A DNA stretch of 64,000 nucleotides from an uncultured Thermoplasmata archaeon. GTDB lineage: Archaea > Thermoplasmatota > Thermoplasmata > Halarchaeoplasmatales > Halarchaeoplasmataceae. The notes under the pieces were generated by a model that was given only the letters and a program-made list of their open reading frames with translations, was not told where the DNA came from and did not search any database. This document shows, piece by piece, positions 1 to 64,000 of this stretch. The stretch covers positions 39,122 to 103,121 of the forward strand of contig CAZHUM010000001.1 of NCBI GenBank assembly GCA_964535805.1. Direction: 5' to 3'. The stretch's first letter is position 1; every line of letters starts with the position of its first letter. Both the position numbers and the translations under genes were made by a program.

Positions 1-48
1 TATCAAGGCAGCGCCATATCCGGCAGCAGCACTCTCAACGAGATCGAG

Positions 49-297
49 GTGAATTTTTCTCCTTACCAGAACGGTACCATGGTAAACATCGAACACGGCA
101 TGACCATGGTTGGGTTGTTACTTACCATCATACTGCTCTTCGCGGGAGCTATAGGTATCGTGATATTGATACTCTGGTACATCAAGTACGACAAGATGAA
201 AGGAGAGCTTAGAAGAGCTTTTCCTGCCTACATACCCCCTCCACCGCATCAGCAGATGCCACAGCAGGACTACGGAGCTCCACCTCCTCCTCAGTGA
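49..297 (+). CDS. Small membrane protein with one TM helix and a Pro/Gln-rich C-terminal tail. The frame is open back to position 1, so the N-terminus may lie outside the window.
   Basis: A hydrophobic stretch (GLLLTIILLFAGAIGIVILILWYI) is followed by PPPPHQQMPQQDYGAPPPPQ. No homolog recognised. Confidence 0.3.
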   Translation: MNFSPYQNGTMVNIEHGMTMVGLLLTIILLFAGAIGIVILILWYIKYDKMKGELRRAFPAYIPPPPHQQMPQQDYGAPPPPQ

Positions 298-298
298 T

Positions 299-517
299 TC
301 ATCTGCGGTTGATAACCGCGAATATAAGAGCGGTCACAACGAAGGCTATCAACGCCCAGAGTATACTCTGTGTGAGTAGAAAAACGACTATAGCGATTAT
401 CGTTGATGGAAGGAACTCGAAGATCAGTTTGAACAATACGGCTATGACCAGTATGATCACTATCAGCACAAGGATAGCTGCACATGCGACCAAGCCGAGT
501 CCTAGGAGTAAGCTCAT
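299..517 (-). CDS. Small hypothetical protein with two TM helices.
   Basis: Two long hydrophobic helices. Preferred over the overlapping plus-strand ORF 294..524, which has an S/T/I-rich low-complexity translation. Confidence 0.3.
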   Translation of the reverse strand: MSLLLGLGLVACAAILVLIVIILVIAVLFKLIFEFLPSTIIAIVVFLLTQSILWALIAFVVTALIFAVINRR

Positions 518-608
518 GGAATAATATCCGTGTACTCTACTATAATACTTGCTACATCAAGTTAAAGTTTTTATGTATATACCGCATAACCAAATTCTAG
601 TGAGCACA

Positions 609-1163
609 ATGTTGGACAAAGAATCTGCCATGGATATGGTGGAAAGGAATGTGGATAATAAAAATCTGGTCAATCACATGCTAGCCGTCTCCAAGATAAT
701 GGAGTCTTTGGCTTCTGAATTGGGTGAGGACGAGCGGAAGTGGAAGATTCTTGGGCTCGTCCACGATGTAGACTACGAAGAGACGAAAGACGATCCCGAA
801 AGGCACGCTCTGATCTCCGCTGACATGCTTATAGGTAAGGTACCTGACGACGTGGTCAGGGCCGTTAAATCCCATAACTTCGAGCACACCGGCGTAGAGC
901 CGGATAACTCTATGGAGTACGCTCTGATAGCTGCGGATGCCGTATCGGGCCTCGTAGTCGCTACCGCACTGGTCATGCCCAACAGCAAACTTGAGGAAGC
1001 TAGACCGGAATCGGTCATCAAAAAGTTCAGCGATTCCTCGTTCGCCAAGAACATCGATCGTGATAAGATCCTGTACTGCGAGAAATTGGGCCTGGGCAGG
1101 GATGAGTTCCTGACTCTCTCTCTAGAAGCGCTGCAGGCGATCGACGACGAACTGGGTTTATGA
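609..1163 (+). CDS. HD-superfamily phosphohydrolase.
   Basis: H...HD metal-binding pattern: NHMLAVSKIME ... LGLVHDVDYEE ... DMLIG. The ATG at 609 is preferred over the upstream TTG at 549. Confidence 0.65.
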   Translation: MLDKESAMDMVERNVDNKNLVNHMLAVSKIMESLASELGEDERKWKILGLVHDVDYEETKDDPERHALISADMLIGKVPDDVVRAVKSHNFEHTGVEPDNSMEYALIAADAVSGLVVATALVMPNSKLEEARPESVIKKFSDSSFAKNIDRDKILYCEKLGLGRDEFLTLSLEALQAIDDELGL

Positions 1164-1167
1164 TTCC

Positions 1168-1650
1168 ATGGGAAAAAACTACAAGCTCGAAAGACCGTCA
1201 TGGGAAGAGTTAGAAATATTGATAGAAGAGTACGGTGACCCCTTCGTTATTTTCTGGAGATACGACATGAAGGAAATCGAATACGTCGATGATCATCCAC
1301 CATGCAAGGGAGAGGCCGTTCTGAAGATGTTCCATGAGGATATGTTAGTGGGGGTAAGGCATCGTGGAGGTGAAAAATTCGTTCTTCCCATGGGGAGGGT
1401 ATGGGATAGCGAAAGTTTCGTAGAAGGAGCTGTCAGGGAAGCTAAAGAAGAAACTGGATTCGATATCGAACTTTTAAAATTCGAAGAGATAAGAAAATTG
1501 GAATTCACCTTTTCTAATGCGATTTTGGAAAGATGGCATCTGCTTTTCACCGCACGAGTCATCAATGGAGATGGAATCCCTCGAGATAAGGATGAAATCG
1601 AAGGAGTAAAACTCATGGATGACGTTCCCTGGGCTACGGAGTTTTATTAG
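1168..1650 (+). CDS. NUDIX hydrolase.
   Basis: Complete Nudix box GRVWDSESFVEGAVREAKEETGF (G-x5-E-x7-REUxEExGU). The gene lies 5 nt downstream of the HD gene. Confidence 0.75.
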   Translation: MGKNYKLERPSWEELEILIEEYGDPFVIFWRYDMKEIEYVDDHPPCKGEAVLKMFHEDMLVGVRHRGGEKFVLPMGRVWDSESFVEGAVREAKEETGFDIELLKFEEIRKLEFTFSNAILERWHLLFTARVINGDGIPRDKDEIEGVKLMDDVPWATEFY

Positions 1651-1765
1651 TACTGTAGTCATTTTCAAGGTCTGGACCAACCTGATTATTTTGTTATTTC
1701 TAACTTTGTTTCCATATCCGAAATTGACAACATATTAATATAACTTAAATTGATTTTCTATCTAA

Positions 1766-2485
1766 ATGGGTGAAACAACTATGGAAGAAAAAAACGAAGT
1801 TCAAGAAAAAAAATATCGTCTGTTGGTCGTTGATGATGAAAAAGATTTCTTGGATGTGATGAAGAAATGGCTTGAAAAGTCGGATGAGATAGATTGCGAA
1901 GTAGATACCGCGGGGGATGGAGAAAGTGCTCTAACATCCATCGGTGAAAACGAATACGACCTGATCATAGCAGATCAAAAGATGCCTGGACTGACTGGTA
2001 ACGAGCTGCTGACTCGGATAAAAAAGAAATACCCCGATATCATTAGAATATTGATAACCGGTTATCCGAACAATGAAGCGATGAAGAAAGCTATCAACGA
2101 GGCTGAAGTACATTATTATCTGGATAAACCCATAGAAAGTGATGAATTGATCACCACCGTCAAACGGGAACTGGATAGAAAATTCGAAAGAGAAAATTTG
2201 GGCATGATCAAAGTTGCTGATTTGATGGATACCGAAAAGGTATTGAATGAATTCAGAGAGAGTTTTTCAAGTATATCCAAAGAGAATCCTGGTATCATAT
2301 CTCTACCCGAGTGCCCTGGAGATAGACAGAAATTGATCTTCGAATTTCTCACACAATCCAAATTCAATAAATTCTCGTATGAACTGAAGGAAAATTATGA
2401 CCTAAAGGAGATCTACAAAGCTAGAATCGAAGATGTTCAGGTATTCAACAACAGATATTTCGTCACCATTTCCGTTAAGATATAA
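1766..2485 (+). CDS. Response-regulator receiver (CheY-like) domain protein with an uncharacterised C-terminal domain of about 110 aa.
   Basis: Receiver signature LLVVDDEKDF...DLIIADQKMPGLTGNELL...ILITGY. The C-terminal half has no recognisable output domain and no histidine kinase is nearby. Confidence 0.75.
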   Translation: MGETTMEEKNEVQEKKYRLLVVDDEKDFLDVMKKWLEKSDEIDCEVDTAGDGESALTSIGENEYDLIIADQKMPGLTGNELLTRIKKKYPDIIRILITGYPNNEAMKKAINEAEVHYYLDKPIESDELITTVKRELDRKFERENLGMIKVADLMDTEKVLNEFRESFSSISKENPGIISLPECPGDRQKLIFEFLTQSKFNKFSYELKENYDLKEIYKARIEDVQVFNNRYFVTISVKI

Positions 2486-2519
2486 ACCTTTGTAAAATCG
2501 ATATCATCTAACCATCATA

Positions 2520-3326
2520 TTAACCATCATATTTTTCTAGAAGAGTTCTAACTTTACCACTTGATTCTTCATCACCCTGCTCATCGTACCAAGCCAAAAC
2601 CTTCTCTGCGAATTTTTCTGTTTCTTCCTTTGGTACGCCCTCTTCTAGTTGGAATTTGTCTATACCGCTATCCTTGAGAATCTCTTCCCTTGTCGAGTAC
2701 GGCATATCACCCATGGTGGATGTGCATAGGAAGATGCAGTCTAGCAGTTCTCTGTGATCTTTAATCTCGTCCAGGGATAACGGATCTTCTATCTCGTCCA
2801 TCTTCTGACTGGTCTGATAGACTGTCCTGGACGCTAGTTCCTTGAAGGCACGGTTGACCTGTTTGCCGGTCTTTGCGGAAGTGAAAAAGTAGTAGTCGAA
2901 ATGTTTGTAGTATCCATCCAGGTCATCATCGCTTTCGAGCTCTTTTTCATCCAGGTCATCCTTGTTGACTGCTAAAATAATCGGTGCATCCTGCCTCGAG
3001 AGTGAACGGTAGCGGGGGATCCATTCATCAACAAGGCTGTCCAGGGTGTCTTTTCTGGTTGCATCTACAACTGCTATGGCTCCGTAGGAACCTCTGAACG
3101 CTCCCTTCTGCACCAGGTTGAAATTCTTCTCCCCCATGATATCGTTGATCAACAGTTTTACCTGGAGCCCCAGAAGGGGTACTTTCTTGGTGTAGGTATT
3201 CATCCCGATGGTTTTAAGATATTGGTCTCCGAACTGGTTCTTAACGTATCGAATCACCAGGGATGTCTTTCCCACGCCTGGGTCGCCCAGTAGATTGACC
3301 TTCCTCTTGACCTTTCCTAGAAACAT
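2520..3326 (-). CDS. Ras-superfamily small GTPase (Rab/Ras-like) with an extra C-terminal domain of about 100 aa.
   Basis: G1 GDPGVGKTS, switch-I Thr (LKTIGMNTY), G3 DIMGE, G4 NKDD and G5 TSAK motifs are all present. The C-terminal 100 aa are unassigned. Confidence 0.75.
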   Translation of the reverse strand: MFLGKVKRKVNLLGDPGVGKTSLVIRYVKNQFGDQYLKTIGMNTYTKKVPLLGLQVKLLINDIMGEKNFNLVQKGAFRGSYGAIAVVDATRKDTLDSLVDEWIPRYRSLSRQDAPIILAVNKDDLDEKELESDDDLDGYYKHFDYYFFTSAKTGKQVNRAFKELASRTVYQTSQKMDEIEDPLSLDEIKDHRELLDCIFLCTSTMGDMPYSTREEILKDSGIDKFQLEEGVPKEETEKFAEKVLAWYDEQGDEESSGKVRTLLEKYDG

Positions 3327-3390
3327 GATAACAGGTAGGAGAATTCATGGAAGGGATTTAACGTTTTCTCCGATTTATCCGGTTAAAATA

Positions 3391-3948
3391 TCATCCATAC
3401 TTGTTATGATACACGAACTCATCTAGCTCTTTTCTCTCCGGCCTCTCCCTCTCGATCTCGATCTGCTTATCGGTCATGAATTCCGTGGGTTCCTCAGAGT
3501 GCCCTCCAACGATGACCAGAGTGATCAACCGGTACTCGTCAGGTATACCCAATAAATCCTTGGTCTTCTGTTCGTCGAATCCCGCTATGGGATGAGCAAC
3601 TAGACCTAACTCCGTCGCCCGCAGGATCATAAAAGCCGTTGCCATGCCTGTATCGAATAAATAGTACTCTCTTTCCTTCACAACACAGTCGTCCTCTTTC
3701 TTACTGAACACCACGATTATCAGCGATGCCTTCCGTGTCCACTCGTTGTGCGAGGACATCGCTTCCTGCATTCTGTCAAGAATCTCTTCGTCGTAAACGA
3801 AGACATATTTCCAGGGCTGGTAGTTGAAGCATGATGCGGACAGGCGTGCGGCCTCCGCCAAATCTTTGACGAGATTTTCATCTATATCGACTCTCTTCAA
3901 ACCTCTGTACGCCCTTCTTTTCTCTATCGCTTGCTTCACATCCATCAT
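3391..3948 (-). CDS. Nitroreductase-family oxidoreductase.
   Basis: Nitroreductase fold motifs: RRAYRGL..., PWKYVFV, LGLVAHPIAGFD. A 4-nt overlap with korB suggests an operon. Confidence 0.75.
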   Translation of the reverse strand: MMDVKQAIEKRRAYRGLKRVDIDENLVKDLAEAARLSASCFNYQPWKYVFVYDEEILDRMQEAMSSHNEWTRKASLIIVVFSKKEDDCVVKEREYYLFDTGMATAFMILRATELGLVAHPIAGFDEQKTKDLLGIPDEYRLITLVIVGGHSEEPTEFMTDKQIEIERERPERKELDEFVYHNKYG

Positions 3949-4793
3949 TCATCACCGTAGATTATCTTCTTTATTATATCCGATCGTTCATCCCTATCCA
4001 TACGATCCCTCACCGGGTTCCATCCACTGTAAAGTTCCTCGTGATAAACGGGCTTCTCTTCTTTATATAACACTCCTATAGGCAGTTTATCTTTCATCTG
4101 AGCCAGATCCACTGCATCGAAGACCGTCTCTGCGGGTTCTTCGAGTTCGTAAGTCAACTCGTTGTACTCCTCGTAGGTATCGTGGAACACCACGCTCGGC
4201 TGAAGGACATCGATGAGTGCAAATCCGGGATGCTCTACCGCTTCGACTATTAGATCGGTGAGATGCGGTATATTCCCAGCATATCCACGTGACACGAAAC
4301 CCGCCCCGGCGGATAACATCAGTACCAGCGGGTTCAAAGGCGGCTCGATGCTGCCCCCGGGTGTAGAAGGTCCTTGGTAGCCTTTCTCACTTGTAGGTGA
4401 GAACTGTCCGGTGGTCAGTGCATAAGCACCATTGTTATGGACTACTACGGTTATATCGGCGTTCCTTTTGGCTGCGAAAATCATGTGGGATATCCCTTCT
4501 CCATACGCGTCGCCGTCGCCACCGAAGGCGATCACTTTCATGTCGGGTCGCGCGAATTTCATCCCCTCGACAGTAGCCATCTCCCTGCCGTGTATAGAGT
4601 AAAGTCCACTTAGTTTCAGATAATCAAGTATCTTACCGTGGCATCCGATGCCGGAAGAAACAAGTATCTTTTCCTTTCCGATACCTTCCTCCTCAAGCTT
4701 CGGTACAGCCTTTTTCACGGCAGCCAATATTCCAAAGTTACCACAGCCGGTGCACCATGTTATCTCTGCACCGGTTCCGTACCCTCCGGCCAT
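3945..4793 (-). CDS. korB: 2-oxoacid:ferredoxin oxidoreductase beta subunit (TPP-binding).
   Basis: WCTGCGNFGI, GIGCHGKI and the GDGD TPP-binding region. The gene abuts korA. Confidence 0.85.
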   Translation of the reverse strand: MAGGYGTGAEITWCTGCGNFGILAAVKKAVPKLEEEGIGKEKILVSSGIGCHGKILDYLKLSGLYSIHGREMATVEGMKFARPDMKVIAFGGDGDAYGEGISHMIFAAKRNADITVVVHNNGAYALTTGQFSPTSEKGYQGPSTPGGSIEPPLNPLVLMLSAGAGFVSRGYAGNIPHLTDLIVEAVEHPGFALIDVLQPSVVFHDTYEEYNELTYELEEPAETVFDAVDLAQMKDKLPIGVLYKEEKPVYHEELYSGWNPVRDRMDRDERSDIIKKIIYGDE

Positions 4794-6446
4794 TTAGAGC
4801 ACCTCCTTGATCTTCTCGGCAAGTTTTTCCGGTTCGAAGGGTCTGCCGTCGTACCTCTTGATTACCGCGGATGGACGGAGACCGATCTTATCTCTCAGCT
4901 GTGTGGCGAACTGTCCAGATACGCTCTGCTCCACGACTATAGGCCGGTCGTCGTTGTACTTCTCCAACTCCCAGATCGGCAGTGGTTTCAAGTATCTCGG
5001 CTGTACCACGACGGCGTCTATATCTCCGGCAGAAAGCGCTTCGAGAACGCTGGAGGTCGTGGACCCGTATGTCATGATAACAGGTCCAGAATCACCGAAA
5101 ACGTTCACCGTTTTTATCTCCTTCAATTCCTTCAACAATGCCCTTTGTTTTCTCTCCCTTTTATCGTGCATCTCGGTGATTAACTCCGCGTCCTCCGTTG
5201 TCACTCCGTCCTCCCTGCTCTCGTAGCTGTTCCATCGGATAAAATCTTCTGAAGGTGGGAACTGCAGAGGGGATACACCGTTTTCAGTTAGTTTGTATCT
5301 CTTGTATTCGCCTTTTTCATGGATGATCGGGGGCTTGTAATCCGTCTCATCAACATCTACATCGACGATCATACCGCTCTCGGAAAGATGCTTCTCGGTC
5401 AAAAGGATCCCAGGTGTCTGGAATTTCCAAAGTAGATTCAACATCTGGGCCGTCAAATAAAACGCTTCGTTCACGCTGCCCGGGGAAGCAACCACCCTGG
5501 GAAAATCCCCCTGTCCCTGGTTAAGAGCCATATCCAAATCCGCCTGCTCCGTGTAAGTTGGCACACCCGTCGACGGACCCGGTCTTGATGATAGGACGAA
5601 CAGCACCGGTGATTCAGCCATGCCCGCCAGTGAAAATGCTTCCTCCATAAGAGACAAGCCACCTCCGCTGCTCCCGACCATCGCTCTTGCTCCAACCACC
5701 GTAGATCCGATGGCCATGTTGGCAACCGCGATCTCGTTCTCTGGGTGTACAACTGCTACACCGAGTTCGTCTTTGTGATCCGCTAAAAAATGTAAGATCG
5801 AGGAGGCTGGTGTCATCGGGTACGCATAATATAGGTCTAGACCTGTGGCACATGCACCGAGAGCTATGGCTTGATTTCCTGTGAGCACGGCCTTTTTCTC
5901 TTCACCTCGTTCCAGGTCGAAGCGGGCTCCCAACCCGTCATCGACTTCCTCGTAGACCTTAAGGGCAAATGATACGTTCTCTTCAGCACCTTTGGAGTAC
6001 TCCTGCTCGACGAATTTTTTCATCTCCACCTTATCAACTCCGACCGCCGAACAGAGCACCGCGATACCGGCTACGCCCACTATAAGGTCCGGCCTCGAGT
6101 ACTCTTTGGCTATGGAACTTAAGGGAACATGGACATCTCCACCTTCTATCTCATCGGAGTTGTTCACCACGGTCCCTTTTTCAGAGAGGTGGCCTTTGTG
6201 TTTCTCGTAGCTTCTTTTATCGAGGTTCACCACTAGATCCGCTCCCATGTAGTGACTGTTAATTTCATCCATGGATGTGCTCACGACAGAAAAATTATGA
6301 CCTCCGCGGATCAAACTCTGGTAATCGTCCATCTGGAAGGCATTTCTGCCCATAGATAAAAACAATCTAGCCGCCGTAGTTCCAGCTTTTTTAACTCCTT
6401 CACCAGCTTTCCCACCTATCAAATACGTGAATATCTCTTTTGTCAT
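4794..6446 (-). CDS. korA: 2-oxoacid:ferredoxin oxidoreductase alpha subunit (fused gamma-alpha type).
   Basis: An N-terminal gamma-like domain (IGGKAGEGVKKAGTT) is fused to an alpha domain. It sits directly upstream of korB with no gap. Confidence 0.85.
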   Translation of the reverse strand: MTKEIFTYLIGGKAGEGVKKAGTTAARLFLSMGRNAFQMDDYQSLIRGGHNFSVVSTSMDEINSHYMGADLVVNLDKRSYEKHKGHLSEKGTVVNNSDEIEGGDVHVPLSSIAKEYSRPDLIVGVAGIAVLCSAVGVDKVEMKKFVEQEYSKGAEENVSFALKVYEEVDDGLGARFDLERGEEKKAVLTGNQAIALGACATGLDLYYAYPMTPASSILHFLADHKDELGVAVVHPENEIAVANMAIGSTVVGARAMVGSSGGGLSLMEEAFSLAGMAESPVLFVLSSRPGPSTGVPTYTEQADLDMALNQGQGDFPRVVASPGSVNEAFYLTAQMLNLLWKFQTPGILLTEKHLSESGMIVDVDVDETDYKPPIIHEKGEYKRYKLTENGVSPLQFPPSEDFIRWNSYESREDGVTTEDAELITEMHDKRERKQRALLKELKEIKTVNVFGDSGPVIMTYGSTTSSVLEALSAGDIDAVVVQPRYLKPLPIWELEKYNDDRPIVVEQSVSGQFATQLRDKIGLRPSAVIKRYDGRPFEPEKLAEKIKEVL

Positions 6447-6495
6447 CTTATCATCTCGATTTAACTTCTCCCGATAAGGGAGGAAAGGGATTTGG

Positions 6496-7011
6496 TTACT
6501 CTTCTTCCTGTGTTTCGTCGACGAAGACTCTTTGTTCCATCTTCTGGTCGAACATCATCAGCGCACTTGTGTTGTCTCCGATCATCTTGAGCTTCTCGAC
6601 GATGGTTTCAGCGTTGTCCTCTTCTTCCACCTGTTCGTCCACGTACCACTGCAGCATGTTGTAGGTCGCCCTGTCCTTCTTCCCTTCCGCTAGATCAACC
6701 ATGTTGTTGATACGTTTGGTAACGTACTTCTCGTGCTCAAAGGCATCTTCGAAAGCTTCTAAAGGCGTCTCCCATTCACTTTTTGGCTCATCTATGGCTA
6801 TGAGCTTTACACGACCTCCGCGCTCCTGCAGATAATCGTAGAACTTCATGGCGTGTGTCATCTCCTCCTGCGCTTGGGTCTTCATCCAGTTCTCGAAGCC
6901 GTCTAGGTTCTTCTCTGCAAAATCCGCTGCCATGGACAGGTACAGATAGGCGGAGTACATCTCGGCGTTTATCTGGTCGTTTATCGATCTCTCTATCTCT
7001 TCATCTATCAT
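6496..7011 (-). CDS. Ferritin (non-haem, Ftn-type).
   Basis: Ferritin diiron ligand pattern: EMYSAYLYLSMA...EEMTHAMKFY...QWYVDEQVEEE. Confidence 0.8.
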   Translation of the reverse strand: MIDEEIERSINDQINAEMYSAYLYLSMAADFAEKNLDGFENWMKTQAQEEMTHAMKFYDYLQERGGRVKLIAIDEPKSEWETPLEAFEDAFEHEKYVTKRINNMVDLAEGKKDRATYNMLQWYVDEQVEEEDNAETIVEKLKMIGDNTSALMMFDQKMEQRVFVDETQEEE

Positions 7012-7019
7012 CTTATCAC

Positions 7020-7523
7020 CTAAAATTCTTTGAATTTATCGCTAGACACACCGCAGACCGGACAGTTTTCCGGAGGCTCGCCTTGATGGGTGTACCCGCA
7101 GACCGGACAGATATACAGCTCTTCCATCTCGATGTCCTCGTCCTTTTCCACGACATCCTTTGCCTTCTCGTACATCTTAGAGTGTATCCTTTCTGCTTCG
7201 AGGGCGTAATGGATCGATCTTTGTGCACCCTTTTCTTCCTCGAGATGTGCTATCTCGTGGTAAGCCGGATACATCCAGTGGACTTCGAAATCTTCACCGT
7301 CCACACCCGCCTGCAGATTCTCGCCGCTATCTCCGATCATGCCCAACTCACGGGCGTGATTCGTCGCATGGACCCTCTCCGCGTAAGCGATTCCTTTGAA
7401 CAGTCTAGCTAGATTCTCTTTTCCTTCTCTCTCGGCTACATCGCTGAAGATCAGATACTTCATGTGCGCCTGCGATTCTCCCGAGAACGCTTCCTTTAAC
7501 GATTTGTCAGTCATCTTTCCCAT
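7020..7523 (-). CDS. rbr: Rubrerythrin (diiron domain plus C-terminal rubredoxin-like CxxC...CxxC).
   Basis: Diiron helices are followed by YICPVCGY...CPVCGV. A GGTGA RBS lies 5 nt upstream of the internal ATG at 7523, which removes the overlap with dfx. Confidence 0.85.
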   Translation of the reverse strand: MGKMTDKSLKEAFSGESQAHMKYLIFSDVAEREGKENLARLFKGIAYAERVHATNHARELGMIGDSGENLQAGVDGEDFEVHWMYPAYHEIAHLEEEKGAQRSIHYALEAERIHSKMYEKAKDVVEKDEDIEMEELYICPVCGYTHQGEPPENCPVCGVSSDKFKEF

Positions 7524-7531
7524 TTTTTCAC

Positions 7532-7915
7532 CTATTGTGTGTTTTTCCATAATCCGTGAACGTTGCAGTAACATCTCGCCGCAACGACATCATCTTTAGA
7601 AATATTGAACTGCGATTTCGGTTCGTCAGCAGGGTTCAAAAACCCTCTATGAGCACCTTCTTTGGTTATCACTTCGACCCACTCTATGTAGTGCTGGTCT
7701 TCCATGGGATGCTCCACCTCGCCCACTTTTATCTCGACGCCTTCATCAGTACTTGTCACTACCGGTAGATGTTTCTCGTTTCCTTCTTCCTGCTTCTTCT
7801 CTTCCTTCAACTGCATGGGCTGACCGCAGCAGACCAAGGTGCCCTGGCCGGTGTGCAAAACTTCGACCACGTTCCCACATACATCGCATCTGTATATCTG
7901 CATCTTTTTCGTCAT
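7532..7915 (-). CDS. dfx: Desulfoferrodoxin (2Fe superoxide reductase).
   Basis: An N-terminal desulforedoxin CxxC...CC site (YRCDVCGN...LVCCGQPM) precedes the SOR domain (HYIEWVEV...CNVHGLW). The start was reassigned to an internal ATG preceded by GGAGG, where the ORF track extends to 8041. Confidence 0.85.
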   Translation of the reverse strand: MTKKMQIYRCDVCGNVVEVLHTGQGTLVCCGQPMQLKEEKKQEEGNEKHLPVVTSTDEGVEIKVGEVEHPMEDQHYIEWVEVITKEGAHRGFLNPADEPKSQFNISKDDVVAARCYCNVHGLWKNTQ

Positions 7916-7953
7916 CTTGATTCCTCCAATATAATAATAAAAAAGAAAGGGGT

Positions 7954-8598
7954 TCACTGCTTCCTGTGGCACAGCCACCAGTCGTAGCACGTGATCTTCC
8001 CGTCTTTCTCGTCCTTTTCTCTTTTCTTTATCGTATCCCAATCGCTGGCAGGTGGCAGTATAAGATCGTTACCGATGAGCTCGTTATCCGGCCAGTTCGC
8101 CGGTATCGCTACACCTTCTTTGGCTGCCATCTGGAATCCCTTGATCATCCTGATGAACTCGTCCATGTTCCTGCCCAGCTCGGCCGGGTAGTACAGTATA
8201 GCTCTGATCGTCGATTCTGGATCCACCATGAACACCGCTCTTACTGTAGCCGTACTACCTGTGTTGTGTACAAGACCCAATTTGTTCGCCACTTTACCCT
8301 GTGCATCTGCGATTATCGGGAACTCTATTTTCTCGTCCAGATTCTCCTCTATCCATTCCGCCCACTTCAGGTGAGCGTGGACTTGGTCTATGCTCAATCC
8401 GATCAGCTCCGTGTTCAATTTCTTGAACTGATCGTATCTCTTCTGGAAGGCGTAGAACTCCGTTGTACATACAGGTGTGAAATCACCTGGATGAGAGAAC
8501 AGGATGAACCATTTGCCTTCGTATTCCTTGGGTAGATCTAACTTACCGTGCGTCGTTTGTACCGTCATTTCCGGGAACTTATCCCCTATGAGGGGCAT
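7954..8598 (-). CDS. Peroxiredoxin (AhpC/TSA, Prx6-like).
   Basis: [10 protein letters not shown]...[14 protein letters not shown] matches the archaeal Prx N-terminus and peroxidatic Cys motif. Confidence 0.85.
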
Positions 8599-8632
8599 TC
8601 CTTCATCTTCTTCCATTTTATCTAACTCCATT

Positions 8633-9025
8633 TTATAACTTCAATTCTTTTTCGTTTGTCCAGAGTCCGTGTATGTTGCAGTAGGATGTCGCTATTATCG
8701 TGCCGGGTTTCTCCGTCTTAAAGACCGCTTTTATCTTGGGCTCGGTGTAAACAGTACTGGTGTCCGGACCTTGGCCGGAAGCACCGTGAGACCTGAACTC
8801 GAACCGTCCTAACTCGTAGGGGAACTTCTCTCCTTCCGGGTGGAAGTAAAGTTCGATCCACTCGATGTGATGCTCGGTTGTATTGGGATGTGCGATCTCT
8901 TTGCCCACCGATGCCATCACCTTGATCTCCTCACCTTTTTCGACATCTCCCTTGATCTCTATAACGGGCACGTGCTTTTCTGTTTTCCAATCATCGCTCT
9001 GGTATATTCCATTCATCTTTGTCAT
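8633..9025 (-). CDS. sor: 1Fe superoxide reductase (neelaredoxin-type).
   Basis: [30 protein letters not shown] and CNIHGLW are near-identical to characterised Pyrococcus SOR motifs. Confidence 0.85.
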
Positions 9026-9030
9026 TTATT

Positions 9031-9516
9031 TCACCTCTCTTTTTCTAGTTCTATGATATCCAAAATCTCCTCGATATCTGGAAGTTGTTTTATCGGATAT
9101 ATCTTGGAGAATATAACTTTGTGATCTTCATCTAATAGTATATTAGCCCTCTCTGAGAACCCGTCCACGTCTCTAAAAATTCCGAATTTCTTGATGACTT
9201 CGCCGTGGGGCCAGAAATCGCAAAGGAGCGGTGTTTTCTCTATGCCGAGCTCTTCAGCCCAAGCCTTTTTGCTGGGGACCGTATCAACGCTCACACCGAC
9301 GGCAACCGTGTTAAAATCTTCAAATCTATCGTGATTGCCTTCCAAAGATTTCATCTGATCCGCACAAATTTTGGTCCACGCCAGTGGATGGAAAGAGAGC
9401 AGTACTTTTTTACCCTTATATTGACTTAATTGGAACACCTCTCCAGTGTGATCTTTCAGAGAAAAATCGTCGGAGGATTCTCCCTCTGCTAATACTTTTT
9501 CTGCCATATATCTCAC
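9031..9516 (-). CDS. Thiol peroxidase / Bcp-PrxQ-like AhpC/TSA family redoxin.
   Basis: Thioredoxin-fold with KVLLSFHPLAWTKICADQ (TxxC active site). Confidence 0.65.
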   Translation of the reverse strand: MRYMAEKVLAEGESSDDFSLKDHTGEVFQLSQYKGKKVLLSFHPLAWTKICADQMKSLEGNHDRFEDFNTVAVGVSVDTVPSKKAWAEELGIEKTPLLCDFWPHGEVIKKFGIFRDVDGFSERANILLDEDHKVIFSKIYPIKQLPDIEEILDIIELEKER

Positions 9517-9548
9517 CTCTTATCACATTATATTGAAATTATATGTAC

Positions 9549-9713
9549 TTAATCCTCGATCTTCTCGAATTGATCTTTCGGGGCTCCGCATATCGGGCAT
9601 ACCCAGTTATCCGGCAGCTCTTCGAATTTCGTACCTGGGTTCACTCCGTTATCCGGGTCTCCTTTCTCTTCGTCGTACACGTATCCGCAAACCAAACATT
9701 CCCATCTTGCCAT
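9549..9713 (-). CDS. rub: Rubredoxin (54 aa), absent from the supplied ORF track because it is shorter than 60 aa.
   Basis: Manual translation of the reverse strand gives [54 protein letters not shown]. It has the canonical CxxCG...CPxCG rubredoxin knuckles. Confidence 0.8.
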
Positions 9714-9729
9714 ATCTATCATCTCCTTT

Positions 9730-10239
9730 TTAGGGCCCTATATGCATCTCGGGCCAGTATTGATCGAATTCTTCGAATTCGGCTATCCTCTCTCTCTCTG
9801 ATTCTAAGATATTGTAATGATTCTGCTCCATACCGGAAAGGTACTCCATGGTCCTAACGATCTCGTCGTCCTTCCCTTCCTCTTCTGCCTTCTCCGATAT
9901 CTGTTTGTAGAAATCCCTAGCAGCTATCTCTGCCTCCATGGCCTGCTGGATTATCTCGGAGTCTTTCATATCGTCATTGAACCTTATGAACGGCATGGGC
10001 ACAGGACTATTGTCTGGCACATCCAATTCTTTTCCTCCAAAGGAGCGTTCATGAATCATCCTAACAAATCGTTCGTGCTTTCCTTCTTCGGCAGCCAAGA
10101 ACTGAAACCGTTCTACCGTAACAAAATTCTCTGATCTTTCAGCTAGGTATTCGTATACCTCTCTGCTGTTGATCTCAGATTTAACAGCGGCGGCCAGTAA
10201 GTCATCGAAACCTATATCTTTTATATCCATTTTATTCAT
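9730..10239 (-). CDS. Ferritin-like diiron protein of the rubrerythrin family without a rubredoxin domain (erythrin-like, COG1633-type).
   Basis: Two ExxH-type helices (REVYEYLAE...EEGKHERFV and [10 protein letters not shown]...MEQNHYNIL). Confidence 0.55.
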
Positions 10240-10383
10240 GCCTCCATTTTATTTTTGATGTTATTTCTTTACTTTTTCTGTTCACATACATGTGTATTAT
10301 TTCTTACATATTACGATTTATATAAACTTTATGTACGATATTCGCAAAAACTTTATTAATAAGCGCAGCATTTATACGATTAC

Positions 10384-10842
10384 ATGGTAAGACTCGACGA
10401 TACCGATAGGAAGATACTGACGATCCTCGAAAAAAATTCAAGATCACATTACACCGATATTGCTGAACGTTTAGGAGTAAGTGAGGCAACGGTGAGGAAC
10501 AGGATACACTGTTTGGAGAAGAACGATGTGATCAAAAAGTATACCATCGATTTCAATCCCAGAGAAATAGGTTTCAATATGGTATGCATTATCGGCCTAG
10601 ATGTAGAACCGAGATACCTTTTGGAGGCTGTTGATGAGATCCGGGATATCGAGGAAGTGAAATGGGCTGCCAAGTCTACCGGGGACCATATGGTTATGGC
10701 TGAGATATGGGCAGTCGATGCAGAAAAGCTCTCCAGGATAATCAGCGAGAAGATAGGTAAGATAGAAGGCGTCACCGACATGAGACCCGCTATATTGTTA
10801 GAGAAGAAGAATAAACAGCCAGTTGACATAAATATCGATTGA
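10384..10842 (+). CDS. lrp: Lrp/AsnC-family transcriptional regulator.
   Basis: An N-terminal HTH (DRKILTILEKNSRSHYTDIAERLGVSEATVRNRI) plus a C-terminal RAM domain. A TATA-like tttatataaa lies about 60 nt upstream. Confidence 0.85.
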   Translation: MVRLDDTDRKILTILEKNSRSHYTDIAERLGVSEATVRNRIHCLEKNDVIKKYTIDFNPREIGFNMVCIIGLDVEPRYLLEAVDEIRDIEEVKWAAKSTGDHMVMAEIWAVDAEKLSRIISEKIGKIEGVTDMRPAILLEKKNKQPVDINID

Positions 10843-10857
10843 TAACGTAGATCAAAT

Positions 10858-11568
10858 ATGAAGAAAAGTTTGATAGATATCGGATTCGATAAAAAGGTTA
10901 CTTTTGTATCCAGGGAAAATAGGTTTTTATGTAGTGTTAAAAACAGAAATGATGATATTTTAACCGTTCACGTTAGAGACCCCGGCAGGTTAAAGGAAAT
11001 ACTGTATCCAGGAAATATGGTTCTGATAAGAGAAGCGGAGAATCCCGATCGAAAGACTGATTGGGATCTGATAGCGGGTAAAGTGGATGACAACTGGATC
11101 TTGGTTAACTCTGGATTTCATCGAGAGATAACCGAAACAATCTTGGAGGACGAAGAACTGAATCCGATGGGCGACTACGATTTCTATCAAGCGGAAAAGA
11201 AACTCGGAGACAGCAGGATAGATTTTTTGTTGAACAAGGGGGAGAAAAAAACCTGGGTTGAAGTAAAGGGCTGCACTTTGACAAAGAATAAAATCGCACT
11301 GTTTCCAGACGCACCCACCAAGAGAGGAACGAGGCATGTTAGGGAGCTTATGGAGGCTGTTGGGCGAGGGGATTCGGCGGCATTGATCGTCCTGGTTTTC
11401 AGACCGGATGCGGAATGTTTCGCACCCAATGAAGACACGGACCCGGATTTTGCCGGTGTTTTTAGAGAGGCTGTCGAGAGTGGGGTCTCGGTCCGCCCAC
11501 TGCTCCTCCAATACGAAGGGGGTACACTGTTCTTCAAAAAAGAGATCCCGGTGTGCACGGATCCATAG
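10858..11568 (+). CDS. sfsA: SfsA-family protein (sugar fermentation stimulation / nuclease-related DNA-binding).
   Basis: Full-length collinear similarity to SfsA (FVSRENRFLCSV...NKIALFPDAPTKRGTRHVRELME). Confidence 0.75.
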   Translation: MKKSLIDIGFDKKVTFVSRENRFLCSVKNRNDDILTVHVRDPGRLKEILYPGNMVLIREAENPDRKTDWDLIAGKVDDNWILVNSGFHREITETILEDEELNPMGDYDFYQAEKKLGDSRIDFLLNKGEKKTWVEVKGCTLTKNKIALFPDAPTKRGTRHVRELMEAVGRGDSAALIVLVFRPDAECFAPNEDTDPDFAGVFREAVESGVSVRPLLLQYEGGTLFFKKEIPVCTDP

Positions 11569-11610
11569 AACCTTTTAAAAACTGATAACATATTATGTAG
11601 AGCAGATAAC

Positions 11611-12348
11611 ATGACAGTAACAGACATCAATATTCTCACGCCCAGGAAGATGAAAGAGGGTGATGGAGCCGAGATTCTCCGTTTGTTCCCAGGTCCTGAC
11701 ATAGAGCACTTCGATCCGTTCGTGCTGCTGGACGAGTTCTTCGTTGAACCCGGAGCGGGATTCCCTATGCATAAACACGCTGGATTCGAAGCTATCACGT
11801 ACATGATCGAAGGCGGATTCAAACACCGAGACAACATGGGGAACGATTCCTGGGTTGATCCAGGAGGAATACAGAAATTCAATGCGGGGAAGGGTATAGA
11901 GCACGAGGAGATGCCGGTGGGTGAATCTGGAAGCCGCGGTTTTCAACTGTGGGTTAATCTGCCCATGGAGTATAAGGACTCTGAACCTGGTTATCAGAAG
12001 GTGAAATCAGAAGAAGTGCCCGAGTGGAATGATGAAGGTATAAAGGTAAGAACTGTAGTGGGCGAGGGTTCACCAATCGGGATGTACGCGGACATGCTTT
12101 TCTTGGACATCCGTCTAGAAGAGGGTGCGGAATACGATATGAATATACCGAGTCACTTCCACGGGATACTGTACATCTATGAAGGAAGCATGAAGGTCAA
12201 CGGGAAGGTTCTAGACTCGCACCACGCCATGTTCGTCAAAGACAAGAGCGAATTCAAAATGATAACTGATGAAGACACGAAATTCATCGTCATAGCTGGA
12301 GAGCCGCTGGGTGAATCGATCAATATCAGAGGTTCGATAGTGGAGTGA
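11611..12348 (+). CDS. Pirin-family cupin protein.
   Basis: Pirin N-domain metal site PMHKHAGFEAITYMIEGG...H...E plus a C-terminal cupin. Confidence 0.8.
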   Translation: MTVTDINILTPRKMKEGDGAEILRLFPGPDIEHFDPFVLLDEFFVEPGAGFPMHKHAGFEAITYMIEGGFKHRDNMGNDSWVDPGGIQKFNAGKGIEHEEMPVGESGSRGFQLWVNLPMEYKDSEPGYQKVKSEEVPEWNDEGIKVRTVVGEGSPIGMYADMLFLDIRLEEGAEYDMNIPSHFHGILYIYEGSMKVNGKVLDSHHAMFVKDKSEFKMITDEDTKFIVIAGEPLGESINIRGSIVE

Positions 12349-12367
12349 ATTCAAAAGAGTGTGTAAC

Positions 12368-13201
12368 ATGTCGGGTATAACTTTCTTCAAGACTGGCGAC
12401 TTGGAACGGATCAAGGACTTCTACATCAACGAGGTCGGGATGACCACCTGGGTAGACCAGGGGTCTTGCATCATCCTTAAACACGGCAACATGCTTCTCG
12501 GTTTTTGCGAAGGAGATGATACTGAGACCGAGGGTGTGGTCACATTTTTCTATGACGGTAAAGAGCAAGTAGATGGAATGTACGAAAAATTTAAAGATAG
12601 AGCTAGAGGGGAGCCGAAAGAGAATCCACCGTACAATATATACAATTTCTTCGCGGAAGATCCGGATGAAAGGACCATAGAATTCCAAACCTTCCTGCAC
12701 GATCTAGAGCCCTATCTAGATGGAAAGGAACTGCTTCTCAGCAGACGGTCGGTAAGGGATTACAAGGAAAAAGAAATCGAAGAAGACATACTCCGGAAAC
12801 TTTTCGAGCTCTGTAGGTGGGCCCCCACATCCAAGAACTCAGAGTCTTATTACTTTGTTCCGATCCACGACCGTGGTGTGATTGAAAAGTTAGGGGTAAT
12901 AAGGGGCACAAGCAGTCAGCCGATATCCAATGCACCCATGGCGTTGGCGATCTGCTCTGACCCTGGGAAAACTAAACGAAAAAAACAGGACGGCTGCATC
13001 GCTGCCTATCATTTCATGTTGGCCGCTAAGCTGTTCGGTCTCGGCACCTGCTGGATCGCCGATATGGACAGGGATGAAGTCAAGGATTTGATCGACGTCC
13101 CTAAAGAGCACTACGTAGCGACGGTCACACCTCTGGGTTATCCCGAAAATATCCTAGATGCACCGGAAAGACACTCCGCAGAGGATTATGTGGACAAGTA
13201 G
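12368..13201 (+). CDS. Fusion of a glyoxalase/VOC domain (N-terminal, about 115 aa) with a nitroreductase domain (C-terminal).
   Basis: The N-terminus has a VOC beta-alpha-beta-beta-beta pattern. The C-terminus has a nitroreductase signature (RRSVRDYKEKEI..., CIAAYHFMLAAKLFGLGTCWI). An alternative GTG start lies at 12359. Confidence 0.6.
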   Translation: MSGITFFKTGDLERIKDFYINEVGMTTWVDQGSCIILKHGNMLLGFCEGDDTETEGVVTFFYDGKEQVDGMYEKFKDRARGEPKENPPYNIYNFFAEDPDERTIEFQTFLHDLEPYLDGKELLLSRRSVRDYKEKEIEEDILRKLFELCRWAPTSKNSESYYFVPIHDRGVIEKLGVIRGTSSQPISNAPMALAICSDPGKTKRKKQDGCIAAYHFMLAAKLFGLGTCWIADMDRDEVKDLIDVPKEHYVATVTPLGYPENILDAPERHSAEDYVDK

Positions 13202-13213
13202 GTCGGGTAAAAG

Positions 13214-13879
13214 TTATTTAAATACCTCGCCGGCCTCCATGTACCATAGAACCAAATCGAGGTGGCCCGGTGGGATGCCGACCTCGTGGGAAAATTCTCT
13301 CATCCTTTCTTCGATATCTAGATATCTTTTTACCGTCAAAGAATTCGGGATATCGTCGATCACACCGAGTCTTTTCAGATTCTTCAGTATGTGTCTGTCC
13401 AGTATGGCAAGGTCATCTCCCTTTCCTATATTCCTTAAAAAGTGGCTCGCCTCTTTGTACCCCAACCCCTTAACGTTCTTCACCAGCCATCTCCGCGCCT
13501 TTTTTTGATCTTCAAAATCTTCCAATATATCTCTCAAAACGCACCCGTCTTTGCCCATGAATTTATCTCTAGCCTCGACCAGATAACCAGCCTTGTTGTT
13601 CCGAAACCTTACCCTCCTGATCATCTCGGAAAGCTCATCTTCTTCAGCATGTAACAGAGCCTCTTTCTGCTTCAACTCCCTTACAGTCGCCCAGCAAACT
13701 TGTGCCTTGGACTGAGGTGTGAACAGGCAAAAAACGAGTTCTTCGAACAGTCTAGACCCTTCTCCACATTCCCATATCTTATTGAATTCTCTTATCCTTT
13801 CACGTACCACTGGTTCGATCTTTTCGTAGATTCTCTTCAACTCTTCGATAGTGAGTTCTTTATCGTCGATCTTGATCAC
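13214..13879 (-). CDS. ogg: 8-oxoguanine DNA glycosylase / AP lyase, archaeal Ogg2-type (HhH-GPD).
   Basis: HhH-GPD region [21 protein letters not shown]...DLAILDRH with the conserved Lys/Asp. The size of about 220 aa is typical of Ogg2. Confidence 0.6.
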
Positions 13880-15929
13880 CCTTTATACTATTCTTGAATT
13901 GTTCTATGCCGGTCAAGGGTCTTCCGCAGGTAAACTCCGTGCACATATACGCAGTGGTTTTTTCGTCGATCTTGTTCATCTCCTCTGCATAGGGGACTAT
14001 TTCGGAGATATATTCTGAGTTTTTTAGCAACAATACGGCAGATGGTAAAAAGTGGTTCCTGACCACATCCAGCATCTCAGATGTTTGTTTGTCGTCCATA
14101 TCACCAACTATCACTATCTCAGAACCAGGATGTATCGTTGTAAACAAAGCGGAGAGGAACATCGTATGCTGAGACGGGATCCTCACAACATTCCTGGAGA
14201 ATGCAGAGCTCAGCTTTTGAGCGTATTCGTCGAAATCGGTTTCACCGGTCAACTGTGATAGCTGATTGAGGATGAGAAGGGCGATAGAGTTGCCGGATGG
14301 GAGCGCACCGTCGGAAACTTCCTTAGTTCGATAAGGCAGCTCGTGGGACCTCTCGGATGTGAAAAAAAATCCTCCGTTTTTATCATCCCAGAAGAGGTTT
14401 AGCATGGTGTGGGTCAATTCCACCGCTTTTCTAAGATAGCGGATGTCAAAGTCTGCCTGGTAGAGTTCGAGCAGCCCCCAGATGAAGAAAGAATAATCCT
14501 CTAGGTTCCCCTCGACTTTTGATTCTCCTGCTATGTAAGAGTGAAGAAGAACGTCTCCGTCTAAGAGTTCCTGCATGATAAAATCGGATGCTCTTTTCGC
14601 CCTTTCCAGCATCTCTTCATCATTGAAAACGAATGCGGCCCTGGAAAGTGCGGTTATCATAAGACCATTCCAATTCGTTAGTACTTTTTCGTCCACTTCC
14701 GGAGCGGGTCGTTTCTCCCTTGCATTAAGAAGTTTAGTTCTCATTTCTTCGTACTCTTGGACCCTTAAACCGTGCTTATCTAGAACATTATCCAGGTGGT
14801 TCTTCAGATAGAAAACATTCTTGCCCGTTCTCTTACCTGTTGCCTCATCTTCGAAATTGCCCTTTTTTTCCGTGTTGAACATTTTTTTGATAAGTTCTGC
14901 TTTTCCCCCTAATATGTCATCCAACTCCGATTCGCTCCATATGTAATAAGCACCTTCTCCTTCCGGAGTATCGGCGTCCTGGGCGGAGTAAAATGCACCA
15001 TCTGGAGATGTCAATTCTCTGTCCACGTACTCAGCTATCTCATACACAGTTCTTTTGAACAAAACTTCACCGGCAGCTTGGTATCCTTCTGTGTAGGCTA
15101 GCAGCAGCATAGCTTGGTCGTAGAGCATCTTCTCGAAGTGCGGTAGTTTCCATCTCCTGTCGGTGGAGTAGCGGTGAAAACCATAGCCGATGTGATCGTA
15201 AACGCCCCCTCGCCTCATCTTCGATAGTGTGTTCTTGACCATCTCTAGAGCGTACGCGTCGTCGTTCTCTTTCCAATATCTCAAAAGAAATAGAATATTA
15301 TGGGTCAACGGAAATTTAGGGGAATCTCCGAATCCACCGTTCCTTTCATCGTACCTGTGTTCCACTTCTCTGAATCCCTGGTCGAAAACGTTATCCGTCA
15401 GTTGAACCCGAGACTTTGAACCGGCCTTCTCCATTGAAGTCAATATTCGTTGTCCGTCTTCCTCCAATTCCCGTCTTTTGTTATCCCACATCTGCTTTAT
15501 TCTAGGGATTATCTGCAGCATGCCTGATCTACCGTACCTTGTCCTTTTAGGTATATATGTTGCCGCGAAGAATGGTACCTTTTCAGGTGTCATTATGATA
15601 GTAAGCGGCCAGCCACCGCTTCCCGTCATCGCTACGGCCACTTTCATGTAGAATGAATCCACCTCGGGTCTTTCCTCTCTATCGACTTTGATATTGACGA
15701 AAGTGTCGTTCATGAGTTCCGCCACTCCCTCGTCGGTGAAGGATTCGTGTGCCATGACATGACACCAGTGGCATGATGAATATCCTATCGACAGGAATAT
15801 AGGTTTGTCCTCTTCCTTCGCTTTCTTAAAAGCTTCATCGCACCAAGGATACCAATCGACTGGATTATCGCTGTGCTGCTTGAGGTATCTGCTCCCCTCA
15901 CCGGCCAAGTGGTTTTTATCGGAATTCAT
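13860..15929 (-). CDS. Thioredoxin-domain protein of the DUF255/YyaL (SSP411) family with a C-terminal (alpha/alpha)6 toroid.
   Basis: The N-terminus DNPVDWYPW...[18 protein letters not shown] is the hallmark of this family. Length is 689 aa. Confidence 0.8.
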
Positions 15930-16384
15930 GAAGATTCATCTCCTACGATCTCGGCGATACTTTCCAGCAGTTCGATGTCGTCCTGGGTGAACGGCCCCTT
16001 TTCATCGGAATCTATGTCAAGCACTCCGATCACGTTTCCGTTCGAGATCACTGGTACCACTATCTCAGATCTTACAGATAAACTGCATGCTAAGTAATTA
16101 CTCTCTTCGGAGACGTCCTGGACCACCAAGGTTTTCTTTTCTTCAGCGGACCTTCCGCATACACCTCTTCCAAAAGATATGTTCGTGTGTTCGGTGTCAT
16201 CTCCCGTGAAAGGACCCAGCACCAGCTCACCGGGTTCATCCACGAGGTAAAACCCCACCCACCCGTAGTGGTCGATTTTACCGTGCAAAAGATTGCATAC
16301 GGACCGCATAAATCCTTCTGGATCGTTTTTTCCATCGGTCATATCTCGGACACCATCCAGAACTTCCTGAAATTCTTCTTTCAT
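15926..16384 (-). CDS. GAF-domain protein, free methionine-(R)-sulfoxide reductase-like.
   Basis: GAF fold with the conserved Cys triad region (VCGRSA...[16 protein letters not shown]). Confidence 0.6.
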
Positions 16385-16388
16385 CCTA

Positions 16389-16751
16389 TCACCCGTCTTC
16401 CTTATTCATCTCATCCCATAGGTTGAAGGCCTTCCTCAGATGAGGTATGGTTATGGATCCACCTACCAAGAGTGCAACTGACAGCGCTTCCGTCAACTCT
16501 TCATCGCTCACACCCTCTTCCTTACAACGTATGAGGTGATACTGGATGCAGTCGTCGCACTTCAGTACGGTCGATGCTGTTAGACCAAGCATCTCTTTGG
16601 TCTTTGCAGGAAGGGCACCGTCCTCGTAGACCTTGGTGTCCAAGTTGAAGAACCTTTTCATGTTGATATCTGCGTTTTCCAGAATGATATCGTTCAATCG
16701 TTCACGCTCTTCCCTGAACTCTTCTGCGGTTCTATAACTTTCTTCGCTCAT
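16389..16751 (-). CDS. Carboxymuconolactone decarboxylase / AhpD-like peroxidase-family protein.
   Basis: CxxxH motif in LKCDDCIQYHL. Size is about 120 aa. Confidence 0.7.
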   Translation of the reverse strand: MSEESYRTAEEFREERERLNDIILENADINMKRFFNLDTKVYEDGALPAKTKEMLGLTASTVLKCDDCIQYHLIRCKEEGVSDEELTEALSVALLVGGSITIPHLRKAFNLWDEMNKEDG

Positions 16752-16856
16752 GAAATGAGGAACGTTAGTAGGATGTAAAAATATTGTGGGTTCTTACAAA
16801 GCAAACATTTATATCTAACTTTACACAATGGTTGTGCATAATAAATACAAAATTAC

Positions 16857-17282
16857 TTGGATGTGATCCCCGTGGAAGGAAACAGCGAGCTGGAAGAGAT
16901 CAAAAGGAAGAAATTGAAAGAGATGATGAGCAAGAATAAGGAGGATAAAACACAGAGCTATCCAGAGAAGCCCATAGAGGTTACTGACGATGATTTTCAA
17001 AAGGTGATAAACGATTATCCGTTGGTCCTGGTCGATTTCTGGGCTCCGTGGTGCGGTCCGTGTAAGATGGTGGGACCACTAATAGAACAGTTAGCTAAAG
17101 AGTACAAAGGACAGATCGTCTTCACCAAATTGAACATAGATAACAACCAAAGAACCGCAGCTCAGTTCGGTGTATCCAGCATACCGACCATGATGATCTT
17201 CAAGAACGGTGAGGCAGTGGAGAGGATCATTGGCGCCCTCCCAAAGCCACAGATAGAGCAGAAGATAAAACAGCACCTGTAA
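16857..17282 (+). CDS. trx: Thioredoxin.
   Basis: FWAPWCGPCKM active site. A TTG start gives an N-terminal extension of about 30 aa, and alternative ATG codons lie near 16923. Confidence 0.85.
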   Translation: MDVIPVEGNSELEEIKRKKLKEMMSKNKEDKTQSYPEKPIEVTDDDFQKVINDYPLVLVDFWAPWCGPCKMVGPLIEQLAKEYKGQIVFTKLNIDNNQRTAAQFGVSSIPTMMIFKNGEAVERIIGALPKPQIEQKIKQHL

Positions 17283-17283
17283 G

Positions 17284-17325
17284 GCTTGTAGATGTGCTCG
17301 CAAGAACAAGCCTCTGGTCATTTTA
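17284..17325 (+). terminator. Putative hairpin plus T-tract immediately after the trx stop codon.
   Basis: ggcttgt...(15 nt)...acaagcc forms a 7-bp stem, followed by ctggtcatttta. Confidence 0.25.
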
Positions 17326-17375
17326 TAAACACCCATTAAACTTTAATAACATCCACCTTTGGATTAGAGACGTTC

Positions 17376-18305
17376 ATGTCCATAGTAGTGGAAAACCTGG
17401 AGAAAAACTTTGACGGTACGCGTGCGCTGAAAGGCATCTCATTCGAGGTCCAACAAGGCGAAATATTCGGACTTCTAGGTCCGAACGGTGCCGGTAAGAC
17501 CACCACGGTCAAGATACTCTCCACCATGCTGCTTCCCGATGGGGGGAACGCATCGGTAGGTGGATACGACGTGGTTAAAAACCCCAAGGCGGTAAGGAAC
17601 ATGGTGGACATAATAACCGCGAGGGACAAATTTTACCGAAGGTTGGACGGTTATCAGAACATCAACTTCTTCTCCAGCTTGTACCAAGTGAGCGATTGGA
17701 AGGAAAAGATGGAATACTATGGAAAAAGACTCGGTTTGAAAGAAGAAGACTTCGAAAAGAAACTCGGAGATTACTCGACCGGGATGAGGCAGAAGTTGAA
17801 TCTCATAAGGAACCTGATCAGAGAGACACCTATACTGTTCCTGGACGAGCCAACTCTAGGATTAGATCCAGCATCCAGCAAGAAGTTCAGGACACTGCTC
17901 AAGGAGATCATGGAGAAGGAAAAGAAGACCGTGATATTCACCAGCCACAACATGTATGAGGTGGAAGAGCTCTGCGAGCGCATCGCTATATTGAAGGAAG
18001 GGGGTATAACCAGCATCGGAGAGCCAAAAGCACTCAAGGACAGGATCTTCCCGAAGAGGATGATAGAGTTCGCCTACGCTGGTGATAGGAAATTCAACAT
18101 AGAAGATCCGTGCATAGATAAAGTCGAGATAAAGGAGGGTATGTACCAGGTCTACCTGGAGGGCGGAGAACACATACACGATATCATCGAGAAGATAATC
18201 AAAAGCGGTAGGGTGTCCAAGTTATCCGTTAAGGAACCCACCTTGGAGGAAGCGTTCATAAAGCATACAGAAGAGGGAGAAGTAAAGAAGGGGGTGTGGA
18301 AGTGA
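17376..18305 (+). CDS. ABC transporter ATP-binding protein (ABC-2 subfamily).
   Basis: Walker A GPNGAGKTT, Walker B ILFLDEPT and H-loop TSHN. The signature motif is degenerate (YSTGMRQKL). Confidence 0.85.
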   Translation: MSIVVENLEKNFDGTRALKGISFEVQQGEIFGLLGPNGAGKTTTVKILSTMLLPDGGNASVGGYDVVKNPKAVRNMVDIITARDKFYRRLDGYQNINFFSSLYQVSDWKEKMEYYGKRLGLKEEDFEKKLGDYSTGMRQKLNLIRNLIRETPILFLDEPTLGLDPASSKKFRTLLKEIMEKEKKTVIFTSHNMYEVEELCERIAILKEGGITSIGEPKALKDRIFPKRMIEFAYAGDRKFNIEDPCIDKVEIKEGMYQVYLEGGEHIHDIIEKIIKSGRVSKLSVKEPTLEEAFIKHTEEGEVKKGVWK

Positions 18306-19105
18306 AATTCGCGATCAAAAAATATCTCACTATAATATGGGCTTTCTTGGTCAGGGATTGGCAGAGGCGCTGGTCGTACAAGCTCAACTTCATCGCTATG
18401 CTGCTGTACCCGATCATATGGGTCAGTGTTTTCGCTGTACTGGGTAAAACGGTTGACGACGCAGGTGCTATGAACGTGGCCGGAGGTTTCTCGACATACA
18501 TAGTAACGGGTATAATCACATGGAGGTTTATACGGGTGGGTTTCTTCGACTCGTCGTGGAGCATAAGGTGGGAGCAGCACATCGGGACGTTCAAGAACAT
18601 CTACATGATACCACACCACCTTCTAGTCCCCGTATCTGCTACGGCGATTTCCGGGTTCACCGTATCATTGGTCAACTTCGTGGAGATGTGGCTTGTGGCC
18701 GAGTTTGTCTTCGGGATTCACCTCAATCTAACTGTGGCTTCATTCCTGTTCTTAGTCCTAGCTTGGATGTCGATAATCGGGTTCGGATTCGCCATAGCCG
18801 GTATAGCGGTGCTCTACAAGGAGATACAGGCAGTTTTCACAGTGATCTTCTTCTCGTTCCAATTCTTCTGCGGCGTGTTCTTTCCGATCTCCGTGCTGCC
18901 CAAGGGAGCTCAGTACGTCAGTAGGGCGATACCGATCACTTCTGCATTACACGGGATAAGAACCAGTATGAGCCAGGGTTATATACCCGTGAATGATGTG
19001 CTTATAATGTCGATATCGGGATTGGTGGGGATCGTCATAGGACTGGTTACTCTGCACCTCTGCCTGAAGAAGGCACTCAAAGAGGGTAAGCTGGAGAGGT
19101 ACTGA
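18296..19105 (+). CDS. ABC-2 type transporter permease (6 TM).
   Basis: Multi-TM protein that overlaps the ATPase stop, which suggests an operon. Confidence 0.7.
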   Translation: MEVKFAIKKYLTIIWAFLVRDWQRRWSYKLNFIAMLLYPIIWVSVFAVLGKTVDDAGAMNVAGGFSTYIVTGIITWRFIRVGFFDSSWSIRWEQHIGTFKNIYMIPHHLLVPVSATAISGFTVSLVNFVEMWLVAEFVFGIHLNLTVASFLFLVLAWMSIIGFGFAIAGIAVLYKEIQAVFTVIFFSFQFFCGVFFPISVLPKGAQYVSRAIPITSALHGIRTSMSQGYIPVNDVLIMSISGLVGIVIGLVTLHLCLKKALKEGKLERY

Positions 19106-19178
19106 TTGTGTTTTTATTCAGAATAGTATGATCAGCGTTTAAATAACTACACTAAACATAAAACTATATATACTGTAT

Positions 19179-20087
19179 ATGATTAGTATTAAATCAATGC
19201 TACAGACCATATTAGAACCCCTTAGATCGGAACTCCTCGAAAGAACATCACTATATTCCCTGCCTAAATCCGTGTGGAAACGCAGTGCTGCACTGAACAC
19301 CTGGGGGACAAATGCCATCGAAGGAAGCACGATCGGATGGAAGGACGCCGAGAAGATATTGTTCGAGGGAAAATCACCGAACAACAAGCCGATGAAGGAC
19401 GTGAGAGTTACGGTCCAACATGAAGAAGCTTTCAGAGAGCTTGTAGAATATAAAGAGATATCCATGGAATTGGTCCTTGAACTGCATGAGAAGGTATTCT
19501 ACGGTGTTCTGGAAGATGCAGGCAGGTGGAGAAGGGTCAACGTCCGTATCCGTGGAGCTGAATTTTCACCGCCGAGGATGGAGAAGGTGAGAAGCGAGAT
19601 CGAAAATTGGGTGGATGAGTACAAGAAGAGAGATATCAGGGGAGATGATACTTTCTCACTGGGTGCATGGATGCACTACGAGTTCGAGAGGATACACCCA
19701 TTGAGTGATGGCAACGGTCGGATCGGAAGGTTACTTTTAAACCTACATTTTTTGAAAAGAAATTGGCCTCCGATACACGTACTCCCCAAACATCGTGATG
19801 AGTACATAGATTCGCTGAACGAATATGCCGGCGGGAACAGAGAACCTTTAGTAAGTTTCCTCCTGGAGAGGATGGGGGGCAGCTTGTTAGATCTGCTTGA
19901 TCAGTTAGGAACTGCAGAGGACGAGCTCATTTCTCTCAAAAAAGCTTCTAAGATATCTCCCTACGATGAAAAATATCTAGCCCTAAGATGTAAACAGGGA
20001 GAAATTCCAGCACTAAAGGAGGGGAGGGAATGGAGGACAAGTAAAAGAACCATAGAACTATACCGGGAGGAGGTGGGTAGGAAATGA
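19179..20087 (+). CDS. Fic/Doc-family protein (AMPylase-type) with a C-terminal excisionase-like HTH.
   Basis: Canonical Fic motif HPLSDGNGRIGR (HxFx(D/E)GNGRxxR). The C-terminus (ISLKKASKISPYDEKYLALRCKQGEIPALKEGREWR) resembles an HTH_17 DNA-binding domain. Confidence 0.75.
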   Translation: MISIKSMLQTILEPLRSELLERTSLYSLPKSVWKRSAALNTWGTNAIEGSTIGWKDAEKILFEGKSPNNKPMKDVRVTVQHEEAFRELVEYKEISMELVLELHEKVFYGVLEDAGRWRRVNVRIRGAEFSPPRMEKVRSEIENWVDEYKKRDIRGDDTFSLGAWMHYEFERIHPLSDGNGRIGRLLLNLHFLKRNWPPIHVLPKHRDEYIDSLNEYAGGNREPLVSFLLERMGGSLLDLLDQLGTAEDELISLKKASKISPYDEKYLALRCKQGEIPALKEGREWRTSKRTIELYREEVGRK

Positions 20088-20148
20088 TCGTTTATCTGTT
20101 GTTCACAGACCCGAAAAGCTTTTAACAATAATCACTATTATACTAATT

Positions 20149-21369
20149 ATGATTATACCAAGGCCGGCAATCACCCAACGGATCAAAGAGTTGAAGAAGT
20201 GGACGCTGGTGTATGGAAGAAGAAAGACTGGGAAAACATTTCTTCTAAGGGAATTCGTCCCCCACGACGAGTATTTCTTCGTTAAAAGGGATAAAACTAT
20301 TTTTGCTGAAAAGAACGATCGGATGGAGAGTATGGTGTACGATACCTTCGAAGAGATAATTCAGAGAGAACTCAAAGATGGAAAGACTCTCGTAGTTGAC
20401 GAATTCCATCGTTTAGGTGACGAATTCTTCGATCTACTGCACAGCATGAGGAAGAACGGAAGATTGATACTCGTTTCCTCAACCTTATCTTTATCCAAAA
20501 AATTGATAGGAGAAAGGTCGCCGTTGCTCGGTCTTTTCGCGGAAGTACAAGTGCCCGTCATTGACCTAATCGACACCCTGAACGTGTTAGATAAAAAAGA
20601 AAAAAAAGGTCTTATGGAGCTTGCTATCATCCTCAGAGAACCCCTAACCATAGATTACTTGGATAAAAGAAAGAGTGTGGATAACATACTTTCGGACATA
20701 CTTATCTCCTCCTTGAAGACCGTGCCGGCTCTGGTAGGAGAGATATTCCGTGAAGAAAATCGACAGTTATCGACCATCTATGAAGGTGTTCTCAGGGCGA
20801 TATCAGCGGGTTACACGGATTCTGGAAAGATTGCGGATTACCTTTTCTCTCATAAGATGATCAAGAAGAACGATCCAAGCTTAATACAGCAGTATCTAGC
20901 CAACATGGTCGAATTCGGTATAATCAAAAAAACAAGGATGTTCAATAAGAACAAAAATAGATATGACCACACATCCAGTTTGATCTACATCTATTACTAT
21001 GCAGATGAGCATTACAACATCACAGAACGTAAACCACCTAGCAAGGAAATCCAACGGATAACGAAAGAAATTCTACCACATATTATAGAAAAAGCGGTGG
21101 GAGAACATCTAGCTAAACAAAACGGTCTAACGGAAACCGTGATAGAGACTCCAGATTATGATGTAGATGTTTGTCTACTCAGGTTCAAAAAACCTGAGAT
21201 AGTAGGAGAAGTAAAATGGAAGAAAAAAATTAGCCAAAAGAACATCAGAAGGGCGGAGGAAGTTCTCTCCGAGATCAAAGCCAAAAAGAGGTTCATTTTC
21301 GTCCCTGATAAATCGGAAGTTGAGTCGGATGTCTTGGAGGTCATGGACGTGTCCGATATCAAGCAATAA
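20149..21369 (+). CDS. Archaeal AAA-type ATPase (Arch_ATPase, PF01637-like) with a C-terminal DUF234 domain.
   Basis: Walker A GRRKTGKTFLL and Walker B LVVDEFHRL. The C-terminus (DVDVCLLRF...EIVGEVKWKK) fits a D...ExK nuclease-like signature. Confidence 0.7.
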   Translation: MIIPRPAITQRIKELKKWTLVYGRRKTGKTFLLREFVPHDEYFFVKRDKTIFAEKNDRMESMVYDTFEEIIQRELKDGKTLVVDEFHRLGDEFFDLLHSMRKNGRLILVSSTLSLSKKLIGERSPLLGLFAEVQVPVIDLIDTLNVLDKKEKKGLMELAIILREPLTIDYLDKRKSVDNILSDILISSLKTVPALVGEIFREENRQLSTIYEGVLRAISAGYTDSGKIADYLFSHKMIKKNDPSLIQQYLANMVEFGIIKKTRMFNKNKNRYDHTSSLIYIYYYADEHYNITERKPPSKEIQRITKEILPHIIEKAVGEHLAKQNGLTETVIETPDYDVDVCLLRFKKPEIVGEVKWKKKISQKNIRRAEEVLSEIKAKKRFIFVPDKSEVESDVLEVMDVSDIKQ

Positions 21370-21712
21370 TCATCATTATACTAATTTCAATTATTGCTCT
21401 TATGGACTCGCCAGAGGGTATATTACTCGTATATCTAGAAAACACTCGACAGAGAAGTGATCAGTTGCCCAGTGGCGAAAAAACAAACTTCCACCAAAAC
21501 ACATCCATCTACACACAATACGAAAAAACCAGCTGGATCCACTCACTTCTTTCCCTCTTCCTTCTCGACCCCCTCGTACACCATCTGAAGTATCGAATCG
21601 GCCTTGAAAGGATAGAGATGGGAGGAAATGATCCCCGCATCCGAAAATTTAATAGACATCATATAGGATTCCTCAAGCCATGTCATCCCCTGGAATAGGC
21701 GATTTCACAGAG

Positions 21713-24316
21713 ATGGAGAAGAAATGGGTGCGTAGATGGGAGGAAGATGGAACCTACGAGTTCGAGATGGATTCCGATAGTCCAGTCTACTCCATCGACA
21801 CACCGCCGCCGACGATATCCGGTAAGATGCACATCGGCCATGCACTATCGTACGCACAGATGGACATCGTTGCACGATACAAGAGGATGAAGGGGTTCAA
21901 CGTTTTCTATCCGTGGGGATGGGACGATAACGGCATCGCGACAGAATTATTAACGAAGAACGAAACCGGAGTGTCGCCGAAAGACGTAGGAAGAGAAAAG
22001 TTCATCCAGCTGTGCCTGGAAACGAGTAAATCACTGGAAGATGAACTTCTCAGAAAGTGGAAGAGGATCGGCACCTCGGCGGATTTCAATATATTCTACA
22101 GGACCATCGATGAGAGGAGCAGGAAAACATCTCAGAAATCCTTTATCGACCTGTACAAGATGGGTAGGGAGTACAAGAAAAAAGCACCAACTCTGTGGTG
22201 CCCCCACTGTGCCACTGCGATCTCGCAGGTGGAGACTGAAGACCTAGATAAAGAAACGAAATTCAACAATATCTTCTTCGATCTGGTGGATGGCGGACGG
22301 ATCACGATAGCTACCACCAGGCCAGAACTCCTGCCCGCATGCGTAGCCATCTTCGTTCACCCGGACGATGAAGAAAATAGAGACCTTGCAGGTAAAAATG
22401 CGATCGTCCCACTTTTCGGACAGTTGGTCCCGATATTAGAGGACGAAAAGGTTGACATGGAGACCGGCAGTGGTATAGTTATGTGCTGTACCTTCGGCGA
22501 CCAGGCGGATATAGATTGGTGGTACGCCCACGATCTACCACTGAGAATAGCGATCGACGAGACCGGGCATCTAACTGAAAAAGGTGGTAAGTACGAGGAG
22601 CTGCACGTCGAAGAAGCTAGAAAGAAGATAATCGAGGATCTAAAGGATGAAGGTAAACTGGGAAAGCAGTGGGAGATCTCTCACACCGTCAACGTCCACG
22701 AACGGTGCGATACCCCTATAGAATTCCTGGTGACCGAGCAGTGGTTCATAAGATACCTAGACTTGAAAGATAAATTCTTACAGATCGGAGAAGATCTGGA
22801 CTGGTATCCAGAGCACATGAAGGTTCGATACGACAACTGGATCAAGGGACTGAAATGGGATTGGTGTATATCCAGGCAGAGGTTCCATGGGATACCGTTC
22901 CCTGTCTGGTACTGTAAAGAGTGTGGAGAAGTGAAATTGGCAGAAGTAGAACAGCTCCCCGTGAACCCACTAGTTGATAAGCCGATAGGGAAGTGTGAAA
23001 AGTGCGGCTCCGATGATTTCAAGCCCGAGGAAGACGTGCTGGATACATGGACTACGTCTTCGCTCACTCCGTACATCGCAACGAGATGGATAGAAGACAG
23101 TAAAATGTTCGATAAAGTGTTCCCTTTCAGTATGAGACCACAGTCACACGACATCATCTCGTTCTGGGCGTTCAACACGATAGTAAAAAGTCACTTTCAC
23201 TCGAATAAAAGACCTTGGGACGATATCATGATCCATGGATACTGGTGGCTGCCGGGCGGAAAGGCGTTCTCTTCATCCAAGGGTATAATAATCGATCCCG
23301 ATGAAGTAGCGGATGAGATGGGGGCAGATCCCGTTAGGTACCTTGCCGGGATGTCAAAACCAGGTGAGGACGGTGTTTTCGAGAAGAAATGGCTCAAGAG
23401 GGGGCAGAGGCTGAGGACGAAACTGTGGAACGTTCAGAAGTTCATACAGAACGCGGTCGGAGATATCAAAGTAACAAACGATATCCCTGAGCTGAGGACT
23501 GTGGACAGATGGATACTGAGTGAATACAGTAAATTGGTGAAGAAGGCTACGGAGAGTATGGATGAGTACAGGTATGATAAAGCTCTGAAAGACTCAGAAT
23601 ACTTCCTATGGCACGTACTCGCAGACCACTACCTGGAGATGATCAAATACAGGATCTATGGAAAAGAGGACCCGGCGGTCAAATATGTGTTGTACAATAT
23701 TGGTGAAGGCATCACCAAACTGATGGCTCCGTTCATGTGCTTCGTCACCGAAGAGATCTATGAGAACAACTACAAGGACAGTGATTACAACAGCATTCAT
23801 GTCTCGCCGTGGCCCGAACCGATAATGGTGGACAAGGAAGCGATGAAAACGGGGGCAAGGATCAAGAACGTTATAGCTGAAGTCAGAAACTGGAAATCCG
23901 AGGAAGGCATACCGTTGAATCAGGAGATAGGAGAACTGCTGATGGTCACTGATCACGAGGGCATACTAGAAGGGGAAAGAGACATCTTAGAAACCGTCAA
24001 AGGTGACGAGATCAGATTAATACAGAGGGATGAAGTAGAGGAGAGAGCCGTTTCCGCATCACCCAATTATTCACAAATCGGACCGAAATTCAAAGATAAA
24101 GCTAAGGAGATCTTCAAAAAGATAGCGGAAACCAACCCTTCAGAATTGGAAAGGGGGATCGAAGGAGGAGGGTATAAGTTCAAGCTGGAAGATGGTGAGG
24201 AAGTTATCCTTACCGAGGAGGATGTTGAATTCAAATACTCCCAGGTGTACAAGGGTGAGCAGTACCACGCAATAGACGCCGAGGATGCCTTGGTATTGGT
24301 GAACAGAGATCAGTGA
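21713..24316 (+). CDS. valS: Valyl-tRNA synthetase (class I aaRS).
   Basis: HIGH motif (KMHIGHAL), WCISRQR motif, and a length of about 870 aa typical of archaeal ValRS. The start is at MEKKWVRRWEE, and an alternative ATG lies at 21680. Confidence 0.7.
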   Translation: MEKKWVRRWEEDGTYEFEMDSDSPVYSIDTPPPTISGKMHIGHALSYAQMDIVARYKRMKGFNVFYPWGWDDNGIATELLTKNETGVSPKDVGREKFIQLCLETSKSLEDELLRKWKRIGTSADFNIFYRTIDERSRKTSQKSFIDLYKMGREYKKKAPTLWCPHCATAISQVETEDLDKETKFNNIFFDLVDGGRITIATTRPELLPACVAIFVHPDDEENRDLAGKNAIVPLFGQLVPILEDEKVDMETGSGIVMCCTFGDQADIDWWYAHDLPLRIAIDETGHLTEKGGKYEELHVEEARKKIIEDLKDEGKLGKQWEISHTVNVHERCDTPIEFLVTEQWFIRYLDLKDKFLQIGEDLDWYPEHMKVRYDNWIKGLKWDWCISRQRFHGIPFPVWYCKECGEVKLAEVEQLPVNPLVDKPIGKCEKCGSDDFKPEEDVLDTWTTSSLTPYIATRWIEDSKMFDKVFPFSMRPQSHDIISFWAFNTIVKSHFHSNKRPWDDIMIHGYWWLPGGKAFSSSKGIIIDPDEVADEMGADPVRYLAGMSKPGEDGVFEKKWLKRGQRLRTKLWNVQKFIQNAVGDIKVTNDIPELRTVDRWILSEYSKLVKKATESMDEYRYDKALKDSEYFLWHVLADHYLEMIKYRIYGKEDPAVKYVLYNIGEGITKLMAPFMCFVTEEIYENNYKDSDYNSIHVSPWPEPIMVDKEAMKTGARIKNVIAEVRNWKSEEGIPLNQEIGELLMVTDHEGILEGERDILETVKGDEIRLIQRDEVEERAVSASPNYSQIGPKFKDKAKEIFKKIAETNPSELERGIEGGGYKFKLEDGEEVILTEEDVEFKYSQVYKGEQYHAIDAEDALVLVNRDQ

Positions 24317-24504
24317 TACACGTCATCTTCGTCGAAATTTTGTTTATCTAACTCCCTTTTATCGGAAACTCCCCCTCGACATGCATCACATATACCGTTC
24401 TTGATATGTTGACTGCACGTTAGAAGTCCGCAGATACTGCACGTTTTCTTTGCTGGCCTACCGCAGATATGGCATTGACCGACCATCTCCATATTATCGG
24501 CCAT
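24310..24504 (-). CDS. Small zinc-finger protein (HIT/MYND-like Cys/His cluster).
   Basis: CHICG-x7-CSICG-x4-CSQH-x5-CDAC contains eight Cys/His ligands in 35 aa. Confidence 0.4.
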   Translation of the reverse strand: MADNMEMVGQCHICGRPAKKTCSICGLLTCSQHIKNGICDACRGGVSDKRELDKQNFDEDDVYH

Positions 24505-24589
24505 AAGTAGTTATCAACACCATAATAAAGTTGGGGGCCGACCACCGAAAGAAATAATATATCACTTCGTTTAGGGATATATGTTGGTA

Positions 24590-25846
24590 TATATGGTAAA
24601 TTGCAAAAAGTTATTCTCGGAAAGGGCAAAGGAGATGAAAACGTCTGAAATAAGGGAGTTGTTAAAACTTACCCAGCGCCCGGGTATAATTTCCTTCGCA
24701 GGCGGGCTTCCCAACCCGGATGCTTTTCCTGTAGATGTGACTCGAAAGATCATAAACGAACTGCTTGATACCGATGCGAAGAATATACTGCAGTACGGAT
24801 CGACGGAAGGGATAATCCCTCTTCGAGAAACACTTGCAGAGCATATGAGGGGTAGGGGGATGGACGTCGATAAAGATAACATACTGATCACACACGGTTC
24901 CCAGCAGGCGCTGGAACTGCTCAGTAAAGTCATGCTAGATCCAGGTGATACTATTATCGTCGGGTCGCCGACTTACTTGGGTGCCACGGGTTCTTTCAGA
25001 GCATTTCAGGCTCGCATGGAAACGGTAACGGTTACCGAAGAAGGTATGGACATGGATGCCTTGGATGAGAAGGTAAAGGAGCTCATAGAGTGTGATAGAA
25101 AGCCTAAATTCGTTTACCTCGTACCGACATTTCAGAATCCATCAGGCGCGACGATACCCGCGGAGAAAAGAAAACAGCTGATGGAGATCGCCGAGAAATA
25201 CGACCTTTTGATCGTTGAGGATTCACCGTACTCCTATCTCAGATATGAAGGAGAACCGATGCCGCATCTGATGAGATTAGATAAAAACAACCATGTTTTA
25301 AGGATGCAGACATTCTCAAAGATATTGGCACCCGGTTTCAGGATCGCCTGGTGTGTCGGTCCTCCAGAACTCATCGAAAAGATGGTGATAGCGAAACAAG
25401 CTACAGACTTATGCACCAATCCATTCGGGCAGTATGTGGCATACAAATACGTTGCATCCGGGGAACTTGATAAACATCTGAAGACCATCAAAGAGCTGTA
25501 CAATAAAAAGAGGTTAGCCATGCTGGATGCCATGGACGAGTACTTCCCCGAAGAAGCTAGTTGGAACCGGCCATTGGGCGGCATGTTCGTATGGGCCAAA
25601 TTCCCCGAATATGTCAATACTCGAGAGATGTTCGATAAAGCCCTGAAAGAGAATGTGGCCTACGTGGTGGGGGATGCTTTCTTCGTCGAGGATACGGGAT
25701 ACAACACCATGAGGTTGAACTTTACACACTCTTCAGAAGAGGAGATATGGGAAGGGATAGAGAGATTGGCAAAGGTTATAAAAGATGAGATAAAAGAGAA
25801 GAAGGAGAGGAAGGGCGTGACGAAGGAAGGGATCATCACACCATAG
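24590..25846 (+). CDS. PLP-dependent aminotransferase, class I/II fold.
   Basis: SKILAPGFRIAW contains the PLP-Lys. The N-terminus (SERAKEMKTSEIRELL) is typical of AspAT/2-aminoadipate transaminases. The start is uncertain, with candidates TTG 24581, ATG 24590 and ATG 24635. Confidence 0.8.
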   Translation, partial: YMVNCKKLFSERAKEMKTSEIRELLKLTQRPGIISFAGGLPNPDAFPVDVTRKIINELLDTDAKNILQYGSTEGIIPLRETLAEHMRGRGMDVDKDNILITHGSQQALELLSKVMLDPGDTIIVGSPTYLGATGSFRAFQARMETVTVTEEGMDMDALDEKVKELIECDRKPKFVYLVPTFQNPSGATIPAEKRKQLMEIAEKYDLLIVEDSPYSYLRYEGEPMPHLMRLDKNNHVLRMQTFSKILAPGFRIAWCVGPPELIEKMVIAKQATDLCTNPFGQYVAYKYVASGELDKHLKTIKELYNKKRLAMLDAMDEYFPEEASWNRPLGGMFVWAKFPEYVNTREMFDKALKENVAYVVGDAFFVEDTGYNTMRLNFTHSSEEEIWEGIERLAKVIKDEIKEKKERKGVTKEGIITP

Positions 25847-26678
25847 GATGATATCTTAGAAGCTTATCTGACAGTTGCTTATCGAATAATTCATCGTTTA
25901 CTTCTTCCAACCCATTTTCAGTCACTAGTTTTACATCCATCCACGGTGTGAGTTCAAAGTAATCATTATGAATTTTTATGGGTAGATTTGTTTTCCAGAT
26001 TTCGTTTTCATCGTGTAATTCACTGTGAGATATCGGTAAGCCACGGGGCAGTAACTTACTGGTGTCACATACAACGTAAACCGGCATACCTTTTTCCATT
26101 GCAGACAATGTTAGAGGATACGAACCGATCTTATTGACGAAGCCGCGTACAGTAACGGAATCCGCACCTAATACTACGGCATCGGAGTTATAGAGCGCTT
26201 TAGACATACTAGCGTCCGTCCACACATGCGTTTTTACACCTTTTTCTACGAGCTTTTCAGCGGTTTTTCTACCCTCCATGAGCGGTCTCGATTCCATCAC
26301 ATGAACTGCATCTATATCGTAAAGAGAACGGATTACTGTCGAGCTGTAACTGAGGGTGCATATATTGCTGTATTCAGGATCTCCCAATATTTTATTCATT
26401 TTTTTTGAGGCTTTTTTTGAAGAGTTTTCGAGATAAATAAGATTCGATTTTATACTTTCATATAGATCTTCATCTCTTTCTATGGTCAAAAACACATTGT
26501 TGGCCAGGTTTAATAAAGGTGTCATGGAATATCTTTTCTCGATTATCCCTTTTAGATAGGTTTCCACTTGTTCTTCATCCGATTGAAGGATACTGTACCC
26601 TACATCCAAAGCCAGTTCGGCAGCGCCCTTTTCCGTATCTTCGACGATCTCGCTAGCTTCGCGGAATTTTTTGTTCAT
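25836..26678 (-). CDS. eIF-2B alpha/beta/delta-family protein (aIF-2B-like; paralogous to ribose-1,5-bisphosphate / MTR-1-P isomerases).
   Basis: IF-2B family C-terminal Rossmann region (GADSVTVRGFVNKIGSYPLTLSAMEKGMPVYVVC). The 280-aa length favours the aIF-2B delta-like subgroup. Confidence 0.65.
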   Translation of the reverse strand: MNKKFREASEIVEDTEKGAAELALDVGYSILQSDEEQVETYLKGIIEKRYSMTPLLNLANNVFLTIERDEDLYESIKSNLIYLENSSKKASKKMNKILGDPEYSNICTLSYSSTVIRSLYDIDAVHVMESRPLMEGRKTAEKLVEKGVKTHVWTDASMSKALYNSDAVVLGADSVTVRGFVNKIGSYPLTLSAMEKGMPVYVVCDTSKLLPRGLPISHSELHDENEIWKTNLPIKIHNDYFELTPWMDVKLVTENGLEEVNDELFDKQLSDKLLRYHPMV

Positions 26679-26864
26679 TAAACTTAGAAAGGGGTGTCCC
26701 TTACTATTAATCTAATTGATATATCATAAAGTGTTATACCCTAAAATATATTTAATTCATTTTTTTAAAATCCGAAAAATCAATAAGCTTAATTATCCCG
26801 TATCTATTGGGGGTATATCGCTCTAACCATGGGTTTCATTCAATGTAGCCATGGAGGGATAGGC

Positions 26865-29800
26865 ATGCCGGAATTAAAGTATTCAGAAGACATCGGACGA
26901 TATTTCGAAGAACTCGAAAACAAAGCCAAACAGTGTTACTCCATAGCTAAAAAGGCCAGGGAGAAGGGTTACGACCCGAAGACCGACGTCGAGATACCCA
27001 TGGCCGAAGATCTAGCGGTCAGATGTCAGGAATTGACCGGCATAATGAATACCGCCGACAAGATAAGAGAGCTAACCGATGAATATGGGAATCGGGAAGA
27101 GGTTGCCCTCCTGATCGCAAAAGAGGTTGCTAACAGGGAGGGGGACAAACGAAAAAGGTTGGAGGACGCCATCCGTATCGGTCTAGCTGTTCTTACAGAG
27201 GGTATCTTGGTAGCACCTCTCGAAGGCATAGGTGATGTTCAGATAAAGGGTGGTGGTACCGGTGAGGATTATGCTGAACTCTCATTCGCCGGACCTATAC
27301 GTTCTGCAGGAGGCACCGGGCAGGCGATGAGCGTTCTGATAGCGGATGTCGTCAGAAGAGAGCTCGGTATAGGTGCTTACAAGCCAACACCGAGTGAGAT
27401 ACAGAGGTACAAAGAGGAGATACCTCTTTACAAAAAAGCGAAGAGCCTTCAATACACCCCCTCGGCGGAAGAGATAGAGATGATCGTTAAAGGGTGTCCC
27501 GTCAGTATAAGCGGTGAAGGAACAGAAAGGGAAGAAGTCTCCGGTAATCGGAATTTACCTAGAGTGGATACCGATAGATTAAGGGGCGGGGCATGTCTGG
27601 TGATAGCGGAGGGTATGACGTTAAAAGCCAAGAAACTGAAAAAACACGTAGATAAGTTGGGTATCGAAGGGTGGGAATTTCTAGATGAATACATAAGCAA
27701 ATACTCTTCTGGTAAAAAAGATGATGATGAAAAAGATTTTAAAGGTGTCAAACCCAATTTCAAGTACATCAAGGAAACGATAGCTGGTAGACCTGTTTTC
27801 GGACATCCCAGCGAGAAAGGTGGGTTTAGATTGAGATATGGGAGGAGCAGGACGCTCGGATTGGCTGCCATAGCCGTTAATCCCGCTACTATGTACCTCA
27901 CAGACGAATTCATGGCCATCGGCACCCAAGTAAAAACGGAGCGGCCAGGGAAAGCGGGAGCTGTTACACCATGTGATACGATCGAAGGTCCGACAATTCT
28001 GCTCAAAAATGGAGAAGTAGTTAGGGTACACACAAAGGAAAAAGCGGTCAAACTTAAAAGCAATGTAAAAGAGATTATCGATCTCGGTGAGATACTCATC
28101 CCTTACGGTGAATTTTTGGAGAACAACCATAAGTTGGTACCGGGAGCTTACTGCCACGAATGGTGGGTGCAGGAAGTCGATGAAGAATTCTATCCCGAGG
28201 AGATCGATGCTGAAATGGCTGTGAAACTATCCGTAGAACGAGGATACCCGCTACATCCGAAGTTTATTTACATGTGGCATTACACGGAAAAGGGATCCAT
28301 CGAAGAACTTAGAGGATTTATCTCTCAGAACGGCACAGTCGAAGACGGAAAACTCGTTCTAGAAAACGATGAAGATATAAAAAGCATAATGGAAGATGTC
28401 GGGATTCCACACAGAAGGGAAAGTAAAAAATTATTCATCGATCCTTACAAACCTCTTCTGTTAACACTCGGTTTGAACATGGATGATTTGAGTATCGAAG
28501 GTGAGGGTGGTTCATCGGACATATGGGAGTACCTCAGCGAGATATCTGGTATCAAGGTTAGAAATAAAGGTCCTACATTCATAGGCGCCAGGATGGCTAG
28601 ACCCGAGAAAGCTAAAGAAAGAAAGATGGACCCGCCAGTTCATGGACTGTTTCCCGTGGGAGATGCAGGAGGGTCTCAACGTTTGGTAAGTAAAGCCGTT
28701 GATAAGGGCATAATAGATGTGACAGTTAGTGCGAGGAGGTGCACCTCATGCGGCAAGAGTGGCCCCTTGATTCGATGTTCATGTGGTGGCAGATGTGAGA
28801 TAATCGAAGAACCGCAGAACATCAAGATACCCATGTCATCGATATTCAAGCAGGCTCGAAAGACCCTGGGTGAAGGTGGCAATATCAAGAAGATAAAGGG
28901 GGTGAAAGGGATGATAAACAAAACGAAGACACCCGAGGGGTTGGAAAAGGGGATACTTCGAGCTAAACATAATATATACGTTTTCAAGGACGGCACGTCT
29001 AGATACGACATGACCGACCTGCCAATCACTCATTTTAAGCCAAAAGAAATAGGGCTGTCCATCCAAAAGGCCAGGGAGTTGGGCTACGATCACGACATCC
29101 ACGGCGAAGAGCTAACCGAAGAGGATCAGATCGTGGAGATCAAACCTCAAGACGTGATCGCATCAACAAATTCCGCTGAATATTTAATCAAGATATCCAA
29201 CTTCATAGACGATCTATTAGAAAAGTACTATGGGATGGACAAGTTCTACGAAGCGAAATTTGGAGAGGACCTTATCGGAGAACTTGTTGTCGGGTTGGCA
29301 CCCCACACTTCAGGCGGTGTTCTTGGCCGCTTGATCGGATTCCATAAAGGGCGAGCTGGGTACGCTCATCCGTATTTCCACGCAGCAAAAAGGCGTAACT
29401 GTTTTTCTCCAGACACCAACATATGGGTGAGATCTCATGATGAATGGGAGTTGAAATCCATAAAGGAGGTAGTGGAAGAAAATTTATGTGAAGGGAACTT
29501 AAATTCTGATGATTTTGGTACCGAATATAAATCGATCGATGGGATGCTTGTACCTTCTATTTCTAAGGATGGTGAAGAAGAATTACGGAAGGTGACCCAT
29601 GTTTCTAAACACCCTGCACCTGGGCATAATATTAAATTCAGAACTAGAGCGGGGAGAACAATCATGGTTACCCCCCAACATAAAATGTTGAGGTGGGACG
29701 ACAACTTAGAATTTTGTTATGCCAGCGAGATTGAAAAGGGAGATAAGATCCCCGCCCCTAAACAGATAAATATTGATGGCAGAAATGTAGAGTTAGACCT

Positions 29801-31631
29801 TTTAAAAGAACTATCTGAAATACCTTCTATTAAAAATCAATTGATGATTAGAAAAGTTCCGATAGATTATCTTAAAAAATTGCTGATTAAGGGGCTTTCA
29901 TCAAAACATTATCTCAAAAAATTATCAGAAAGGGTTGACCTTAACAAAAAAACCATCTCTAGCTATGTACAAAGAGCTAGTTTCCCATTTTGGATTTTAA
30001 AAAAGATTTTCGGAAAAGAAATCTATAAGATATTGCCCGAAAATTTAGAATTGGGTATAAAGAGGGACAACATAAATATAAAAAGGTACCTCCGGGTAGA
30101 TGAGGATTTTTGTAGGGTGATGGGATATTATGCCGCAGAGGGTTTCTCTAGGAAAAAAAGGGGGGGTTTCTACCAGATTACTATATGCTCACCAGATAAA
30201 CCGGCTAGGGCATTAATAAAGAAGGTTTTCGAAAGCCATTTGGGAGTAAAGGCATTCGATGAAAATAAATGGAAAGTAACCGTCTCAAGTAATCTAATCT
30301 ATCGCCTTTTTAACGGTGTATTAAAAGTGGGGAAGAATGCACATGATAAAAGAATACCACCTCATATACTTACATCGACTGACAATTGTTTATCTGCTTT
30401 TCTTTCATGTTATTTCTCCGGCGATGGTTCCACATCATCTAAGCGGTTGGACATTAGAGCAAATACAGTCAGTCACAAATTAGCTCATGAAATTGTTTAT
30501 TCTCTGAAAAGATTCGGGATAAATTCCAAATTATATAAAGAAAAAAGGGGTGTTAGCGGTATAGTTAAAAAATTCTATATAGATAATAACATAGACCATG
30601 AAAATAAGATATTTACATCATATATTATTAAAATCACCTCAGAAAATACAATTTTATTTAATGAAAAAATAGGATTTGACCTAAATAGAAAATCGAAAGC
30701 TCTGTCGAATTCAATTGAAAATTCTCCCGTTAGAAGCCAAAGAATGATGACTAATAGGGGAGATATATGGTTGGACGAAATAGAAGATATATCTATAGTA
30801 GAAAAATCTTCAGATTACGTTTATTCTTTGACGGTAGAGGAAAACAATACTCTGATAGCTAATGATTTATATTTAGGACAATGTGACGGTGATGAGGACT
30901 GCGTTATGCTTCTTATGGACGGCTTGCTGAACTTTTCTGAAGATTTTCTGCCTGAAAAGCGGGGCGGTAAGATGGACGCACCACTTGTGCTGACAACCAG
31001 AATAAACCCATCGGAGATAGACAAAGAGGCACACAACGTGGATACCATGTGGAAATATCCATTGGAATTCTATGAAAGGGCTATGGATTATCCCAATCCA
31101 AAAGATCTTACGGATATCATGGAAACCGTGGATAATAGATTGGGCACGAACGAGCAGTACGAGGGTTTCGGATATACACATGAAACATCCGATATATCCC
31201 AGGGTCCGGAAACTAGCAGATACACAAGGTTAAAGAAGATGACGGATAAGATGGAGGCACAGGTAAAAGTAGCACAGATAATCAGAGCGGTAGATACCGA
31301 TGACGTTGTGAGAAGGGTGATATCAGATCATTTTATTCCGGATATGATCGGGAACTTCAACAAATTCTGTGTCCAGACGGTGAGATGTACCGGTTGTAAT
31401 AAAAAATACAGGAGACCTCCGCTGAGTGGTAAATGCACGTGCGGCGGGAATCTAACGTTGACCGTTCACAAGGGAGGGGTAAAAAAGTACCTAGACCACT
31501 CGCTGAAGATGGTTAGAAGGTTCGATCTACCCGTCTACCTAGAACAAAGGGTGGAACAGATCGCCAGTCAGATAGATTCTTTGTTCGAGAATGACAATAT
31601 CTCCAACCCGAGTTTGGATGAGTTCTGTTAA
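26865..31631 (+). CDS. polC: DNA polymerase D (Pol II) large catalytic subunit DP2, interrupted by an in-frame intein.
   Basis: The N-terminus MPELKYSEDIGRYFEEL resembles Pyrococcus DP2. GGAGG lies 8 nt upstream. The conserved extein motif AAKRRN/CDGDEDCVMLL is split by a 494-aa insertion, and C-terminal Cys clusters are present. The extein totals about 1,106 aa. Confidence 0.9.
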   Translation: MPELKYSEDIGRYFEELENKAKQCYSIAKKAREKGYDPKTDVEIPMAEDLAVRCQELTGIMNTADKIRELTDEYGNREEVALLIAKEVANREGDKRKRLEDAIRIGLAVLTEGILVAPLEGIGDVQIKGGGTGEDYAELSFAGPIRSAGGTGQAMSVLIADVVRRELGIGAYKPTPSEIQRYKEEIPLYKKAKSLQYTPSAEEIEMIVKGCPVSISGEGTEREEVSGNRNLPRVDTDRLRGGACLVIAEGMTLKAKKLKKHVDKLGIEGWEFLDEYISKYSSGKKDDDEKDFKGVKPNFKYIKETIAGRPVFGHPSEKGGFRLRYGRSRTLGLAAIAVNPATMYLTDEFMAIGTQVKTERPGKAGAVTPCDTIEGPTILLKNGEVVRVHTKEKAVKLKSNVKEIIDLGEILIPYGEFLENNHKLVPGAYCHEWWVQEVDEEFYPEEIDAEMAVKLSVERGYPLHPKFIYMWHYTEKGSIEELRGFISQNGTVEDGKLVLENDEDIKSIMEDVGIPHRRESKKLFIDPYKPLLLTLGLNMDDLSIEGEGGSSDIWEYLSEISGIKVRNKGPTFIGARMARPEKAKERKMDPPVHGLFPVGDAGGSQRLVSKAVDKGIIDVTVSARRCTSCGKSGPLIRCSCGGRCEIIEEPQNIKIPMSSIFKQARKTLGEGGNIKKIKGVKGMINKTKTPEGLEKGILRAKHNIYVFKDGTSRYDMTDLPITHFKPKEIGLSIQKARELGYDHDIHGEELTEEDQIVEIKPQDVIASTNSAEYLIKISNFIDDLLEKYYGMDKFYEAKFGEDLIGELVVGLAPHTSGGVLGRLIGFHKGRAGYAHPYFHAAKRRNCFSPDTNIWVRSHDEWELKSIKEVVEENLCEGNLNSDDFGTEYKSIDGMLVPSISKDGEEELRKVTHVSKHPAPGHNIKFRTRAGRTIMVTPQHKMLRWDDNLEFCYASEIEKGDKIPAPKQINIDGRNVELDLLKELSEIPSIKNQLMIRKVPIDYLKKLLIKGLSSKHYLKKLSERVDLNKKTISSYVQRASFPFWILKKIFGKEIYKILPENLELGIKRDNINIKRYLRVDEDFCRVMGYYAAEGFSRKKRGGFYQITICSPDKPARALIKKVFESHLGVKAFDENKWKVTVSSNLIYRLFNGVLKVGKNAHDKRIPPHILTSTDNCLSAFLSCYFSGDGSTSSKRLDIRANTVSHKLAHEIVYSLKRFGINSKLYKEKRGVSGIVKKFYIDNNIDHENKIFTSYIIKITSENTILFNEKIGFDLNRKSKALSNSIENSPVRSQRMMTNRGDIWLDEIEDISIVEKSSDYVYSLTVEENNTLIANDLYLGQCDGDEDCVMLLMDGLLNFSEDFLPEKRGGKMDAPLVLTTRINPSEIDKEAHNVDTMWKYPLEFYERAMDYPNPKDLTDIMETVDNRLGTNEQYEGFGYTHETSDISQGPETSRYTRLKKMTDKMEAQVKVAQIIRAVDTDDVVRRVISDHFIPDMIGNFNKFCVQTVRCTGCNKKYRRPPLSGKCTCGGNLTLTVHKGGVKKYLDHSLKMVRRFDLPVYLEQRVEQIASQIDSLFENDNISNPSLDEFC
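29400..30881 (+). mobile_element. Intein (494 aa) in polD DP2 with a LAGLIDADG homing-endonuclease domain, ending in Gln instead of Asn.
   Basis: It begins at Cys (CFSPDTNIWV), sits between KRRN and CDGDED, and carries two LAGLIDADG-type motifs (VMGYYAAEGFS and LSCYFSGDGS). The last residues are ...LGQ followed by extein Cys. Both boundaries are in frame with the CDS. Confidence 0.85.
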
Positions 31632-31642
31632 TCGTGTCCTTT

Positions 31643-32659
31643 TTAAAATGAAAAAAGGTCCGCTTGCTTATCCATGTCCCTAGCTTCTATTATCTTTTCA
31701 ACTGCGGAACCAACCCGTGATTCCGAGAATCCCCTTTCATCGCACAGAAATTTCTTTATTCCCTCCAGGTCAGGGTCTTGGAATTCGATGACGTACTCAT
31801 CCGTCACTTTGGGATCTAAGAACAGCTTTTGGATGATTTCATAGTTGTTAACGTATACATCGCTACTTTCAAACACACCTTCGATATCTCCATGCTTCTT
31901 GATCTTTTTTAATCCTCGTTTTGGACCGATACCTTTGATGCCGTCGTTGTAATCGGTTCCCATGAGTATAGCGATATCGATGAGCTGCTTTCTCGATATT
32001 CCCAGTTCCCCAAGTGTTTCTTCCAACTTTATCAGTTCCGGCATGACATCTTTGTACTCGTTTCTTCCAGGTAGTTTTCTTCTCCCTGTTATCGTCAAAT
32101 TTCTCACCAGCCTATCCGCACCGCAAAGCAGCGAATCGAAGTCCTGGCTTCCGACAGCCCATGCATCTCCCTTGGTGACCATATGAGCGGCTTGACTCTC
32201 ACCTTCCGCCGGGGCTTGTACGTATGGTATGCCCATCAATTCCAATAGTTTTTTTGCACTTTTCTCTATCTCATCGCTCATCCTGGAAGTCTGCTGTGCC
32301 TTGCTCCTAGCTCTTTCTAGATCTCCCTTATCTAGGGCTTTTTGGTATTCTTTTTCGGCTTCTTTCTTCCTTTTTTTCCTTTTTTCGAGAGTGCCCTCCT
32401 TCATTATATCGGGTTTTCCATCAAAAACGTAGACCAGTTTCAGACCGGACTGCAGTAGATTGGAGTTCCTGTAAAGGAGTCCGGAAAGATGTGACGTTAT
32501 CCTCTCATGGGAATCCATCAGGGGAGTTCCATCTCTTTGCCTTATGCTCGCCAAGAATTGATATATTATATTGTATGCATCTACCGCTATCGCTTTTTCT
32601 TTTAGTTCATCGATATCGATCTCTTTCGACACCACAATATCTCCAAGGGCGACCCCCAT
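31643..32659 (-). CDS. fen: Flap endonuclease 1 (FEN-1).
   Basis: XPG N/I domains (MGVALGDIV..., AIAVDAYNIIYQFL, VYVFDGKPDIMK) and a C-terminal PIP-like tail (KQADLFSF). Confidence 0.9.
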   Translation of the reverse strand: MGVALGDIVVSKEIDIDELKEKAIAVDAYNIIYQFLASIRQRDGTPLMDSHERITSHLSGLLYRNSNLLQSGLKLVYVFDGKPDIMKEGTLEKRKKRKKEAEKEYQKALDKGDLERARSKAQQTSRMSDEIEKSAKKLLELMGIPYVQAPAEGESQAAHMVTKGDAWAVGSQDFDSLLCGADRLVRNLTITGRRKLPGRNEYKDVMPELIKLEETLGELGISRKQLIDIAILMGTDYNDGIKGIGPKRGLKKIKKHGDIEGVFESSDVYVNNYEIIQKLFLDPKVTDEYVIEFQDPDLEGIKKFLCDERGFSESRVGSAVEKIIEARDMDKQADLFSF

Positions 32660-32670
32660 TTTATCAATCC

Positions 32671-33384
32671 CTAAAAGACTTCTCCCTCTGTTTCGACGAT
32701 CAGGCCCTTATCAGTTATGCGGTAGGGTTTCACTTTACGGGTGTGTTCGATCCTCCTCATTTTCTTTACCTGTATGCTCATCTGTACGTCTTGATTTTCC
32801 AGCTGGTTGTATCTAAGTAATATAACACCATCGGCTGTGTACTCGACCAAACCGTCCCTAGAGCTTTCAGGGTTGTCGTCCTTGACTTCCGCGGTAAGGA
32901 GTGCTGTCGCTCCGGATTCTTTGATCTTTTGACAGAGGTCGAAGAGCCGCTTCCTTTTATCCTGTACATCTCCGGAGAGCATGTTCAAGAGGGAGACCGA
33001 ATCGATGGCGATCCTATCCGCTTTAAATTCCTTTATAAACCTCGGAAAATCGCTTTTCAGTTTGTTAATGGTAGCTTCAGCATCGGCAGGACTCAGTTTC
33101 TCTACCATGATCTGTTCGTCCTCGATATAAGGGGCAAAATCCCATCCATAGGACTTGCCTGTTGTGACGACCGCTTCTCTATCTTCTTCAAGTGAAAGGA
33201 AGATGCATTTTTCACCTTTTTCAAGCCCCGCCCATAGATACTGCAGTGCAAAAGTTGTTTTTCCAGTCCCGAAGGACCCCATAACGGTGAAAACGTGACC
33301 TCTAGGGACACCTCCGTAGAGCATCTCGTTCAAACCCTCTATTCCCGTGGTTACTCTTTCTATATTATCATCCATACATATCAC
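32671..33384 (-). CDS. KaiC-like RecA-superfamily ATPase (aRadC-like).
   Basis: GIEGLNEMLYGGVPRGHVFTVMGSFGTGKTTFALQYL is the KaiC-type Walker A context, with Walker B ADRIAIDSVS. The gene lies 11 nt upstream of fen. Confidence 0.8.
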   Translation of the reverse strand: MICMDDNIERVTTGIEGLNEMLYGGVPRGHVFTVMGSFGTGKTTFALQYLWAGLEKGEKCIFLSLEEDREAVVTTGKSYGWDFAPYIEDEQIMVEKLSPADAEATINKLKSDFPRFIKEFKADRIAIDSVSLLNMLSGDVQDKRKRLFDLCQKIKESGATALLTAEVKDDNPESSRDGLVEYTADGVILLRYNQLENQDVQMSIQVKKMRRIEHTRKVKPYRITDKGLIVETEGEVF

Positions 33385-34253
33385 CTAATTTTTTCATAAT
33401 TTACTACGGTATAACCGTCAAGTGCGGATACCTCCGCTGTAAACCTAGCTATCTTCTCCCTCTTCAAATGAGGTAGGACACTCATGAACTTTTCGACTAT
33501 CATGTATCTCTGCCGTTGGGAAGAGCGGTGTGTCTTGGACCATTCGAACTGGATAACTCCGTCTACACTGTCGATTATCAAGTACTCCAAGCTTTTCTCT
33601 ATGATCCCCTTTGTCAAAAGGAGATATACTATGCCACCCCATTTCTTGGATGCTCTTCTCATGCCTTTCAGTATCGTCACAAGTTTATCCTTCTCGATTG
33701 TGTTGTTGGTAAGCAGGTCCGTGAGTGAGTCTACTATCACGATGTTATCCTCAGCATTGGCCTCAAGGAAATCCACGAGTTCCTCCAGGAGATTGGAGTT
33801 GGTATCACTTGAAAAAATAGACGATGTTGATCCATCGGTGGTCCAGCTGTGAGGTACCATGGTCCTTTTGAAATACGCATTAGAAAAGTCTTTGAACAAA
33901 AGAGATTCCTCTATGGCGTCGTAATAATCCTGGTTGAAAGACATCTTTACTTCATCTAGGATGTCTTCTTTCGCCCTTGAGAAAGTCAGGTAGTGGATCT
34001 CCTCTGGCAATATCGATTTTTTACATTCGTCTCCGAGTACTATGTGTATGTTGTCCTTGTCCGGATTTTCTTTTACCCTGAGTATCTTAGCTGCGGAGGT
34101 GTAAGTAAATTCCAGGCCTCCAGCACCTATCTCTGTTAACAGTAAAACAACGGAACCTGCGGGGAGTCCACCCCTGATAATAGAATCTAAATCGCTTACT
34201 CCTGTAGGTATCTTTTTCATATGTGAACTCCTGTCAGACTCATCGTCTGACAA
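33381..34253 (-). CDS. Degenerate KaiC/RecA-like paralog, a predicted pseudo-ATPase.
   Basis: Same fold context (GVSDLDSIIRGGLPAGSVVLLLTEIGAGGLEFTYTS), but the Walker A Lys/Thr are replaced (GAGGLEF). A 4-nt overlap with the downstream KaiC-like gene suggests an operon. Confidence 0.55.
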   Translation of the reverse strand: MSDDESDRSSHMKKIPTGVSDLDSIIRGGLPAGSVVLLLTEIGAGGLEFTYTSAAKILRVKENPDKDNIHIVLGDECKKSILPEEIHYLTFSRAKEDILDEVKMSFNQDYYDAIEESLLFKDFSNAYFKRTMVPHSWTTDGSTSSIFSSDTNSNLLEELVDFLEANAEDNIVIVDSLTDLLTNNTIEKDKLVTILKGMRRASKKWGGIVYLLLTKGIIEKSLEYLIIDSVDGVIQFEWSKTHRSSQRQRYMIVEKFMSVLPHLKREKIARFTAEVSALDGYTVVNYEKIR

Positions 34254-34444
34254 GTGGTGCGTTGGATATAATAGAAAACCCCCATTTTATACTTTACCTT
34301 GATATTACAAATTACAAAAAAGGGAATAATTTTTGTATCTAGTTAACCCTTCTTTATCTCAGATTCACCCTTCCATAATCCTTTTATATTAGATGCTTAT
34401 TAGTTCGATTTCCCTCACTCTTGAATATATATAACGAGGGAATA

Positions 34445-34462
34445 AAAATAGGTTTATATAGT
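34445..34462 (+). promoter_or_regulatory. Archaeal BRE/TATA promoter for the 23S rRNA transcript.
   Basis: aaaaataggtttatata contains the TATA box tttatata, preceded by a purine-rich BRE. It lies about 110 nt upstream of the processing stem. Confidence 0.5.
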
Positions 34463-34569
34463 TGCAAAAACGTATTTCAATATTGCACTATTTGACATGC
34501 ACTCGGCGACATGAAAAAGGGTTGTCGGGGAAGGGTATAGAACCTCTTTGAGGTTCGATGATTACCGAT

Positions 34570-34602
34570 CATACGCAGACCTGGATGTGTACCAATCCAA
34601 GA
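34570..34602 (+). other. 5' half of the pre-23S rRNA processing stem; pairs with 37524..37557.
   Basis: catacgcagacc and ccaatccaaga are exactly (11/11) or near-exactly (11/12 plus G-U) complementary to ggtctgcgtgtg and tcttggattgg on the 3' flank. Each side carries a 10-nt internal loop between the two helices. Confidence 0.7.
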
Positions 34603-34611
34603 TTCATTGCT

Positions 34612-37515
<2,904 letters not shown>

Positions 37516-37523
37516 TGTTTATC

Positions 37524-37557
37524 TCTTGGATTGGTCATTTGACAGGTCTGCGTGTGG
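37524..37557 (+). other. 3' half of the pre-23S processing stem, followed by T-rich terminator tracts (37559..37590).
   Basis: Complement of the 34570..34602 region. Two T7 runs lie downstream (gtttttttatccattttttta). Confidence 0.7.
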
Positions 37558-37596
37558 ATGTTTTTTTATCCATTTTTTTAAAGCATAGAGCTTTGG

Positions 37597-37986
37597 TTAT
37601 GTTAAACCAGCAGGTGTAAGGGAATCAAGAAGTAGATGTGATATGTATCCGAGGAGGAAGAAGTAAAGAGACCATATACCCCGGTTGAAGGTATTCATCA
37701 AGTAGGATAATGTGATGATGAAGAATACTAAAAACAATAACAAAATCATTTTACTGTGCGCGATCCCCCTGTGTCGCGGAGTGTATGCAGGATCGAGGAT
37801 ATCGGGAATCAAAGCACCAAATATAGTGAAAAGGATCATCAGCAAATAGTCAAATAAATTATAGGATGTGAATATCCATCCAAATAAGTTGATATCCGTT
37901 GCTTTTTTATTGGCAATGATTTCCATCAAAAGTAGACCCAATAGGGCTGTTATTAAAGAGAAAATTATATGTGACTTCCTGTTCAT
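37597..37986 (-). CDS. DUF457-family membrane-bound metal-dependent hydrolase (YdjM-like).
   Basis: Multi-TM with HRGIAHS and HLLLDSLT motifs. The ATG at 37986 is preferred over the TTG at 38031. Confidence 0.6.
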   Translation of the reverse strand: MNRKSHIIFSLITALLGLLLMEIIANKKATDINLFGWIFTSYNLFDYLLMILFTIFGALIPDILDPAYTPRHRGIAHSKMILLLFLVFFIITLSYLMNTFNRGIWSLYFFLLGYISHLLLDSLTPAGLT

Positions 37987-38091
37987 AGTTATAATGTATA
38001 TTTCATTATGTATACATATAAGATTAAACAAGAGGGAGCAGCGAAAGTGGTTAGATTTTTATAACTCTACGCAATCTAGTAGTTGGATAAT

Positions 38092-39264
38092 ATGCCAGAT
38101 GAGCAGGATGAAGAAGGAAGTCTGACTACACAGAATGAAGATGATTTCGTGATTACTCCATGGGAGGTAAAGGGGGATATCAATTATAATCAATTAATAA
38201 AGAAATTCGGAACTAATTCGATAGATGATGAACTTCTCGATCGTATCGAAGGTATCGCAGGGGGGCTTCATTTCATGTTGAGGAGAGGAATATTTTATTC
38301 CCACCGGGATTTCAACTGGATCCTTGATGAATACGAGAAGGGTAACAAATTCGCCCTGTACACTGGTAGAGGGCCCTCAGGACATACGCACGTAGGACAC
38401 CTGATGCCGTGGATGTTCGCTAAATGGATGCAGGATAAATTCGATGTAGATCTATACTTCCAGTTGACCGACGACGAAAAATTCCTGTTCAAATTCGATC
38501 TCGACCTGGAGGACTCGCATAAATATGCCATCGAGAACGCCCTAGACATAATCGCATTGGGATTCGACCCTGATAGGACACACATATTTATCGACACAGA
38601 TTTTATACACAATCTTTATCCTCTTGCGTTGAGAGTTGCAAAGAGGGTGAATTTTTCTACTGCGAAAGCTGTCTTCGGTTTTGATAATTCTACTAATGTA
38701 GGTTCTATCTTCTACACATCCATACAGTCTGCACCATGCTTTTTACCGTCTGAGATCGAGGGGAAAAATGTCCCTGTAGTGATACCATGTGGGATTGACC
38801 AGGACGCTCATTTCAGAGTGACTAGAGACCTCGCTGAGACCTTGGACTACTATAAACCCGCCCTACTGCACAATAAATTAGCTCCTTCATTAGACGGGTC
38901 CGGTAAGATGTCTGCTAGCATACCCAAGACCACTATTTTTACCACGGACACACCGGAACAGGTCGATTCAAAGATCAACGAGGCCTTTACCGGTGGAAAG
39001 ATATCTGCTAAGGAGCAGAGAGAAGAAGGCGGGAATCCTGATATTTGTGCAGTGCAGAACTACCGCTACTTTATATTTGTGAAGGATGATAATAAGGTTA
39101 AAGAGATAGCTCAGAGATGTAGGAGCGGAGACATACTTTGTGGAGAATGCAAGCAGCTATTGAAAGAAAAAATAAAGGACTTTCTCGAGGAACATCAACA
39201 GAAGAGGGAAAACGCGAGGGACGAGTTAGAAAAGTTTTTGATTGAAGATTGCAAAAATATATAG
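38092..39264 (+). CDS. trpS: Tryptophanyl-tRNA synthetase (archaeal/eukaryotic type).
   Basis: TGRGPSGHTHVGHLMPW (HIGH region) and the KMSAS variant of KMSKS. Length is about 390 aa. Confidence 0.85.
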   Translation: MPDEQDEEGSLTTQNEDDFVITPWEVKGDINYNQLIKKFGTNSIDDELLDRIEGIAGGLHFMLRRGIFYSHRDFNWILDEYEKGNKFALYTGRGPSGHTHVGHLMPWMFAKWMQDKFDVDLYFQLTDDEKFLFKFDLDLEDSHKYAIENALDIIALGFDPDRTHIFIDTDFIHNLYPLALRVAKRVNFSTAKAVFGFDNSTNVGSIFYTSIQSAPCFLPSEIEGKNVPVVIPCGIDQDAHFRVTRDLAETLDYYKPALLHNKLAPSLDGSGKMSASIPKTTIFTTDTPEQVDSKINEAFTGGKISAKEQREEGGNPDICAVQNYRYFIFVKDDNKVKEIAQRCRSGDILCGECKQLLKEKIKDFLEEHQQKRENARDELEKFLIEDCKNI

Positions 39265-39348
39265 GAGCCAAGCAGTAATTTCTAATGAAAAATCTATATA
39301 TAGGGGTGCCTGCATGAGAAACGCCACAATTATACCAGGTGAAATCTG

Positions 39349-42300
39349 ATGAGGTTTAGCTTGCCTAATCTAAGCAAAAAAACAGAAACACGGAAGCACG
39401 TCGATGAGTCAATATTAGAGAAACACTGGGGTACCATAGTCTCGCTTTTAGGAATATTTTTCCTAGCATTCTTTATACGTACCTACTTCGCTTTCGATTT
39501 AGCGACAAAATACGGAACGCCTTATTTGTTGTCAGGAGGGTCTGACGCATATTATTATGGTAGGATCATCGACTATATACAAACCAATCATCAGCACCTT
39601 ACCTTCGACCCATTATTGAATTACCCGATGGGTTCTAGAAATCCTCGTCCACCTATATTCGCCTGGTCTATAGTTCTGATAGGACATTTACTAAGCCCAT
39701 TTGTAGGCAGCGTGAACGTGGGGATCAACTACGCATTCATTTTATCTACAGGGTTCTGGGGTGCTCTAACTATCTTCCCAGTATATCTCATCGGAAGGGA
39801 TACTTTCGGGAAAAAGGCCGGGATGGCTGCTGCGTTTCTATTAGCCATAAGTTCTGGTCATCTACAGAGAAGTCCTATTACTAACGGCGATCACGATGCG
39901 ATCTACCTTTTCTTCATCGTGACGGCATTCTACTTCTTTATGAAAGCTCTTGAGGGCATACCAGATGAGAAAAATTGGATATCCTCTTACAAGGATCCTA
40001 GTGCCATTAAGAACGGATTAAAACAATTTGTAATGGAGAACAAGAGGTCTTTGCTTTATTCCGGATTGTCCGGTATGTCAATAGCATCCGTAGCTCTTAT
40101 CTGGAAAGGGTATGCCTACGTCATAGTTATTCTGATAGTCTACTACTTCATACAATTATTCATTGACCGATTAAGAACGAGAGATTCTTTGGGGATAACG
40201 GCCTGCATCGGAATATCAATAGGTTTGGCTTTCCTAGTTTCCTCACCATACTATCTCATTGTTGGAATCGGACCTAGGTATTTTGATATCCCACTGTTGA
40301 TGTTCGCCGCTGGTTTTGGAGTAGGTATATTCCTTACGGTTACACGGGATTGGCCCTGGGTTCTCACCTTTTCCATCATCATCGCCGGACTTGTCGTATT
40401 TATATTATTGGGATTATACGTATTACCGAGCTTATTAACCGCACTGACAAGTGGTGCTGGTTACTTTGTTCAAACCAAAGCCATATCCACTATCGCAGAG
40501 GCTCAAGCTCCAGCGTTCAGTAATCTGGTGATGTCATTCGGATTGGTATCATTCTTCCTTTCCATAGCAGGCATTGGACTCGCGATATGGCACTTTAAAA
40601 ATAGTTGGAAAACGAACTTTCTTTTAATCTTATTGTGGACAGCACTTGCCATCTACATGGCTATGTCCGCTGCGAGGTTCATTTTCAATTCTTCCCCTGC
40701 ATTTGCCCTGACAGCTGGTTGGGTCATTGCATTGGTGGTCGACAAGACTGACTTCCCCGCCATATCAAAAACATTCCAAAGTTTCAAGGGGGATGTGTTG
40801 TACGGCATTTGGAAGAGCGTCAAGCTGAGACATGCAACCGTTGCGGTTTTCGTTGTTTTCATGATTATGGTTCCAAATGCTATGTATGGAATGGATTCTG
40901 GAATACCTTATGAAGAGAAAGAGGGATACAACAAACAGATACACAGAGCACTTCCCGAACCCATTAGACCTGAAGGATACAATGCATCTAGTGGAGACAA
41001 TTGGTACCTCGGTGCTTTCGGATATGCATTGGATAAACCAAATGAATACTGGCCCGCATCGTGGGAGTGGTTGGCCCGTCAAGACAACGATAAAGAACCA
41101 GCGGAGAGACCTGGTTTCTTAAGTTGGTGGGACTACGGTTTCGAGTGCGCTAGACAGGGCGATCATCCCACTGTGGCTGACAACTTCCTTAACGGACATC
41201 AGCTGGCCGGTAACGTACTCATGGCTCAGAATGAATCCGAGATACTTGCTCTATTCATTACTAGAGAACTTGAAGATACATACAGTAAAAGCGATGGATT
41301 TGACGACGACATAGAAGAAATACTCATCGATTATATCGGTGAAGAGAAAACCCATGAGTTAGAAAGAACATTTAAGGATCCAGAGAGATATAAAGAGGAG
41401 GTTCTATCCAACCCGGAAAAATATCACCCAAGGGACGAAGATTTGGATAGACATAATATAAAATACGCAAGGTGCATGGGGATGTTGTCTTACGAGGGGC
41501 TAGATACCCTTGGAGAATTGTATAGAGATATCTCATTAAAGATAGATAAAAGGATCAAGTATATTGCAATGGATACAAGATTGTTTCCATTCTCTGGAAC
41601 GAACACGGGCATATTCTATGCACCAGCAAAATTATCCGGACACCGTATCTACGAGGAACATGGTATGCGGACACCCATCGATTTTTACAAGGTGCTTTTG
41701 GTAGATGAACAAGGTAATGAGTACGAAAACCCAGATAAAGTACCCCAGGAGGTCAGTATCACGGATTACAAGATAGATTACCAACCTGCGTTCTTCAATT
41801 CCACCCTGTATAGAGTGTTCGCAGGGTATTCCGCCCAGGAGATAGGCGAAGGAGAAGGCATTCCGGGTTTAGACAATCAAGAGCTCCAACCTATGCCTTC
41901 ATGGAACATGACGCATTTCAAGTTATCTTATAGGACCGCTTATTTTAACCCGTATCCAAGGGATGAAGTCCGTGATCATCCAGATGCATGGAAGGCGATT
42001 TCATATGAAAAAGCCCTCGAGTACCACCAGGACGATAACGTCACGGTTGATTTGAGCGCCCAAAGTTACATGAGACAGGGTGTGGTTTATTTGGAGCACT
42101 TCGATGGAGCATTGATCTCTGGCAAAGTAACCACCGAAGAAGGCGAGCCCATAGCCAATGCAAGGTTAACCGTTCTTGATGATACCGCGACCCCACATCA
42201 AATGGATTACACGGATGAAGACGGTAGTTATTCCCTTAAAGTCCCTTCTGGAAACATATCCGTTATCGCATCTGTCGGAGGATTGAGCGGAGGGCAAAGG

Positions 42301-45300
42301 GCACAAAATATAGAATCAATAATGCTGGGTGCTTTTTCTATGAACATAAGCGAAGAACAGGCCATGAGAGTGAAAAAAGATAGAGACGGTGACGGAACCT
42401 GGGATTACTTGATAGATAAAAACATAAAGATCGATACAGGTAATCTTACTGTTAACGTATTCGTAGATGAAAACAGAGATGAAAAATTCTCATTTGAAAA
42501 TGATACTTTAGTACCGGGTGAGATTACTATCGAGAACCAAAGAAGTGGTGTTGAATATGTTTCTGAAGAGAACAACGGAAGCCATACGTTCACCGGTATT
42601 TTACCAGGTAAATACAGAGTAACTACGGATGTCGAAGGCGGTATGTCTATTACCGATGTTTCAGTTAAAAGCGGAGCTGAAAATGAAGAGAGTATAATTC
42701 TGACCACCGGATCTATATCAGGAAACGTAGAAATGGATGCTGAAAACATGAATGCGAGCTCCATTGAACTGGTAGTTAAAAACGAAGAAGGAGGCGAGAT
42801 GATCACTAGTTCTATAGACCAGGGCGGCAATTATTCTATCGAACACCTCAGAATTGGAACATATTCAATTCATGTTAATACAGATGGTTTCGCGATAAGA
42901 GAAGGCGCTATTCGATTTATCATAGATGGAGAAGTGAGTTTGACGAAGAACTTCAACATATCCCGAGCTGAAAGGGTGAATTTGAGGACTAAAACGTCCA
43001 ATAAACTGCTCCCCTATCAAAAAATATCATTCATCGACAAAGAAAACTATCGATACTCCCAAACCATACAAACTGGTAAAGAGGGGAAAACAGAGATAAA
43101 ACTGCCCTTGGGAAAATACTTGGTATATGGGACCGTGCAAAGGGATAATAAGTTCTACGTACATATGAACACGATAGAAGTAACGGAGGAAGTCAACTAT
43201 ACTGCTGAGTTGGTAAGGGGATTCCAAGTCGAAGGTCAAGTTGATTCATCGGAGATAACGTCCAATATGGGGAGTAATATCTTGTTCAGCTTGGATGAGG
43301 ACAAACAGGGCTTGGCAGCCACAAACAGAGAAGGCCTGTACTCGTTAGTGGTGGAGCCCGGAGATTACAATATTTTCGGGTGGAACACGGTGGGTGCGAC
43401 CAGTTCTTCATTCTGGAAAACGGAAACCATCGACAGCGAAACGAAAATAGATTTCGAGACAAAGGTATCCTATCGTGCTAGTGGAAACGTTTACAGGGAC
43501 CTGAATCTAAACGGCCAATATGATAAAGGAGAGGGGATATCTACAGAGATCAAGGTCACTGTGTCGGGCAACAATTACTTCTTCGATTCAGGATTTGATG
43601 GGAATTATACACTGATCTTACCGGAAAAGGAATGTAGGATCACGTTCTCCAAAGCGGGATACATCCAAAAGAGTGTGATATACGACCCGGAGGTCGAATT
43701 TTCACGCAACATCAATATGAATGCTAAAAACTTGTCAGTACACGGAGATATAATCTGCAACAAGGAGTTCTCTTCACTACCCGTCAAATTTGATCCTTTG
43801 TCTAAAGGCGCTGTACTGAACGAGATATCCGTTAATAATTCTGAATACACAACAGGATTACAGCCGGGTGATTATGAAGTGACGATCTACTCTAGTCCGT
43901 CCGAAGGAGAAAGATACATCTACTCAACATTTGTAAGCCTTGAACCTGGTGAAGAGGATATAGAATTAGATCTTCCTGTTAAATACCAGGTGAGGATGAC
44001 GGGTAACATCTTCGGACCTGCAGGAGATAGTACATATGCAGAAATACGATTATCGGGCCCAGAGGTGCGCACCTTGTCGGGTAACGGCACGTATTCAGGC
44101 TATTTCGCACCGGGTAACTACACGCTATGGGCTGTGAATAAAGAAGAAGAACTAATCAATCAAACTGAGGTTTCACTTGTATCGCCTATACAGTTGAATA
44201 TCACCATGGAAGATGCCCATATATTTTCCCCGTTCGTTACCTTCGATGAAGAACCTAGGGATAACCTACCAATAATGTTCGAACAGATAGAAACGGGATT
44301 CGTGTTCAACCAAACGACGGATCCGGATGGAACCTTCAATTTACCGCTTGTAAGTGGGACATATGAAGTGACTGTGGATTACGAAACTACAGAACCCGTT
44401 GAAGGGGTTCTGAGAGATGTACGTTATCACTATTCGGACACCTTTGTGATCGACTCACACATGGCACCTGAGATAGCTTTGAACAGGGACATAATCAACG
44501 TTACTTTAGAGGGTGTACTCAAAGCAGATGATGAGACTGTCCAGGGGGCCACTATTGAATTCATAGCAAACGGCCCAGAATCCATGGATACAGAAGTCAC
44601 GACGGGGTCCGATGGGACTTATCAGCTTGATATCTCCCGGGGGTTATACACCGTCTATTGTCATGTGTCAGGAAGTAAAGGATTATATGCACAATTCAAC
44701 GAATTCATAATGCCCGAAGCTAATGAAACTTTGAACATCAATCTCTCCAAAGCATACAAGATAACAGGTAAAGTGAGTAAAGACTCTCAGGATGTCGAAG
44801 CCGACATCAAAGTTTCCTCTATGAAAGGGGTTGGTGAGAAGATATTCCACTCCGATAAAAATGGAGAGTATGAGATAGTACTCCCATCCGGGGAATACTT
44901 GATAACCGTGACTGAATCAGTGGGCGGAGATAACGTATATAAAGCATCAGAAAGGATAGAGTTGGAGTACAGCTTGAAAAAGAACTTTGTTCTCAAGATG
45001 GTCAAAGAATACGGTATCGAAACTGAAGAACTGATAGAAAAAACAGTAAAGCAGGGAGATAATATCAGTTTCGAGGTAAAAGTCAAGAACACTGGAAACA
45101 CTAAGGACACCTACGAGTTCTCGGCACCTAAAGCAATTTGGGACATTGAATTCACGCCTAAAAAGATGACTGTAGAAAACGGTAAAACCGACACTTTGAT
45201 AGTGGACGTTCACGTATCTGAAGACGCATCTGCAAATCATCCACCCATCTCTTTCAATATAGATTCTATGAACTCCGAAAAGGCAGAAGAAGTTACTCTT

Positions 45301-45804
45301 CCAATCGAAGTAAAACAGGTATACGGTGTCGATGTAGTTCCCGTCGCAATGAGAACGGTTTACGATAATGGTAAACTTACATACCGTGTGAAAGTTGAGA
45401 ACAGCGGAAACGGGGATGACAGCTATAAATTATCTCTGCTCAACAAAGGATACCTTGAATCACAGGGATGGGAAGCTTCAGTTAACAATGAAACGGAAAC
45501 GATCACGGATGGTGGCCAAGAAGAGATAGAAATAACACTTAAGGCGAGATCAAGTAAGCCCAGCAGGAAAGTTGATGTAGAGTTAGAAGTCGTTTCTAAT
45601 GGGGATTCATCGGTTTATGAAGAAGAAGTACTAGAGGTTGTCCTACCAGAGATTCAATCAAGTAGCGATAATTTCTCACTTCACGGAAAGAATCTTGCTA
45701 CTGAGAAAGAGAAACTGGAGATCACGACAGGTCAGTGGTCGGTTATAATCATACTGGTGTTGATCTCTACATTCTATGTGGCTAGGAAGAAGAGGTGGAT
45801 ATGA
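39349..45804 (+). CDS. aglB: Giant AglB/STT3 oligosaccharyltransferase (2,151 aa). It comprises a 13-TM STT3 core with a WWDYG periplasmic domain, then about 1,100 aa of tandem CarboxypepD_reg/Ig-like beta-sandwich repeats and a C-terminal TM anchor with a polybasic tail.
   Basis: GGSDAYYYGRI first-loop acidic motif, multi-TM N-terminus and FLSWWDYGFECAR motif. Repeated G-K/N-V-x-x-x-x-G-x-P-I-x-x-A-x-(L/V)-T-V and D-(E/G)-x-G-x-Y modules run from about residue 900 to 2,050. It ends ...WSVIIILVLISTFYVARKKRWI. AGGTGA RBS is present. Confidence 0.85.
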   Translation: MRFSLPNLSKKTETRKHVDESILEKHWGTIVSLLGIFFLAFFIRTYFAFDLATKYGTPYLLSGGSDAYYYGRIIDYIQTNHQHLTFDPLLNYPMGSRNPRPPIFAWSIVLIGHLLSPFVGSVNVGINYAFILSTGFWGALTIFPVYLIGRDTFGKKAGMAAAFLLAISSGHLQRSPITNGDHDAIYLFFIVTAFYFFMKALEGIPDEKNWISSYKDPSAIKNGLKQFVMENKRSLLYSGLSGMSIASVALIWKGYAYVIVILIVYYFIQLFIDRLRTRDSLGITACIGISIGLAFLVSSPYYLIVGIGPRYFDIPLLMFAAGFGVGIFLTVTRDWPWVLTFSIIIAGLVVFILLGLYVLPSLLTALTSGAGYFVQTKAISTIAEAQAPAFSNLVMSFGLVSFFLSIAGIGLAIWHFKNSWKTNFLLILLWTALAIYMAMSAARFIFNSSPAFALTAGWVIALVVDKTDFPAISKTFQSFKGDVLYGIWKSVKLRHATVAVFVVFMIMVPNAMYGMDSGIPYEEKEGYNKQIHRALPEPIRPEGYNASSGDNWYLGAFGYALDKPNEYWPASWEWLARQDNDKEPAERPGFLSWWDYGFECARQGDHPTVADNFLNGHQLAGNVLMAQNESEILALFITRELEDTYSKSDGFDDDIEEILIDYIGEEKTHELERTFKDPERYKEEVLSNPEKYHPRDEDLDRHNIKYARCMGMLSYEGLDTLGELYRDISLKIDKRIKYIAMDTRLFPFSGTNTGIFYAPAKLSGHRIYEEHGMRTPIDFYKVLLVDEQGNEYENPDKVPQEVSITDYKIDYQPAFFNSTLYRVFAGYSAQEIGEGEGIPGLDNQELQPMPSWNMTHFKLSYRTAYFNPYPRDEVRDHPDAWKAISYEKALEYHQDDNVTVDLSAQSYMRQGVVYLEHFDGALISGKVTTEEGEPIANARLTVLDDTATPHQMDYTDEDGSYSLKVPSGNISVIASVGGLSGGQRAQNIESIMLGAFSMNISEEQAMRVKKDRDGDGTWDYLIDKNIKIDTGNLTVNVFVDENRDEKFSFENDTLVPGEITIENQRSGVEYVSEENNGSHTFTGILPGKYRVTTDVEGGMSITDVSVKSGAENEESIILTTGSISGNVEMDAENMNASSIELVVKNEEGGEMITSSIDQGGNYSIEHLRIGTYSIHVNTDGFAIREGAIRFIIDGEVSLTKNFNISRAERVNLRTKTSNKLLPYQKISFIDKENYRYSQTIQTGKEGKTEIKLPLGKYLVYGTVQRDNKFYVHMNTIEVTEEVNYTAELVRGFQVEGQVDSSEITSNMGSNILFSLDEDKQGLAATNREGLYSLVVEPGDYNIFGWNTVGATSSSFWKTETIDSETKIDFETKVSYRASGNVYRDLNLNGQYDKGEGISTEIKVTVSGNNYFFDSGFDGNYTLILPEKECRITFSKAGYIQKSVIYDPEVEFSRNINMNAKNLSVHGDIICNKEFSSLPVKFDPLSKGAVLNEISVNNSEYTTGLQPGDYEVTIYSSPSEGERYIYSTFVSLEPGEEDIELDLPVKYQVRMTGNIFGPAGDSTYAEIRLSGPEVRTLSGNGTYSGYFAPGNYTLWAVNKEEELINQTEVSLVSPIQLNITMEDAHIFSPFVTFDEEPRDNLPIMFEQIETGFVFNQTTDPDGTFNLPLVSGTYEVTVDYETTEPVEGVLRDVRYHYSDTFVIDSHMAPEIALNRDIINVTLEGVLKADDETVQGATIEFIANGPESMDTEVTTGSDGTYQLDISRGLYTVYCHVSGSKGLYAQFNEFIMPEANETLNINLSKAYKITGKVSKDSQDVEADIKVSSMKGVGEKIFHSDKNGEYEIVLPSGEYLITVTESVGGDNVYKASERIELEYSLKKNFVLKMVKEYGIETEELIEKTVKQGDNISFEVKVKNTGNTKDTYEFSAPKAIWDIEFTPKKMTVENGKTDTLIVDVHVSEDASANHPPISFNIDSMNSEKAEEVTLPIEVKQVYGVDVVPVAMRTVYDNGKLTYRVKVENSGNGDDSYKLSLLNKGYLESQGWEASVNNETETITDGGQEEIEITLKARSSKPSRKVDVELEVVSNGDSSVYEEEVLEVVLPEIQSSSDNFSLHGKNLATEKEKLEITTGQWSVIIILVLISTFYVARKKRWI

Positions 45805-46577
45805 TGAAGTGGCAAGTGGTTGTTATCTTACTTGTTTTATTTGCCTCTCTCAGTTTTGGATATCTCGGAGACGGTGGTGCAAAATTATCTCAAGCGGGTG
45901 TAGATGTAAACATTAATGGCCCTACACGTGTATTTAAAAACCACACTGTTCAGTACGAAATAGAGATCGGTGGAAGTTTCGGTCTATATGCCCAGAATTG
46001 GAGTATATCCATAGAAGAATCCGATGAGTACAGTGTTGACCAGTACCAAAAACAATCTATAAAATCAAATACATTTCAACTGAACTTCACCACTATGAAA
46101 GAGGGGAAAGCTACCCTCAATATCAAAGGATTCTGCTCCGATGGTGAAGAGACCAGATACAGAGAGGCTTCTTTGGATATAAAGTCCGTTGAAGCCGTGA
46201 GTGTTTTCGTTGACCTAAAGAATACGAAGGATATCACGATGGGTGATTTGAAATTAGGACTTTTCATCGATGGAAAACTCCAAAACACTAAGATCGTCAG
46301 TACTTTGGAACCCGGAGAGACTAAAAACATACAGATCAACTGGTCCAAAGACGGGCTTGACGAGGGAGAGCACGAGCTCGAAGTTTGGGTCGACTACGGA
46401 TACAATGAAGACGATTCCTTCGTTAGGGACGAGCTTTTAGTTGAAAAGACGTTCTACATCCAGGGTGAGAACACACTATATGAATACGCCTGGTTGATGA
46501 TAGCTGCCGGAATATTAGGATTCCTCGGACTGTATTACTACCTCAATAGGAAGAAGAGAAGAAGACGACCCTGGTGA
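45795..46577 (+). CDS. Hypothetical exported protein with an N-terminal signal/anchor, a beta-sandwich (CARDB-like) region, and a C-terminal TM plus RKKRRRRPW tail.
   Basis: The start codon overlaps the aglB stop (ATGATGA). N-terminal hydrophobic helix. The C-terminal LMIAAGILGFLGLYYYLNRKKRRRRPW resembles a sorting or anchor signal. Confidence 0.45.
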   Translation: MDMMKWQVVVILLVLFASLSFGYLGDGGAKLSQAGVDVNINGPTRVFKNHTVQYEIEIGGSFGLYAQNWSISIEESDEYSVDQYQKQSIKSNTFQLNFTTMKEGKATLNIKGFCSDGEETRYREASLDIKSVEAVSVFVDLKNTKDITMGDLKLGLFIDGKLQNTKIVSTLEPGETKNIQINWSKDGLDEGEHELEVWVDYGYNEDDSFVRDELLVEKTFYIQGENTLYEYAWLMIAAGILGFLGLYYYLNRKKRRRRPW

Positions 46578-46602
46578 ATAGAAAACTAAAGAGAAGGGTA
46601 AG

Positions 46603-47679
46603 ATGAAAATTGCCGTCGTAGTAGGTACAAGACCAGAAATAATCAAGATGAGTCCGATTATCAGGGCACTTAATGAAAGGGGGATGGATCATGATGTGAT
46701 ACACACCGGTCAGCACTATGATCACGAAGTTTCCAACATATTTTTTCAAGAACTTGATTTAGATAAACCAGCAGTTAACCTAGATGTCGGTTCTGGTAAA
46801 CAAGGTGAGCAAACAGGACAAGCACTTATCGGGCTGGAAAGAACCTTCGATGAATTAGACATCGACGTTGTTCTAGTGCAGGGAGATACCAATACGGTTC
46901 TAGCCGGTGCTTTAGCAGGTGTCAAAATGGGGTTGACGGTAGGTCATGTAGAAGCGGGGCTGCGCTCTTACGATTACCGCATGCCCGAGGAGTACAACAG
47001 GAGATTGACAGACCATGCATCTAAACTGCTTTTCGCTCCTACGGAGCACAGCGCCGAACTCTTGAAGGAAGAAAATGTTTGGGGGGACATCTATGTCACG
47101 GGCAACACGGTGATCGACGCTTGCATACAGAATATGAAGATCGCCTCTGGAAAAGCTGAATTCGATTTCGATGTTCCTGAGGATTACGTACTGATAACTG
47201 CCCACCGAGCTGAGAACGTGGACGATGAAAGAGTGCTCAAAAATTTTATCCAAGTTTTCGAGGAAATCGATCGTGAGATGGTGTATCCCATACATCCACG
47301 AGCGAGGAAAATGTTCGAGAATTTTGGGTTATGGGATAGGTTGGTCGACGTCCCGGGGATGCATGTAGTAAAACCACAGGGATATCTTGAGTTCTTGCTC
47401 CTTATGAAAGGGTGTAGATACATATTAACGGATTCTGGCGGGATACAAGAAGAGGCGACGGCACCCAGCATCAAGAAAAAAGTTTTCGTGCTCAGGGAGT
47501 CAACAGAGAGGCCTGAAGCAGTGGACGCCGGACATGCAGAGGTTGTGGGAACTAGGAGTGAAGATATCGTCGCCGGTATCAGAGAGTTTGAAGGGGAAGA
47601 TTGGGATCCAAGGGAATGCCCCTACGGAAAGGGGGATGCAGGAGTAAGGATCGTAGAAATTATCTCTGAAGAGTGCTAG
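46603..47679 (+). CDS. wecB: UDP-N-acetylglucosamine 2-epimerase (non-hydrolysing).
   Basis: MKIAVVVGTRPEIIKMSPI, HTGQHYD, LVQGDTNTVLAGALAG, HVEAGLRS and DSGGIQEEA. Confidence 0.9.
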   Translation: MKIAVVVGTRPEIIKMSPIIRALNERGMDHDVIHTGQHYDHEVSNIFFQELDLDKPAVNLDVGSGKQGEQTGQALIGLERTFDELDIDVVLVQGDTNTVLAGALAGVKMGLTVGHVEAGLRSYDYRMPEEYNRRLTDHASKLLFAPTEHSAELLKEENVWGDIYVTGNTVIDACIQNMKIASGKAEFDFDVPEDYVLITAHRAENVDDERVLKNFIQVFEEIDREMVYPIHPRARKMFENFGLWDRLVDVPGMHVVKPQGYLEFLLLMKGCRYILTDSGGIQEEATAPSIKKKVFVLRESTERPEAVDAGHAEVVGTRSEDIVAGIREFEGEDWDPRECPYGKGDAGVRIVEIISEEC

Positions 47680-48497
47680 ATAAGGCCCTCATAAATCCCG
47701 ACTAAAATTTTTACTATTTTCTTTGGATCGTGATACTTTTGGACGAATTTACGCGGATTTTTTACCCTGTCGGGATCCTCGAATCCGTAGAAAGATGTGT
47801 ACTTTTGGGGAAAATCTGTGTAGGTTTTTAGACCACATGCCATCGCTTCTAGCCGCGCTAGAGAGACAGGGTCGACGAGGGCGCCTATCATCTTCTCGTA
47901 CCTGTTAAAGAGTTCAGGGAGCTCGTCGTGGGGTGTGAACGGCAGCATGTTTACGTTCCTTGGGAATTTGATCTCGTCGCCCCAGTTGATGCAGTCGTAT
48001 TTCTTCTTGGGGTCGATATGTTTGAGGATGCCGCTATTGTGTCTGAATCTGCCCAATAAAAGTATCTTTTCGGATTTTTCCGTTTCTTTAGGCTTGAATA
48101 ATTCCAGATCAACTGGATTCGGTAGATAAAGGCCCGTCGCCATCTCCATCAAATCCGGGGTACTCAACAAAACGATATCCGCCCTTTTCCGGATGTGGCT
48201 GCTGATTAACCTGTGGTGCAAGGGCAGTTTCTTTAGTCCTTCCGTGGCAACTAACCTCACATCACTCCCGTGACAATGTAATATGAATGGGATTTTTTTC
48301 CTTTTTGATTTTCTATAAGCCCGTATGACGGATTTCGTCAGTGCATAATGGCCGTGGACAACGTCGAATCCATCGATATCACCGGGTTCGTATCTAAGTT
48401 CTGGCTTAACACCGTAATCCTGAAAATGTTTGCTATAGGTCCGGTATATGTTCTGCATAGGGACTGCATCTTCAGAGCATACGTGAAGTACTTTCAT
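47676..48497 (-). CDS. Short GT-B fold (GT4-like) glycosyltransferase.
   Basis: The C-terminal SLARLEAMACGL matches the GT4 E-x7-E region, and the N-terminus has a Rossmann-like VLHV...HGH. Weak. Confidence 0.4.
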   Translation of the reverse strand: MKVLHVCSEDAVPMQNIYRTYSKHFQDYGVKPELRYEPGDIDGFDVVHGHYALTKSVIRAYRKSKRKKIPFILHCHGSDVRLVATEGLKKLPLHHRLISSHIRKRADIVLLSTPDLMEMATGLYLPNPVDLELFKPKETEKSEKILLLGRFRHNSGILKHIDPKKKYDCINWGDEIKFPRNVNMLPFTPHDELPELFNRYEKMIGALVDPVSLARLEAMACGLKTYTDFPQKYTSFYGFEDPDRVKNPRKFVQKYHDPKKIVKILVGIYEGLI

Positions 48498-48557
48498 TCG
48501 TTTTGGTGTAATAATTAAAGAGTAAATTACTCTTTTGGTTGTGAATTATATCAATAA

Positions 48558-49796
48558 CTAGGGGAATGGATAGCTCTCATCTATTAGATTTTTTATAGTG
48601 GTTTTGTTTTCATTTGAGATATCATTCCTTTCTCCTGGATCTTCCTTAAGATTGTAAAACTCTAGATTTTTGGTTTCTTCATCATAGATCAGTTTATAGT
48701 CGTCTTTGACAAATCCGTAGATGTTGTAATCCAATTTATCGGGATGTCCGATCAGATTAACATCTCCCTTCATACAGCTTCTGTTCCCTGCATGGCAGGC
48801 TCGAAGGGGGATCGAATCATCCTGGTTCGCTTCCTTTTCAAAGGTGTTGGATCCAGGTTTCATTATGGAAAGGAGTAATTCGGGTACATCTCTCAACTGT
48901 CTGATGGGCAGACTTGCTTCATTTTTGCTCTTCACCTTGACGACCAGGGGAACTCGAACCAATTCTTCATACAACTGTGCTGGATGCCCTAAAAATCCGT
49001 GCTCATAGAAACCCTCTCCGTGATCTGCAGTTATTATCAGGTCGGTGGTGTCCCACAAATTCTGATTTTTTAACATTTCACACAGCGATCTGATCTGGAT
49101 GTCCGTCCATCTTACGCAATCGTTATACAGCTGTCTTAAATCTTTCAAGGTTTTTTCGTCTCCTAGATCATGCAATCTATGCTCTTTTCTAAATTTGTTG
49201 AGACGTACGATATCGCTATAGTTGAACTTGGTATTTTCTAATGGAGGTGTGTATGGATAATGGGTATCCATGAGATGCAGCCATAGGAAAACGGGCTCGT
49301 TGCGTGTTAATACTCTGGTTGCATCTTCAATCGCCACTCCACTGCCCCAAGCTGAGGTTATATCTTCCTTAAAATACCATTTATACACATCTTTAAGATC
49401 CCTCAGAAATTTTGGAGCTTTATCGATCATGGATGATGCGCTCACTCTTCTTTTGGCCCGTAAAGAAGACATGTAATCCTCGAAAAATGAAAAACCTTTC
49501 TGATATCCGGAGAGGCTTGATATGTATGGGTTATTGGCCACCACGCCCGCTGTTCTATAGCCCCTTTCTCTGTAAAGCTCAACAATTGTGGGGGATATTA
49601 TCTTGGGTTTATCGAAAAAGGGGTGATAATTCATATTGAACAAACTGGGGAAGGAGAAGGGTGTGGAAGGACCGTTTGCATAAACTTTGGATATGTGTGC
49701 ACCCTCCTTCCTTAGAGCTGAAAGGTCGGGCATGATGGACAGCGCATCAGCTCTTAGCGAATCGACAGTCAGGAGTATGACTTTATGCTCAGCCAT
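48558..49796 (-). CDS. Alkaline-phosphatase superfamily (sulfatase-fold) protein lacking the C/S-x-P-x-R formylglycine motif.
   Basis: VILLTVDSLRADAL metal-binding N-terminus. There is no CxPxR motif, so it is probably not a true sulfatase. The start was placed at the internal ATG (MAEHKVILLTV). Confidence 0.55.
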   Translation of the reverse strand: MAEHKVILLTVDSLRADALSIMPDLSALRKEGAHISKVYANGPSTPFSFPSLFNMNYHPFFDKPKIISPTIVELYRERGYRTAGVVANNPYISSLSGYQKGFSFFEDYMSSLRAKRRVSASSMIDKAPKFLRDLKDVYKWYFKEDITSAWGSGVAIEDATRVLTRNEPVFLWLHLMDTHYPYTPPLENTKFNYSDIVRLNKFRKEHRLHDLGDEKTLKDLRQLYNDCVRWTDIQIRSLCEMLKNQNLWDTTDLIITADHGEGFYEHGFLGHPAQLYEELVRVPLVVKVKSKNEASLPIRQLRDVPELLLSIMKPGSNTFEKEANQDDSIPLRACHAGNRSCMKGDVNLIGHPDKLDYNIYGFVKDDYKLIYDEETKNLEFYNLKEDPGERNDISNENKTTIKNLIDESYPFP

Positions 49797-49854
49797 GGCG
49801 TGTAAATCGAATAGATATTTAAATAAATATCCCAATAAAATATATTTAAACGAC

Positions 49855-52800
49855 CTAATAATCCACGGACCAATCTACGGGGGCATCCGCCCCATTATAG
49901 ACCCAATATGCTCTACCTTTTACCAAAACCTCGGTTGAAAGGTCTTGGATGTACTCCAGATTGTAGGGGGCCCATTCATTATAAACACCGAGTTTCGTGA
50001 TCTCTGATGGGAGGGTATTTGAGGCGATTTTATTAGATTCGGATGGATATCCTACCATGTTCCATCCTGGTTTCAATTCGATCTTTGTTCTGTATGGGTG
50101 ATGACCCTGGATGGTTAGTGTGTCGTTCTTCGTCATGTGTATCCAAATACCCATGGTATGATCCCATGTGTTAAGGTCGTTATAATGACTCGATCTACCC
50201 GCGGCGAACGTTTTCCACTCTCCATCTGTGCTGTCATAGTACATCACTTTATCGTAACTTCCTTCTATACCCCTTTCTGGGGCGTTCAACATTGATTCTA
50301 TGCTCTTATCTTTCGGAACTAAATTTGTAGAGATAAAATTCCATCCTTCTGATGCCCCGCTTGATCCTAGTGTGATATTGTGTGTCAAACTCCTTCTAGC
50401 TTCGTAATATCGGTCCCATAAAAAACTTCGGAAGGGATTGTAATGAACGTAGAGGAATCCTATCACCTCGGGATCGTTGGTCAATCTGTCCGTATCTATT
50501 TGGAACCAGTTGAACGTTCCGTCGTCGTTGAAAAATATATTGGAATATTTGATATTATCTATCTTAGAAACGTTCCTACCGGTGGTATTGTAAAGTGAGC
50601 TCCATGAGTTATATGTCGTGATCGTTGCACTTCCTCCGTTGTGTGTATCGATGGCAGACCTGATAGTGAGATGTTGTTCTACATAATCTGTGTAGTTATC
50701 GATCGTCTTGGATATGTTGTCCCAGTTAAGGTATGTATTTGTTCTGGCAAGTTCTTTGGCAGCTAGTGCACCATACTTCATGCTCCTTCGTCTCCATGGG
50801 TCCGGCTCATCTAGATAACTAAAATATGCCCAAGTGCCCTTGGAATCGCCGGTGTATATCTGATCGTTGATTATGTATCGAATACAAGTCCTCATGTGTG
50901 GTAAAAGCCTATCGTCGTGATAGTAACTGCTGTTCAAGTTTTCATCGAAGTACGCTTGTGTGAATAACCTGCCAAGTTTACTATAACCATTTACGTAAAC
51001 AAATGGATGGTCTTTGTTCACCCCTTTTATCCCCCCTGAACCGTTGTTGGGTTCCGTGGATGTCCATGGCACGGTGTAGTTGATTCCACCATGATATGTG
51101 ATATTGTCCATGGCCACCTTGTTCAAAATAAAATCGATGACCGTATCGAATGCATTTAGATACGTTTCATTGTGTGTGTAAAAATATGCATCCTGCAGGG
51201 CCAAAGCGGCTCTAACGTTTCTATGTGTGTTCCATTCCTCGTATGTATCTTCAAATAGTCCTCTTACTTCGTAAACCGTACTAAAATTGTACAGACCCCA
51301 CTCATCCCTGAAGCTCAAGGCGTAATCGAATTGTTTTTCTCCTCTTTCAAGATAGCTATCGTTACCGGTGCGTGCGTGAGCACCGTAGTATGCAAGTCCC
51401 ATCTCCATCAATATATCAGGCAGCCAATCTTCGTAGATCGTATAATACCCGTCGGCATCTTCGTTCTTTACCCCCCATTCCATCATCTGCAGGCATTTTT
51501 CTGTTTTGTTCTTATAGGGCACGATGGTTTCGTTGTAATAACCGGCGAAGAAAACGTCTGACCACGCCTTGAGGTTGTCATCTGTAATGGATCGAACCGG
51601 GTCGATTTCAGCGCGTATCTTATCATATCCTTCAACCTCTGGAATCCAATCTACTGATATTTTTTCAGACGCATCCGGTGACACGGAGATACTCTTTTGT
51701 GCGATCGGAATTTCTCTGTAATAGAACGTAACATTACCTTGGTAGTTTTGTGTAAGATTACTGGTGACGGAAACGGATAAAGTTATGTTCTGCGGACCCA
51801 TAGAATTATTTATGGGTACGAAAGAGGTGGGATCGGTGGTGACGTTGGTAAGGTAAATCCTTTCCGTGGTTGAGGTGTTAAGAGAGATGAAATTATAAGA
51901 GGAGGGTGAGAAGTAAGTAGTTTTATTGTCCGCTGTTATCCCGAAAATATTTTTTTGTGAATATGTGCTGCCGTTAGTCCTCCATATGAATGGTATCTCG
52001 TGTAATCTACCGATGTCATCGGTCCAGTAGGTTCTCTCACTACCGCCCTCCTTTGGGAAAATTTTTACTTCATGATTTTCGAGTATATCGCTACCGTTCT
52101 TCACCAGAAAGTCATGATAGTAGCCTTTCTTGATACGCCCGCCAGATGTTATCTCCCAGTCATCTATGGTGCAGTTCATCAGAGTTAAATTCCCACTGCT
52201 GGTCACGCTAGCATCGTATTCCCAGTTATCATAGAATGTAGAATTCGTGATGTTCACGAAATTGGTCCCGCTCGATAGTAGAATTCCTGTACTGTCAAAA
52301 TTTTTAAAGGTTATATTATTGAGATATTGGTCGGTTATATCTCCGGCGGCATAGAAAACCAGTCCGTTTAACCCGCTGGACAGTATGGTGTTCACTATTT
52401 CTACACCAGTACCATAGATCTCTATCCCCCTTTTACCTACGTTATTACCCCACCCCGTGTCCATTATATGGCTCCCTTCAACGTACAAAGTACCGGATTC
52501 GTTCTTATGTATGTTGTATCGGTTCTCTCCTTCCCACCACCTCTTTTCCTCGGGCTTGCCCGCTATCTCTGAGCGAGTTATGTTAACCCCTCCGGTTGAG
52601 TTTATCTGGAAGGTTTTTTCGTTATCAAAATATAGGGTCTCATCCGTTATATTCAACCATCCTTGAACCGTAAGATTCGCATAACAATACCCCGTGCGGT
52701 TTGGACTGTCGTAGTAGAAAACGGTTTCATCGCCAACATCAGTGTATATCGATGAGAGTGAATTACCTCCTCCAAACACATAGATCGTATCATGGGATGA

Positions 52801-52926
52801 AGAATAAGAGGATGTAGATGGTGTGAGGCTAATACCTTCTTCACTCGATATTCCCTCTAAATAAATGGGAGTTATCATCAAAATGACTAGTATCAATGCA
52901 GCTACTCCTCTGGTTATCTTCATCAA
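49855..52926 (-). CDS. Secreted 1,023-aa protein with an N-terminal right-handed parallel beta-helix region and a central (alpha/alpha)-toroid-like region. It is a probable heavily N-glycosylated surface protein or glycan-processing enzyme.
   Basis: Signal peptide MMKITRGVAALILVILMITPIYL. Beta-helix repeats (NITFKNFDSTGILLSSGTNFVNITNSTFYDN). It contains more than 30 N-x-S/T sequons. Confidence 0.55.
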   Translation of the reverse strand: MMKITRGVAALILVILMITPIYLEGISSEEGISLTPSTSSYSSSHDTIYVFGGGNSLSSIYTDVGDETVFYYDSPNRTGYCYANLTVQGWLNITDETLYFDNEKTFQINSTGGVNITRSEIAGKPEEKRWWEGENRYNIHKNESGTLYVEGSHIMDTGWGNNVGKRGIEIYGTGVEIVNTILSSGLNGLVFYAAGDITDQYLNNITFKNFDSTGILLSSGTNFVNITNSTFYDNWEYDASVTSSGNLTLMNCTIDDWEITSGGRIKKGYYHDFLVKNGSDILENHEVKIFPKEGGSERTYWTDDIGRLHEIPFIWRTNGSTYSQKNIFGITADNKTTYFSPSSYNFISLNTSTTERIYLTNVTTDPTSFVPINNSMGPQNITLSVSVTSNLTQNYQGNVTFYYREIPIAQKSISVSPDASEKISVDWIPEVEGYDKIRAEIDPVRSITDDNLKAWSDVFFAGYYNETIVPYKNKTEKCLQMMEWGVKNEDADGYYTIYEDWLPDILMEMGLAYYGAHARTGNDSYLERGEKQFDYALSFRDEWGLYNFSTVYEVRGLFEDTYEEWNTHRNVRAALALQDAYFYTHNETYLNAFDTVIDFILNKVAMDNITYHGGINYTVPWTSTEPNNGSGGIKGVNKDHPFVYVNGYSKLGRLFTQAYFDENLNSSYYHDDRLLPHMRTCIRYIINDQIYTGDSKGTWAYFSYLDEPDPWRRRSMKYGALAAKELARTNTYLNWDNISKTIDNYTDYVEQHLTIRSAIDTHNGGSATITTYNSWSSLYNTTGRNVSKIDNIKYSNIFFNDDGTFNWFQIDTDRLTNDPEVIGFLYVHYNPFRSFLWDRYYEARRSLTHNITLGSSGASEGWNFISTNLVPKDKSIESMLNAPERGIEGSYDKVMYYDSTDGEWKTFAAGRSSHYNDLNTWDHTMGIWIHMTKNDTLTIQGHHPYRTKIELKPGWNMVGYPSESNKIASNTLPSEITKLGVYNEWAPYNLEYIQDLSTEVLVKGRAYWVYNGADAPVDWSVDY

Positions 52927-52979
52927 TATATAACAAGCTTATTCATCCTATTAATTAATTTTCCCACAGATAAATTCAT

Positions 52980-54461
52980 TCACGGTCGAACCTTTTTTCC
53001 CATGCCCAGAAGCTCCTTCATCATCTTTATATCGTTTTCGCCTATGCCCTTCAATAAATAGAGCGTGATGAAATACAACGTGATAGCTATCGGAAGGAGC
53101 CAGAGCGGTGTTATGGTGAGTGGTATGTATTCATTGGAATACAAGAATACCGCCATGATCACACTTGAGATATAGGGTTTCCAAAAATCAGTTAATGGGA
53201 TAGCGCCTAGGTATGATGTGACTATCCTATAATTTGCCATGAAATGCACGATCTCGGCCAGGACTACTGCTATAGCCGCTCCTACAACACCGAATCGGGG
53301 TATCGCTATTATAGCTGTGACGATCAGAACAAGGGAAGCGAGTGCTAGATTTTTTGTTGAATCCTTGGTTTTGTCGCTGCCCCAGAGGGCCATTTTCAGG
53401 CTGCCGTTCATGAACAAAAAGGGCAGCATCCATACGATGTTTCTAAAGACTGGAACGGTGGCTGAAAACTCCGTACGATAAATGAATTGGAGTATATCTT
53501 CTCCGATGACATACAATCCCAATGTCAGCGGAAGAGAAAACACGAGGAGATATCTCAACGAATGACGGTATGTTTTCTTCATTATCTTTTTACTTGAATG
53601 ATGGTGTTGCGAGAATATCGGGTAAAGTGCCCTTCCGAAAGAGTATGGGACCACACCGAAAAAGACTATTATCTTCCAGCTTGCTCCATATACGCCGGTG
53701 GAATAATCGCCTTCGAAGATAGATAAAAGTAAGATGATAACGTGTCCGTAGACCATACTCAGGAAGATGAAGACCGTGAACGGAGAGGCTTTTTTAACTA
53801 AATCTGGCCATTTATTTAATGTTGGCTTTTTTATGCTGCCGTTCAACATCGAATAATATACGAATAAAGAGATTAAGAAATTGAAAAGGTAAGAAACAAA
53901 GAGCAGAAGTAGGATATAGAACAGATCGAAACCCAAATAAATTCCTATGAAACCCAGGGCTAAATAAACAGATTTCGAAACAGCCGTTGTGAATGCCTGG
54001 AATTCCATCCTCTGCAATGCCTGAAATTGGGCAATAAAAGCTCCAGAAAGTTTTTCCAACAGTATCATAGATGCCGCGACGATCAGCACGGGAACAGGTA
54101 GCTTGACGTTGAGTTCCCTGAATATGGTGTAATAGACTATATATAAAAGTGAAAGAGTCAGTAATCCTAGCAGTACACGGAGGGCCAATATATTTCCCAA
54201 CATCTCTGGTGCCTTTGATTTATCTCGGGAGACCTCCCTTATTGTTAACTCATCGAAACCGAAATCGGCTATCACCGTAGCCACATAAGAGAGCGAGATC
54301 GCGATGTTGTACACACCGAAGGACCTCGGAAGGAGATGGTTAGCTAGGAGGATGATAAACAACGCTGTCAATACTCTAGATGTCAGCTTCGCTCCTATCA
54401 GCCATGATGTGTTCTTCGCTACCTTTAAGGACTTTTTCAAGATATCAAATATAGTTAACAT
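52980..54461 (-). CDS. Oligosaccharide/polysaccharide flippase (Wzx-like, MOP superfamily).
   Basis: About 14 predicted TM helices across 493 aa. Typical polysaccharide-biosynthesis-protein topology. Confidence 0.7.
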   Translation of the reverse strand: MLTIFDILKKSLKVAKNTSWLIGAKLTSRVLTALFIILLANHLLPRSFGVYNIAISLSYVATVIADFGFDELTIREVSRDKSKAPEMLGNILALRVLLGLLTLSLLYIVYYTIFRELNVKLPVPVLIVAASMILLEKLSGAFIAQFQALQRMEFQAFTTAVSKSVYLALGFIGIYLGFDLFYILLLLFVSYLFNFLISLFVYYSMLNGSIKKPTLNKWPDLVKKASPFTVFIFLSMVYGHVIILLLSIFEGDYSTGVYGASWKIIVFFGVVPYSFGRALYPIFSQHHHSSKKIMKKTYRHSLRYLLVFSLPLTLGLYVIGEDILQFIYRTEFSATVPVFRNIVWMLPFLFMNGSLKMALWGSDKTKDSTKNLALASLVLIVTAIIAIPRFGVVGAAIAVVLAEIVHFMANYRIVTSYLGAIPLTDFWKPYISSVIMAVFLYSNEYIPLTITPLWLLPIAITLYFITLYLLKGIGENDIKMMKELLGMGKKVRP

Positions 54462-54521
54462 CAGAGTTTATAAAAATTCTTCTATCGCTATATTTTTAAA
54501 TGTCGATAAGGGCTTTTTGGA

Positions 54522-55601
54522 TCAAAAATACGGATTTTTTCCTTTCTTACAAAGTTCAAAACTCTCGGGCCACTTCTCGTAAAACCACACCATGAAGGAT
54601 GTTACGTCTATCTTTTCCTTCAACAAGCGTTTCCGTTTTTTCCGCCATGTTTCTTTTAGTGTAGGGGTTTTTAACAGGTCCTGCGCCTTTTCTAATGCAC
54701 CCCTGGGGGTATCTATAGAAAAACCCAGTCCGTACCTTCTTTCCTGGTCGTCCAAGTAGCCTCTTCTCTCCTTCCCGGATATCCATATCCAGGGCACACC
54801 CAATACACCGGCTTCCGAGGCCAATGTAGCTCCCTCCCCCACATACAAGTCAGTATAGTAAAGAAGGTCGTGTATATCTTCAGGGGATATTTTAAGCCCT
54901 TTATCGCGCATCTCAGACGGGAGGTCTATCTCAGAAGTCACTAAAACCTTTCCATGCTCTTCCAAACGGGATACAAGATCCATCCTCTCTTCCATATCTT
55001 TAAATGTTTTTTGACCGATATCGTGGCTGGAATCCCATGAGGAAAAACGTACCAATATGATCCTCTCGTCCGAAGAAACATCGATTTTATCTAATACGGA
55101 TGGATCCGGATCGAAGCGGTTTGGGTGTAGGTAGGCCAATTCATGGTATCCAGGATACTGGATGTATCTTCCCGTGGGTACTCTAGAGGAAAAGCAATCC
55201 GGCGTCATGATGGCAGAAGCGAAGGGAAATGAAACGGTATGGATGATCTTTGCTGGCTCGGTGTCCGGCCAAACGATGGAATCGGCTCCGAATATTTTCG
55301 CCACGTGAGACACTGCGAGTTCCCCCGTGGCGGTTATTATGTCGGGGCGGAATTTTCTGGATATGTCGTAGAGGCGGCGGTGGCGCTTCAGCTGTCCGTA
55401 ACCTTTACCGACCATGCTGTCGTACAGTTTTTCATACACATCATACTCCAAACCGTACGTGTCAAGTAGATACGACGTTATCTCTCTATCCACTACGACT
55501 ATCTTTACGTCATGTCCATCGCTTATCAGCCTCTTGACGGCGTTCCTAAAAAAATGTACATGGGCTGGGTGCTGGATGGTTATTAATATTTTCATTTTCA
55601 T
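54522..55601 (-). CDS. DUF354-family protein (archaeal GT-B/epimerase-like fold).
   Basis: The N-terminus MKILITIQHPAHVHFFRNAVKRL matches the DUF354 hallmark (MKIW.DI.N.PHVHFF). Confidence 0.6.
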   Translation of the reverse strand: MKMKILITIQHPAHVHFFRNAVKRLISDGHDVKIVVVDREITSYLLDTYGLEYDVYEKLYDSMVGKGYGQLKRHRRLYDISRKFRPDIITATGELAVSHVAKIFGADSIVWPDTEPAKIIHTVSFPFASAIMTPDCFSSRVPTGRYIQYPGYHELAYLHPNRFDPDPSVLDKIDVSSDERIILVRFSSWDSSHDIGQKTFKDMEERMDLVSRLEEHGKVLVTSEIDLPSEMRDKGLKISPEDIHDLLYYTDLYVGEGATLASEAGVLGVPWIWISGKERRGYLDDQERRYGLGFSIDTPRGALEKAQDLLKTPTLKETWRKKRKRLLKEKIDVTSFMVWFYEKWPESFELCKKGKNPYF

Positions 55602-55645
55602 AAGATAAAGGGCGTGGGAAATTTATAACATTTTTGTAAAGAACG

Positions 55646-56572
55646 TCAAAAATGCTTTTTCACATGGCCCTTGAGCTTTTTCCAATCGCTGTCAGATACT
55701 TTTTGCATATTAGAAGAAGCTAACGATGGAGTATCTCTAGAGATACGTTGTAATGTTAGGCCAATATCGTTGTAGAAACGATTTATAGATTTCAACTGTA
55801 GCTCTGTGTTCTTGCACAATTCTTCATAGTTAACGAGATGTATAGCCTTGATTTCATTTTTCTTTATCGATTTTTCTATGTGGTCTTCCAGGGATTTTAC
55901 CTGCAAAACAACTTGTTCATGAGGTGGGTGTTCCGTTATCTTTTCATAGCCAGGGGGTTTGATGCCGAACCATCTTTTGTAGTCTCCGTACCTTTTCCGT
56001 CTGGAGATCAACAAAGATTGGGCGGTATAAAGGGGGTCACGTTTCATGAAAAGGAATACTGGATTTGAAAAGATTTGATTGATTTCATCTATCTTTTTAC
56101 TCAGATCTAGGTTCTTCCAGATAAAGGGTCGAGAAGTGAAATATGAGATATATCCGATCGTTTTGGATATTCGTTTCCGTTCTTTATCATCCATTTTACC
56201 GGATTCGAACCAGTATCGATAAAGCTGCCCGGCTTCCGATGGGGAGCGGATGCCTTCGATAAGCCCGTATTCACTTTTGTAATCATCTGGGTCGTACCTT
56301 TTCTTTTCACTACAAAATTTCTTAGTCGCCCAAGCGGGACTTTTATAGAAAAAAGCCGTGATGTTGGAAAAATATGAAAAATTGAAATTGGATGCTAACA
56401 GTTGATATAATAGGGTAGAACCGCTTCTAGGTGGACCTATTATAAATGTCGGTGAGAAGGGTAAATTATGATCTGATTTGTCAAGTAAGCGTTTCTCTAA
56501 GTATTCAAATACGGGGCAGCTAGGCACCGTTTTTTGAAGTGCCAGTAATACTTGTCTAAATGTGAAATTCAT
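55646..56572 (-). CDS. Sulfotransferase-family protein (PAPS-dependent).
   Basis: 5'-PSB-like P-loop FIIGPPRSGSTLLYQLL. The start was set at the internal ATG (MNFTFRQ) to minimise overlap. Confidence 0.55.
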   Translation of the reverse strand: MNFTFRQVLLALQKTVPSCPVFEYLEKRLLDKSDHNLPFSPTFIIGPPRSGSTLLYQLLASNFNFSYFSNITAFFYKSPAWATKKFCSEKKRYDPDDYKSEYGLIEGIRSPSEAGQLYRYWFESGKMDDKERKRISKTIGYISYFTSRPFIWKNLDLSKKIDEINQIFSNPVFLFMKRDPLYTAQSLLISRRKRYGDYKRWFGIKPPGYEKITEHPPHEQVVLQVKSLEDHIEKSIKKNEIKAIHLVNYEELCKNTELQLKSINRFYNDIGLTLQRISRDTPSLASSNMQKVSDSDWKKLKGHVKKHF

Positions 56573-56582
56573 GTGTATCCCC

Positions 56583-57572
56583 CTACAGCAGCCTCCTATA
56601 CAATTTGTATGCTTTTTCACTCATGGACAGCATGATGGGTTTATGGACCTTTTCATAGCGTCCGAAATTGACTTTTTTACCGCCGAATCTCCTCTTGAAC
56701 TCCCTGGGCCCGTATTTTTCGTCCGGGTGTCCAGCACCCCCGAAATCGAATATTTTATAACTTCCTTCTACACCGTGTTTCAGGAATTCCCACACGAGCA
56801 GTTCATTTGCATGTTCATCTCTGTAACCCTCTTCGTCCCCTGCATACCAATCGTAGATGGTGTGCATGTAACACAGCGCGATCCTCCCTGCGATAGGAAT
56901 TCCCTTATTGTAAGCCAATAACGGCAGTATCATTTCTTTGTCTGATAGGTTTTTAAAGGCTGAAGTGAATAGGGATTTACTTGCCACCGGAATCTGAACC
57001 CTGCTGTAGGTTTTTTGAATCAGGTCGTACAATATCTCCATCTCTTCCACCGTTGACACCTTTTTGACTTTTATCCCCGCCCTCTGTGCTTGTCTTATAC
57101 CCTTTCGCCTGCTTTTACTGAAGCCGTTCCATACCTCATCTTCACTGCAATCTAAATCAACCAAATAATTAAGATGGGAGTCAAAATCAAAATCCTCGTC
57201 GATTATTTTTTTCTTATAATGGCTGGTGTCGAAAAGATTCCTCAATTGAGTGAATATAGCCTTTTTTTCCACTCTATCCGAAAATTTCTCCAACAGTGGC
57301 CCTACTATAGATGGGTCAGATACCAAAGGTCCCCCTCTTACTACACATCTAGATGACATCTTCCCCTTGATAAAACCGCTTTCTTGGATGATGACACCCT
57401 GAATCAGTCCTTGTATGTCTCCTCTTTCCTTAGCTACGATGAACACTGGCTCGTAGTAGTCGGTGTCTGAATACACCTCATTCATCTCCGGGCTCTGGAA
57501 GATATTTCCATAGGGGTGTATAGAAACGTATCGAGCCCATTCTTTGTTTTCGACAGCCCCCACTATTTTCAT
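56583..57572 (-). CDS. FemAB/BioF2-like GNAT-fold acyl- or aminoacyl-transferase (Acetyltransf_6-like).
   Basis: Collinear resemblance to FemX/BioF2-like proteins (GFxKxxxSRRKGIRQAQRAGIKV..., FDFGGAG). Confidence 0.45.
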   Translation of the reverse strand: MKIVGAVENKEWARYVSIHPYGNIFQSPEMNEVYSDTDYYEPVFIVAKERGDIQGLIQGVIIQESGFIKGKMSSRCVVRGGPLVSDPSIVGPLLEKFSDRVEKKAIFTQLRNLFDTSHYKKKIIDEDFDFDSHLNYLVDLDCSEDEVWNGFSKSRRKGIRQAQRAGIKVKKVSTVEEMEILYDLIQKTYSRVQIPVASKSLFTSAFKNLSDKEMILPLLAYNKGIPIAGRIALCYMHTIYDWYAGDEEGYRDEHANELLVWEFLKHGVEGSYKIFDFGGAGHPDEKYGPREFKRRFGGKKVNFGRYEKVHKPIMLSMSEKAYKLYRRLL

Positions 57573-58480
57573 GTGACACCTCCCATATGTTTCAACTCTC
57601 GTTTCATGGTTTTTCGATCCTGAAGACAGAGCATATCCAGGTCACCAGTAATAGCGATATAACGTTTAGAATCCACTGGGGTCCTGGCAGAGGATATTTT
57701 TGCAGCAAGGGTCGATAATTTCAAAAACTCAGCGTTGTGTTCTCTGCCGTATTTTATCAAATCTCTGAGGGCCCTTTCACAGAACGATATCCTTTCGGGA
57801 TGCAGTTGGATGACCAATGGGTATTTATTTCGAAATGCACTTTTTGCCATTTCTATCCAATATCGGCTTATGTCTTTGTCACTGAATCCGAACCTGTCCA
57901 CCAATATCTCGTCATCTGGTAACCAGACGGGTATCATAGTGACCCCGTGTTTAGATTTAATTTCTGGTTCGCTGAGGGGAGCATAGTAATCGATTATCGT
58001 GCTGCACTTGCTGTTATTCCTATATTTATCAGGCAGCACACCGGAGTCGTAGGATTGTGATGAATCATAGGTAAAATTTTCCGATAATTTTTTTATCAAT
58101 TTTTCGTTCCATGCAAGATATGGTGCCCTGAAGCCCTCTGGTTTAAAGCCATTTTCACGGAATATCTGAACCGCTGATTTCAGATGGCGATCTATTTCGG
58201 TATCTGGTAGTACACGATAATCGATATGAACGTGTCCGTGCACTCCGAACTCTACTATGTCTGAATCGATACTACCTAAAAAATCTGAATGTTTTTCTAA
58301 AACGACCGCGGGTATGAATATGGTGAGGGGGGTTTGGCTTTCCTCCACGATCCCGATGTATTTTTTTATATTTTGTTCCATCTTTTTGGTACTAAAGCCG
58401 TATCTCCTTCGCATATTGAAGAAACGTTTGACAGTACCTATCAAACCCTTAGTTTTAATCGAGTGATAAGATGGAGCCAT
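57569..58480 (-). CDS. Polysaccharide deacetylase-like (NodB/CE4 homology) protein.
   Basis: FGVHGHVHIDY (HGxxH-like) and RAPYLAW motifs. Confidence 0.45.
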   Translation of the reverse strand: MAPSYHSIKTKGLIGTVKRFFNMRRRYGFSTKKMEQNIKKYIGIVEESQTPLTIFIPAVVLEKHSDFLGSIDSDIVEFGVHGHVHIDYRVLPDTEIDRHLKSAVQIFRENGFKPEGFRAPYLAWNEKLIKKLSENFTYDSSQSYDSGVLPDKYRNNSKCSTIIDYYAPLSEPEIKSKHGVTMIPVWLPDDEILVDRFGFSDKDISRYWIEMAKSAFRNKYPLVIQLHPERISFCERALRDLIKYGREHNAEFLKLSTLAAKISSARTPVDSKRYIAITGDLDMLCLQDRKTMKRELKHMGGVT

Positions 58481-58576
58481 ATCGTTTAAGACATTTATAA
58501 CATATTATTTATAACTAATGAGGATATCAATGAACGCGACCAAAAATAAGAAACGGCACAAGACGGACGAAAAAAT

Positions 58577-59083
58577 ATGAGCTTGATGAACATATTATTC
58601 AGCATCGGAAACGACCCCCTTCAGTATTCCATATTATTCTTCACCTACGCTGTTCTAGCTGCCGTTATACTGCCCATACCCGTAGAAGTCGGGCTGTTCA
58701 ACTTCCATATACACCCCGCCATATTGATCACCGTACTCGCTTTGGGCAAGGGTGTCGGATCATTCATAGTTTTCGAGATCGGTACGAAAGTAAGAGAACG
58801 CTTCAAAAAGATGTCAGTTGAGAACCGGTTCATCCAGAAGATCGTTGATTTTTCCGAATGGTTCGTTGAGAAATACGGTTCCGTGGGCCTATTTTTGATC
58901 TTAAGCACACCGCTGATGATAGATTCGATTACCCTGTACCTCTTTTCTTTGCTGAATCCAGAGGAAGATCATGGAAGAGCTCTGTCTAGAGAATGGTTCG
59001 TTTTCATAAATATAATGAGTGGGGCCGTCAGAGGACTGATAACGTTGATCGTGTATTACTACCTGAACATCAAATTAACGTAA
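58577..59083 (+). CDS. Small multi-TM membrane protein, YqaA/DedA (VTT-domain)-like.
   Basis: Four predicted TM helices, size and pattern like COG1238. Weak. Confidence 0.35.
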   Translation: MSLMNILFSIGNDPLQYSILFFTYAVLAAVILPIPVEVGLFNFHIHPAILITVLALGKGVGSFIVFEIGTKVRERFKKMSVENRFIQKIVDFSEWFVEKYGSVGLFLILSTPLMIDSITLYLFSLLNPEEDHGRALSREWFVFINIMSGAVRGLITLIVYYYLNIKLT

Positions 59084-59114
59084 ATAATAATATACCGTAT
59101 GCATAATAACGCCC

Positions 59115-59684
59115 ATGGAATGGTATGTTGTTCTAGCGATGTCATTTGTTTTGGTCGCCCTGGCCGAGTTAGGGGACAAATCGCAGGTGATGACAATAAG
59201 TTTGGCTTCCAAATACCATTACAGACCTGTGTTTTGTGGTATATTTATGGGTATGGGTGTGGTGACAGTCATTGGTGTAGCCATCGGTTCTATATTATAC
59301 ACTGTCTTCCCGATGTTTTATATCAAGATTTTTGCCGGTCTTGTTTTCATCTTATTCGGAGTGATCTCATTATACAAAGAGGAAAAATACCGTCATGAAC
59401 AAATGCACCATAGAAAAATTTTTCAGAAATCCTTTTTCCTCTCTTTCATTGCAGAATTTGGAGATAAAACACAATTGGCGGTTATCGCCTTAACGGCTAG
59501 ATATATGCAACCCTTTTCAGTTCTTGCCGGTTCCTTGGCAGGCCTCTTGTTGGTGATCGCAGTTGGTGTATTTCTAGGCAATAGAATAGCTCAATTTATA
59601 GAAAAGGAAAAAATTGAGTTGATCGCTGCTTTAGCTTTCATAATCCTTGGCTTCATTTTCATCGTAGAGCCTTTTCTACTTTGA
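59115..59684 (+). CDS. UPF0016/GDT1 (TMEM165) family cation (Mn2+/Ca2+):H+ transporter.
   Basis: Two E-x-G-D-K-(S/T) repeats (ELGDKSQV and EFGDKTQL), each in one half of a 6-TM protein. Confidence 0.8.
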   Translation: MEWYVVLAMSFVLVALAELGDKSQVMTISLASKYHYRPVFCGIFMGMGVVTVIGVAIGSILYTVFPMFYIKIFAGLVFILFGVISLYKEEKYRHEQMHHRKIFQKSFFLSFIAEFGDKTQLAVIALTARYMQPFSVLAGSLAGLLLVIAVGVFLGNRIAQFIEKEKIELIAALAFIILGFIFIVEPFLL

Positions 59685-59695
59685 ATAAATAATAT

Positions 59696-60259
59696 ATGGC
59701 AGAGGGGCACTTTATTTTCATGAGCAGATGGGAAAAGAACGGTTCTAAAATCGTCGCTAGGTCCACATTTTTTACACTGAAAGAGGACGAAGTTGTGATG
59801 AAGGACGGTGAAGAGAAAACCTACACGATGCTGGACATTCCAGATTTTGCTGGTGTTCTCCCCGTATACGGAGATAAGTTCGTTCTCATAAAGAATTACA
59901 GGTATCCTATCGACAAGATGGTGTTGGAGATCCCTGCTGGCCTCATAGACGAAGGGGAAGAACCGATAGAAACCGCGGAGCGCGAACTGGAGGAAGAAAC
60001 GGGATTCCTGCTGAAGGGTGGGGAGAAGCTGTGTGAATATCATCCCATAGCCAGCCTGAACAATCAGACGGCCTATTTGTTCCTGGGAAAGGCGGAAAGG
60101 GGTGGAATCATCAATCACGATCACGGAGAGGATATGGAAGTAGAATTGGTCTCTATCAAGGAAGCATATCAGATGCTGGATGATAAAAGGATAGACCACC
60201 CCCATACCATGTTGGCACTTTTTTACGCTCGAGATAGATTGAAAGGGTATTTAAAATGA
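59696..60259 (+). CDS. NUDIX hydrolase (ADP-ribose pyrophosphatase-like).
   Basis: Nudix box GLIDEGEEPIETAERELEEETGF. Confidence 0.8.
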   Translation: MAEGHFIFMSRWEKNGSKIVARSTFFTLKEDEVVMKDGEEKTYTMLDIPDFAGVLPVYGDKFVLIKNYRYPIDKMVLEIPAGLIDEGEEPIETAERELEEETGFLLKGGEKLCEYHPIASLNNQTAYLFLGKAERGGIINHDHGEDMEVELVSIKEAYQMLDDKRIDHPHTMLALFYARDRLKGYLK

Positions 60260-60323
60260 TCAAAAACATTGGTATTTATCCAAAAAAGTTTATAGCTATT
60301 AACTTATAATCCGTCACTATTCC

Positions 60324-61607
60324 ATGGCAAAGAAGATACGTAGTGAAAGCGGTACTATATACTGTTCTTATTGTGGAACCGCTGTTTCGGAAGAGGACGA
60401 AAACTGTCCAAACTGCGGAGAAAAATTAGATGAGGGGGTTATCGAGGGCAAGGTATGCCACGCCTGTGGAACGCCCGTTGGCAATCTTGAGGACGTGTGC
60501 CCTAAATGCGGGACCAATTTGATAGGTGATAGCGAGTCCAAGAAAGAGGACGATGAGTTTCTGTCCCGGTTGATCGGATGGGGGGATGAGGCTGAGGAAA
60601 AATTGCAGAGCAAGATTGAAGAGAAAAGGAAAGCCGCGGACGTATTCAGGAAAGTCGCTTCCGGGATGGGGGTTGAAGAAGGAGAGGGGAGAGGTATATT
60701 ACTAGAGGAACTGGACGAGCCATTTCAGAAAGTGATAGAAGCCACTCAGGATAGGATCAAGATCGTAGAGAACAATATCGTGGAATTAGAGGAAAAAGTT
60801 GAAAAAACAGAGGGAGAGGAATTAGAGATAACAGAAGATGAACTGAGGATGCTAAGAGAGGAAAAACAGAACCTTCTGGATATGATCGACTGTTTGAACA
60901 ATATGGGCGAAGCTGTGAATGCCCTATTAGACAAACAAAAATTCGAGATGGAAGAAAAACAGGAAGAACTCAAAGACCGTGTCAGGGAGTTCAAAAAGGT
61001 GGTGAAACAGAGGGAGAAGGAGAAAAACAAAATCGAAGATAAAAAGGATAAACTTGTCCGAAGAGAAAAAGAATTGAAGCAGTGGGAGAACCAGTTACGT
61101 GCCTGGGAACAAGACCTCAACGACAAAGAAAAAAGATTGGAAGAGATGAAAAAGAAGTACGAGGAAGGGGGAGAAAAGCTGGAAGAGATCGAAGAAGAGA
61201 TGCCAGAAGAAGGGGCCGTTACTCCCGATGAATGGCTGAAGGAACAAAAGAAGATCCAGAGCGAACTATTCAAGCTGAAGGACATGTGGGGCGAGGAGGA
61301 CATGGATGAGATAGAAAATCTCTCAGATGCGAATATTGCTCAGATCAAGAATGTGATCAAAAAGAAGGAAGTGGAGTGGCAGGAAAAGGTAGATGAATTA
61401 GAGAAAGAATTAGAAGAATTAAGAGAAGAAAGAGACCGGTTAAAGGAAGAAGGTGGAGAACTTGATGTGAAGATCGACGAGATCGAATCCATCCTTAAGA
61501 TTTTAGACAGTTTATTAGGCGAGCTGCCAGAAGATAAGATTAAGGAATTCGCGAAATCGGATGAATTCGAACTTTACGAAAAAGTCTTGGATGCTTTCGG
61601 GATATAG
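60324..61607 (+). CDS. Double zinc-ribbon protein with a long C-terminal coiled coil.
   Basis: N-terminal CSYCG...CPNCG and CHACG...CPKCG, followed by about 300 aa of E/K-rich heptad sequence. Confidence 0.6.
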   Translation: MAKKIRSESGTIYCSYCGTAVSEEDENCPNCGEKLDEGVIEGKVCHACGTPVGNLEDVCPKCGTNLIGDSESKKEDDEFLSRLIGWGDEAEEKLQSKIEEKRKAADVFRKVASGMGVEEGEGRGILLEELDEPFQKVIEATQDRIKIVENNIVELEEKVEKTEGEELEITEDELRMLREEKQNLLDMIDCLNNMGEAVNALLDKQKFEMEEKQEELKDRVREFKKVVKQREKEKNKIEDKKDKLVRREKELKQWENQLRAWEQDLNDKEKRLEEMKKKYEEGGEKLEEIEEEMPEEGAVTPDEWLKEQKKIQSELFKLKDMWGEEDMDEIENLSDANIAQIKNVIKKKEVEWQEKVDELEKELEELREERDRLKEEGGELDVKIDEIESILKILDSLLGELPEDKIKEFAKSDEFELYEKVLDAFGI

Positions 61608-61619
61608 GTGTTTTTTAAA

Positions 61620-64000
61620 TGGGTCTAAGAGAAAGAGCGAAAAAAGTTCTTGAAGAAGAAGAGAAGGCCGGATCTAAAACCGAAGAGATCGAGGAGGAGA
61701 TAGATGAGAAAGAGAAAAGATTGAAGGAACTAGAGGAAGAGATAGATTCCCTCGAAGGTGAAAAAGAAAAGCTAAACAAATCTATCGATGAGTTAAGTGA
61801 AGAAAGGGAAAGTATGGAGAGTAAGGAAGAAAGGGTAAAAGAGCTGGAAGGTGAAATCCAATCGTTAGAAGGAAGGAAGGAAGAGCTGTCAAAGTCTATA
61901 GAGGGGCTAGAAGAGGAAAAAGAGGACGTAAAAGAGAAGAAAGGAGAGATCTCTGAACTAAAAGATGAAATAGCTCAACTTGAAGATAAAAAAGAGGAAC
62001 TCAACACATCCATCTCTGAGTTGGAGGAAGAAAAAGAAGCGCTGAAGGAGGAGAGGGGTAAGATAAGCGAGATGGATGAAGAATTACAGGAATTGGAACA
62101 GAAGAGAGATGAGCTGAAGGAGGAAAAGGAAAAACTATCCGATGAAGTAGAGACCCTAGAAAAAGAGAAAAAGAAATCCGAAGGGGCCAAAAAAGAACTG
62201 GATAAGATCAAAGCAGAGATAGACGAACTACGTAAAGAAAAGAAAGATATCAAACAGAAGAGGGAGGATATAGATAAGAAAGAAGAGAAGGTTGAGAAAG
62301 AAAGAGAAGCACTTGAAAAAGAAAAGGAAGAACTGGAAAAGAGAAAAGAAGTACTTGGAAACTTGGAGGAGAGGAAAAAGGAACTGGATGCAAAGGAAGA
62401 AGAGATTCAGGAAAAGGAAGATGGTTTAAAAGCAACGAAAGAGGAAGTGGGGGAGAAAAAAGAAGAATACGAGAATAGATTGGCCGAGTTGGGGGAGAGG
62501 GAAGAAGAGGTACAGAACATAAAGAGAAGTCTCGACGGAAGAAAGGGTGCCATGACCAGGAAGGAAAACGCCCTGGAAAAGAAAGAGGAGGAGCTGGAAG
62601 AATTAGAAAAAGAATTAGAAGAAAAGAAAAAATTGATGGAAGAGAAAGAAGAGACCCTCAGAGAGGACATTAAGAATGAGTTGTACGAAGAGAAAAGGGA
62701 AGAATTAGAACAATTGGATCAAGATATAGTTGATAAAAAAGAGGAGGCTGAGAAACTTGAATCCAATCTTGAAGAACTGAGAGAAGAGCTCAAGGACTGG
62801 GAGGAGAAAAAAGCAGAGCTAACCGAGGAGAGAGAGAGATTAGAAGAGAAAGAAGACGCCTTGGATGAAAAAGAAGCTGAGATCGGAAGAAGGGAGGTCG
62901 ATGTAGAAGAGAAAGAAGTTCTGATAGAGAAGGCAGAAAAGAAACTAGACGAGCTGTCATCAAAAGAAGAGGAACTTGACGCGTTTCAGGAAGAACTGGA
63001 TCAGAAGGAGGATTCGCTATCCGATAGAGAGCAGGAAATAGAAGCCAAAGAAGATGAACTTGAGAAGAGAGAAAAAAATCTGGACGACAAGCGAGAAGGA
63101 CTGGATGATAAAGAGAGTGAATTCGGTGAAAGAGAGGAAAAGATATCTGAAAAAGAGGATTCCCTAGAGAGTAAAGAAGAGGAATTACAGAAATTCGAGG
63201 AAGATTTAGAGAGCAAAGAAGAAAGTTTGGAGAAAAGAGACTCTGAACTAGGCGATTTGGAGGAAGAGTTGACCGACCTTGAGAAAGGATTAGATGAAAA
63301 ACAAGAAACCCTGGAGTCATTAGAAAATACATTAAAGGATAGGAAGGAGGATCTCGACCAAAGAGAAGAGAAAATCGCTGAAAAAGAGAGTAAGCTCCAG
63401 CAAAAAGATACACGGATGGCCGAGTGGGAGGCCGAAGTAGAGGAGAGGGAAGAAGAACTGGATTCTAGAGATAAAGAACTTGATCGGCTTGAGGAAAGTT
63501 TGAATGAGAAAGAAGAGGAACTTACTGAATTGGAAGATGAACTAGATGCCCGTTCGAACAGACTAGAAGATCTCGAAGGGAACCTTGATGAAGTTCAAGC
63601 AGAACTCGTGGAGAGAGAAGAAAAGATCAAGACGAGGGAGAAGGAACAGGATGAAAGGAAGGAACATCTAGACAGCAGACAAAAACAATTGAACGAGAAA
63701 GAAGAAGAACTGCAGAAACTAGAAGACCAGATACAAACCGAACAAAAAGAGAACGAAGATAAAGAGAAAGAACTCAATGAGAGGAAGGAAAAGCTCAATG
63801 AAAGAGAAAGTGATCTAGATGGAAGAGAAAAGTCTCTCGATGAATGGGAGAACGGGTTAAACGAGAGAGAAAATGAACTAGAAGAGAGGTCTGAAGAGAT
63901 CGGCGTTAAAGAAAATGAGCTTAAAGATCTGGAATCCAGATTGGATAAGAAGGACAATAATTTGAAGGAAAGGAAAGAAAAATTAGATGCTAGGGAAGAT
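61620..64000 (+). CDS. Giant coiled-coil protein (more than 793 aa, 3'-truncated by the window end). It is an extremely regular heptad array of the form (K/R)-E-x-x-L-x-x.
   Basis: ATG 12 nt after the preceding stop. Manual translation shows no stop through position 64000. More than 40 consecutive heptads have a single aliphatic residue (L/I/V/M) at a fixed position. Confidence 0.65.

Follow-up and report, generated by a model that had tools for sequence, protein, structure and literature searches.

The pol-IIa intein allele of the PolD large subunit (DP2) has been recorded in 75 of 118 halobacterial genomes and in 16 other Euryarchaeota (PMC4071816), and the flanks of the PolII intein are given as HAAKRN and CDGDED (PMC8175363). 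For the PolII inteins of Pyrococcus horikoshii (Pho) and Pyrococcus abyssi (Pab), which end in Gln, a block-F His and the penultimate His have been proposed as the catalysts of Gln cyclisation (PMC8175363, PMC8229266). The C-terminal cyclisable residue is Asn or, more rarely, Gln or Asp; Gln is an accepted variant, and inteins ending in it are described as taking the standard class 1 route, the third step being cyclisation of the Gln, although other mechanisms are possible (PMC4031507). Here we describe a 494-aa intein from the 64-kb stretch of Thermoplasmata DNA that we analysed (the window). Its sequence anatomy, junctions, homology, fold, conservation and signs of purifying selection make it very probable that this is a functional large pol-IIa intein, belonging to a Gln-ending clade with the block G pattern D-[LVI]-x-x-G-Q (the GQ clade), in a Thermoplasmata host related to Ca. 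Saliniplasma.

Host gene and intein anatomy

The DP2 gene, intein included, occupies 26829..31631 on the forward strand, where the longest open reading frame from 26829 comprises 1600 codons and holds the intein in frame; a database protein (P0001, 1588 aa) that is 100% identical to this DP2 starts at the ATG at 26865 (MPELKY...). The product carries the Pfam domains PolC_DP2_N, PolC_DP2_central and PolC_DP2_cat (E 1e-107 to 1e-145), the last of which is interrupted by Intein_splicing (E 7.6e-14) and LAGLIDADG_3 (E 6.7e-14). The N-extein (26829..29399, forward strand) ends in ...FHAAKRRN, and the C-extein (30882..31631, forward strand), in which PolC_DP2_cat resumes, begins with the +1 nucleophile Cys (TGT) of CDGDED, the catalytic-centre motif of DP2. 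At the N-terminal junction (29400) the DNA reads AAA AGG CGT AAC / TGT TTT, encoding KRRN/CF, and at the C-terminal junction (30881/30882) it reads GGA CAA / TGT GAC GGT GAT GAG GAC, encoding GQ/CDGDED. In 42 intein-less DP2 homologues the sequence is unbroken across the site (AAKRRNCDGDED), with KRRNCDGDED contiguous and the N-extein running straight on into CDGDED; both junctions therefore lie exactly where a preliminary description of this DNA had placed them. That description had reported a 494-aa, Gln-ending DP2 intein at KRRN/CDGDED, and translation, junction DNA and intein-less homologues all bear it out, as does the alignment with DP2 intein alleles that it had proposed as a check, which puts the C-terminal junction at GQ/CDGDED. 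The Pho PolII construct 5bkh aligns with ...Q/CDGDED at the same junction, as expected of the pol-IIa allele. An in-frame insertion at KRRN/CDGDED, in a conserved host protein that is contiguous in the intein-less homologues (n = 42), is far beyond chance expectation and marks the element as an intein. The import of this beyond annotation is small: the 1600-aa frame should be annotated not as one polymerase but as two products, spliced DP2 of about 1106 aa and a free endonuclease of 494 aa.

The intein itself (29400..30881, forward strand; 494 codons, CFSPDTNIWV...TLIANDLYLGQ, laid out from Cys1 to Gly493-Gln494 / Cys+1) is a HINT splicing domain of class 1 type into which a LAGLIDADG endonuclease is nested, as indicated by its translation, Pfam, PDB and Foldseek matches and an AF2 model. 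Pfam Intein_splicing scores 52 bits against a cut-off of 35.8, and the AF2 model, with a pLDDT of 93.1 and a pTM of 0.92, matches many inteins in Foldseek, with PI-PkoII, TliVMA and PI-PfuI at the top. The best PDB match of the sequence is the intein endonuclease PI-PkoII (E 3e-28). The intein is AT-rich (GC 32–40%). Its protein sequence is rich in Lys.

The splicing blocks, all on the forward strand, can be assigned residue by residue. The block A nucleophile Cys1 (TGT, 29400..29402) is invariant in 107/107 pol-IIa inteins, and Cys+1 (30882–30884) is likewise invariant in the family. Block B carries the TxxH motif T91-P-Q-H94 (29670..29681), which aligns with T90/H93 of Pho PolII (PMC8229266); H94 is found in 107/107 pol-IIa inteins, and no intein of the Gln clades departs from T91. 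His71, some 23 residues before the block B His, lies within an SKH motif (Ser69-Lys70-His71, 29604..29612); all GQ-clade inteins have this His, and most inteins of the HQ and Asn clades lack it. A central segment at about aa 128–465 (29780..30794, from blastn and MAFFT comparison) comprises a linker, a helical DNA-binding-like region and the LAGLIDADG endonuclease. Block F (YVYSLTVEENNTLIAN, 30816..30863), placed by alignment to Pho PolII 5bkh and by family counts, has Ser476 at F:4 and Asn483 at the block-F His position (aligned with Pho His154), and its last residues are TLIAN. Block G (DLYLGQ, 30864..30881), placed by alignments and codon comparison, consists of Asp489 through the penultimate Gly493 (G:6) and the terminal Gln494 (G:7, CAA).

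Terminal glutamine and the residues of the later splicing steps

The preliminary description had presented the Gln ending as a rarity, a view that fails at the pol-IIa site. When the intein family was collected by a whole-DP2 query and an exhaustive HMMER scan, 61 of the 107 pol-IIa inteins in the non-redundant union ended in Gln and 45 in Asn; the intein-bearing DP2 proteins among the best 120 homologues (n = 78) were divided into 41 with Gln and 37 with Asn, and representatives of 50%-identity clusters into 20 and 12, respectively. Every relative found in a scan of species genomes (Saliniplasma, Methanomassiliicoccales, Methanoperedens and Micrarchaeota) was Gln-ending. The ending ...TL[VI]AND[LV]xxGQ is common to dozens of Halobacteria, Ca. 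Saliniplasma and Methanomassiliicoccales, and the inteins of Methanoperedens and Micrarchaeota have other penultimate residues before the Gln. Gln is thus the majority ending at the PolD pol-IIa site, Gln494 provides the C-terminal cyclisable residue, and the intein described here is unexceptional within a known family. The rule that inteins end in Asn does not hold at pol-IIa, where Gln is in the majority across several archaeal phyla and warrants no anomaly flag.

Four residues that usually aid the later splicing steps are absent, with Gln in place of Asn at G:7, Gly in place of His at G:6, Asn in place of the block-F His and Ser in place of Asp at F:4. Two of these differences from the Pyrococcus inteins, Gly for the penultimate His and Asn for the block-F His, had not featured in the preliminary description. 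Both histidines are typical but non-obligatory, their positions being held here by Gly493 and Asn483. The G:6 His is missing from about 5% of functional inteins, and both it and the block-F His are absent from 26 of the 61 Gln-type pol-IIa inteins; the GQ clade as a whole has neither a G:6 His nor an F:4 Asp, and the block-F His is often absent from it, as it is in the window. A GQ ending together with Asn for the block-F His is also found in the DP2 of named Halobacteria on megabase contigs (e.g., Haladaptatus sp. DYSN1, Halobacterium sp. KA-6, Natrarchaeobaculum aegyptiacum and Haloferax larsenii). Halobacteria depend on PolD for survival, an argument that the GQ-type inteins there do splice; it is built on the named Halobacteria, the genome of the present host having been viewed through the 64-kb window only.

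His71 occurs in 52 of the 54 Gln-type inteins without the G:6 His, in 2 of the 7 HQ-type and in 2 of the 45 Asn-type inteins, a correlation with the G:6 His that is confounded by phylogeny. As a hypothesis only, His71 could be a candidate compensating residue. That the GQ clade might cyclise its Gln through a set of residues other than that of Pab and Pho PolII, with His71 as candidate replacement, and so form a distinct mechanistic sub-class, is an idea suggested by the alignments that we hold to be unlikely. Gln-ending inteins lacking both step-3 histidines nonetheless constitute a natural set that could be used to probe the catalysis of Gln cyclisation.

Could the Gln be only apparent? An Asn, that of TLIAN, lies six residues upstream of the proposed junction, and if the intein ended there it would have a canonical terminus and DLYLGQ would be extein. 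However, the 42 intein-less DP2 homologues have no DLYLGQ-like insert, and Asp489, being neither Cys, Ser nor Thr, would be unfit as a +1 nucleophile. Moreover, blocks F and G are normally arranged in this way, with six or seven further residues after xxxAN, both in Pho PolII and in the two clades (the Asn clade reading HNFxxN....xN); we rejected the upstream junction on the intein-less alignments and accord it a negligible probability. TLIAN, previously taken for a displaced block-G remnant, is instead the regular C-terminal end of block F, for it aligns with ...YHTVIIN of Pho PolII and recurs across the Gln clade in the conserved form TL[VI]AN, the Asn clade having a conserved HNFxxN here. 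A sequencing or assembly error that turned an Asn codon into one for Gln, in whose favor there is only the fact that few inteins of any kind end in Gln, was rejected as well and is extremely improbable, as CAA differs from AAT and AAC by two bases. The codon for Gln494 is CAA in the window and in three related contigs (L001, L003 and L004) and the synonymous CAG in a fourth (L002); L003 is an independent assembly, from another run, of the same allele (3 nt differences over 4767, identical protein). The same or a synonymous Gln codon across related contigs therefore points to a conserved residue and not to base-calling error, and the terminal Gln is invariant in 44/44 GQ-clade sequences. Neither a junction elsewhere nor an error at the terminal codon, the two refutations that the preliminary description had foreseen, explains the Gln.

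Alternatively, the Gln could be real and the intein in decay: splicing-deficient, or so slow that DP2 would exist mostly as precursor, it would either be on its way to being lost or serve as a conditional switch of PolD responding to salt, redox or temperature. The loss of the G:6 His, the block-F His and the F:4 Asp would fit such a state, and the PolII intein of H. salinarum is reportedly salt dependent, which also counts in its favor. The Pab and Pho PolII inteins are temperature- and disulfide-dependent and that of Mma is disulfide-dependent (PMC4031507, PMC3922620, PMC8175363), and the same trapping disulfide could arise here between Cys1 and Cys+1. However, both the splicing and the endonuclease regions are under purifying selection (dN/dS against L004 of 0.148 in the N-splicing and 0.157 in the C-splicing region; pN 0.23 and pS 0.77 against L002 in the endonuclease region), and the same set of residues recurs in those 26 Gln-type inteins, including the named Halobacteria with megabase contigs. 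Family alignments further give C1, T91, H94 and Q494 as invariant catalytic residues and D489 as invariant too, which would be unexpected under decay. The intein might have a regulatory role, though nothing specific in the sequence points to one. We consider a decaying or switch-like intein quite improbable and prefer the reading of a functional one.

Proposed splicing, homing and a mini-intein allele

For a functional intein, we infer the splicing chemistry, the splicing rate and the endonuclease activity as follows. Cys1, aided by Thr91 and His94 of block B, would undergo an N-S acyl shift, and the N-extein would then be transferred to Cys+1; Gln494 would cyclise to an aminoglutarimide and release the intein, a step that here would have to proceed with neither a penultimate His nor a block-F His; and an S-N shift would finally join KRRN-CDGDED and restore the active-site region of the polymerase. 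Step 3 is probably slow, by analogy with what has been measured in other Gln-ending PolII inteins. The preliminary description had spoken of slow, non-canonical splicing in the P. abyssi PolII intein: slowness agrees with the slow splicing of the Pab and Mma PolII inteins, whereas "non-canonical" is overstated in view of the class 1 steps (PMC4031507).

The same description noted that the LAGLIDADG domain appears intact, and our results concur. Motif 1 (VMGYYAAEGF, 30117..30146) and motif 2 (FLSCYFSGDGS, 30399..30431), both on the forward strand, align with LLGYYVSEGY and FLEGYFIGDGD of PI-PkoII and contribute one acidic residue each, Glu247 and Asp342, and both motifs are at least 90% conserved across both intein clades. 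The alpha-beta-beta-alpha-beta-beta-alpha core is present twice, and the AF2 model matches PI-PkoII, TliVMA, PI-PfuI and I-DmoI, the best fold match in Foldseek being PI-PkoII (TM 0.69). Judged from sequence and model, the endonuclease looks intact, and the nested enzyme, with Glu247 and Asp342, has most likely kept its ability to cleave DP2 alleles that lack the intein, whereby it would drive homing.

A strain ~99% identical to that of the window (L001) has a mini-intein of 176 aa; the endonuclease segment is bounded by sharp recombination breakpoints. By blastn and MAFFT, the segment 29780..30794 is replaced in it by a divergent linker of ~61 nt. The mini-intein allele (P0002) shows 96% identity to the window intein across its first 130 residues and complete identity across its last 29, and its alignment with Pho PolII (5bkh, E 4.6e-8) runs from end to end, Gln on Gln and CDGDED on CDGDED. 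Over the 48 nt beside the breakpoint the window and L001 are 52% identical, as compared to 85% between L001 and the more distant L004. We thus rejected the idea that the mini-intein arose simply through a recent deletion that removed the endonuclease; from these breakpoint-adjacent identities, the difference between the full-length and mini forms is an allelic replacement by recombination. Such a near-clonal pair of strains, one with a full-length intein and one with a mini-intein, separated at sharp breakpoints, offers a clear-cut natural case in which to study the intein homing cycle.

Comparison with described inteins

The PolII inteins of P. abyssi and P. horikoshii (2LCJ, 5BKH, 7OEC) lie in the same host protein at the identical site, KRRN/CDGDED, as had been stated earlier for P. 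abyssi. They align with the window intein over their whole length (E 4.6e-8) at an identity of only about 20–25%, and in the AF2 model the HINT portion fits onto 7oec (rmsd 1.9 Å) and onto 2lcj, the range for the Pyrococcus structures being 1.9–2.4 Å. However, they are mini-inteins of 166–185 aa, with no endonuclease, that end in ...THQ and have the block-F His, whereas the window intein has 494 aa with LAGLIDADG, ends in ...LGQ, and has Gly at G:6 and Asn at the block-F His position. Since Gly493 and Asn483 align with Pho His165 and His154, the penultimate and block-F histidines of the Pyrococcus type are lacking, and by sequence the window intein belongs to a sister clade of the ...THQ PolII inteins, outside that subgroup.

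PI-PkoII, the PolB intein of Thermococcus kodakarensis (2CW7), is the best sequence and fold match for the three-part architecture of HINT domain, extra helical domain and LAGLIDADG core. It resides in another host protein, a family B polymerase, and at another insertion site; both LAGLIDADG motifs align, and the kinship is limited to the endonuclease and the general HINT architecture. We take PI-PkoII to be among the Asn-ending majority of inteins, the PDB alignments used here stopping before its C-terminus. Closer in position are the Asn-ending pol-IIa inteins of other Thermoplasmatota (e.g., P0005–P0012 and P0056), which share the site and the endonuclease family, measure 472–488 aa and can be aligned throughout. 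They are only about 29–35% identical to the window intein and have features of their own: a CL[SP]... N-terminus, the F:4 Asp, a block-F His within HNF and an end in ...[ST]xN.

The halobacterial pol-IIa inteins (Soucy et al. 2014, PMC4071816), e.g., those in the DP2 of Haladaptatus, Halorussus, Haloferax and Natrarchaeobaculum, occupy the same site, have the same endonuclease, are about 490–500 aa long and share with the window intein the signature CF[HS]P[ED]T...SKHPAP...VTPxH...Y[SC]LTV..T[HN]TLVANDLxxGQ; the difference is in the host, a Thermoplasmata archaeon here and a halobacterium there. Identity to halobacterial and Saliniplasma inteins together spans 43–60%. For the halobacterial inteins it is 43–46%, nearly equal to that of the exteins (47–50%), and for this reason we considered a direct haloarchaeal donor. 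Haloarchaeal genomes are GC-rich; such a donor is disfavored by the AT-rich intein and by the closer relatives in Saliniplasma and Methanomassiliicoccales, and no close donor of the intein was found. The Thermoplasmata host and the AT-rich intein therefore place it on a separate sub-branch, together with the inteins of Ca. Saliniplasma (60% identity) and a Methanomassiliicoccales MAG (53%).

The intein, its junctions and its surroundings

An intein of 494 codons (29400-30881, +), translated from CFSPDTNIWV... to ...TLIANDLYLGQ, lies in frame within a listed ORF of 1600 codons (26829-31631, +) encoding DP2, the large subunit of PolD. Pfam recovers the PolC_DP2 N-terminal (PolC_DP2_N), central and catalytic (cat) domains (E 1e-107 to 1e-145), the last of these interrupted by Intein_splicing (E 7.6e-14) and LAGLIDADG_3 (E 6.7e-14). 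Among proteins of solved structure, the insert best matches PI-PkoII, an intein endonuclease (E 3e-28), and the PolII inteins of Pyrococcus abyssi (Pab) and of P. horikoshii (Pho) are also among the matches. The longest DP2 ORF opens with the ATG at 26829 (MGFIQCSHGGIGM...); the true start is probably 26865 (MPELKY...), 12 codons further on, where the database protein and every close homologue begin.

A search with the whole of DP2 returned 7074 homologues, of which the best 120 were scored for the insert: 42 are intein-less, reading unbroken through ...AAKRRNCDGDED..., and 78 carry an insert exactly between the same N and C at which the preliminary description had set both junctions. For the host, an uncultured Thermoplasmata archaeon, the nearest intein-less DP2 relatives carry the labels Ca. 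Saliniplasma, Ca. Natronoplasma or Thermoplasmata. The junction DNA reads AAA AGG CGT AAC/TGT TTT on the N side and GGA CAA/TGT GAC GGT GAT GAG GAC on the C side, so that translation, junction DNA and homologues all bear out an intein at KRRN/CDGDED ending in Gln. Were the intein instead to end at ...AN, DLYLGQ would belong to the extein; because no DLYLGQ-like extein sequence occurs in any of the 42 intein-less proteins among the best 120, a misplaced C-terminal junction is excluded. A sequencing error at the terminal codon is likewise ruled out: the window and an independent assembly of its allele from a different run (L003; 3 nucleotide differences in 4767, protein identical) both have CAA, as do two contigs of related lineages (L001 and L004), and a third (L002) has the synonymous CAG.

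The GC content of the intein is 40% in the N-splicing, 32.5% in the endonuclease and 28.7% in the C-splicing region, well below that of the exteins (45-47%) and of the whole window (44.2%); across the window, L001, L002 and L004 lineages, inteins are considerably AT-richer than exteins (31-37% vs 44-48% GC). Directly downstream of DP2 on the opposite strand (31643-34253, -) lie a gene for a FEN-1/XPG-family nuclease and two for KaiC/RecA-like ATPases, the latter assigned to Pfam KaiC in the window and to DUF7125 in the precomputed matches of relatives; the order of DP2, nuclease and ATPase genes is kept in L001, L002 and L004, which points to a conserved replication/repair neighbourhood. A complete archaeal 23S rRNA gene follows at 34607-37520 (+; Rfam LSU_rRNA_archaea, 2770 bits), and no 16S or 5S gene reached the Rfam threshold within the 64-kb window; the rRNA genes seem to be unlinked, an arrangement known for Thermoplasmata. 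Farther on, an ORF of 2151 residues (39349-45804, +) joins an N-terminal, AglB-like STT3 oligosaccharyltransferase to CarboxypepD_reg, NOMO and SdrD-type Ig-like repeats, which makes it an AglB fusion of unusual length, and another of 1023 residues (49855-52926, -) matches no Pfam family at E <= 1e-5.

The glutamine terminus and the splicing residues

The preliminary description had treated the C-terminal Gln as an oddity, but at this insertion site (pol-IIa) Gln is the usual ending. It closes 41 of the 78 intein-bearing proteins among the best 120 (38 of them as ...GQ) and Asn the other 37; among 33 pol-IIa inteins found by exhaustive HMMER search of 50%-identity cluster representatives, 20 end in Gln (HQ 7, GQ 6, SQ 3, others) and 12 in Asn; and in the non-redundant union of 107 inteins the counts are 61 and 45. 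When one genome per species was scanned for the closest full-length relatives, inteins turned up in Ca. Saliniplasma halalkaliphilum (60% identity, ...DLYVGQ) and a Methanomassiliicoccales MAG (53%, ...DLYTGQ) and, farther off, in Ca. Methanoperedens (...FQ) and in Micrarchaeota (...HQ, ...NQ); each has a terminal Gln. This ending is already a known variant in the literature. The preliminary description had also called the splicing of such an intein, that of Pab, slow and non-canonical; the slowness stands, since the PolII inteins of Pab and of Methanoculleus marisnigri splice slowly and a Q-to-N change makes them faster (PMC4031507, PMC8175363, PMC8229266), but the steps described are those of class 1, with Gln cyclisation as the third, although other mechanisms are possible (PMC4031507).

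The splicing domain comprises Cys1 (block A), T91-P-Q-H94 (block B), Y473-VYSLTVEENNTLIAN488 (block F) and D489-LYLGQ494 (block G), followed by Cys at +1. A 176-residue mini-intein allele in the DP2 protein P0002 matches the window intein at 96% of the N-terminal 130 residues and at all of the last 29; with Pho PolII it can be aligned over its full length (dyvysltveenntliand-lylgq/CDGDED over dfvfslnakkyhtviinenivthq/CDGDED). Because this alignment pairs TLIAN with TVIIN, TLIAN is the ordinary end of block F rather than the displaced block-G remnant suggested earlier. It also places Asn483 at Pho His154 (block F) and Gly493 at the penultimate His165, the residues proposed in Pho and Pab to promote Gln cyclisation (PMC8175363, PMC8229266).

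Within the 41-sequence Gln-ending set, C1, T91, H94, D489 and Q494 are invariant or almost so, Gly is the penultimate residue (G:6) in 38, the block-F His position is occupied by His in 22 and by Asn in 19, and position F:4 by Ser in 22 and by Cys in 19. Across the 107 inteins, F:4 is Asp in 41/45 of the Asn type and only 1/61 of the Gln type. His is missing from both G:6 and the block-F position in 26/61 Gln-type inteins, and the residue set of the window is therefore common in its clade. It recurs in DP2 of named Halobacteria whose contigs reach megabase size, among them Haladaptatus sp. DYSN1 (...EDTNTLVANDLFTGQ) and Natrarchaeobaculum aegyptiacum. In Halobacteria PolD is an essential enzyme, an argument that inteins of this kind do splice.

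We envision class 1 splicing as the most likely course: after an N-S shift at Cys1 and transfer to Cys+1, Gln494 would cyclise to an aminoglutarimide, which is probably slow here as it is in Pab PolII, and an S-N shift would restore KRRN-CDGDED; the Cys1/Cys+1 pair could form a redox trap like that described for Pab. One lead on a compensating catalytic residue is His71, invariant in the Gln-ending clade with block G D-[LVI]-x-x-G-Q (the GQ clade), within the motif Ser69-Lys70-His71 (29604-29612). It may serve in this way, being present in 52/54 Gln-type inteins without His at G:6, only 2/7 of the HQ type and 2/45 of the Asn type, a correlation confounded by phylogeny.

Maintenance of the intein and exchange of its central segment

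Several observations speak for maintenance of the intein. In comparison with L004, whose exteins are 93% identical, dN/dS is 0.148 in the N-splicing and 0.157 in the C-splicing region (exteins, 0.02-0.03), and against L002 the endonuclease region has a pN of 0.23 with synonymous sites saturated (pS 0.77). The LAGLIDADG domain looks intact, as had been noted from the sequence: VMGYYAAEGF (Glu247) and FLSCYFSGDGS (Asp342) align with the PI-PkoII motifs and are at least 90% conserved across Gln and Asn clades. The domain probably cuts intein-less DP2 alleles. An AlphaFold2 model from a 46-sequence alignment (mean pLDDT 93.1, pTM 0.92) has as top PDB matches PI-PkoII (TM 0.69), the TliVMA and PhoVMA inteins and PI-PfuI; Pho PolII 7OEC (rmsd 1.9 A) and Pab PolII 2LCJ superpose on its HINT part.

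Over 12 kb of flanking sequence, L001 (run SRR26473340) matches the window at 98.5-99.0% identity, yet it carries a 176-residue mini-intein in place of the 494-residue one, the endonuclease segment (29780-30794, about 1015 nt) giving way to a divergent linker about 61 nt long (approximately L001 8917-8976). A fresh endonuclease deletion could be imagined as its origin, but over the 48 nt before 30795 L001 is 52% identical to the window and 85% to L004, to whose linker, although from a more distant lineage, its own is homologous; we therefore reject a fresh deletion. The breakpoints are sharp, with identity to the window rising from 52% on the inner side to 98.9% on the outer, over the last 87 nt of the intein (L001 vs L004, 87.4%), and the L001 and L004 mini-inteins diverge about as much as their genes do elsewhere (81-87% identity). 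These sequence comparisons indicate that the window and L001 alleles differ because recombination replaced the central segment, crossing over within the sequence that codes for the splicing domain. Given such replacement, either the window lineage regained an endonuclease-bearing segment, possibly a re-acquisition by a mini-intein lineage, or both alleles persist in the population.

Relation to known inteins

The pol-IIa allele has been reported from 75/118 halobacterial genomes and 16 other Euryarchaeota, in many as mini-inteins (PMC4071816). Because its site is identical and its sequence and fold are homologous, the window intein is a member of this allele; nothing about it is categorically new, and the feature first flagged is the norm at the site. 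It belongs to the clade of large inteins ending in GQ that is best known from Halobacteria. In contrast, the biochemically studied "...THQ" mini-inteins of Pyrococcus have both a penultimate and a block-F His, positions we compared directly, and since the window intein has neither, it falls outside that subgroup.

Follow-up and report, generated by a model that had tools for sequence, protein, structure and literature searches.

Single-domain ATPases of the KaiC type are numerous in archaea, and almost all of them are uncharacterised. One of their families is TIGR03880 (AF_0351), for which, to our knowledge, no function has been defined experimentally. Several related systems offer themselves for comparison. 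In Methanomicrobia, two KaiC families (arCOG01172 and arCOG01173) possibly share a transcript with VirB11/TadC according to Makarova, Koonin & Albers 2016 (PMC4858521), the accessible part of which describes neither a catalytically dead member nor a link to FEN1. ArlH (FlaH) regulates the ATPase ArlI, a precedent for a KaiC-like protein that is an accessory to another machine. The aRadC proteins of Sulfolobus (RadC1, RadC2 and SSO2452) are KaiC-like single-domain paralogs of RadA that have been implicated in the control of recombination and for which a DNA-stimulated ATPase and binding to RadA are characteristic (PMC4080772). In Rad55-Rad57, in Rad51-paralog complexes and in Elp4/5/6, an active partner is joined or surrounded by RecA-fold paralogs, some of which are devoid of ATPase motifs; this can serve as an analogy only.

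The locus described here is located on the minus strand of a 64-kb stretch of DNA (the window), where open reading frames and profiles show three consecutive genes, D, A and fen1, which encode a KaiC/RecA-fold protein without a Walker A motif, an intact KaiC ATPase and flap endonuclease 1 (FEN1), respectively. A is a one-domain KaiC protein in which no ATPase motif is missing, and it passes the curated cutoff of TIGR03880; the NCBIfam match says nothing of a dead partner. Homologs of D and A in Methanoculleus adjoin a PilB3/TadC module of the kind described for arCOG01172/arCOG01173 (a likeness in gene context), whereas the Thermoplasmata pair is not located beside pilus genes. With ArlH the pair shares the single-domain KaiC fold, and the model of D superposes on 4yds and 4wia, but ArlH works as a single gene product and not as a dead/active pair, and neither arlI nor arlJ is a neighbour here. 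SSO2452 is the best match of D in the PDB by both sequence and fold; however, the aRadC proteins retain Walker A, which D has lost, and A is much closer to the CI domain of KaiC. No linkage of RadA to the pair was seen. Finally, RadB-fen1 at three archaeal loci (L094, L098 and L099) resembles D-A-fen1 in that a small RecA-family gene and a replisome gene seem to form an operon; in Pyrococcus, radB is located beside the PolD genes. Nevertheless, RadB belongs to a family other than that of A, which reached only 33.7 bits with the RadB model TIGR02237 (cutoff 172.4) and is thus not a RadB, while D was not reported by that model at all.

Gene layout and upstream region

Gene D (33381..34220, minus strand) encodes 279 amino acids, gene A (32671..33375, minus strand) 234 and fen1 (31643..32659, minus strand) 338, and all of the open reading frames were found at the places that an initial annotation had given for three tightly spaced minus-strand genes. 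As each of the three proteins has hundreds to thousands of conserved homologs, a chance pattern of open reading frames can be ruled out. The reading frame of D is open up to a TTG at 34253 (33381..34253, 290 aa) and that of A up to a GTG at 33384 (32671..33384, 237 aa), and these codons would be the starts under a longest-ORF rule. However, D probably starts at the ATG at 34220, because the 100% identical database protein P0001 (279 aa) begins there, and A probably starts at the ATG at 33375, because the 100% identical P0121 (234 aa) does so. The segment between TTG 34253 and ATG 34220 would thus be a leader and not coding sequence, since it carries a non-coding palindromic motif that shows a one-base variation in spacer length among relatives.

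With the ATG start of A, the two KaiC-like genes are separated by a 5-nt spacer, a value that is also the median of 78 related loci; the 4-nt junction proposed at first exists only as a GTGA overlap and only if the less likely GTG start is used. The second proposed junction, of 11 nt, turned out to be exact, and this spacer between A and fen1 (32660..32670, minus strand), which is too short to contain a promoter, has a length of 8-28 nt with a median of 12 nt in 35 related loci. The Shine-Dalgarno-like heptamer AGGTGAT (33380..33386, minus strand) spans the stop codon of D and ends 4 nt before the ATG of A. We take it to be complementary to the 3' end of archaeal 16S rRNA, the 16S gene being located outside of the window, and its position across the stop codon suggests translational coupling of D and A.

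A BRE/TATA-like element (GGTAAAGTATAAAAT, 34284..34298, minus strand) precedes the ATG of D by about 65-80 nt, and when 13 upstream regions were aligned, all of them shared its TATA core G..AAA.TAT without change. Judged by the archaeal promoter consensus, GGTAAAGTATAAAAT would be the promoter of the D-A-fen1 unit. A second element, 13-31 nt upstream of the ATG (34233..34251, strand undefined), consists of two palindromic boxes, GTCnGAC-N4-5-GTCnGAC. A scripted scan found this motif once in the 64 kb, versus 0.02 occurrences expected from shuffled sequences. Among the 36 loci of the window's clade, 18 have it at this very position, with no further copy in these loci. It is a candidate for an operator or for a hairpin in the 5'-UTR; the covariation of an RNA hairpin is absent from the boxes, since the half-sites are constant and the centre base shows no covariation. 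In the loci of the window's clade, the conserved TATA element and the leader motif were found upstream of D only. Location on one strand, spacers of 5 nt and 11 nt and a lone conserved promoter-like element in front of the first gene are the marks of a three-gene operon, and, on these sequence features, D, A and fen1 are probably co-transcribed in this clade.

The two KaiC-like proteins

A matches PF06745 with 194.7 bits (residues 11-232) and TIGR03880 (KaiC_arch_3) with 251.1 bits, compared to a cutoff of 249.45. It carries the full set of KaiC motifs, i.e., Walker A (GSFGTGKTT), the catalytic Glu pair, the Walker B Asp and the Lys/Arg finger with His, and 12 homologs share the motifs GTGKT, LEED, DS and KMRR..H without exception. 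The best sequence matches in the PDB are KaiC CI domains (168-171 bits) and a designed KaiC (8zn5, 207 bits), while the aRadC protein SSO2452 reached only 93 bits; thus, with the scores taken as a proxy for clade placement, the label "aRadC-type" that A had been given is not supported. The initial dismissal of a clock function, by contrast, was reasonable. A circadian KaiC has two tandem domains (~500 aa), whereas A is a single-domain protein of 234 aa that stays far below the equivalog cutoffs of the clock models TIGR02655 (106.8 bits, cutoff 546) and NF006799 (146 bits, cutoff 408), and A thus does not qualify as a circadian KaiC. The ten window neighbours that were scanned are housekeeping or glycosylation genes and include no KaiB-like gene. 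Two further candidate assignments were rejected: neither protein is an ArlH/FlaH (NF052589; A 58.2 and D 28.9 bits, cutoff 215), and a role in anti-phage defence was dismissed after PADLOC had returned nothing for D and FEN1 and, for A, a P-loop match of just 21 bits.

D is far more divergent. PF06745 matches with 33 bits, above its cutoff of 26.6, but only over the N-terminal 45 residues, and TIGR03880 gave no reported match. A profile comparison with the A family using hhalign nevertheless gave a probability of 92.5% over 201 columns and defined the changes: GTGKT is replaced by GAGG[LHN]E, the catalytic EE by SR and KMRR..H by KFMSVLPH, while the Walker B Asp is retained. In the window, the Walker A position reads GEIGAGGLE, without the Lys and without the Thr, and thus the pairing of a Walker-A-dead with a motif-intact KaiC-like protein had been recognised correctly. 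The aligned Arg finger appears to be missing as well, and the invariant RQRY just upstream of it might tentatively be considered a stand-in. An AF2 model of D (pLDDT 73.5, pTM 0.77) matched SSO2452, KaiC CI, FlaH and PH0284 with a Foldseek probability of 1.0 and target-normalised TM scores of 0.52-0.63 (0.61-0.63 for the FlaH/ArlH structures 4yds and 4wia), so that D is predicted to have a KaiC/RecA-like fold. The sequence match to SSO2452, the best in the PDB, has only 35 bits; a faint match to PAXNEB/Elp4 was below thresholds.

The D family comprises 400, 186 and 91 representatives at E<=1e-3, 1e-10 and 1e-30, respectively. The degenerate Walker A motif is common to nearly all of 150 representatives, and GKS has been kept only in a few distant ones (Hadesarchaea). 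A decaying pseudogene can be excluded, since an intact D is present at every one of the 80 loci, the mean column identity across orders is 70% and the family has 186 representatives at the intermediate threshold. D also keeps a set of invariant residues of its own. The strong conservation in spite of the loss of Walker A, the Glu pair and the aligned Arg finger argues that D is an old pseudo-ATPase partner that is under selection.

Conservation of the pair and its possible function

At the species level (GTDB), D is directly followed by A in all of 80 Thermoplasmata loci, 36 of which belong to the window's clade and 44 to other groups (two loci are cut by a contig end). The pair was also found in three further Thermoplasmata lineages, in Methanocorpusculum, in Methanoculleus sp. 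7T, in Syntropharchaeales and at locus L090. Both members were confirmed by profile scores, and the partner genes at L090 and L087 match TIGR03880. Thus, on sequence evidence, the D-A cassette is of old origin and occurs widely among Thermoplasmatota and Halobacteriota, and it is this pair, without fen1, that constitutes the widely conserved unit. The adjacency in Thermoplasmata, Methanomicrobiales and Syntropharchaeales backs the earlier proposal that the dead and the active paralog work together. An ATPase of the TIGR03880 type therefore has an obligate dead paralog directly upstream in at least two archaeal phyla.

The explanation that we consider somewhat more probable than all others taken together is that D and A form a two-subunit switch of the KaiC family, of an uncharacterised kind, and that a single lineage acquired the arrangement in which the pair precedes fen1. 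In the hexamers of KaiC, ArlH and RadC, ATP is bound at the subunit interfaces, and from what is known about this family it is most likely that D and A would form a stable hetero-oligomer. A would supply ATP binding and hydrolysis, and possibly autophosphorylation, while D, itself without catalysis, would restrict the active sites or act as their gate. A ring with strictly alternating subunits would not have a competent site if D is indeed devoid of an Arg finger as well as of a P-loop. In addition, D might offer a family-specific surface to a client or a signal, for which FKDFSxxYFxRTxVPxSW, KGMxRxSKKW, SxRQRY and EKFMSVLPHL would be the conserved segments. The pair would thus act as a nucleotide-dependent switch, a mode of action that has been suggested for KaiC-like ATPases of archaea and that would resemble ArlH with ArlI or pairs of Rad51 paralogs. 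The cassette would have landed directly upstream of fen1 in a haloalkaliphilic ancestor from which one clade of Thermoplasmata descends. Irrespective of the client, D-A is a concrete two-subunit target for biochemistry.

The pair could alternatively be an ArlH-like accessory or regulator of a secretion ATPase of the type IV pilus type (PilB3/VirB11 with TadC), which would have to act here in trans on a distant pilus locus. In Methanoculleus sp. 7T, the homologs of D and A (233 and 220 bits with the respective profiles) are indeed encoded divergently to genes for a PilB3-type T2SSE ATPase and a T2SSF protein, a Hadesarchaea relative with an intact Walker A is located beside ParA/MinD, PilB3 and T2SSF genes, and both the possible co-transcription of the arCOG01172/arCOG01173 ATPases with VirB11/TadC in Methanomicrobia (PMC4858521) and the resemblance of the D model to FlaH/ArlH would fit. 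However, neither the surroundings of the pair up to 6 kb away in the 80 Thermoplasmata loci nor the ten neighbours scanned in the window include a T2SSE or T2SSF gene, and A reaches only 58 bits with the ArlH model. Moreover, Methanomassiliicoccus species lack VirB11-family ATPases, as stated in the same article, yet Methanomassiliicoccales loci have kept the pair. We therefore regard a function in pilus-type secretion as unlikely.

Linkage of the pair to FEN1

The identity of FEN1 is clear (TIGR03674, 471.5 bits versus a cutoff of 351.95, residues 1-337; XPG_N 64 bits, XPG_I 88.5 bits), and in the window its gene is convergent with the adjoining gene for the large subunit of PolD (DP2). The window's clade, the named members of which are Ca. 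Halarchaeoplasmataceae, a family of salt-lake archaea, has fen1 directly behind the pair at all but one of its 36 loci (35 of 36), and to this extent the three-gene synteny was recovered in relatives. It does not extend further: FEN1 follows the pair in none of the 44 other Thermoplasmata loci (38 of them with ~1.9 kb or more of downstream sequence), the 6 kb around the pair contain no FEN1 in these loci either, and the linkage is likewise absent from the three further Thermoplasmata lineages, from Methanomicrobiales and from Syntropharchaeales. The neighbours in other Thermoplasmata are LonB, NMNAT and CinA upstream and purC, HAD, DJ-1 or glycosyltransferases downstream. At about 11 Methanomassiliicoccales loci Hel308 is encoded three to four genes upstream on the opposite strand, which is too distant and too inconsistent for a link to DNA repair. 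Within the window's clade, the order 23S rRNA, pair, FEN1 and PolD is largely collinear, and thus shared ancestry would account for the conservation of the linkage. The adjacency to FEN1 is, judged by gene order, lineage-specific and not proof that the pair acts on flaps; it illustrates how genes that seem to form a neat operon with a DNA enzyme may have become neighbours by accident in a single lineage.

These data bear directly on the proposal of the initial annotation that the cluster is a dedicated module for flap processing or repair, i.e., that D and A regulate or load FEN1 in flap processing, Okazaki maturation or repair, in the way that RecA paralogs aid proteins of replication or recombination. 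The annotation itself had named a linkage shared with other genomes as the test of this proposal, and the proposal does not pass it. In favour of this view are the tight one-strand arrangement behind a single conserved promoter and leader, its persistence throughout most of the clade, even at L021, where the adjacency to PolD is broken, the PolD DP2 gene next to the cluster, the modulation of RadA by the KaiC-like RadC proteins of crenarchaea (PMC4080772), and an independent, overlapping RadB-fen1 pair in another archaeal lineage (L094, L098 and L099). This latter association is sporadic (2 of 80 FEN1 loci); at L094, the RadB gene (TIGR02237, 246 bits) overlaps the start of fen1 by 11 nt. When the question was reversed, a RecA-superfamily neighbour within 3 kb was present at 3 of 80 diverse archaeal FEN1 loci and a RecA/KaiC neighbour was absent at the other 77, which is about chance according to our own rough estimate of a chance rate of ~3%. 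The missing linkage outside of the clade, the collinearity inside it and the greater proximity of A to KaiC proper than to aRadC or RadB also argue against a FEN1 regulator, and a search of the accessible literature found no paper that links archaeal KaiC-like proteins to a flap endonuclease. A dedicated role in flap processing thus has to be judged distinctly unlikely; if the link to FEN1 were functional in this clade, it would provide a new regulator for the lagging-strand or repair biology of archaea.

The persistence of the unit at L021 and the clade-specific leader motif are compatible with selection for co-expression with FEN1, and a lineage-specific functional link between D-A and FEN1 may exist within the window's clade; a repair module, however, is weakly supported. 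In its most explicit form, D-A would have been recruited in the Ca. Halarchaeoplasmataceae clade as a replisome-linked accessory that is co-expressed with FEN1 next to PolD from one regulated promoter and controls flap processing or recombination-dependent replication restart. We consider this improbable, but if it were true, the independent radB-fen1 operon would point to a recurrent coupling of small RecA-fold ATPases with FEN1. Least probable of all is a split two-tier KaiC, in which D and A would correspond to the N- and C-terminal halves and each form a homo-hexameric ring, the structural ring of D being stacked with the catalytic ring of A: an inactive tier is a common feature of double-ring ATPases, the order D-A and the translational coupling mimic the CI-CII tandem, and the absence of a complete active site from an alternating ring makes a separate A ring more plausible, but no fused D-A protein was present among the listed homologs of D and A (about 230-310 aa), A aligns best to CI, the N-terminal tier, and not to CII, and D is too divergent to be assigned to either.

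Elsewhere, FEN1 genes are found in the context of aminoacyl-tRNA synthetases or a methyltransferase. The FEN1 of the window ends with KQADLFSF, a PIP-like sequence that lacks the final aromatic residue of the consensus Qxx[LIM]xx[FY][FY] but has the Q, the L and one aromatic residue in register.

The gene cluster and its flanks

Three consecutive minus-strand open reading frames lie exactly where the initial annotation had placed them. The downstream gene, fen1 (31643..32659), encodes an archaeal flap endonuclease 1 (FEN1) with XPG_N and XPG_I domains (TIGR03674, 471.5 bits versus a cutoff of 352). The middle gene, A (likely 32671..33375), encodes a single-domain KaiC-family ATPase (PF06745, 194.7 bits; TIGR03880, KaiC_arch_3, 251.1 bits, which is just above the cutoff of 249.45), and the upstream gene, D (likely 33381..34220), encodes a protein that matches PF06745 with 33 bits over its first 45 residues only and carries GEIGAGGLE at the P-loop position. 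The 100%-identical database proteins begin at ATG 33375 for A (234 aa) and at ATG 34220 for D (279 aa). The 11-nt junction proposed between A and fen1 is exact in the sequence; the 4-nt junction proposed between D and A holds if A starts at GTG 33384, but not with ATG 33375, the start of the database protein. A Shine-Dalgarno-like heptamer, AGGTGAT, lies across the stop codon of D, 4 nt before ATG 33375. Under either start of A, there is no room for internal promoters because the three genes are too tightly packed.

The gene for the PolD large subunit (DP2; 26829..31631) is convergent with fen1 and lies 11 nt from the fen1 stop codon. The catalytic domain of DP2 is interrupted by an intein of ~490 aa (roughly 29409..30881), which contains a LAGLIDADG homing endonuclease. 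In many relatives, DP2 residues ~859-1351 are missing from the tblastn alignment and several others (e.g. L005, L006 and L017) align across them, so that some species of the clade have the intein and others are without it. A complete archaeal 23S rRNA gene (34607..37520) is divergent from the D-A-fen1 unit and stands alone, with no match to 16S or 5S rRNA anywhere in the 64 kb, which indicates that the rRNA operon is unlinked. In related loci that extend far enough beyond D, this divergent arrangement is seen again, in the form of clusters of spurious ORFs (C9, C15, C16 and C21).

The active ATPase and its degenerate paralog

Every KaiC motif is retained in A, which belongs to the KaiC family and to TIGR03880; by curated cutoffs, it is neither a circadian KaiC nor RadB nor ArlH. 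By sequence, A is closest to genuine KaiC CI domains (168-171 bits with natural KaiC, 207 bits with the designed KaiC 8zn5), ahead of Pyrococcus PH0186 and PH0284 (about 100-107 bits). The description of A as aRadC-type is thus unproven, given that the aRadC protein SSO2452 scores 93 bits versus 168-171 bits for the natural CI domains. In a Methanocorpusculum sp. (L087, 5874..6617), the A-type partner has the Walker A sequence GQVGTGRTM, with Arg replacing the P-loop Lys, and 2 nt further on comes the gene for an unannotated 250-aa protein that includes a hydrophobic segment; both partners may be catalytically impaired in this lineage.

The D family and the A family can be aligned profile to profile with 92.5% probability over 201 columns. 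In this alignment, the Walker A motif GsfGTGKTT of the A family corresponds to GdiGAGG(L/H/N)E in the D family, the catalytic Glu pair in SLEED to TFSRS, and the Lys/Arg finger with the following His, KMRRxxH, to KFMSVLPH; the Walker B motif reads IDSVS in the A family and IDSLT in the D family, with the Asp kept. D has thus lost the nucleotide-binding, the catalytic and, as aligned, the trans-acting residues. The sequence RQRY, which is invariant in D and precedes the position aligned with the finger by 6-8 residues, might replace the finger. An AF2 model of D (pLDDT 73.5, pTM 0.77) matches SSO2452, KaiC CI, FlaH/ArlH and PH0284 with a Foldseek probability of 1.0, and its two low-confidence internal stretches (residues 56-63 and 126-142) fall where the profile alignment shows D to be longer than A. 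D has the KaiC fold but fails on the catalytic motifs of the KaiC family.

When 1.84 billion cluster representatives were searched exhaustively by HMM, 400 members of the D family were recovered at E<=1e-3, 186 at E<=1e-10 and 91 at E<=1e-30. The degenerate P-loop is common to nearly all of them, and GKS is kept only in a few distant members from Hadesarchaea. Therefore, D is an old pseudo-ATPase under purifying selection and no gene copy in decay. Twelve D homologs at 52-100% identity have a mean column identity of 70%, with many invariant residues that are peculiar to the D family. In one locus (L021, 155..2209), no stop codon interrupts the frame of the D homolog over 684 codons further upstream, a stretch that includes a zinc-ribbon and coiled-coil region. 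Fused genes, a missing stop codon or an artefact of ORF calling may account for this.

Conservation of the D-A pair and linkage to FEN1

Scanning one genome per GTDB species retrieved 199 relatives of D, of which the best 80 loci were analysed. A directly follows D in all 80 of these best loci, two of which are cut short by the end of a contig. The spacer between the two genes has a median of 5 nt and lies between -12 and 27 nt, apart from a single case of 120 nt. Three additional Thermoplasmata lineages, found via A homologs, contain D-A followed by genes for a HAD hydrolase, DJ-1 and purC. Beyond Thermoplasmata, D-A pairs occur in Methanocorpusculum, Methanoculleus sp. 7T, Syntropharchaeales and contig L090, in all of which both partners were confirmed by profile scores. 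The partnership of a dead and an active paralog, suggested in the initial annotation, is thus well supported: an intact KaiC-type ATPase and its dead paralog form a probably translationally coupled pair that has been co-inherited across at least two archaeal phyla.

The conserved unit is the D-A pair, and FEN1 is outside it. Uncultured haloalkaliphilic Thermoplasmata make up the nearest relatives (L001, with 96% identity), and the clade members that bear names are Ca. Halarchaeoplasmataceae. Among the best 80 of the 199 loci, 36 have a D at least 67% identical to that of the window, and in 35 of these fen1 follows A after a spacer of 8-28 nt (median 12). The neighbourhood is largely collinear within this clade, as most of these loci still have the convergent PolD gene and, if the sequence reaches far enough upstream, the divergent 23S rRNA gene as well. 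In L021, D-A-fen1 is retained but PolD is lost, and L035 has D-A without fen1. In contrast, none of the other 44 loci among the best 80 (Methanomassiliicoccales and other Thermoplasmata, D 50-56% identical) has FEN1 within 6 kb; in 38 of the 44, the sequence continues for about 1.9 kb or more beyond A. Upstream of the pair, these loci repeatedly have LonB, NMN adenylyltransferase and CinA; on the downstream side, they have purC or glycosyltransferase/radical-SAM genes. The D-A-fen1 arrangement is confined to one clade, and the proposal of a dedicated FEN1 module with a KaiC-like pair does not survive the comparison of linkage across genomes, which the initial annotation had itself suggested as a check.

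In the reverse direction, a metagenome scan yielded 80 archaeal FEN1 loci of diverse origin, for which flanks of 3 kb were considered. A RecA-superfamily ORF was present near FEN1 in only three of them (3.75%), namely two RadB-fen1 loci and one with a divergent KaiC-like gene. With some ten RecA/KaiC-family genes in a genome of ~2,000 genes and about six neighbours per locus, the chance rate of such a neighbour is about 3%, as a rough estimate rather than a computed value. FEN1 therefore has no general linkage to RecA-fold ATPases. Within the window's clade, a functional coupling of FEN1 to the pair is very unlikely. FEN1 genes of other lineages adjoin aminoacyl-tRNA synthetase genes or a methyltransferase gene; one locus (L094) instead carries a bona fide RadB gene next to fen1 (TIGR02237, 246 bits), with an 11-nt overlap at the fen1 start. 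An apparent radB-fen1 operon of another archaeal lineage, with overlaps of 1-11 nt, was seen in L094 (4325..6020), L098 and L099, the last two being members of the set of 80 FEN1 loci.

Putative promoter, proposed mechanism and functional context of the pair

A BRE/TATA-like element, GGTAAAnTATA (34284..34298), is invariant in 13 upstream regions of the clade. About 35 nt downstream of it are two palindromic boxes, GTCnGAC-N4-5-GTCnGAC (34233..34251), a combination that occurs once in the 64 kb versus 0.02 expected. Of the 36 clade loci, 18 have the double box at this position, among them L035, which is without fen1; those loci contain no further copy of it. It is somewhat more likely to be a protein operator than an RNA hairpin of the 5'-UTR, because the centre bases of the boxes do not covary. 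In the window's clade, D, A and fen1 are likely to be co-transcribed, since the promoter-like element precedes D and no comparable promoter or leader element precedes fen1.

D and A probably form a hetero-oligomer, in which A would be a nucleotide-dependent switch and D its partner without catalytic activity. In KaiC-type rings, the neighbouring subunit contributes Lys/Arg residues to complete each ATP site, and thus a strictly alternating A/D ring would be without any complete ATP site. It would be more plausible that D caps or interrupts A oligomers, sits on an A ring or forms a separate tier. The nearest analogies for this design are ArlH, the Sulfolobus RadC proteins (PMC4080772), Rad51-paralog complexes and Elp4-6.

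Outside Thermoplasmata, the only recurrent functional neighbour of the pair is the PilB3/TadC pilus ATPase module. This matches a remark in Makarova et al. 2016 (PMC4858521) that arCOG01172 and arCOG01173 are possibly co-transcribed with VirB11/TadC in Methanomicrobia. Pilus control cannot be the sole role of the pair, however, because Methanomassiliicoccales loci retain D-A although Methanomassiliicoccus is, according to a statement in the same paper, without VirB11-type ATPases. In Methanoculleus sp. 7T (L095, 1155..6529), the D homolog is divergent from genes for a PilB3-type T2SSE ATPase and T2SSF/TadC. The same orientation is found on a Hadesarchaea-like contig (L088, 250..5798), together with a ParA/MinD gene; the D relative there has an intact Walker A GKS and no adjacent partner.

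Two additional features of the window should be mentioned. An ORF of 2151 aa (39349..45804) has an STT3/AglB oligosaccharyltransferase domain at its N-terminus as well as many CarboxypepD_reg/transthyretin-like repeats, and after it come a gene for a CARDB protein and glycosylation genes. From 60324 to 64000, the plus strand is very strongly skewed towards purines (GC skew 0.38-0.48, AT skew 0.34-0.53), the source of which is a Glu/Lys-rich coiled-coil protein that begins with a double zinc ribbon (60324..61607); past 61607, the sequence is still purine-rich up to the end of the window and contains 21-nt tandem repeats.

Follow-up and report, generated by a model that had tools for sequence, protein, structure and literature searches.

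Extra-long AglB oligosaccharyltransferases with a predicted beta-sandwich arch and a co-encoded partner protein in the archaeal class Thermoplasmata

A 64-kb stretch of DNA (the window) from an uncultured, probably halophilic Thermoplasmata archaeon encodes an extra-long form of the oligosaccharyltransferase (OST) AglB, and the end of the gene overlaps the start of a gene for a second membrane protein, the partner. Sequence comparison indicates that this giant AglB is the standard form across the class Thermoplasmata and not a one-off. The pair is best explained as a lineage-typical two-subunit OST, in which the extra-long AglB would carry a non-catalytic beta-sandwich arch anchored in the membrane at both ends; this explanation is judged to be somewhat better than even. 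AglB is generally taken to work as a single subunit of some 600-1,000 residues, and all structural and biochemical work on AglB that is known to us concerns forms of that size. Neither a giant AglB nor an AglB-CARDB pair was found described in the literature, a weak negative with most subscription journals outside the coverage, and a 2024 review mentions neither an accessory subunit nor a giant form of AglB (PMC11407970).

The aglB gene is a single unbroken open reading frame of 2,151 codons (positions 39349-45804, forward strand), which starts at an ATG and encodes 2,151 amino acids. Residues 1-510 (39349-40878) comprise the multi-span GT-C membrane domain, recognized by a Pfam STT3 match (PF02516, residues 55-505, 49.3 bits against a cut-off of 24.5), by 11 strong hydrophobic segments and by alignment to A. 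fulgidus AglB-L (PDB 3WAJ/5GMY). The external catalytic, globular domain follows at residues 511-922 (40879-42114) and contains the WWDYG motif at 593-597 (41125-41139), the sole WWDxG within the window. The A. fulgidus enzyme shares the GT-C domain, the EL1 Asp, the second acidic motif, the TIxE motif and WWDYG. In the window AglB these core motifs are D66, D181-H182-D183, T381-I382-A-E384 (TIAE) and W593-W-D-Y-G597, with D66 aligned to D47 of the A. fulgidus protein, D181/D183 to D161/H163 and E384 to E360. D66, H182, D183, T381, I382, E384 and W593-G597 are invariant in 38 sequences of 29-83% identity, among which D181 is the consensus residue only. A profile of the family matches A. fulgidus AglB at an E-value of 4e-20, and eukaryotic STT3A/B as well. 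The NCBIfam model archaeo_STT3 (TIGR04154), which represents the ArtA-associated STT3 subfamily, aligns over residues 31-966 with a score of 238.3 bits, below its cut-off of 450. The gene product is thus assigned as an AglB/STT3 oligosaccharyltransferase (GT-C, CAZy GT66) with an intact predicted catalytic core. Because the catalytic motifs of the GT-C core are all kept, the enzyme is expected, like any AglB, to glycosylate Asn-X-Ser/Thr sequons from a lipid-linked donor on the outer side of the membrane.

The A. fulgidus AglB-L chain consists of 875 residues and ends at the counterpart of the first CarboxypepD_reg domain of the window AglB, with which its C-terminal, beta-rich peripheral domain aligns at about residues 913-966. 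The first domain of the array is the counterpart of the terminal domain of ordinary long AglBs. Beyond the A. fulgidus form, the window AglB has 12 more beta-sandwich domains, a 14th transmembrane (TM) helix that ends in a basic tail, and a partner gene of its own immediately downstream. Residues 923-1890 (42115-45018) form eleven tandem prealbumin-like domains of the CarboxypepD_reg, SdrD_B and NOMO types, identified with Pfam and AlphaFold2; CarboxypepD_reg accounts for 135 bits summed over several stretches from residue 923 onwards, and SdrD_B and SpaA are among the other Pfam matches. Two CARDB/FixG_C-like beta-sandwiches occupy residues 1891-2100 (45019-45648). They are supported by Pfam and NCBIfam, including a FixG_C/Ig-like match at residues 1908-1980, and carry invariant N-T-G-N motifs at 1914-1917 and 2018-2021; together they resemble the 'choice-of-anchor T' model (choice_anch_T, 59.6 bits, below the cut-off of 70). 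The last segment, residues 2101-2151 (45649-45801), is comprised of a linker, the C-terminal TM helix at 2127-2148 (45727-45792), in which the hydrophobic stretch spans 2127-2145, and a predicted cytoplasmic tail, ARKKRWI. The in-frame fusion of an STT3 core to a long beta-sandwich array and a C-terminal TM helix, proposed in the initial annotation, is borne out by Pfam, the alignment and AlphaFold2, with the difference that 13 domains lie between residues 923 and 2100 where about 10 had been counted.

The AlphaFold2 model of the array, or stalk, was built from a family alignment of 35 rows and is an all-beta chain with one TM helix at the end (pLDDT 85). Domain number and domain sizes are constant across the family. 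The lengths of domains 3-13 vary with a standard deviation of only 1-4 residues, while identity is just 17-25%, and the span from WWDYG to the C-terminus measures 1,500-1,650 residues in 166 of 199 homologues. Domains of the same protein are poorly alike (mean identity 24%, maximum 34%). Conservation peaks at the two membrane-proximal ends and is lowest in the middle. The invariant residues of the stalk are Gly, Tyr and Pro fold determinants plus the two NTGN motifs, and the alignment of 38 sequences contains no conserved polar cluster of a catalytic type there. The composition is acidic and sequons are enriched (23 observed against 13.1 expected, p ~0.004), with a family mean density of 1.4 per 100 residues in the stalk versus 0.69 in the catalytic ectodomain. 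From its sequence, the stalk looks structural and is probably itself N-glycosylated. Foldseek comparison with the PDB returned only generic multi-Ig proteins and no functional lead, with TM-scores of up to 0.12 for the 1,200-residue stalk model and up to 0.34 for the partner model. The matches include HYDIN, alpha-2-macroglobulins, B. anthracis TIE and the C-terminal barrels of transglutaminases, and pilins are also found among the neighbours of the stalk.

The partner gene (45801-46577, forward strand) encodes a membrane protein of 258 residues. At the junction, ATATGATGA, ATG codons at 45801 and 45804 overlap the aglB TGA (45802-45804); the open reading frame as listed starts at a GTG at 45795, and homologues start at the ATG. 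A Shine-Dalgarno-like site, GAGGTGG (45792-45798), is encoded by the AglB tail codons AAG AGG TGG. The partner is composed of an N-terminal signal or anchor, two beta-sandwiches, the second of which is a CARDB domain (Pfam, residues 131-199, 35.5 bits against a cut-off of 22.7), a TM segment at 230-248 and the tail RKKRRRRPW. The AlphaFold2 model likewise has two beta-sandwiches and a TM helix, 12 of 13 partner homologues have a precomputed PF07705 match, and RRRPW at the extreme C-terminus is invariant. The proposed overlapping gene for a second anchored beta-sandwich protein was confirmed, and the arrangement is a conserved one: the partner lies directly 3' of aglB in 67 of about 70 assessable loci and is present in all five loci with called genes. 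Its start is offset mostly by -4, -1, 0 or +1 nt, the overlap with aglB is usually 4 or 1 nt, and a Shine-Dalgarno-like 5-mer precedes the start in 41 of the 67 loci, compared with 8% at control positions.

The surroundings of the pair vary, with trpS and wecB in the window and an RNA-polymerase operon in Methanomassiliicoccales, and the partner is kept throughout. In the window, wecB (UDP-GlcNAc 2-epimerase; 46603-47679, forward strand) is the first gene of an adjacent glycan-synthesis cluster, whose minus-strand part (47676-58480) encodes a GT4 glycosyltransferase, a sulfatase-like protein, a 1,023-residue protein of no assigned function, a Wzx-type flippase, DUF354, sulfotransferase and FemAB-like proteins and a polysaccharide deacetylase. 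In a Ca. Saliniplasma locus (L002) wecB adjoins the pair too. At 18 of 81 loci the pair is followed, after about 0.8 kb, by the gene of a canonical thioredoxin, which in M. luminyensis gives a weak OST3_OST6 match. As a candidate third subunit it was rejected, having no signal peptide or TM segment and being absent from the window and its clade. Two further proposals were discarded. The partner does not appear to be a duplicate of the CARDB-like pair of AglB, since BLASTP against the last 272 AglB residues found likeness in the TM segment only, and the pairing of tail motifs (AglB ending in KRW[ILF] with a partner ending in RRRPW at 22 loci, other pairs in other clades) follows phylogeny and is not counted as a sign of co-evolution.

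Extra length is the norm of the lineage, so that the window protein is not the individual oddity it was first taken for. The searches yielded about 200 homologues of at least 2,000 residues (28-93% identity); of the 120 best matches, 117 exceed 2,100 residues, and about 100 of the best 150 representatives of 50%-identity clusters measure 2,000-2,775 residues. Relatives occur in at least 580 species genomes. Among the best 80 of these loci the giant form is found wherever the contig holds the whole gene, and 73 of the 80 cover more than 90% of the 2,151-residue query. It is found in haloalkaliphilic (soda-lake) Thermoplasmata, in the gut methanogen order Methanomassiliicoccales, where the cultured Methanomassiliicoccus luminyensis has a copy of 2,173 residues, and in the deep-sea DHVE2. 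Many giant homologues are annotated as 'carboxypeptidase regulatory-like domain-containing protein' or 'glycosyltransferase family 39 protein', so that surveys of archaeal N-glycosylation can miss them.

Not all long relatives have the same make-up. Other Thermoplasmatota STT3 proteins, of 1,100-1,300 residues or, in Ca. Poseidoniales, 3,174 residues, have the same core (33-37% identity) followed by CarboxypepD_reg, SdrD_B and NOMO-type domains. The short ones end after 2-3 domains and have neither a C-terminal TM helix nor a partner, as in a 1,190-residue relative. The Poseidoniales form has about 360 additional N-terminal residues and a longer stalk, and in spite of its C-terminal TM helix no CARDB partner is encoded downstream. 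The partner is therefore not obligatory for every long AglB.

That the reading frame might be the product of misassembly or a frameshift, or the STT3 core catalytically dead, is of negligible probability, and for the window gene the comparisons refute an artefact. Over 97-100% of its length, AglB is collinear with more than 100 full-length homologues that come independently from a variety of assemblies and sources; this excludes a frameshifted or misassembled origin of the C-terminal part and marks the fusion of AglB to the array as real and ancient; the catalytic motifs listed above are all present and, except for D181, invariant. Signs of such damage were met in relatives only: in one related genome the gene is split (P0203, P0283 and P0284 on one contig, against a 2,201-residue cluster-mate), and another locus (L068) looks frameshifted. 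The proposal that AglB and its partner are archaeosortase substrates, whose TM segments and basic tails would be cleaved and replaced by a lipid anchor as in PGF-CTERM proteins, is also highly improbable. Neither window tail contains PGF or any other conserved tripeptide of known sorting signals. The PGF-CTERM model (TIGR04126) matches neither tail at E-values up to 1, and other CTERM models stay below threshold (E 0.06-0.08): Loki-CTERM reaches 13.3 against 19.9 for AglB, and LPXTG 13.9 against 15.9 for the partner. No PGF-tailed open reading frame was seen within the window, and no archaeosortase among the window frames scanned, whose multi-TM members are an ABC-2 permease, a VTT-domain protein and GDT1. 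The low TIGR04154 score and the invariant RRRPW, which argues for a retained cytoplasmic tail, point the same way. The wider family gives the idea some basis, as do the choice-of-anchor T-like final domains of AglB. A TM helix with a basic tail closes 187 of 198 giant homologues, and in 7 of the 198, all of them more distant, a PGF(E/G)-TM-Arg tail takes the same position; two PGF-tailed homologues reach the Loki-CTERM or Heimdall-CTERM cut-offs, with PGF_CTERM at 21.6 against 24.5. The likeness to archaeosortase signals suggested in the initial annotation thus holds for a minority of the family and fails for the window, where both tails are predicted to be plain TM anchors.

The closest known likeness of the stalk is to NOMO, a subunit of the BOS complex (PDB 9C7V chain B), which is likewise a tandem prealbumin-like array with one C-terminal TM helix and a short cytosolic tail, and which is situated in the ER lumen, a compartment topologically equivalent to the archaeal exterior. 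NOMO2 (9c7v_B) is the best PDB match of the family profile (E 1.5e-26, 95 bits), ahead of A. fulgidus AglB, and the Pfam model NOMO_5th matches the window AglB with 48.7 bits against a cut-off of 27. The two share a type of domain without being collinear: every significant stretch falls within profile positions 1054-1264, and one non-significant stretch (0.8 bits) lies at 1397-1444. As a single sequence, the stalk matches nothing among PDB sequences at E-values up to 0.01, and NOMO is reached by the family profile only. NOMO differs in being a separate polypeptide that is not fused to STT3, and its own partners, Nicalin and TMEM147, are unrelated to the CARDB partner. The window AglB is not classed as a NOMO member, and no orthology is claimed. 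Ribophorin I/Ost1, ribophorin II/Swp1 and OST48/Wbp1, which associate with STT3, are similar to the partner and the stalk in having one or more lumenal beta-sandwiches, a single C-terminal TM helix and a short basic cytosolic tail. This similarity is of architecture alone and is analogy, not homology: neither sequence nor fold searches with the partner or the stalk matched eukaryotic OST subunits, and the partner has no detectable sequence similarity to the C-terminal domains of AglBs either.

NOMO has been likened to beads on a string, a spacer of Ig-like domains that has a single TM helix at its C-terminus (PMC8327139), and has been described as containing 12 prealbumin-like domains, the BOS complex being located at the ER translocon (PMC11186639). 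With NOMO as the model, setting the width of the ER lumen, the array could instead be mainly structural, a glycosylated strut of fixed length that is anchored in part by the OST core and determines or helps to maintain the width of a pseudo-periplasm or glycocalyx. This is possible, if somewhat doubtful. Domain number and size are strictly kept at roughly 20% identity, the conserved residues are structural only, the stalk is acidic and rich in sequons, the lineage largely lacks classical walls, and M. luminyensis, a carrier of a giant AglB, has an envelope that reportedly may consist of two membranes and a thick layer between them (PMC4243693). A length fixed at 12 domains is no worse a fit to a ruler or spacer than to a module that handles substrates. 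However, both ends of the array appear to be in the same membrane, the basic tail placing the C-terminal TM helix in the cytoplasmic membrane by the positive-inside rule, which makes the array a loop and not a strut between two layers. Further, an enzyme is not expected at the abundance of a structural protein, and the NOMO likeness concerns the domain type only. Adhesion or surface display, with AglB merely as the membrane anchor of an adhesive or ligand-binding stalk, has very little probability. SdrD_B, SpaA and CARDB domains are typical of bacterial adhesins, and the structural neighbours include pilins, the thioester-domain surface protein TIE and alpha-2-macroglobulins; yet the distal end of the array returns to the membrane, there is no terminal ligand-binding head domain, and the domains are fixed in number, individually orthologous and of low identity within a protein, whereas adhesins typically expand and contract their repeats.

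A two-subunit enzyme with a doubly anchored arch is the explanation preferred here. From the AglB core, which is expected to N-glycosylate at the outer face of the membrane, the chain is predicted to continue outside the cell through the 13 beta-sandwich domains and to re-enter the membrane via its last TM helix, the 14th, whose polybasic tail lies in the cytoplasm; with the array outside and that helix back in the membrane, the external part is an arch anchored at both ends. The type-I-like partner is encoded by the overlapping gene, with its ribosome-binding site inside the aglB tail codons, and would assemble with AglB. Arch and partner may serve as non-catalytic accessory modules that keep the enzyme stable and in place and that retain or screen acceptor polypeptides close to the active site; in function they would correspond to the single-TM subunits with lumenal beta-sandwiches in eukaryotic OST and to translocon-associated proteins. 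For the arch, we infer a role as scaffold or spacer; the initial annotation had also put forward a putative S-layer-organizing role for the pair. A more elaborate version, speculative and rather unlikely, is a hetero-oligomeric OST whose catalytic subunit absorbed a NOMO-like 12-domain ruler of fixed length, anchored back in the membrane, and has a dedicated, translationally coupled type-I partner. Whether independent or ancestral in kind, such an enzyme would be the archaeal equivalent of the lumenal scaffolds around eukaryotic STT3 and the translocon, and might also bear load in, or space, a wall-less or double-membrane envelope. If so, the invariant polybasic tails KKRW and RRRPW would be docking sites, for instance for ribosomes, SecYEG or anionic lipids.

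A whole archaeal class uses an AglB more than twice the usual size, with a fixed external arch of 13 domains, a second membrane anchor and a partner that is almost always co-encoded, and a still larger relative is present in the abundant marine Poseidoniales. A complex of AglB and its partner, if one forms, would to our knowledge be the first multi-subunit OST outside eukaryotes, setting aside the accessory-subunit homologues predicted for Asgard archaea, and the cultured M. luminyensis would offer a tractable system for the role of non-catalytic beta-sandwich subunits in OST.

The catalytic core of the giant AglB is intact. The aglB gene (39349-45804, + strand) is an uninterrupted ORF of 2,151 codons with an ATG start, and the GC content over aglB and its downstream partner gene (0.42-0.43) resembles that of the remaining window. 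Pfam STT3 matches residues 55-505 (49.3 bits against a cut-off of 24.5), and the hydropathy scan gives 11 strong membrane segments at residues 30-508 and another at 2127-2145, followed by ARKKRWI. In a pairwise alignment of residues 60-616 with AglB-L of Archaeoglobus fulgidus (AfAglB-L; 3WAJ/5GMY), D66 pairs with D47, D181/D183 with D161/H163, TIAE384 with the TIxE glutamate, and WWDYG 593-597 with the WWDYG of the solved enzyme. An alignment of 38 family members, 29-83% identical to the query, shows no variation at D66, H182, D183, T381, I382, E384 and W593-G597. The NCBIfam archaeal STT3 subfamily model aligns with residues 31-966 and scores 238; because this is below the cut-off of 450, the protein is an AglB outside the archaeosortase-associated STT3 subfamily. 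The ordinary AglB body extends to about residue 1000; the beta domain that terminates AfAglB-L aligns with the first CarboxypepD_reg domain of the window protein.

The core carries an external chain of beta-sandwiches, the stalk, which is anchored at both ends. CarboxypepD_reg and related prealbumin-type families give repeated Pfam matches from residue 923, and a FixG_C/Ig-like match is found at residues 1908-1980. From Pfam matches, motif spacing and strand pattern, 13 domains are placed between residues 923 and 2100, instead of the 'about 10' modules counted in the initial annotation. Eleven are prealbumin-like (CarboxypepD_reg, SdrD_B, NOMO-type) and the final two are CARDB/FixG_C-like. An AlphaFold2 model of residues 952-2151, built from a 35-row alignment, is all beta, with about 90 strands and a terminal helix at 2127-2148; its mean pLDDT is 85 and its pTM is 0.43, so that the individual domains are confident and their relative arrangement is not.

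Conservation in the stalk is of a structural type. An N-T-G-N motif is invariant in each of the last two domains, and the other invariant stalk positions in the 38-member alignment are fold-determining Gly, Tyr and Pro residues. Conservation per column is about 2.5-3.2 bits in the core, 1.4-1.7 in mid-stalk and 1.8-2.1 in the two membrane-proximal C-terminal domains. The stalk is also of fixed length: the span from WWDYG to the C-terminus is 1,500-1,650 residues in 166 of 199 giant homologues, and the lengths of domains 3-13 have a standard deviation of only 1-4 residues, although in the family's distant half these domains are only 17-25% identical to the query. Domains inside a single AglB are just about 24% identical to each other. 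Because lengths are fixed despite low identity and the domains of one protein have diverged this far, the stalk is an old series of individually orthologous domains rather than a recently expanding repeat. N-X-S/T sequons are enriched in it (23 seen, 13.1 expected from shuffles, p ~0.004), and the family averages 1.4 sequons per 100 aa of stalk, compared with 0.69 for the catalytic ectodomain.

Of all PDB sequences, the AglB family profile matches best NOMO2, from the BOS complex of the ER (9c7v_B; E 1.5e-26, 95 bits); AfAglB is matched at 4e-20, and further beta-sandwich proteins are far behind, SdrD for example at 36 bits. NOMO is described as having 12 prealbumin-like domains and a C-terminal TM and is located at the translocon (PMC11186639); it acts as a beads-on-a-string spacer in the ER lumen (PMC8327139). 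The likeness thus extends to some 12 prealbumin-type domains, a single TM, a short tail and a position on the extracytoplasmic side, beside the machinery of glycosylation and translocation. Bar one non-significant stretch, the five NOMO-matching stretches fall on one set of two or three profile domains (positions 1054-1264), and the relation is therefore one of common domain type and equal tandem period, without collinear orthology. The architectural parallel is striking, yet it remains an analogy. Structure searches with the stalk and the partner gave generic multi-Ig matches only.

The initial annotation had regarded the length of this AglB as unusual, but the giant form is the norm of its lineage. 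A word-indexed search yielded 382 proteins with E up to 1e-10; of the 120 best, 117 are over 2,100 aa in length, with query coverage of 94-100% and identity of 28-93%. These full-length homologues exclude the frameshift or misassembly considered in the initial annotation, and an artefactual origin of the giant ORF is unlikely. When the core alone was searched exhaustively against representatives of 50%-identity clusters, 1,091 matches were obtained, and about 100 of the 150 best are 2,000-2,775 aa long. One genome per species was also scanned, yielding at least 580 loci with an AglB relative; the best 80 have the giant form wherever the contig spans the entire gene, and in 73 the query coverage is above 90%. 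The titles of these 80 name Thermoplasmata, Ca. Halarchaeoplasma, Ca. Natronoplasma, Ca. Saliniplasma, Methanomassiliicoccales and DHVE2. The copy of Methanomassiliicoccus luminyensis, a cultured species, has 2,173 aa and is labelled 'carboxypeptidase regulatory-like domain-containing protein'. The nearest shorter relatives (1,100-1,300 aa, core identity 33-37%) are from Thermoplasmatota too, but end after two or three such domains and lack the C-terminal TM, whereas the Ca. Poseidoniales form (3,174 aa) has one. At least two genomes have the giant aglB in pieces, as two or three ORFs (locus L068, and P0203/P0283/P0284, which lie on one 1.48-Mb contig with 954 + 663 + 597 aa against 2,201 aa for a cluster-mate); these split copies could be sequencing frameshifts or genuine pseudogenes.

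The partner is a conserved, coupled, type-I-like protein. Its gene (+ strand, ending at 46577) has ATG codons at 45801 and 45804 and overlaps the aglB TGA (45802-45804) in ATATGATGA; the start is ATG, instead of the GTG of a mechanical ORF listing. The protein matches Pfam CARDB; a hydrophobic segment lies at its N-terminus and a TM at residues 230-248, followed by RKKRRRRPW, of which the extreme C-terminal RRRPW is invariant within the window's clade. In its model (pLDDT 83.7), a helix at the N-terminus, either signal peptide or anchor, is followed by two beta-sandwiches and a TM helix. Apart from the module count and the partner start, ORFs, Pfam and hydropathy thus bear out the initial description of a giant AglB with beta-sandwich repeats, a C-terminal TM and an overlapping anchored partner.

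Five gene-called loci were compared, from a complete 1.42-Mb chromosome, Ca. Saliniplasma, a 2,418-aa variant, a Methanomassiliicoccus MAG and M. luminyensis, where AglB shares 29-35% identity with the query. All have a gene of 244-268 aa, of 245 aa in M. luminyensis, abutting or overlapping the aglB stop, with a CARDB match in four; their other neighbours differ. The aglB stop is present in 74 of the 80 species loci. Leaving aside four of these with under 0.8 kb of sequence beyond it and one frameshifted locus, an HMM search found a homologous partner gene in 67 of the remainder. Its start lies at -4 nt from the aglB stop in 20 loci, -1 in 11, 0 in 7 and +1 in 9, and 66 of the 67 homologues end in a TM and polybasic tail. 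An SD-like site, GAGGTGG (45792-45798, + strand), lies just upstream of the partner ATG within the AglB tail codons AAG AGG TGG. An SD-like 5-mer occupies this site in 41 of the 67 loci against 8% at control positions within aglB, which supports translational coupling of the two genes; this double use of the codons may contribute to conservation of the ...KRW tail in the window's clade. The 1,190-aa relative examined and the Poseidoniales form lack an adjacent partner. In 18 of 81 loci (L001, L004, L087 and 15 others), from Methanomassiliicoccales-type genomes, a thioredoxin with the canonical WCGPC motif, about 107 aa long and without signal peptide or TM, lies just beyond the partner, about 0.8 kb (0.76-1.5 kb) 3' of the aglB stop; that of M. 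luminyensis has a weak Pfam OST3_OST6 match, and the window has none.

The source organism is archaeal, because the window contains a complete archaeal 23S rRNA gene (34607-37520, + strand) and the PolD large subunit (DP2; 26829-31631, + strand; 1,600 aa, with a LAGLIDADG intein inside the catalytic domain). Unlinked rRNA genes are known in Thermoplasmata, and the lack of a detectable 16S rRNA in the 64-kb window is consistent with this. The closest AglB homologues are from Thermoplasmata MAGs (93% and 83% identity), followed by soda-lake and hypersaline lineages (40-47%); the ectodomains are acidic (D+E 16-19%). The aglB gene is flanked by trpS and wecB, and a minus-strand glycan cluster (GT4, flippase, sulfotransferase, sulfatase-like gene) adjoins. 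The order trpS-aglB-partner...wecB is repeated in Ca. Saliniplasma, the pair follows the RNA-polymerase operon in Methanomassiliicoccales, and the partner is the only neighbour of aglB conserved throughout the loci examined. Amid the glycan cluster lies a gene for a 1,023-aa protein (49855-52926, - strand) with one hydrophobic segment and no Pfam match; the gene at the equivalent position of the Ca. Saliniplasma locus has a weak Beta_helix match. Adjacent genes for a Fic/DOC-family protein (19179-20087, + strand) and an AAA_14 ATPase (20149-21369, + strand) sit between an ABC-2 transporter pair and a class-I tRNA synthetase of isoleucyl/valyl type (21680-24316). In the last 4 kb the GC and AT skew is extreme (0.4-0.5), owing to an ORF of at least 794 aa (61619-64000, + strand) that runs past the window end, with 32% Glu, 16% Lys and a coiled-coil-like repetitive pattern (EELEKEKEEL...).

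A TM and basic tail terminates 187 of 198 giant homologues. Archaeosortase processing of such tails, whose likeness to sorting signals the initial annotation noted, is unlikely in the window organism: neither window tail contains PGF or matches TIGR04126 at E up to 1, all matches to other sorting-signal models lie below cut-off (Loki-CTERM 13.3 against 19.9, LPXTG 13.9 against 15.9), and the window showed no PGF-tailed ORF and, among the ORFs scanned, no archaeosortase-like protein. The tail there reads as a plain anchor. Seven distant homologues among the 198 (P0146, P0160, P0166, P0167, P0168, P0195, P0200) nevertheless have PGF(E/G)-hydrophobic-Arg-rich tails at the same position; two attain the cut-off of the Loki-CTERM or Heimdall-CTERM model, and the PGF_CTERM score of one is 21.6 (cut-off 24.5). 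A sortase-type signal is thus possible at this position elsewhere in the family, and in some lineages the OST itself may be an archaeosortase substrate.

On balance, it seems somewhat probable that AglB and the partner assemble as a two-subunit OST, in which the partner and the arch formed by the stalk would serve as accessory modules without catalytic function, keeping the enzyme stable and in position or dealing with acceptor proteins. The main alternative, a more doubtful one, is that the arch is chiefly a fixed-length structural element of the cell envelope; it draws on the double-membrane envelope lacking an S-layer proposed for M. luminyensis (PMC4243693), but both AglB anchors are apparently in one membrane. 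A role of the stalk as an adhesin is unlikely. The full-text literature searched yielded no mention of a giant AglB, of its anchoring at the C-terminus or of a CARDB partner coupled to it, none of which is mentioned in a 2024 review of archaeal N-glycosylation (PMC11407970), and the proteins have been public for years in databases under generic names. The giant AglB is at once undescribed in that literature and ordinary within its lineage.

What the first reader, a model, noticed from the sequence alone, without database searches (positions are those of the whole stretch)
61620..64000. Heptad-perfect giant coiled-coil gene with 21-nt DNA periodicity
For more than 40 consecutive heptads the pattern (K/R)-(E/D)-x-x-(L/I/V/M)-(D/E/N/Q)-(E/K) holds without stutters or stammers. 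There is one aliphatic residue per heptad and otherwise only charged residues. It lies between a leucine-zipper-like seam and a single-alpha-helix (SAH) domain, and is far more regular than SMC or Rad50 coils. No ATPase head is visible in the first 790 aa. Together with the preceding double-zinc-ribbon coiled-coil protein (60324..61607, 12-nt spacing), this may be a filament or ruler-like structural pair. Because the gene runs off the window, its full size is unknown.
Basis: seen in the sequence. Interest (0 to 1): 0.55.

Follow-up and report, generated by a model that had tools for sequence, protein, structure and literature searches.

The report
Headless 200-nm archaeal coiled-coil rod
This is the first 794 codons of a real, conserved 1351-residue archaeal gene for one almost unbroken helical rod about 200 nm long with no enzyme head. 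It is always encoded after a zinc-ribbon partner protein and appears to dock onto it through a short peptide-and-domain pair that other microbes use next to pilus motors.

Summary
An ORF starts at ATG 61619 and stays open to the window end. It has 21-nt periodicity and 50 in-register heptads inside the window. An identical public contig gives the whole gene: 1351 aa, all helix, one Pro, no Cys, no Walker A. It is therefore not SMC or Rad50. The host is a soda-lake Thermoplasmata archaeon.

In about 20 Thermoplasmata and Methanomassiliicoccales genomes, the upstream protein (double zinc ribbon, coiled coil, C-terminal TP_0179 domain) is followed by such a rod of 1149-1739 aa. Nothing else in the neighbourhood is conserved.

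Selection is strong (dN/dS 0.09). Constraint follows the heptad positions: a, then e and d, are tightest, and b, c and f are loosest. Position a is 98% hydrophobic and position d is mostly Arg/Lys. Indels come in sevens. This fits an assembled coiled coil, not a single alpha-helix.

The main new finding is a gene-order rule. Proteins ending in TP_0179 are almost always followed by a gene starting MGL(R/L)xKA. This holds in archaea and in two bacterial loci, and the partner is usually a pilus ATPase. I infer a plug-and-socket dock. Function is untested; the best guess is a fixed-length scaffold or tether.

The parts
60324..61607 (+). Upstream partner gene, 427 aa. It has an N-terminal double zinc ribbon, a central coiled coil and a C-terminal TP_0179 domain. 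It is cytoplasmic, with no transmembrane segment.
   Evidence: Pfam DZR 34 bits (cut-off 27.3) and Zn_ribbon_3 41 bits. Homologues P0001-P0006 carry precomputed PF27359 TP_0179. Alignment. AF2 model has pLDDT 77. Maximum Kyte-Doolittle 19-residue average is 0.85.
60363..60509 (+). Double zinc ribbon, aa 14-62, with four CxxC pairs at C14, C28, C45 and C59.
   Evidence: The AF2 model shows beta strands here.
60549..60590 (+). Conserved motif DDE(F/Y)LSxL(L/I)GWGDE, aa 76-89. Its role is unknown.
   Evidence: L80 and W86 are invariant in alignment A1.
61476..61604 (+). TP_0179 C-terminal domain (the proposed 'socket'), about aa 385-427: ILKILDSLLGELPEDKIKEFAKSDEFELYEKVLDAFGI.
   Evidence: Invariant residues L391, L394, D395, L397, L398, L401, P402, F409, A410, S412, L417 and Y418. 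The AF2 model shows the end of a long helix plus helices 403-410 and 413-424. It is the only such motif in the window.
61605..61618 (+). TAG stop of the partner gene plus the 11-nt spacer. An AGGTG Shine-Dalgarno-like element lies at 61606-61610, 9-13 nt before the ATG. The arrangement looks like a translationally coupled operon.
   Evidence: Sequence read. Spacing of 4-18 nt is conserved in most orthologous pairs.
61619..64000 (+). Giant coiled-coil rod gene. The window holds the first 794 of 1351 codons, and the gene continues 1674 nt past the window end.
   Evidence: The full gene is on the identical contig L001 at 11296..15351.
61619..61654 (+). N-terminal peptide MGLRERAKKVLE (the proposed 'plug').
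   Evidence: Conserved as MGLR(D/E)(K/R)A(K/R)K in all orthologues. In distant orthologues it is followed by a disordered linker. The motif class occurs almost only in genes that follow a TP_0179 gene.
61655..62953 (+). N-terminal third of the rod, aa 13-445. Heptad segments of 35-107 residues are separated mostly by +3 register shifts. A conserved non-heptad patch LDGRKGAMT lies at aa 304-312.
   Evidence: The AF2 single-sequence model shows helix breaks at 185-189, 304-315 and 427-430.
62954..64000 (+). Start of the unbroken central heptad segment, aa 446-887 (aa 446-794 lie in the window). Position a is Leu-type in 62 of 64 heptads, and position d is K/R in about three quarters.

Best explanation
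**What is shown**
- The window ends inside the second gene of a conserved two-gene module of Thermoplasmata archaea.
- Gene 1 encodes a cytoplasmic adaptor with a double zinc ribbon, about 300 aa of coiled coil and a C-terminal TP_0179 domain.
- Gene 2 encodes a 1351-aa protein that is essentially one continuous alpha-helix. At the coiled-coil rise per residue this is about 200 nm. It has no globular head, no Cys and a single Pro.

**What is inferred from constraint patterns**
- The rod works as an assembled, multi-stranded coiled coil.
- Its core alternates Leu/Ile/Val layers at position a with conserved ionic layers, made of Arg/Lys at position d next to Glu at position e.
- Strand number and orientation are not determined. 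A parallel in-register dimer is the simplest geometry.

**What is inferred from gene-order statistics only**
- The rod's N-terminal peptide MGLR(D/E)KAKK is a short docking motif ('plug').
- It binds the TP_0179 domain ('socket') at the C-terminus of the protein encoded just upstream. The two products would then assemble as they are made from one mRNA.
- The same plug-and-socket pairing joins accessory proteins to PilB-type ATPases or platform proteins in type IV filament loci of other archaea. It also joins unrelated protein pairs in spirochaete-like bacteria.

**Least certain step**
- The complex probably serves as a fixed-length structural scaffold or tether.
- It would hold whatever the zinc-ribbon end binds at a set distance from whatever the conserved patches and C-terminus of the rod bind.
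- In some lineages the rod end carries an added (HhH)2 DNA-binding domain or an inactive-KaiC (DUF835) domain.
For: **The gene is real and complete**
- The window is identical to contig L001 over 13.7 kb, and the same gene is on contigs assembled from three further sequencing runs.
- dN/dS is 0.094 against the closest orthologue, which is 75.6% identical over a gapless 1351 aa.

**It has no head**
- It has no Walker A motif, no CxxC and no transmembrane segment.
- Pfam, NCBIfam, PADLOC and PHROGs match only coiled-coil arms. Every score is below the family cut-off except two repeat-summed matches of no biological weight (RNase_Y_N, 64.6 bits against 32; Surf_Exclu_PgrA, 77.3 against 70), each added up from many short coiled-coil stretches.
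- No solved structure is related by sequence.

**The pair is conserved**
- 18 loci carry both genes, or carry the first gene with the second cut by the contig end. Flanking genes differ between lineages.

**It behaves as a coiled coil**
- Position a is 98% hydrophobic. Position d is R 27%, K 23%, E 14% and L 12%.
- Substitutions per heptad position are a 11, d 17, e 20, g 26, b 34, c 40 and f 56, out of about 109 each.
- Column entropy across 9 orthologues rises in the order a, e, d, g, b, f, c.
- 30 of 31 indels in residues 446-887 are multiples of 7, and there are none in 888-1212.
- Charge pairs between positions d and e are 32 attractive against 7 repulsive.

**Plug and socket**
- 64 of 74 ORFs ending in TP_0179 are followed within 91 nt (usually 4-17 nt) by an ORF starting MGL(R/L)xxA.
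- Only 63 of 906 ORFs in those loci have that start.
- The partners are T2SSE ATPases or a T2SSF protein.
- The pairing also occurs in two bacterial loci.
- The motif is repeated internally in some ATPases.
- In distant rod orthologues it is followed by a 30-80 aa acidic or Pro-rich linker.
- The TP_0179 tail co-varies with plug residue 4.
- Stand-alone TP_0179 proteins of 35-83 aa exist.

**Extra domains in some lineages**
- L030 carries an (HhH)2 domain, and L026 and L027 carry DUF835.
Against: - No physical interaction was tested.
- The plug-and-socket co-variation is confounded by phylogeny and has exceptions (L024, L028, L045, L055).
- Some TP_0179 genes lack an MGL partner. These are the roughly 860-aa KaiC-like class, L094 and L096.
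- Classical g-e' pairs for a parallel in-register homodimer are mostly repulsive, 27 against 13 attractive. The oligomeric state is therefore open.
- A basic d position is unusual for a stable core.
- No neighbouring gene points to a cellular process.
- Total rod length ranges from 1149 to 1739 aa across the class, which weakens a strict ruler idea.
Confidence: 0.45

Rival explanations
1. The rod is an accessory part of a type IV filament (pilus or archaellum-like) or KaiC-like ATPase machine. Its plug, or the adaptor's socket, would connect to a PilB/ArlI-type ATPase or an ArlH/KaiC-type ring encoded elsewhere in the genome. The rod would position or regulate that machine.
For: - The same TP_0179 to MGL pairing sits directly in type IV filament loci, next to T2SSE, T2SSF, pilin and prepilin peptidase genes.
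- L060 shows a chain: TP_0179 protein, then MGLL-coiled coil-TP_0179, then MGLL-ATPase.
- Some rod orthologues carry DUF835, an inactive KaiC-like domain (named iKaiC in PMC5847659).
- A class of TP_0179 proteins of about 860 aa carries KaiC domains.
Against: - None of the 18 rod loci has a T2SSE, T2SSF or pilin gene within 7-10 kb.
- The window holds no other plug or socket.
- Genomes in the scan showed either the rod pair or the ATPase pair, never both, but the scan pattern was narrow.
Confidence: 0.17
2. It is a chromosome or DNA tether. The zinc ribbons, and in some lineages the (HhH)2 domain, would bind DNA. The rod would bridge or space DNA from another cellular site, as an ATP-independent analogue of SMC-like organisers.
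For: - The L030 orthologue has a strong (HhH)2 match at aa 42-95 (HHH_5, 56.9 bits against a cut-off of 27).
- A 76-aa TP_0179 protein also carries HhH matches (P0225).
- Zinc ribbons often bind nucleic acids (general knowledge).
- Automatic pipelines label homologues as SbcC-like.
Against: - The window protein and most orthologues have no HhH domain.
- The rod is strongly acidic, with 513 D+E against 311 K+R.
- There are no ATPase heads.
- No DNA-metabolism genes are linked.
Confidence: 0.12
3. It is a monomeric single alpha-helix or entropic spacer. In this view the Leu stripe is incidental, and the protein acts as a stiff charged linker rather than an assembled coiled coil.
For: - The sequence is 60% charged, with only one hydrophobic residue in most heptads.
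- Position d is mostly K/R.
- The e and g positions are both acidic, so g-e' pairs are repulsive.
Against: - i to i+3/i+4 salt-bridge pairs are not enriched over shuffles.
- Constraint falls on the a/d/e face, with f the freest position in the pairwise comparison and b, c and f the freest across the nine orthologues.
- Heptad phase is preserved by indels in multiples of 7. None of these is expected for a solvent-exposed single helix.
Confidence: 0.1
4. It is a spurious low-complexity ORF or an assembly artefact.
For: - The exact sequence is absent from the protein collection.
- A word-indexed search with it returned nothing.
- HMMER finds only weak, generic matches.
Against: - It is identical on contigs assembled from four different sequencing runs.
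- Orthologues of conserved length, termini and register architecture occur in about 20 genomes.
- dN/dS is 0.09.
- A Shine-Dalgarno-like AGGTG lies before the ATG.
Confidence: 0.01

Closest known systems
SMC / Rad50 / archaea-specific SMC-related proteins (ASRP), JetC, LmuB
   Same: Very long coiled coils in prokaryotes. Profile searches align the rod to their arms (SMC_prok_B 167 bits, ASRP 154 bits, JetC 82 bits).
   Different: All scores are far below the family cut-offs (567, 300). Matches cover arms only. There is no ABC ATPase head, no hinge, no zinc hook and no central fold-back loop. The protein has no Cys and one Pro.
Bacterial intermediate-filament-like coiled-coil-rich proteins (crescentin, FilP, Scy) and tropomyosin-type head-to-tail cables
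   Same: They are headless, almost wholly coiled-coil cytoplasmic rods. Scy is of similar size (from my own knowledge). Conserved N- and C-terminal ends could support head-to-tail overlap.
   Different: There is no sequence relationship. Scy uses a non-heptad long repeat (own knowledge), whereas this rod uses a strict 7-residue repeat with a basic d position. There is no 28-residue charge period of the myosin or intermediate-filament kind. Filament formation is untested.
Eukaryotic long coiled-coil tethers (EEA1, golgins)
   Same: The architecture is analogous: a rod of about 200 nm with small zinc-binding or peptide-binding modules at the ends, as in EEA1 (own knowledge).
   Different: There is no homology. 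Here the zinc module is on a separate polypeptide. No membrane-binding domain was detected.
ER/K single alpha-helix (SAH) domains
   Same: Glu, Lys and Arg dominate the composition, and the helix is long and uninterrupted.
   Different: A Leu-type residue occupies 98% of a positions. There is no enrichment of i to i+4 E-to-K/R pairs. Constraint is specific to one face of the helix.
Pfam PF27359 (TP_0179 domain), named after Treponema pallidum hypothetical protein TP0179
   Same: The upstream partner ends in this domain, and homologues carry the precomputed Pfam hit.
   Different: The family has no known function. Papers that mention tp0179 treat it only as a hypothetical gene in recombination and selection scans. 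Its systematic pairing with an MGL-start downstream gene appeared in none of the four papers opened in full nor in the listings of the nine literature searches run.
Accessory proteins of archaeal type IV filament systems (for example the gene preceding the ATPase)
   Same: In many archaea a TP_0179-ending protein directly precedes the PilB-type ATPase, which starts with the MGLLEKAQ motif. A 2026 preprint proposes that the variable N-terminal extensions of these ATPases are interfaces for accessory proteins (10.64898/2026.04.22.720090).
   Different: The rod locus contains no filament genes, and the downstream partner is a coiled coil instead of an ATPase.

Membership tests
SMC / Rad50 / SbcC / ASRP | N- and C-terminal halves of an ABC ATPase head (Walker A, Walker B, signature motif) | tested here: not met
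   There is no [AG]xxxxGK[ST] motif in the 1351 aa. Profile matches cover only coiled-coil positions and fall below the cut-offs.
SMC / Rad50 / SbcC / ASRP | Central hinge or CxxC zinc hook that folds the arm back on itself | tested here: not met
   The protein has no Cys and one Pro (at 1151), and no G/P/S/T/N-rich 15-residue window. The mid-molecule stretch 446-887 is one unbroken heptad run.
Canonical left-handed coiled coil | 7-residue periodicity of apolar residues over long stretches | tested here: met
   Lag-7 autocorrelation is 0.59. Runs of 33, 31 and 25 heptads occur, against a shuffle maximum of 8.
Canonical left-handed coiled coil | Apolar residues at both the a and d positions | tested here: not met
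   Position a is 98% hydrophobic, but position d is only 23% hydrophobic and 50% R/K.
Canonical left-handed coiled coil | Evolutionary constraint greatest on the core and flanking positions and least on the outer positions | tested here: met
   Substitutions per position are a 11, d 17, e 20, g 26, b 34, c 40 and f 56. The entropy order is a, e, d, g, b, f, c.
ER/K single alpha-helix (SAH) | Dense i to i+4 (and i+3) Glu to Lys/Arg networks, and no hydrophobic seam | tested here: not met
   The salt-bridge score is 0.221 against 0.218 +/- 0.008 in shuffles. A Leu seam is present in 62 of 64 central heptads.
Intermediate-filament-like / coiled-coil-rich cytoskeletal proteins | Self-assembly into filaments without nucleotide, and a cytoskeletal role in the cell | not testable with these tools
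   This needs purified protein or imaging. Sequence searches give no relationship.
Pfam DZR (PF12773), for the upstream partner | Two consecutive CxxC...CxxC zinc ribbons scoring above the gathering threshold | tested here: met
   34.0 bits against 27.3. Four CxxC pairs lie at residues 14, 28, 45 and 59.
Pfam TP_0179 (PF27359), for the upstream partner | C-terminal motif of about 40 aa: LDxLLxxLPExxIxxFxxSxxFxLYxK | tested here: met
   The model is missing from the local Pfam copy. However, full-length homologues at 45-56% identity carry the precomputed hit, and every motif residue is present in the window protein.
Archaeal type IV filament (TFF) locus | Co-located T2SSE ATPase, T2SSF platform, pilin and prepilin peptidase genes | tested here: not met
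   None lies within 10 kb on either side in L001, or in the other rod loci. They are present in the comparison loci L095 and L096.

The most novel reading that the evidence does not exclude
The TP_0179 C-terminal domain and the MGL(R/L)xKA N-terminal peptide would be an ancient, general plug-and-socket. It would couple the products of adjacent genes in both Archaea and Bacteria, including coupling accessory proteins to type IV filament ATPases.

In Thermoplasmata it would nucleate a previously unknown cytoskeletal cable. The 200-nm rods would join head to tail. The rod's C-terminal ...MKKHLDxLL helix copies helix 1 of the TP_0179 domain. Each junction would be formed by that helix, the next rod's N-terminal plug and the zinc-ribbon adaptor, much like the tropomyosin overlap complex with troponin T.
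Probability: 0.15. Interest if true: 0.8.

Novelty: new variant of a known kind. Interest (0 to 1): 0.55.

Why it matters
- **Rare in prokaryotes.** A 22-proteome survey predicted coiled-coil domains over 250 residues to be largely absent from bacteria. SMC proteins and their relatives were the only long coiled-coil family it found conserved across all kingdoms (PMC1322226). A conserved, headless rod of about 200 nm in Thermoplasmata is therefore a strong candidate for an unexplored structural element. This class contains many wall-less organisms (general knowledge; not checked for this lineage).
- **Unusual core.** The Leu at position a, Arg/Lys at position d and Glu at position e form a natural test case for how a coiled coil can be held by alternating apolar and ionic layers.
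- **A testable gene-order rule.** The plug-and-socket pairing makes a concrete, cheaply testable prediction about protein-protein interaction. It applies to hundreds of uncharacterised gene pairs, including the ATPases of archaeal type IV filament systems and T. pallidum TP0179-family proteins.

Tried and rejected
- **Translation from 61620.** This frame is wrong and full of stops. The frame of 61622, with ATG at 61619, is the open one.
- **The search for homologous proteins with the full rod.** It returned nothing at E <= 1e-10, because low-complexity words saturated the candidate list.
- **Exact look-up of the rod and two orthologues.** None is in the protein collection.
- **Exhaustive HMMER search with the 794-aa fragment.** It gave 876 hits at E <= 1e-3 and none at <= 1e-30. 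All are generic coiled coils or unrelated 7-residue repeat proteins. It did not recover the true orthologues.
- **PDB sequence searches** and **Foldseek of the adaptor model**. Nothing significant was found. The weak haemagglutinin HA2 matches are coiled-coil noise.
- **AF2 of the 794-aa fragment, single sequence.** The model is 97% helix with pLDDT 70 and pTM 0.22. It gives no information on oligomer state, and its helix breaks should not be over-read.
- **Sigma-70 promoter and terminator scan.** It is not informative for an archaeon.
- **Antiparallel homodimer centred on residue 666.** The +3 shift at residue 445 and the +4 shift at 887 would be compatible. The many N-terminal shifts have no counterparts in 888-1212, so the model cannot hold for the whole molecule.
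- **Long-range charge periodicity of the myosin or intermediate-filament type.** None was found.
- **Halophily as the sole cause of the acidity.** Non-halophilic Methanomassiliicoccales orthologues are less acidic but keep the architecture.
- **Literature searches.** Searches for TP0179, SpiroCoCo, Thermoplasmata coiled-coil cytoskeleton and archaeal type IV filament accessories found no description of this pair.
Full report
**1. The observation**

Translation from 61620 gives a frame full of stops. The open frame begins at ATG 61619 and stays open to 64000, which is 794 codons. The upstream gene ends with TAG at 61605-61607. That leaves an 11-nt spacer with an AGGTG element overlapping the stop.

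The composition of the 794 residues is E 32%, K 16%, L 12%, D 8% and R 6%, with no Pro and no Cys.

The claimed 21-nt periodicity is real. Identity at lag 21 is 0.453-0.459, against 0.361 +/- 0.007 in codon shuffles. Multiples of 21 are also raised. Tandem Repeats Finder reports only a few short, weak 21-nt arrays. The period therefore reflects a protein pattern and not a recent DNA expansion.

Hydrophobic residues recur with a lag-7 autocorrelation of 0.59. The longest perfect in-register run is 33 heptads, while 1000 shuffles never exceed 8.

Residues 442-791 are 50 heptads in one register, and 48 of them have a hydrophobic core residue. Exactly one hydrophobic residue occurs in 33 of 50. 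The register claim stands, but the 'only charged otherwise' claim is overstated.

**2. The complete gene**

I looked up the exact upstream protein in public assemblies. This returned contigs from four sequencing runs of one project. Contig L001 is identical to the window over the 13,677 shared bases and carries the whole gene at L001 11296..15351, encoding 1351 aa.

The protein is heptad-patterned from end to end:
- It has one Pro, no Cys and no Walker A motif.
- It has no loop-like 15-residue window (eight or more G/P/S/T/N) and no hydrophobic segment.
- At 0.1485 nm per residue it would span about 200 nm.

Pfam, NCBIfam, PADLOC and PHROGs align only to coiled-coil arms, including SMC, ASRP, Rad50, JetC, LmuB, RNase Y N-terminus and FlbB. 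All scores fall below the curated cut-offs, apart from two repeat-summed matches (RNase_Y_N and Surf_Exclu_PgrA) that carry no biological weight. No solved structure is related.

**3. The organism**

The window carries an archaeal 23S rRNA gene. The flanks encode archaeal mevalonate-pathway genes and fibrillarin.

The closest genome records are Thermoplasmata MAGs from soda-lake and hypersaline sediments. They include Candidatus Haladaptatiplasma and Candidatus Saliniplasma. A review describes this group as an order of halophilic Thermoplasmatota (PMC11332174).

**4. A conserved two-gene module**

The upstream 427-aa protein has four recognisable parts:
- a double zinc ribbon (Pfam DZR and Zn_ribbon_3 above threshold);
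- a conserved DDEYLSxLLGWGDE motif;
- about 300 aa of helix;
- a C-terminal motif LDxLLGxLPEEKIxEFAKSxDFELYEKVL.

Its homologues carry the precomputed Pfam family PF27359, TP_0179. An AF2 model (pLDDT 77) shows beta ribbons at residues 1-65 followed by long helices. The TP_0179 part is the end of a long helix plus two short helices.

A scan of one genome per species found full-length relatives in about 20 Thermoplasmata, Methanomassiliicoccales and related MAGs. Wherever the contig continues, the next gene, 4-91 nt downstream, encodes a rod with these features:
- a length of 1149-1739 aa with the heptad pattern;
- an N-terminus MGLR(D/E)(K/R)A(K/R)K;
- in 15 of 17 cases, a C-terminus ending ...(R/K)I(D/E)xMKxHLDxLL.

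All-against-all comparison of ORFs in 18 loci shows that only these two genes are shared by all. The flanks agree only among close relatives.

**5. Evidence that the rod is a functional, assembled coiled coil**

Against the closest orthologue (L010, gapless, 75.6% identical), dN/dS is 0.094.

Substitutions depend on heptad position. The counts are a 11, d 17, e 20, g 26, b 34, c 40 and f 56, out of about 109 each. Column entropy over nine orthologues gives the order a 0.82, e 1.18, d 1.32, g 1.62, b 1.75, f 1.83 and c 1.91. This is the signature of an interface on the a/d/e(/g) face.

Over 16 orthologues, position a is L 65%, I 16% and V 11%, which is 98% hydrophobic. Position d is R 27%, K 23%, E 14% and L 12%. 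Position e is 43% Glu and position g is 40% Glu.

The segment architecture is conserved:
- an N-terminal third built of short segments separated mostly by +3 shifts;
- an unbroken stretch of 424-442 residues;
- a +4 shift;
- an unbroken stretch of 317-326 residues;
- a conserved non-heptad patch at residues 1201-1245.

Among nine orthologues that are only 29-44% identical, 30 of 31 indels in residues 446-887 are multiples of seven. There are none in 888-1212. An aligner will favour period-sized gaps in periodic sequence, but the complete absence of indels in 888-1212 does not depend on that.

The single alpha-helix reading is not supported, because i to i+3/i+4 opposite-charge pairs equal the shuffle expectation.

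The oligomeric state remains open. Adjacent d/e charges are complementary (32 attractive against 7 repulsive), which would suit d-e' ionic layers. Classical g-e' pairs of a parallel in-register homodimer are mostly repulsive, 27 against 13.

No myosin-like long charge period exists.

Long single-hydrophobic heptad arrays are not unique to this family. Unrelated proteins in the global library show runs of 50-75 heptads.

**6. The plug-and-socket rule**

The loci fetched through the TP_0179 motif revealed a wider regularity. Of 74 ORFs ending in that motif, 64 are followed by an ORF starting MGL(R/L)xxA. The gap is usually 4-17 nt, once the genes overlap, and the maximum is 91 nt. Only 63 of 906 ORFs of 150 aa or more in those loci have such a start.

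The downstream partners are diverse:
- mostly PilB-type T2SSE ATPases of about 600-720 aa;
- once a T2SSF platform protein;
- sometimes other coiled coils.

L095 is a full type IV filament locus, with prepilin peptidase, pilin, a TP_0179 protein, an MGLLEKAHQKK... ATPase and two T2SSF genes. L060 shows a chain: a TP_0179 protein, then MGLL-coiled coil-TP_0179, then an MGLL-ATPase.

Several further observations fit a docking motif:
- The motif recurs internally two or three times in some ATPase N-termini.
- Stand-alone TP_0179 proteins of 35-83 aa exist.
- The rule also holds in two bacterial loci. In a Brevinematia genome the order is fliS, a 609-aa acidic TP_0179 protein, then MGLRKKAQKYL.... 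In a second locus a 55-aa TP_0179 protein overlaps the start of MGLLSKT....
- In distant rod orthologues the MGLR peptide is followed by a 30-80 aa acidic or Pro-rich linker before the coil starts. That is how a short docking motif on a tether would look.
- The extreme C-terminus of the socket co-varies with plug residue 4. MGLR goes mostly with ...YEKVLDxxGI, and MGLL goes mostly with ...YEKVMxKYKIK. There are exceptions, and phylogeny confounds the pattern.

From this I infer, but have not shown, that the TP_0179 domain binds the MGL peptide of the protein made next from the same mRNA.

None of the nine literature searches listed a paper describing this pairing, and none of the four papers I opened does. 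Papers naming tp0179 treat it as a hypothetical gene. A 2026 preprint on archaeal type IV filament systems notes only that subsystem-specific N-terminal extensions of the ATPases may be interfaces for accessory proteins.

**7. Hints to function**

The rod's C-terminal consensus KKERIEKMKxHLDxLL resembles helix 1 of the partner's TP_0179 domain (ExxxILKVLDDLL-GxLP...). It stops exactly where helices 2-3 would begin. This suggests, speculatively, a junction involving both ends of the rod and the adaptor.

Two divergent lineages insert a globular domain just after the plug:
- an (HhH)2 DNA-binding module in L030 (56.9 bits);
- DUF835 in L026 and L027 (about 100 bits), a domain classed as an inactive KaiC-like module.

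The rod is thus the constant part, and what it carries near its docked end varies. No neighbouring gene indicates a pathway.

**8. Verdict**

The finding is a real, complete, strongly constrained gene for a headless coiled-coil rod of about 200 nm. It is paired with a zinc-ribbon and TP_0179 adaptor across Thermoplasmata.

It is not a member of the SMC/Rad50 families, not a single alpha-helix, and not demonstrably an intermediate-filament-like protein. It is best filed as a new variant of long structural coiled-coil proteins.

The most interesting result is the inferred plug-and-socket coupling, which it shares with type IV filament loci and some bacteria. A role as a fixed-length scaffold or tether is my best guess, with overall confidence about 0.45 for the combined statement. 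The main rivals are an accessory role in a type IV filament or KaiC-like machine, and a DNA-tethering role.

Noticed in passing
window 34607-37520 (+): A complete archaeal 23S rRNA gene stands alone. Rfam found no 16S or 5S rRNA elsewhere in the 64-kb window, so the rRNA genes appear unlinked.
   Followed up: no
window 26829-31631 (+): A 1600-aa DNA polymerase D large subunit (DP2) is interrupted by an intein with a LAGLIDADG endonuclease domain at about aa 876-1347.
   Followed up: no
window 39349-45804 (+): A 2151-aa protein combines an N-terminal STT3/AglB oligosaccharyltransferase domain with a long tail of CarboxypepD_reg, transthyretin-like and Ig-like repeats. This is unusually large for an AglB.
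   Followed up: no
window 49855-52926 (-): A 1022-aa acidic protein with a signal-peptide-like N-terminus has no Pfam match. It lies beside a glycan-biosynthesis cluster with Polysacc_synt, DUF354, sulfotransferase, FemAB-like and polysaccharide deacetylase genes.
   Followed up: no
L035, L051, L053, L057, L071, L077, L089 (for example L035 4676-7279): A separate class of proteins of about 860 aa has KaiC-like ATPase, DUF7504 and MEDS-type domains and a C-terminal TP_0179 motif ending ...LYLEExx. The next gene does not start with MGL. It encodes about 470 aa and starts M(I/M)xPxExRVxDI.
   Followed up: partly
L090 5564-8465; L092 5001-8967: In bacteria the TP_0179 and MGL pair sits next to flagellum-related genes. 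These are fliS in Brevinematia and two MptE-like (motility-accessory-factor-type) genes in the second locus, which also has a TP_0183_C gene nearby. This hints at a flagellar context for the T. pallidum TP0179 family.
   Followed up: partly
L001 15296-15348 (rod C-terminus, outside the window) compared with window 61476-61520: The rod's last 16 residues (KKERIDEMKKHLDELL) resemble the first helix of the partner's TP_0179 domain (IESILKILDSLLGELP). They end exactly where that helix ends. This holds in 15 of 17 orthologues.
   Followed up: partly
P0018, P0028, P0034: Unrelated proteins from the global library contain 54-75 in-register heptads with a hydrophobic residue at the same position in every heptad; the +3 position is never hydrophobic in P0018 and P0028 and is hydrophobic in about a quarter of the heptads of P0034. 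Examples are the array DSELDAK/DSELETR/TAELAAK and an array KEExL in a membrane protein. Such arrays are therefore a recurrent sequence type.
   Followed up: partly
window 60549-60590: The motif DDE(F/Y)LSxL(L/I)GWGDE after the zinc ribbons has an invariant Trp. It loosely resembles the LDxLLGxLPE start of the TP_0179 domain and could be a second binding site.
   Followed up: no
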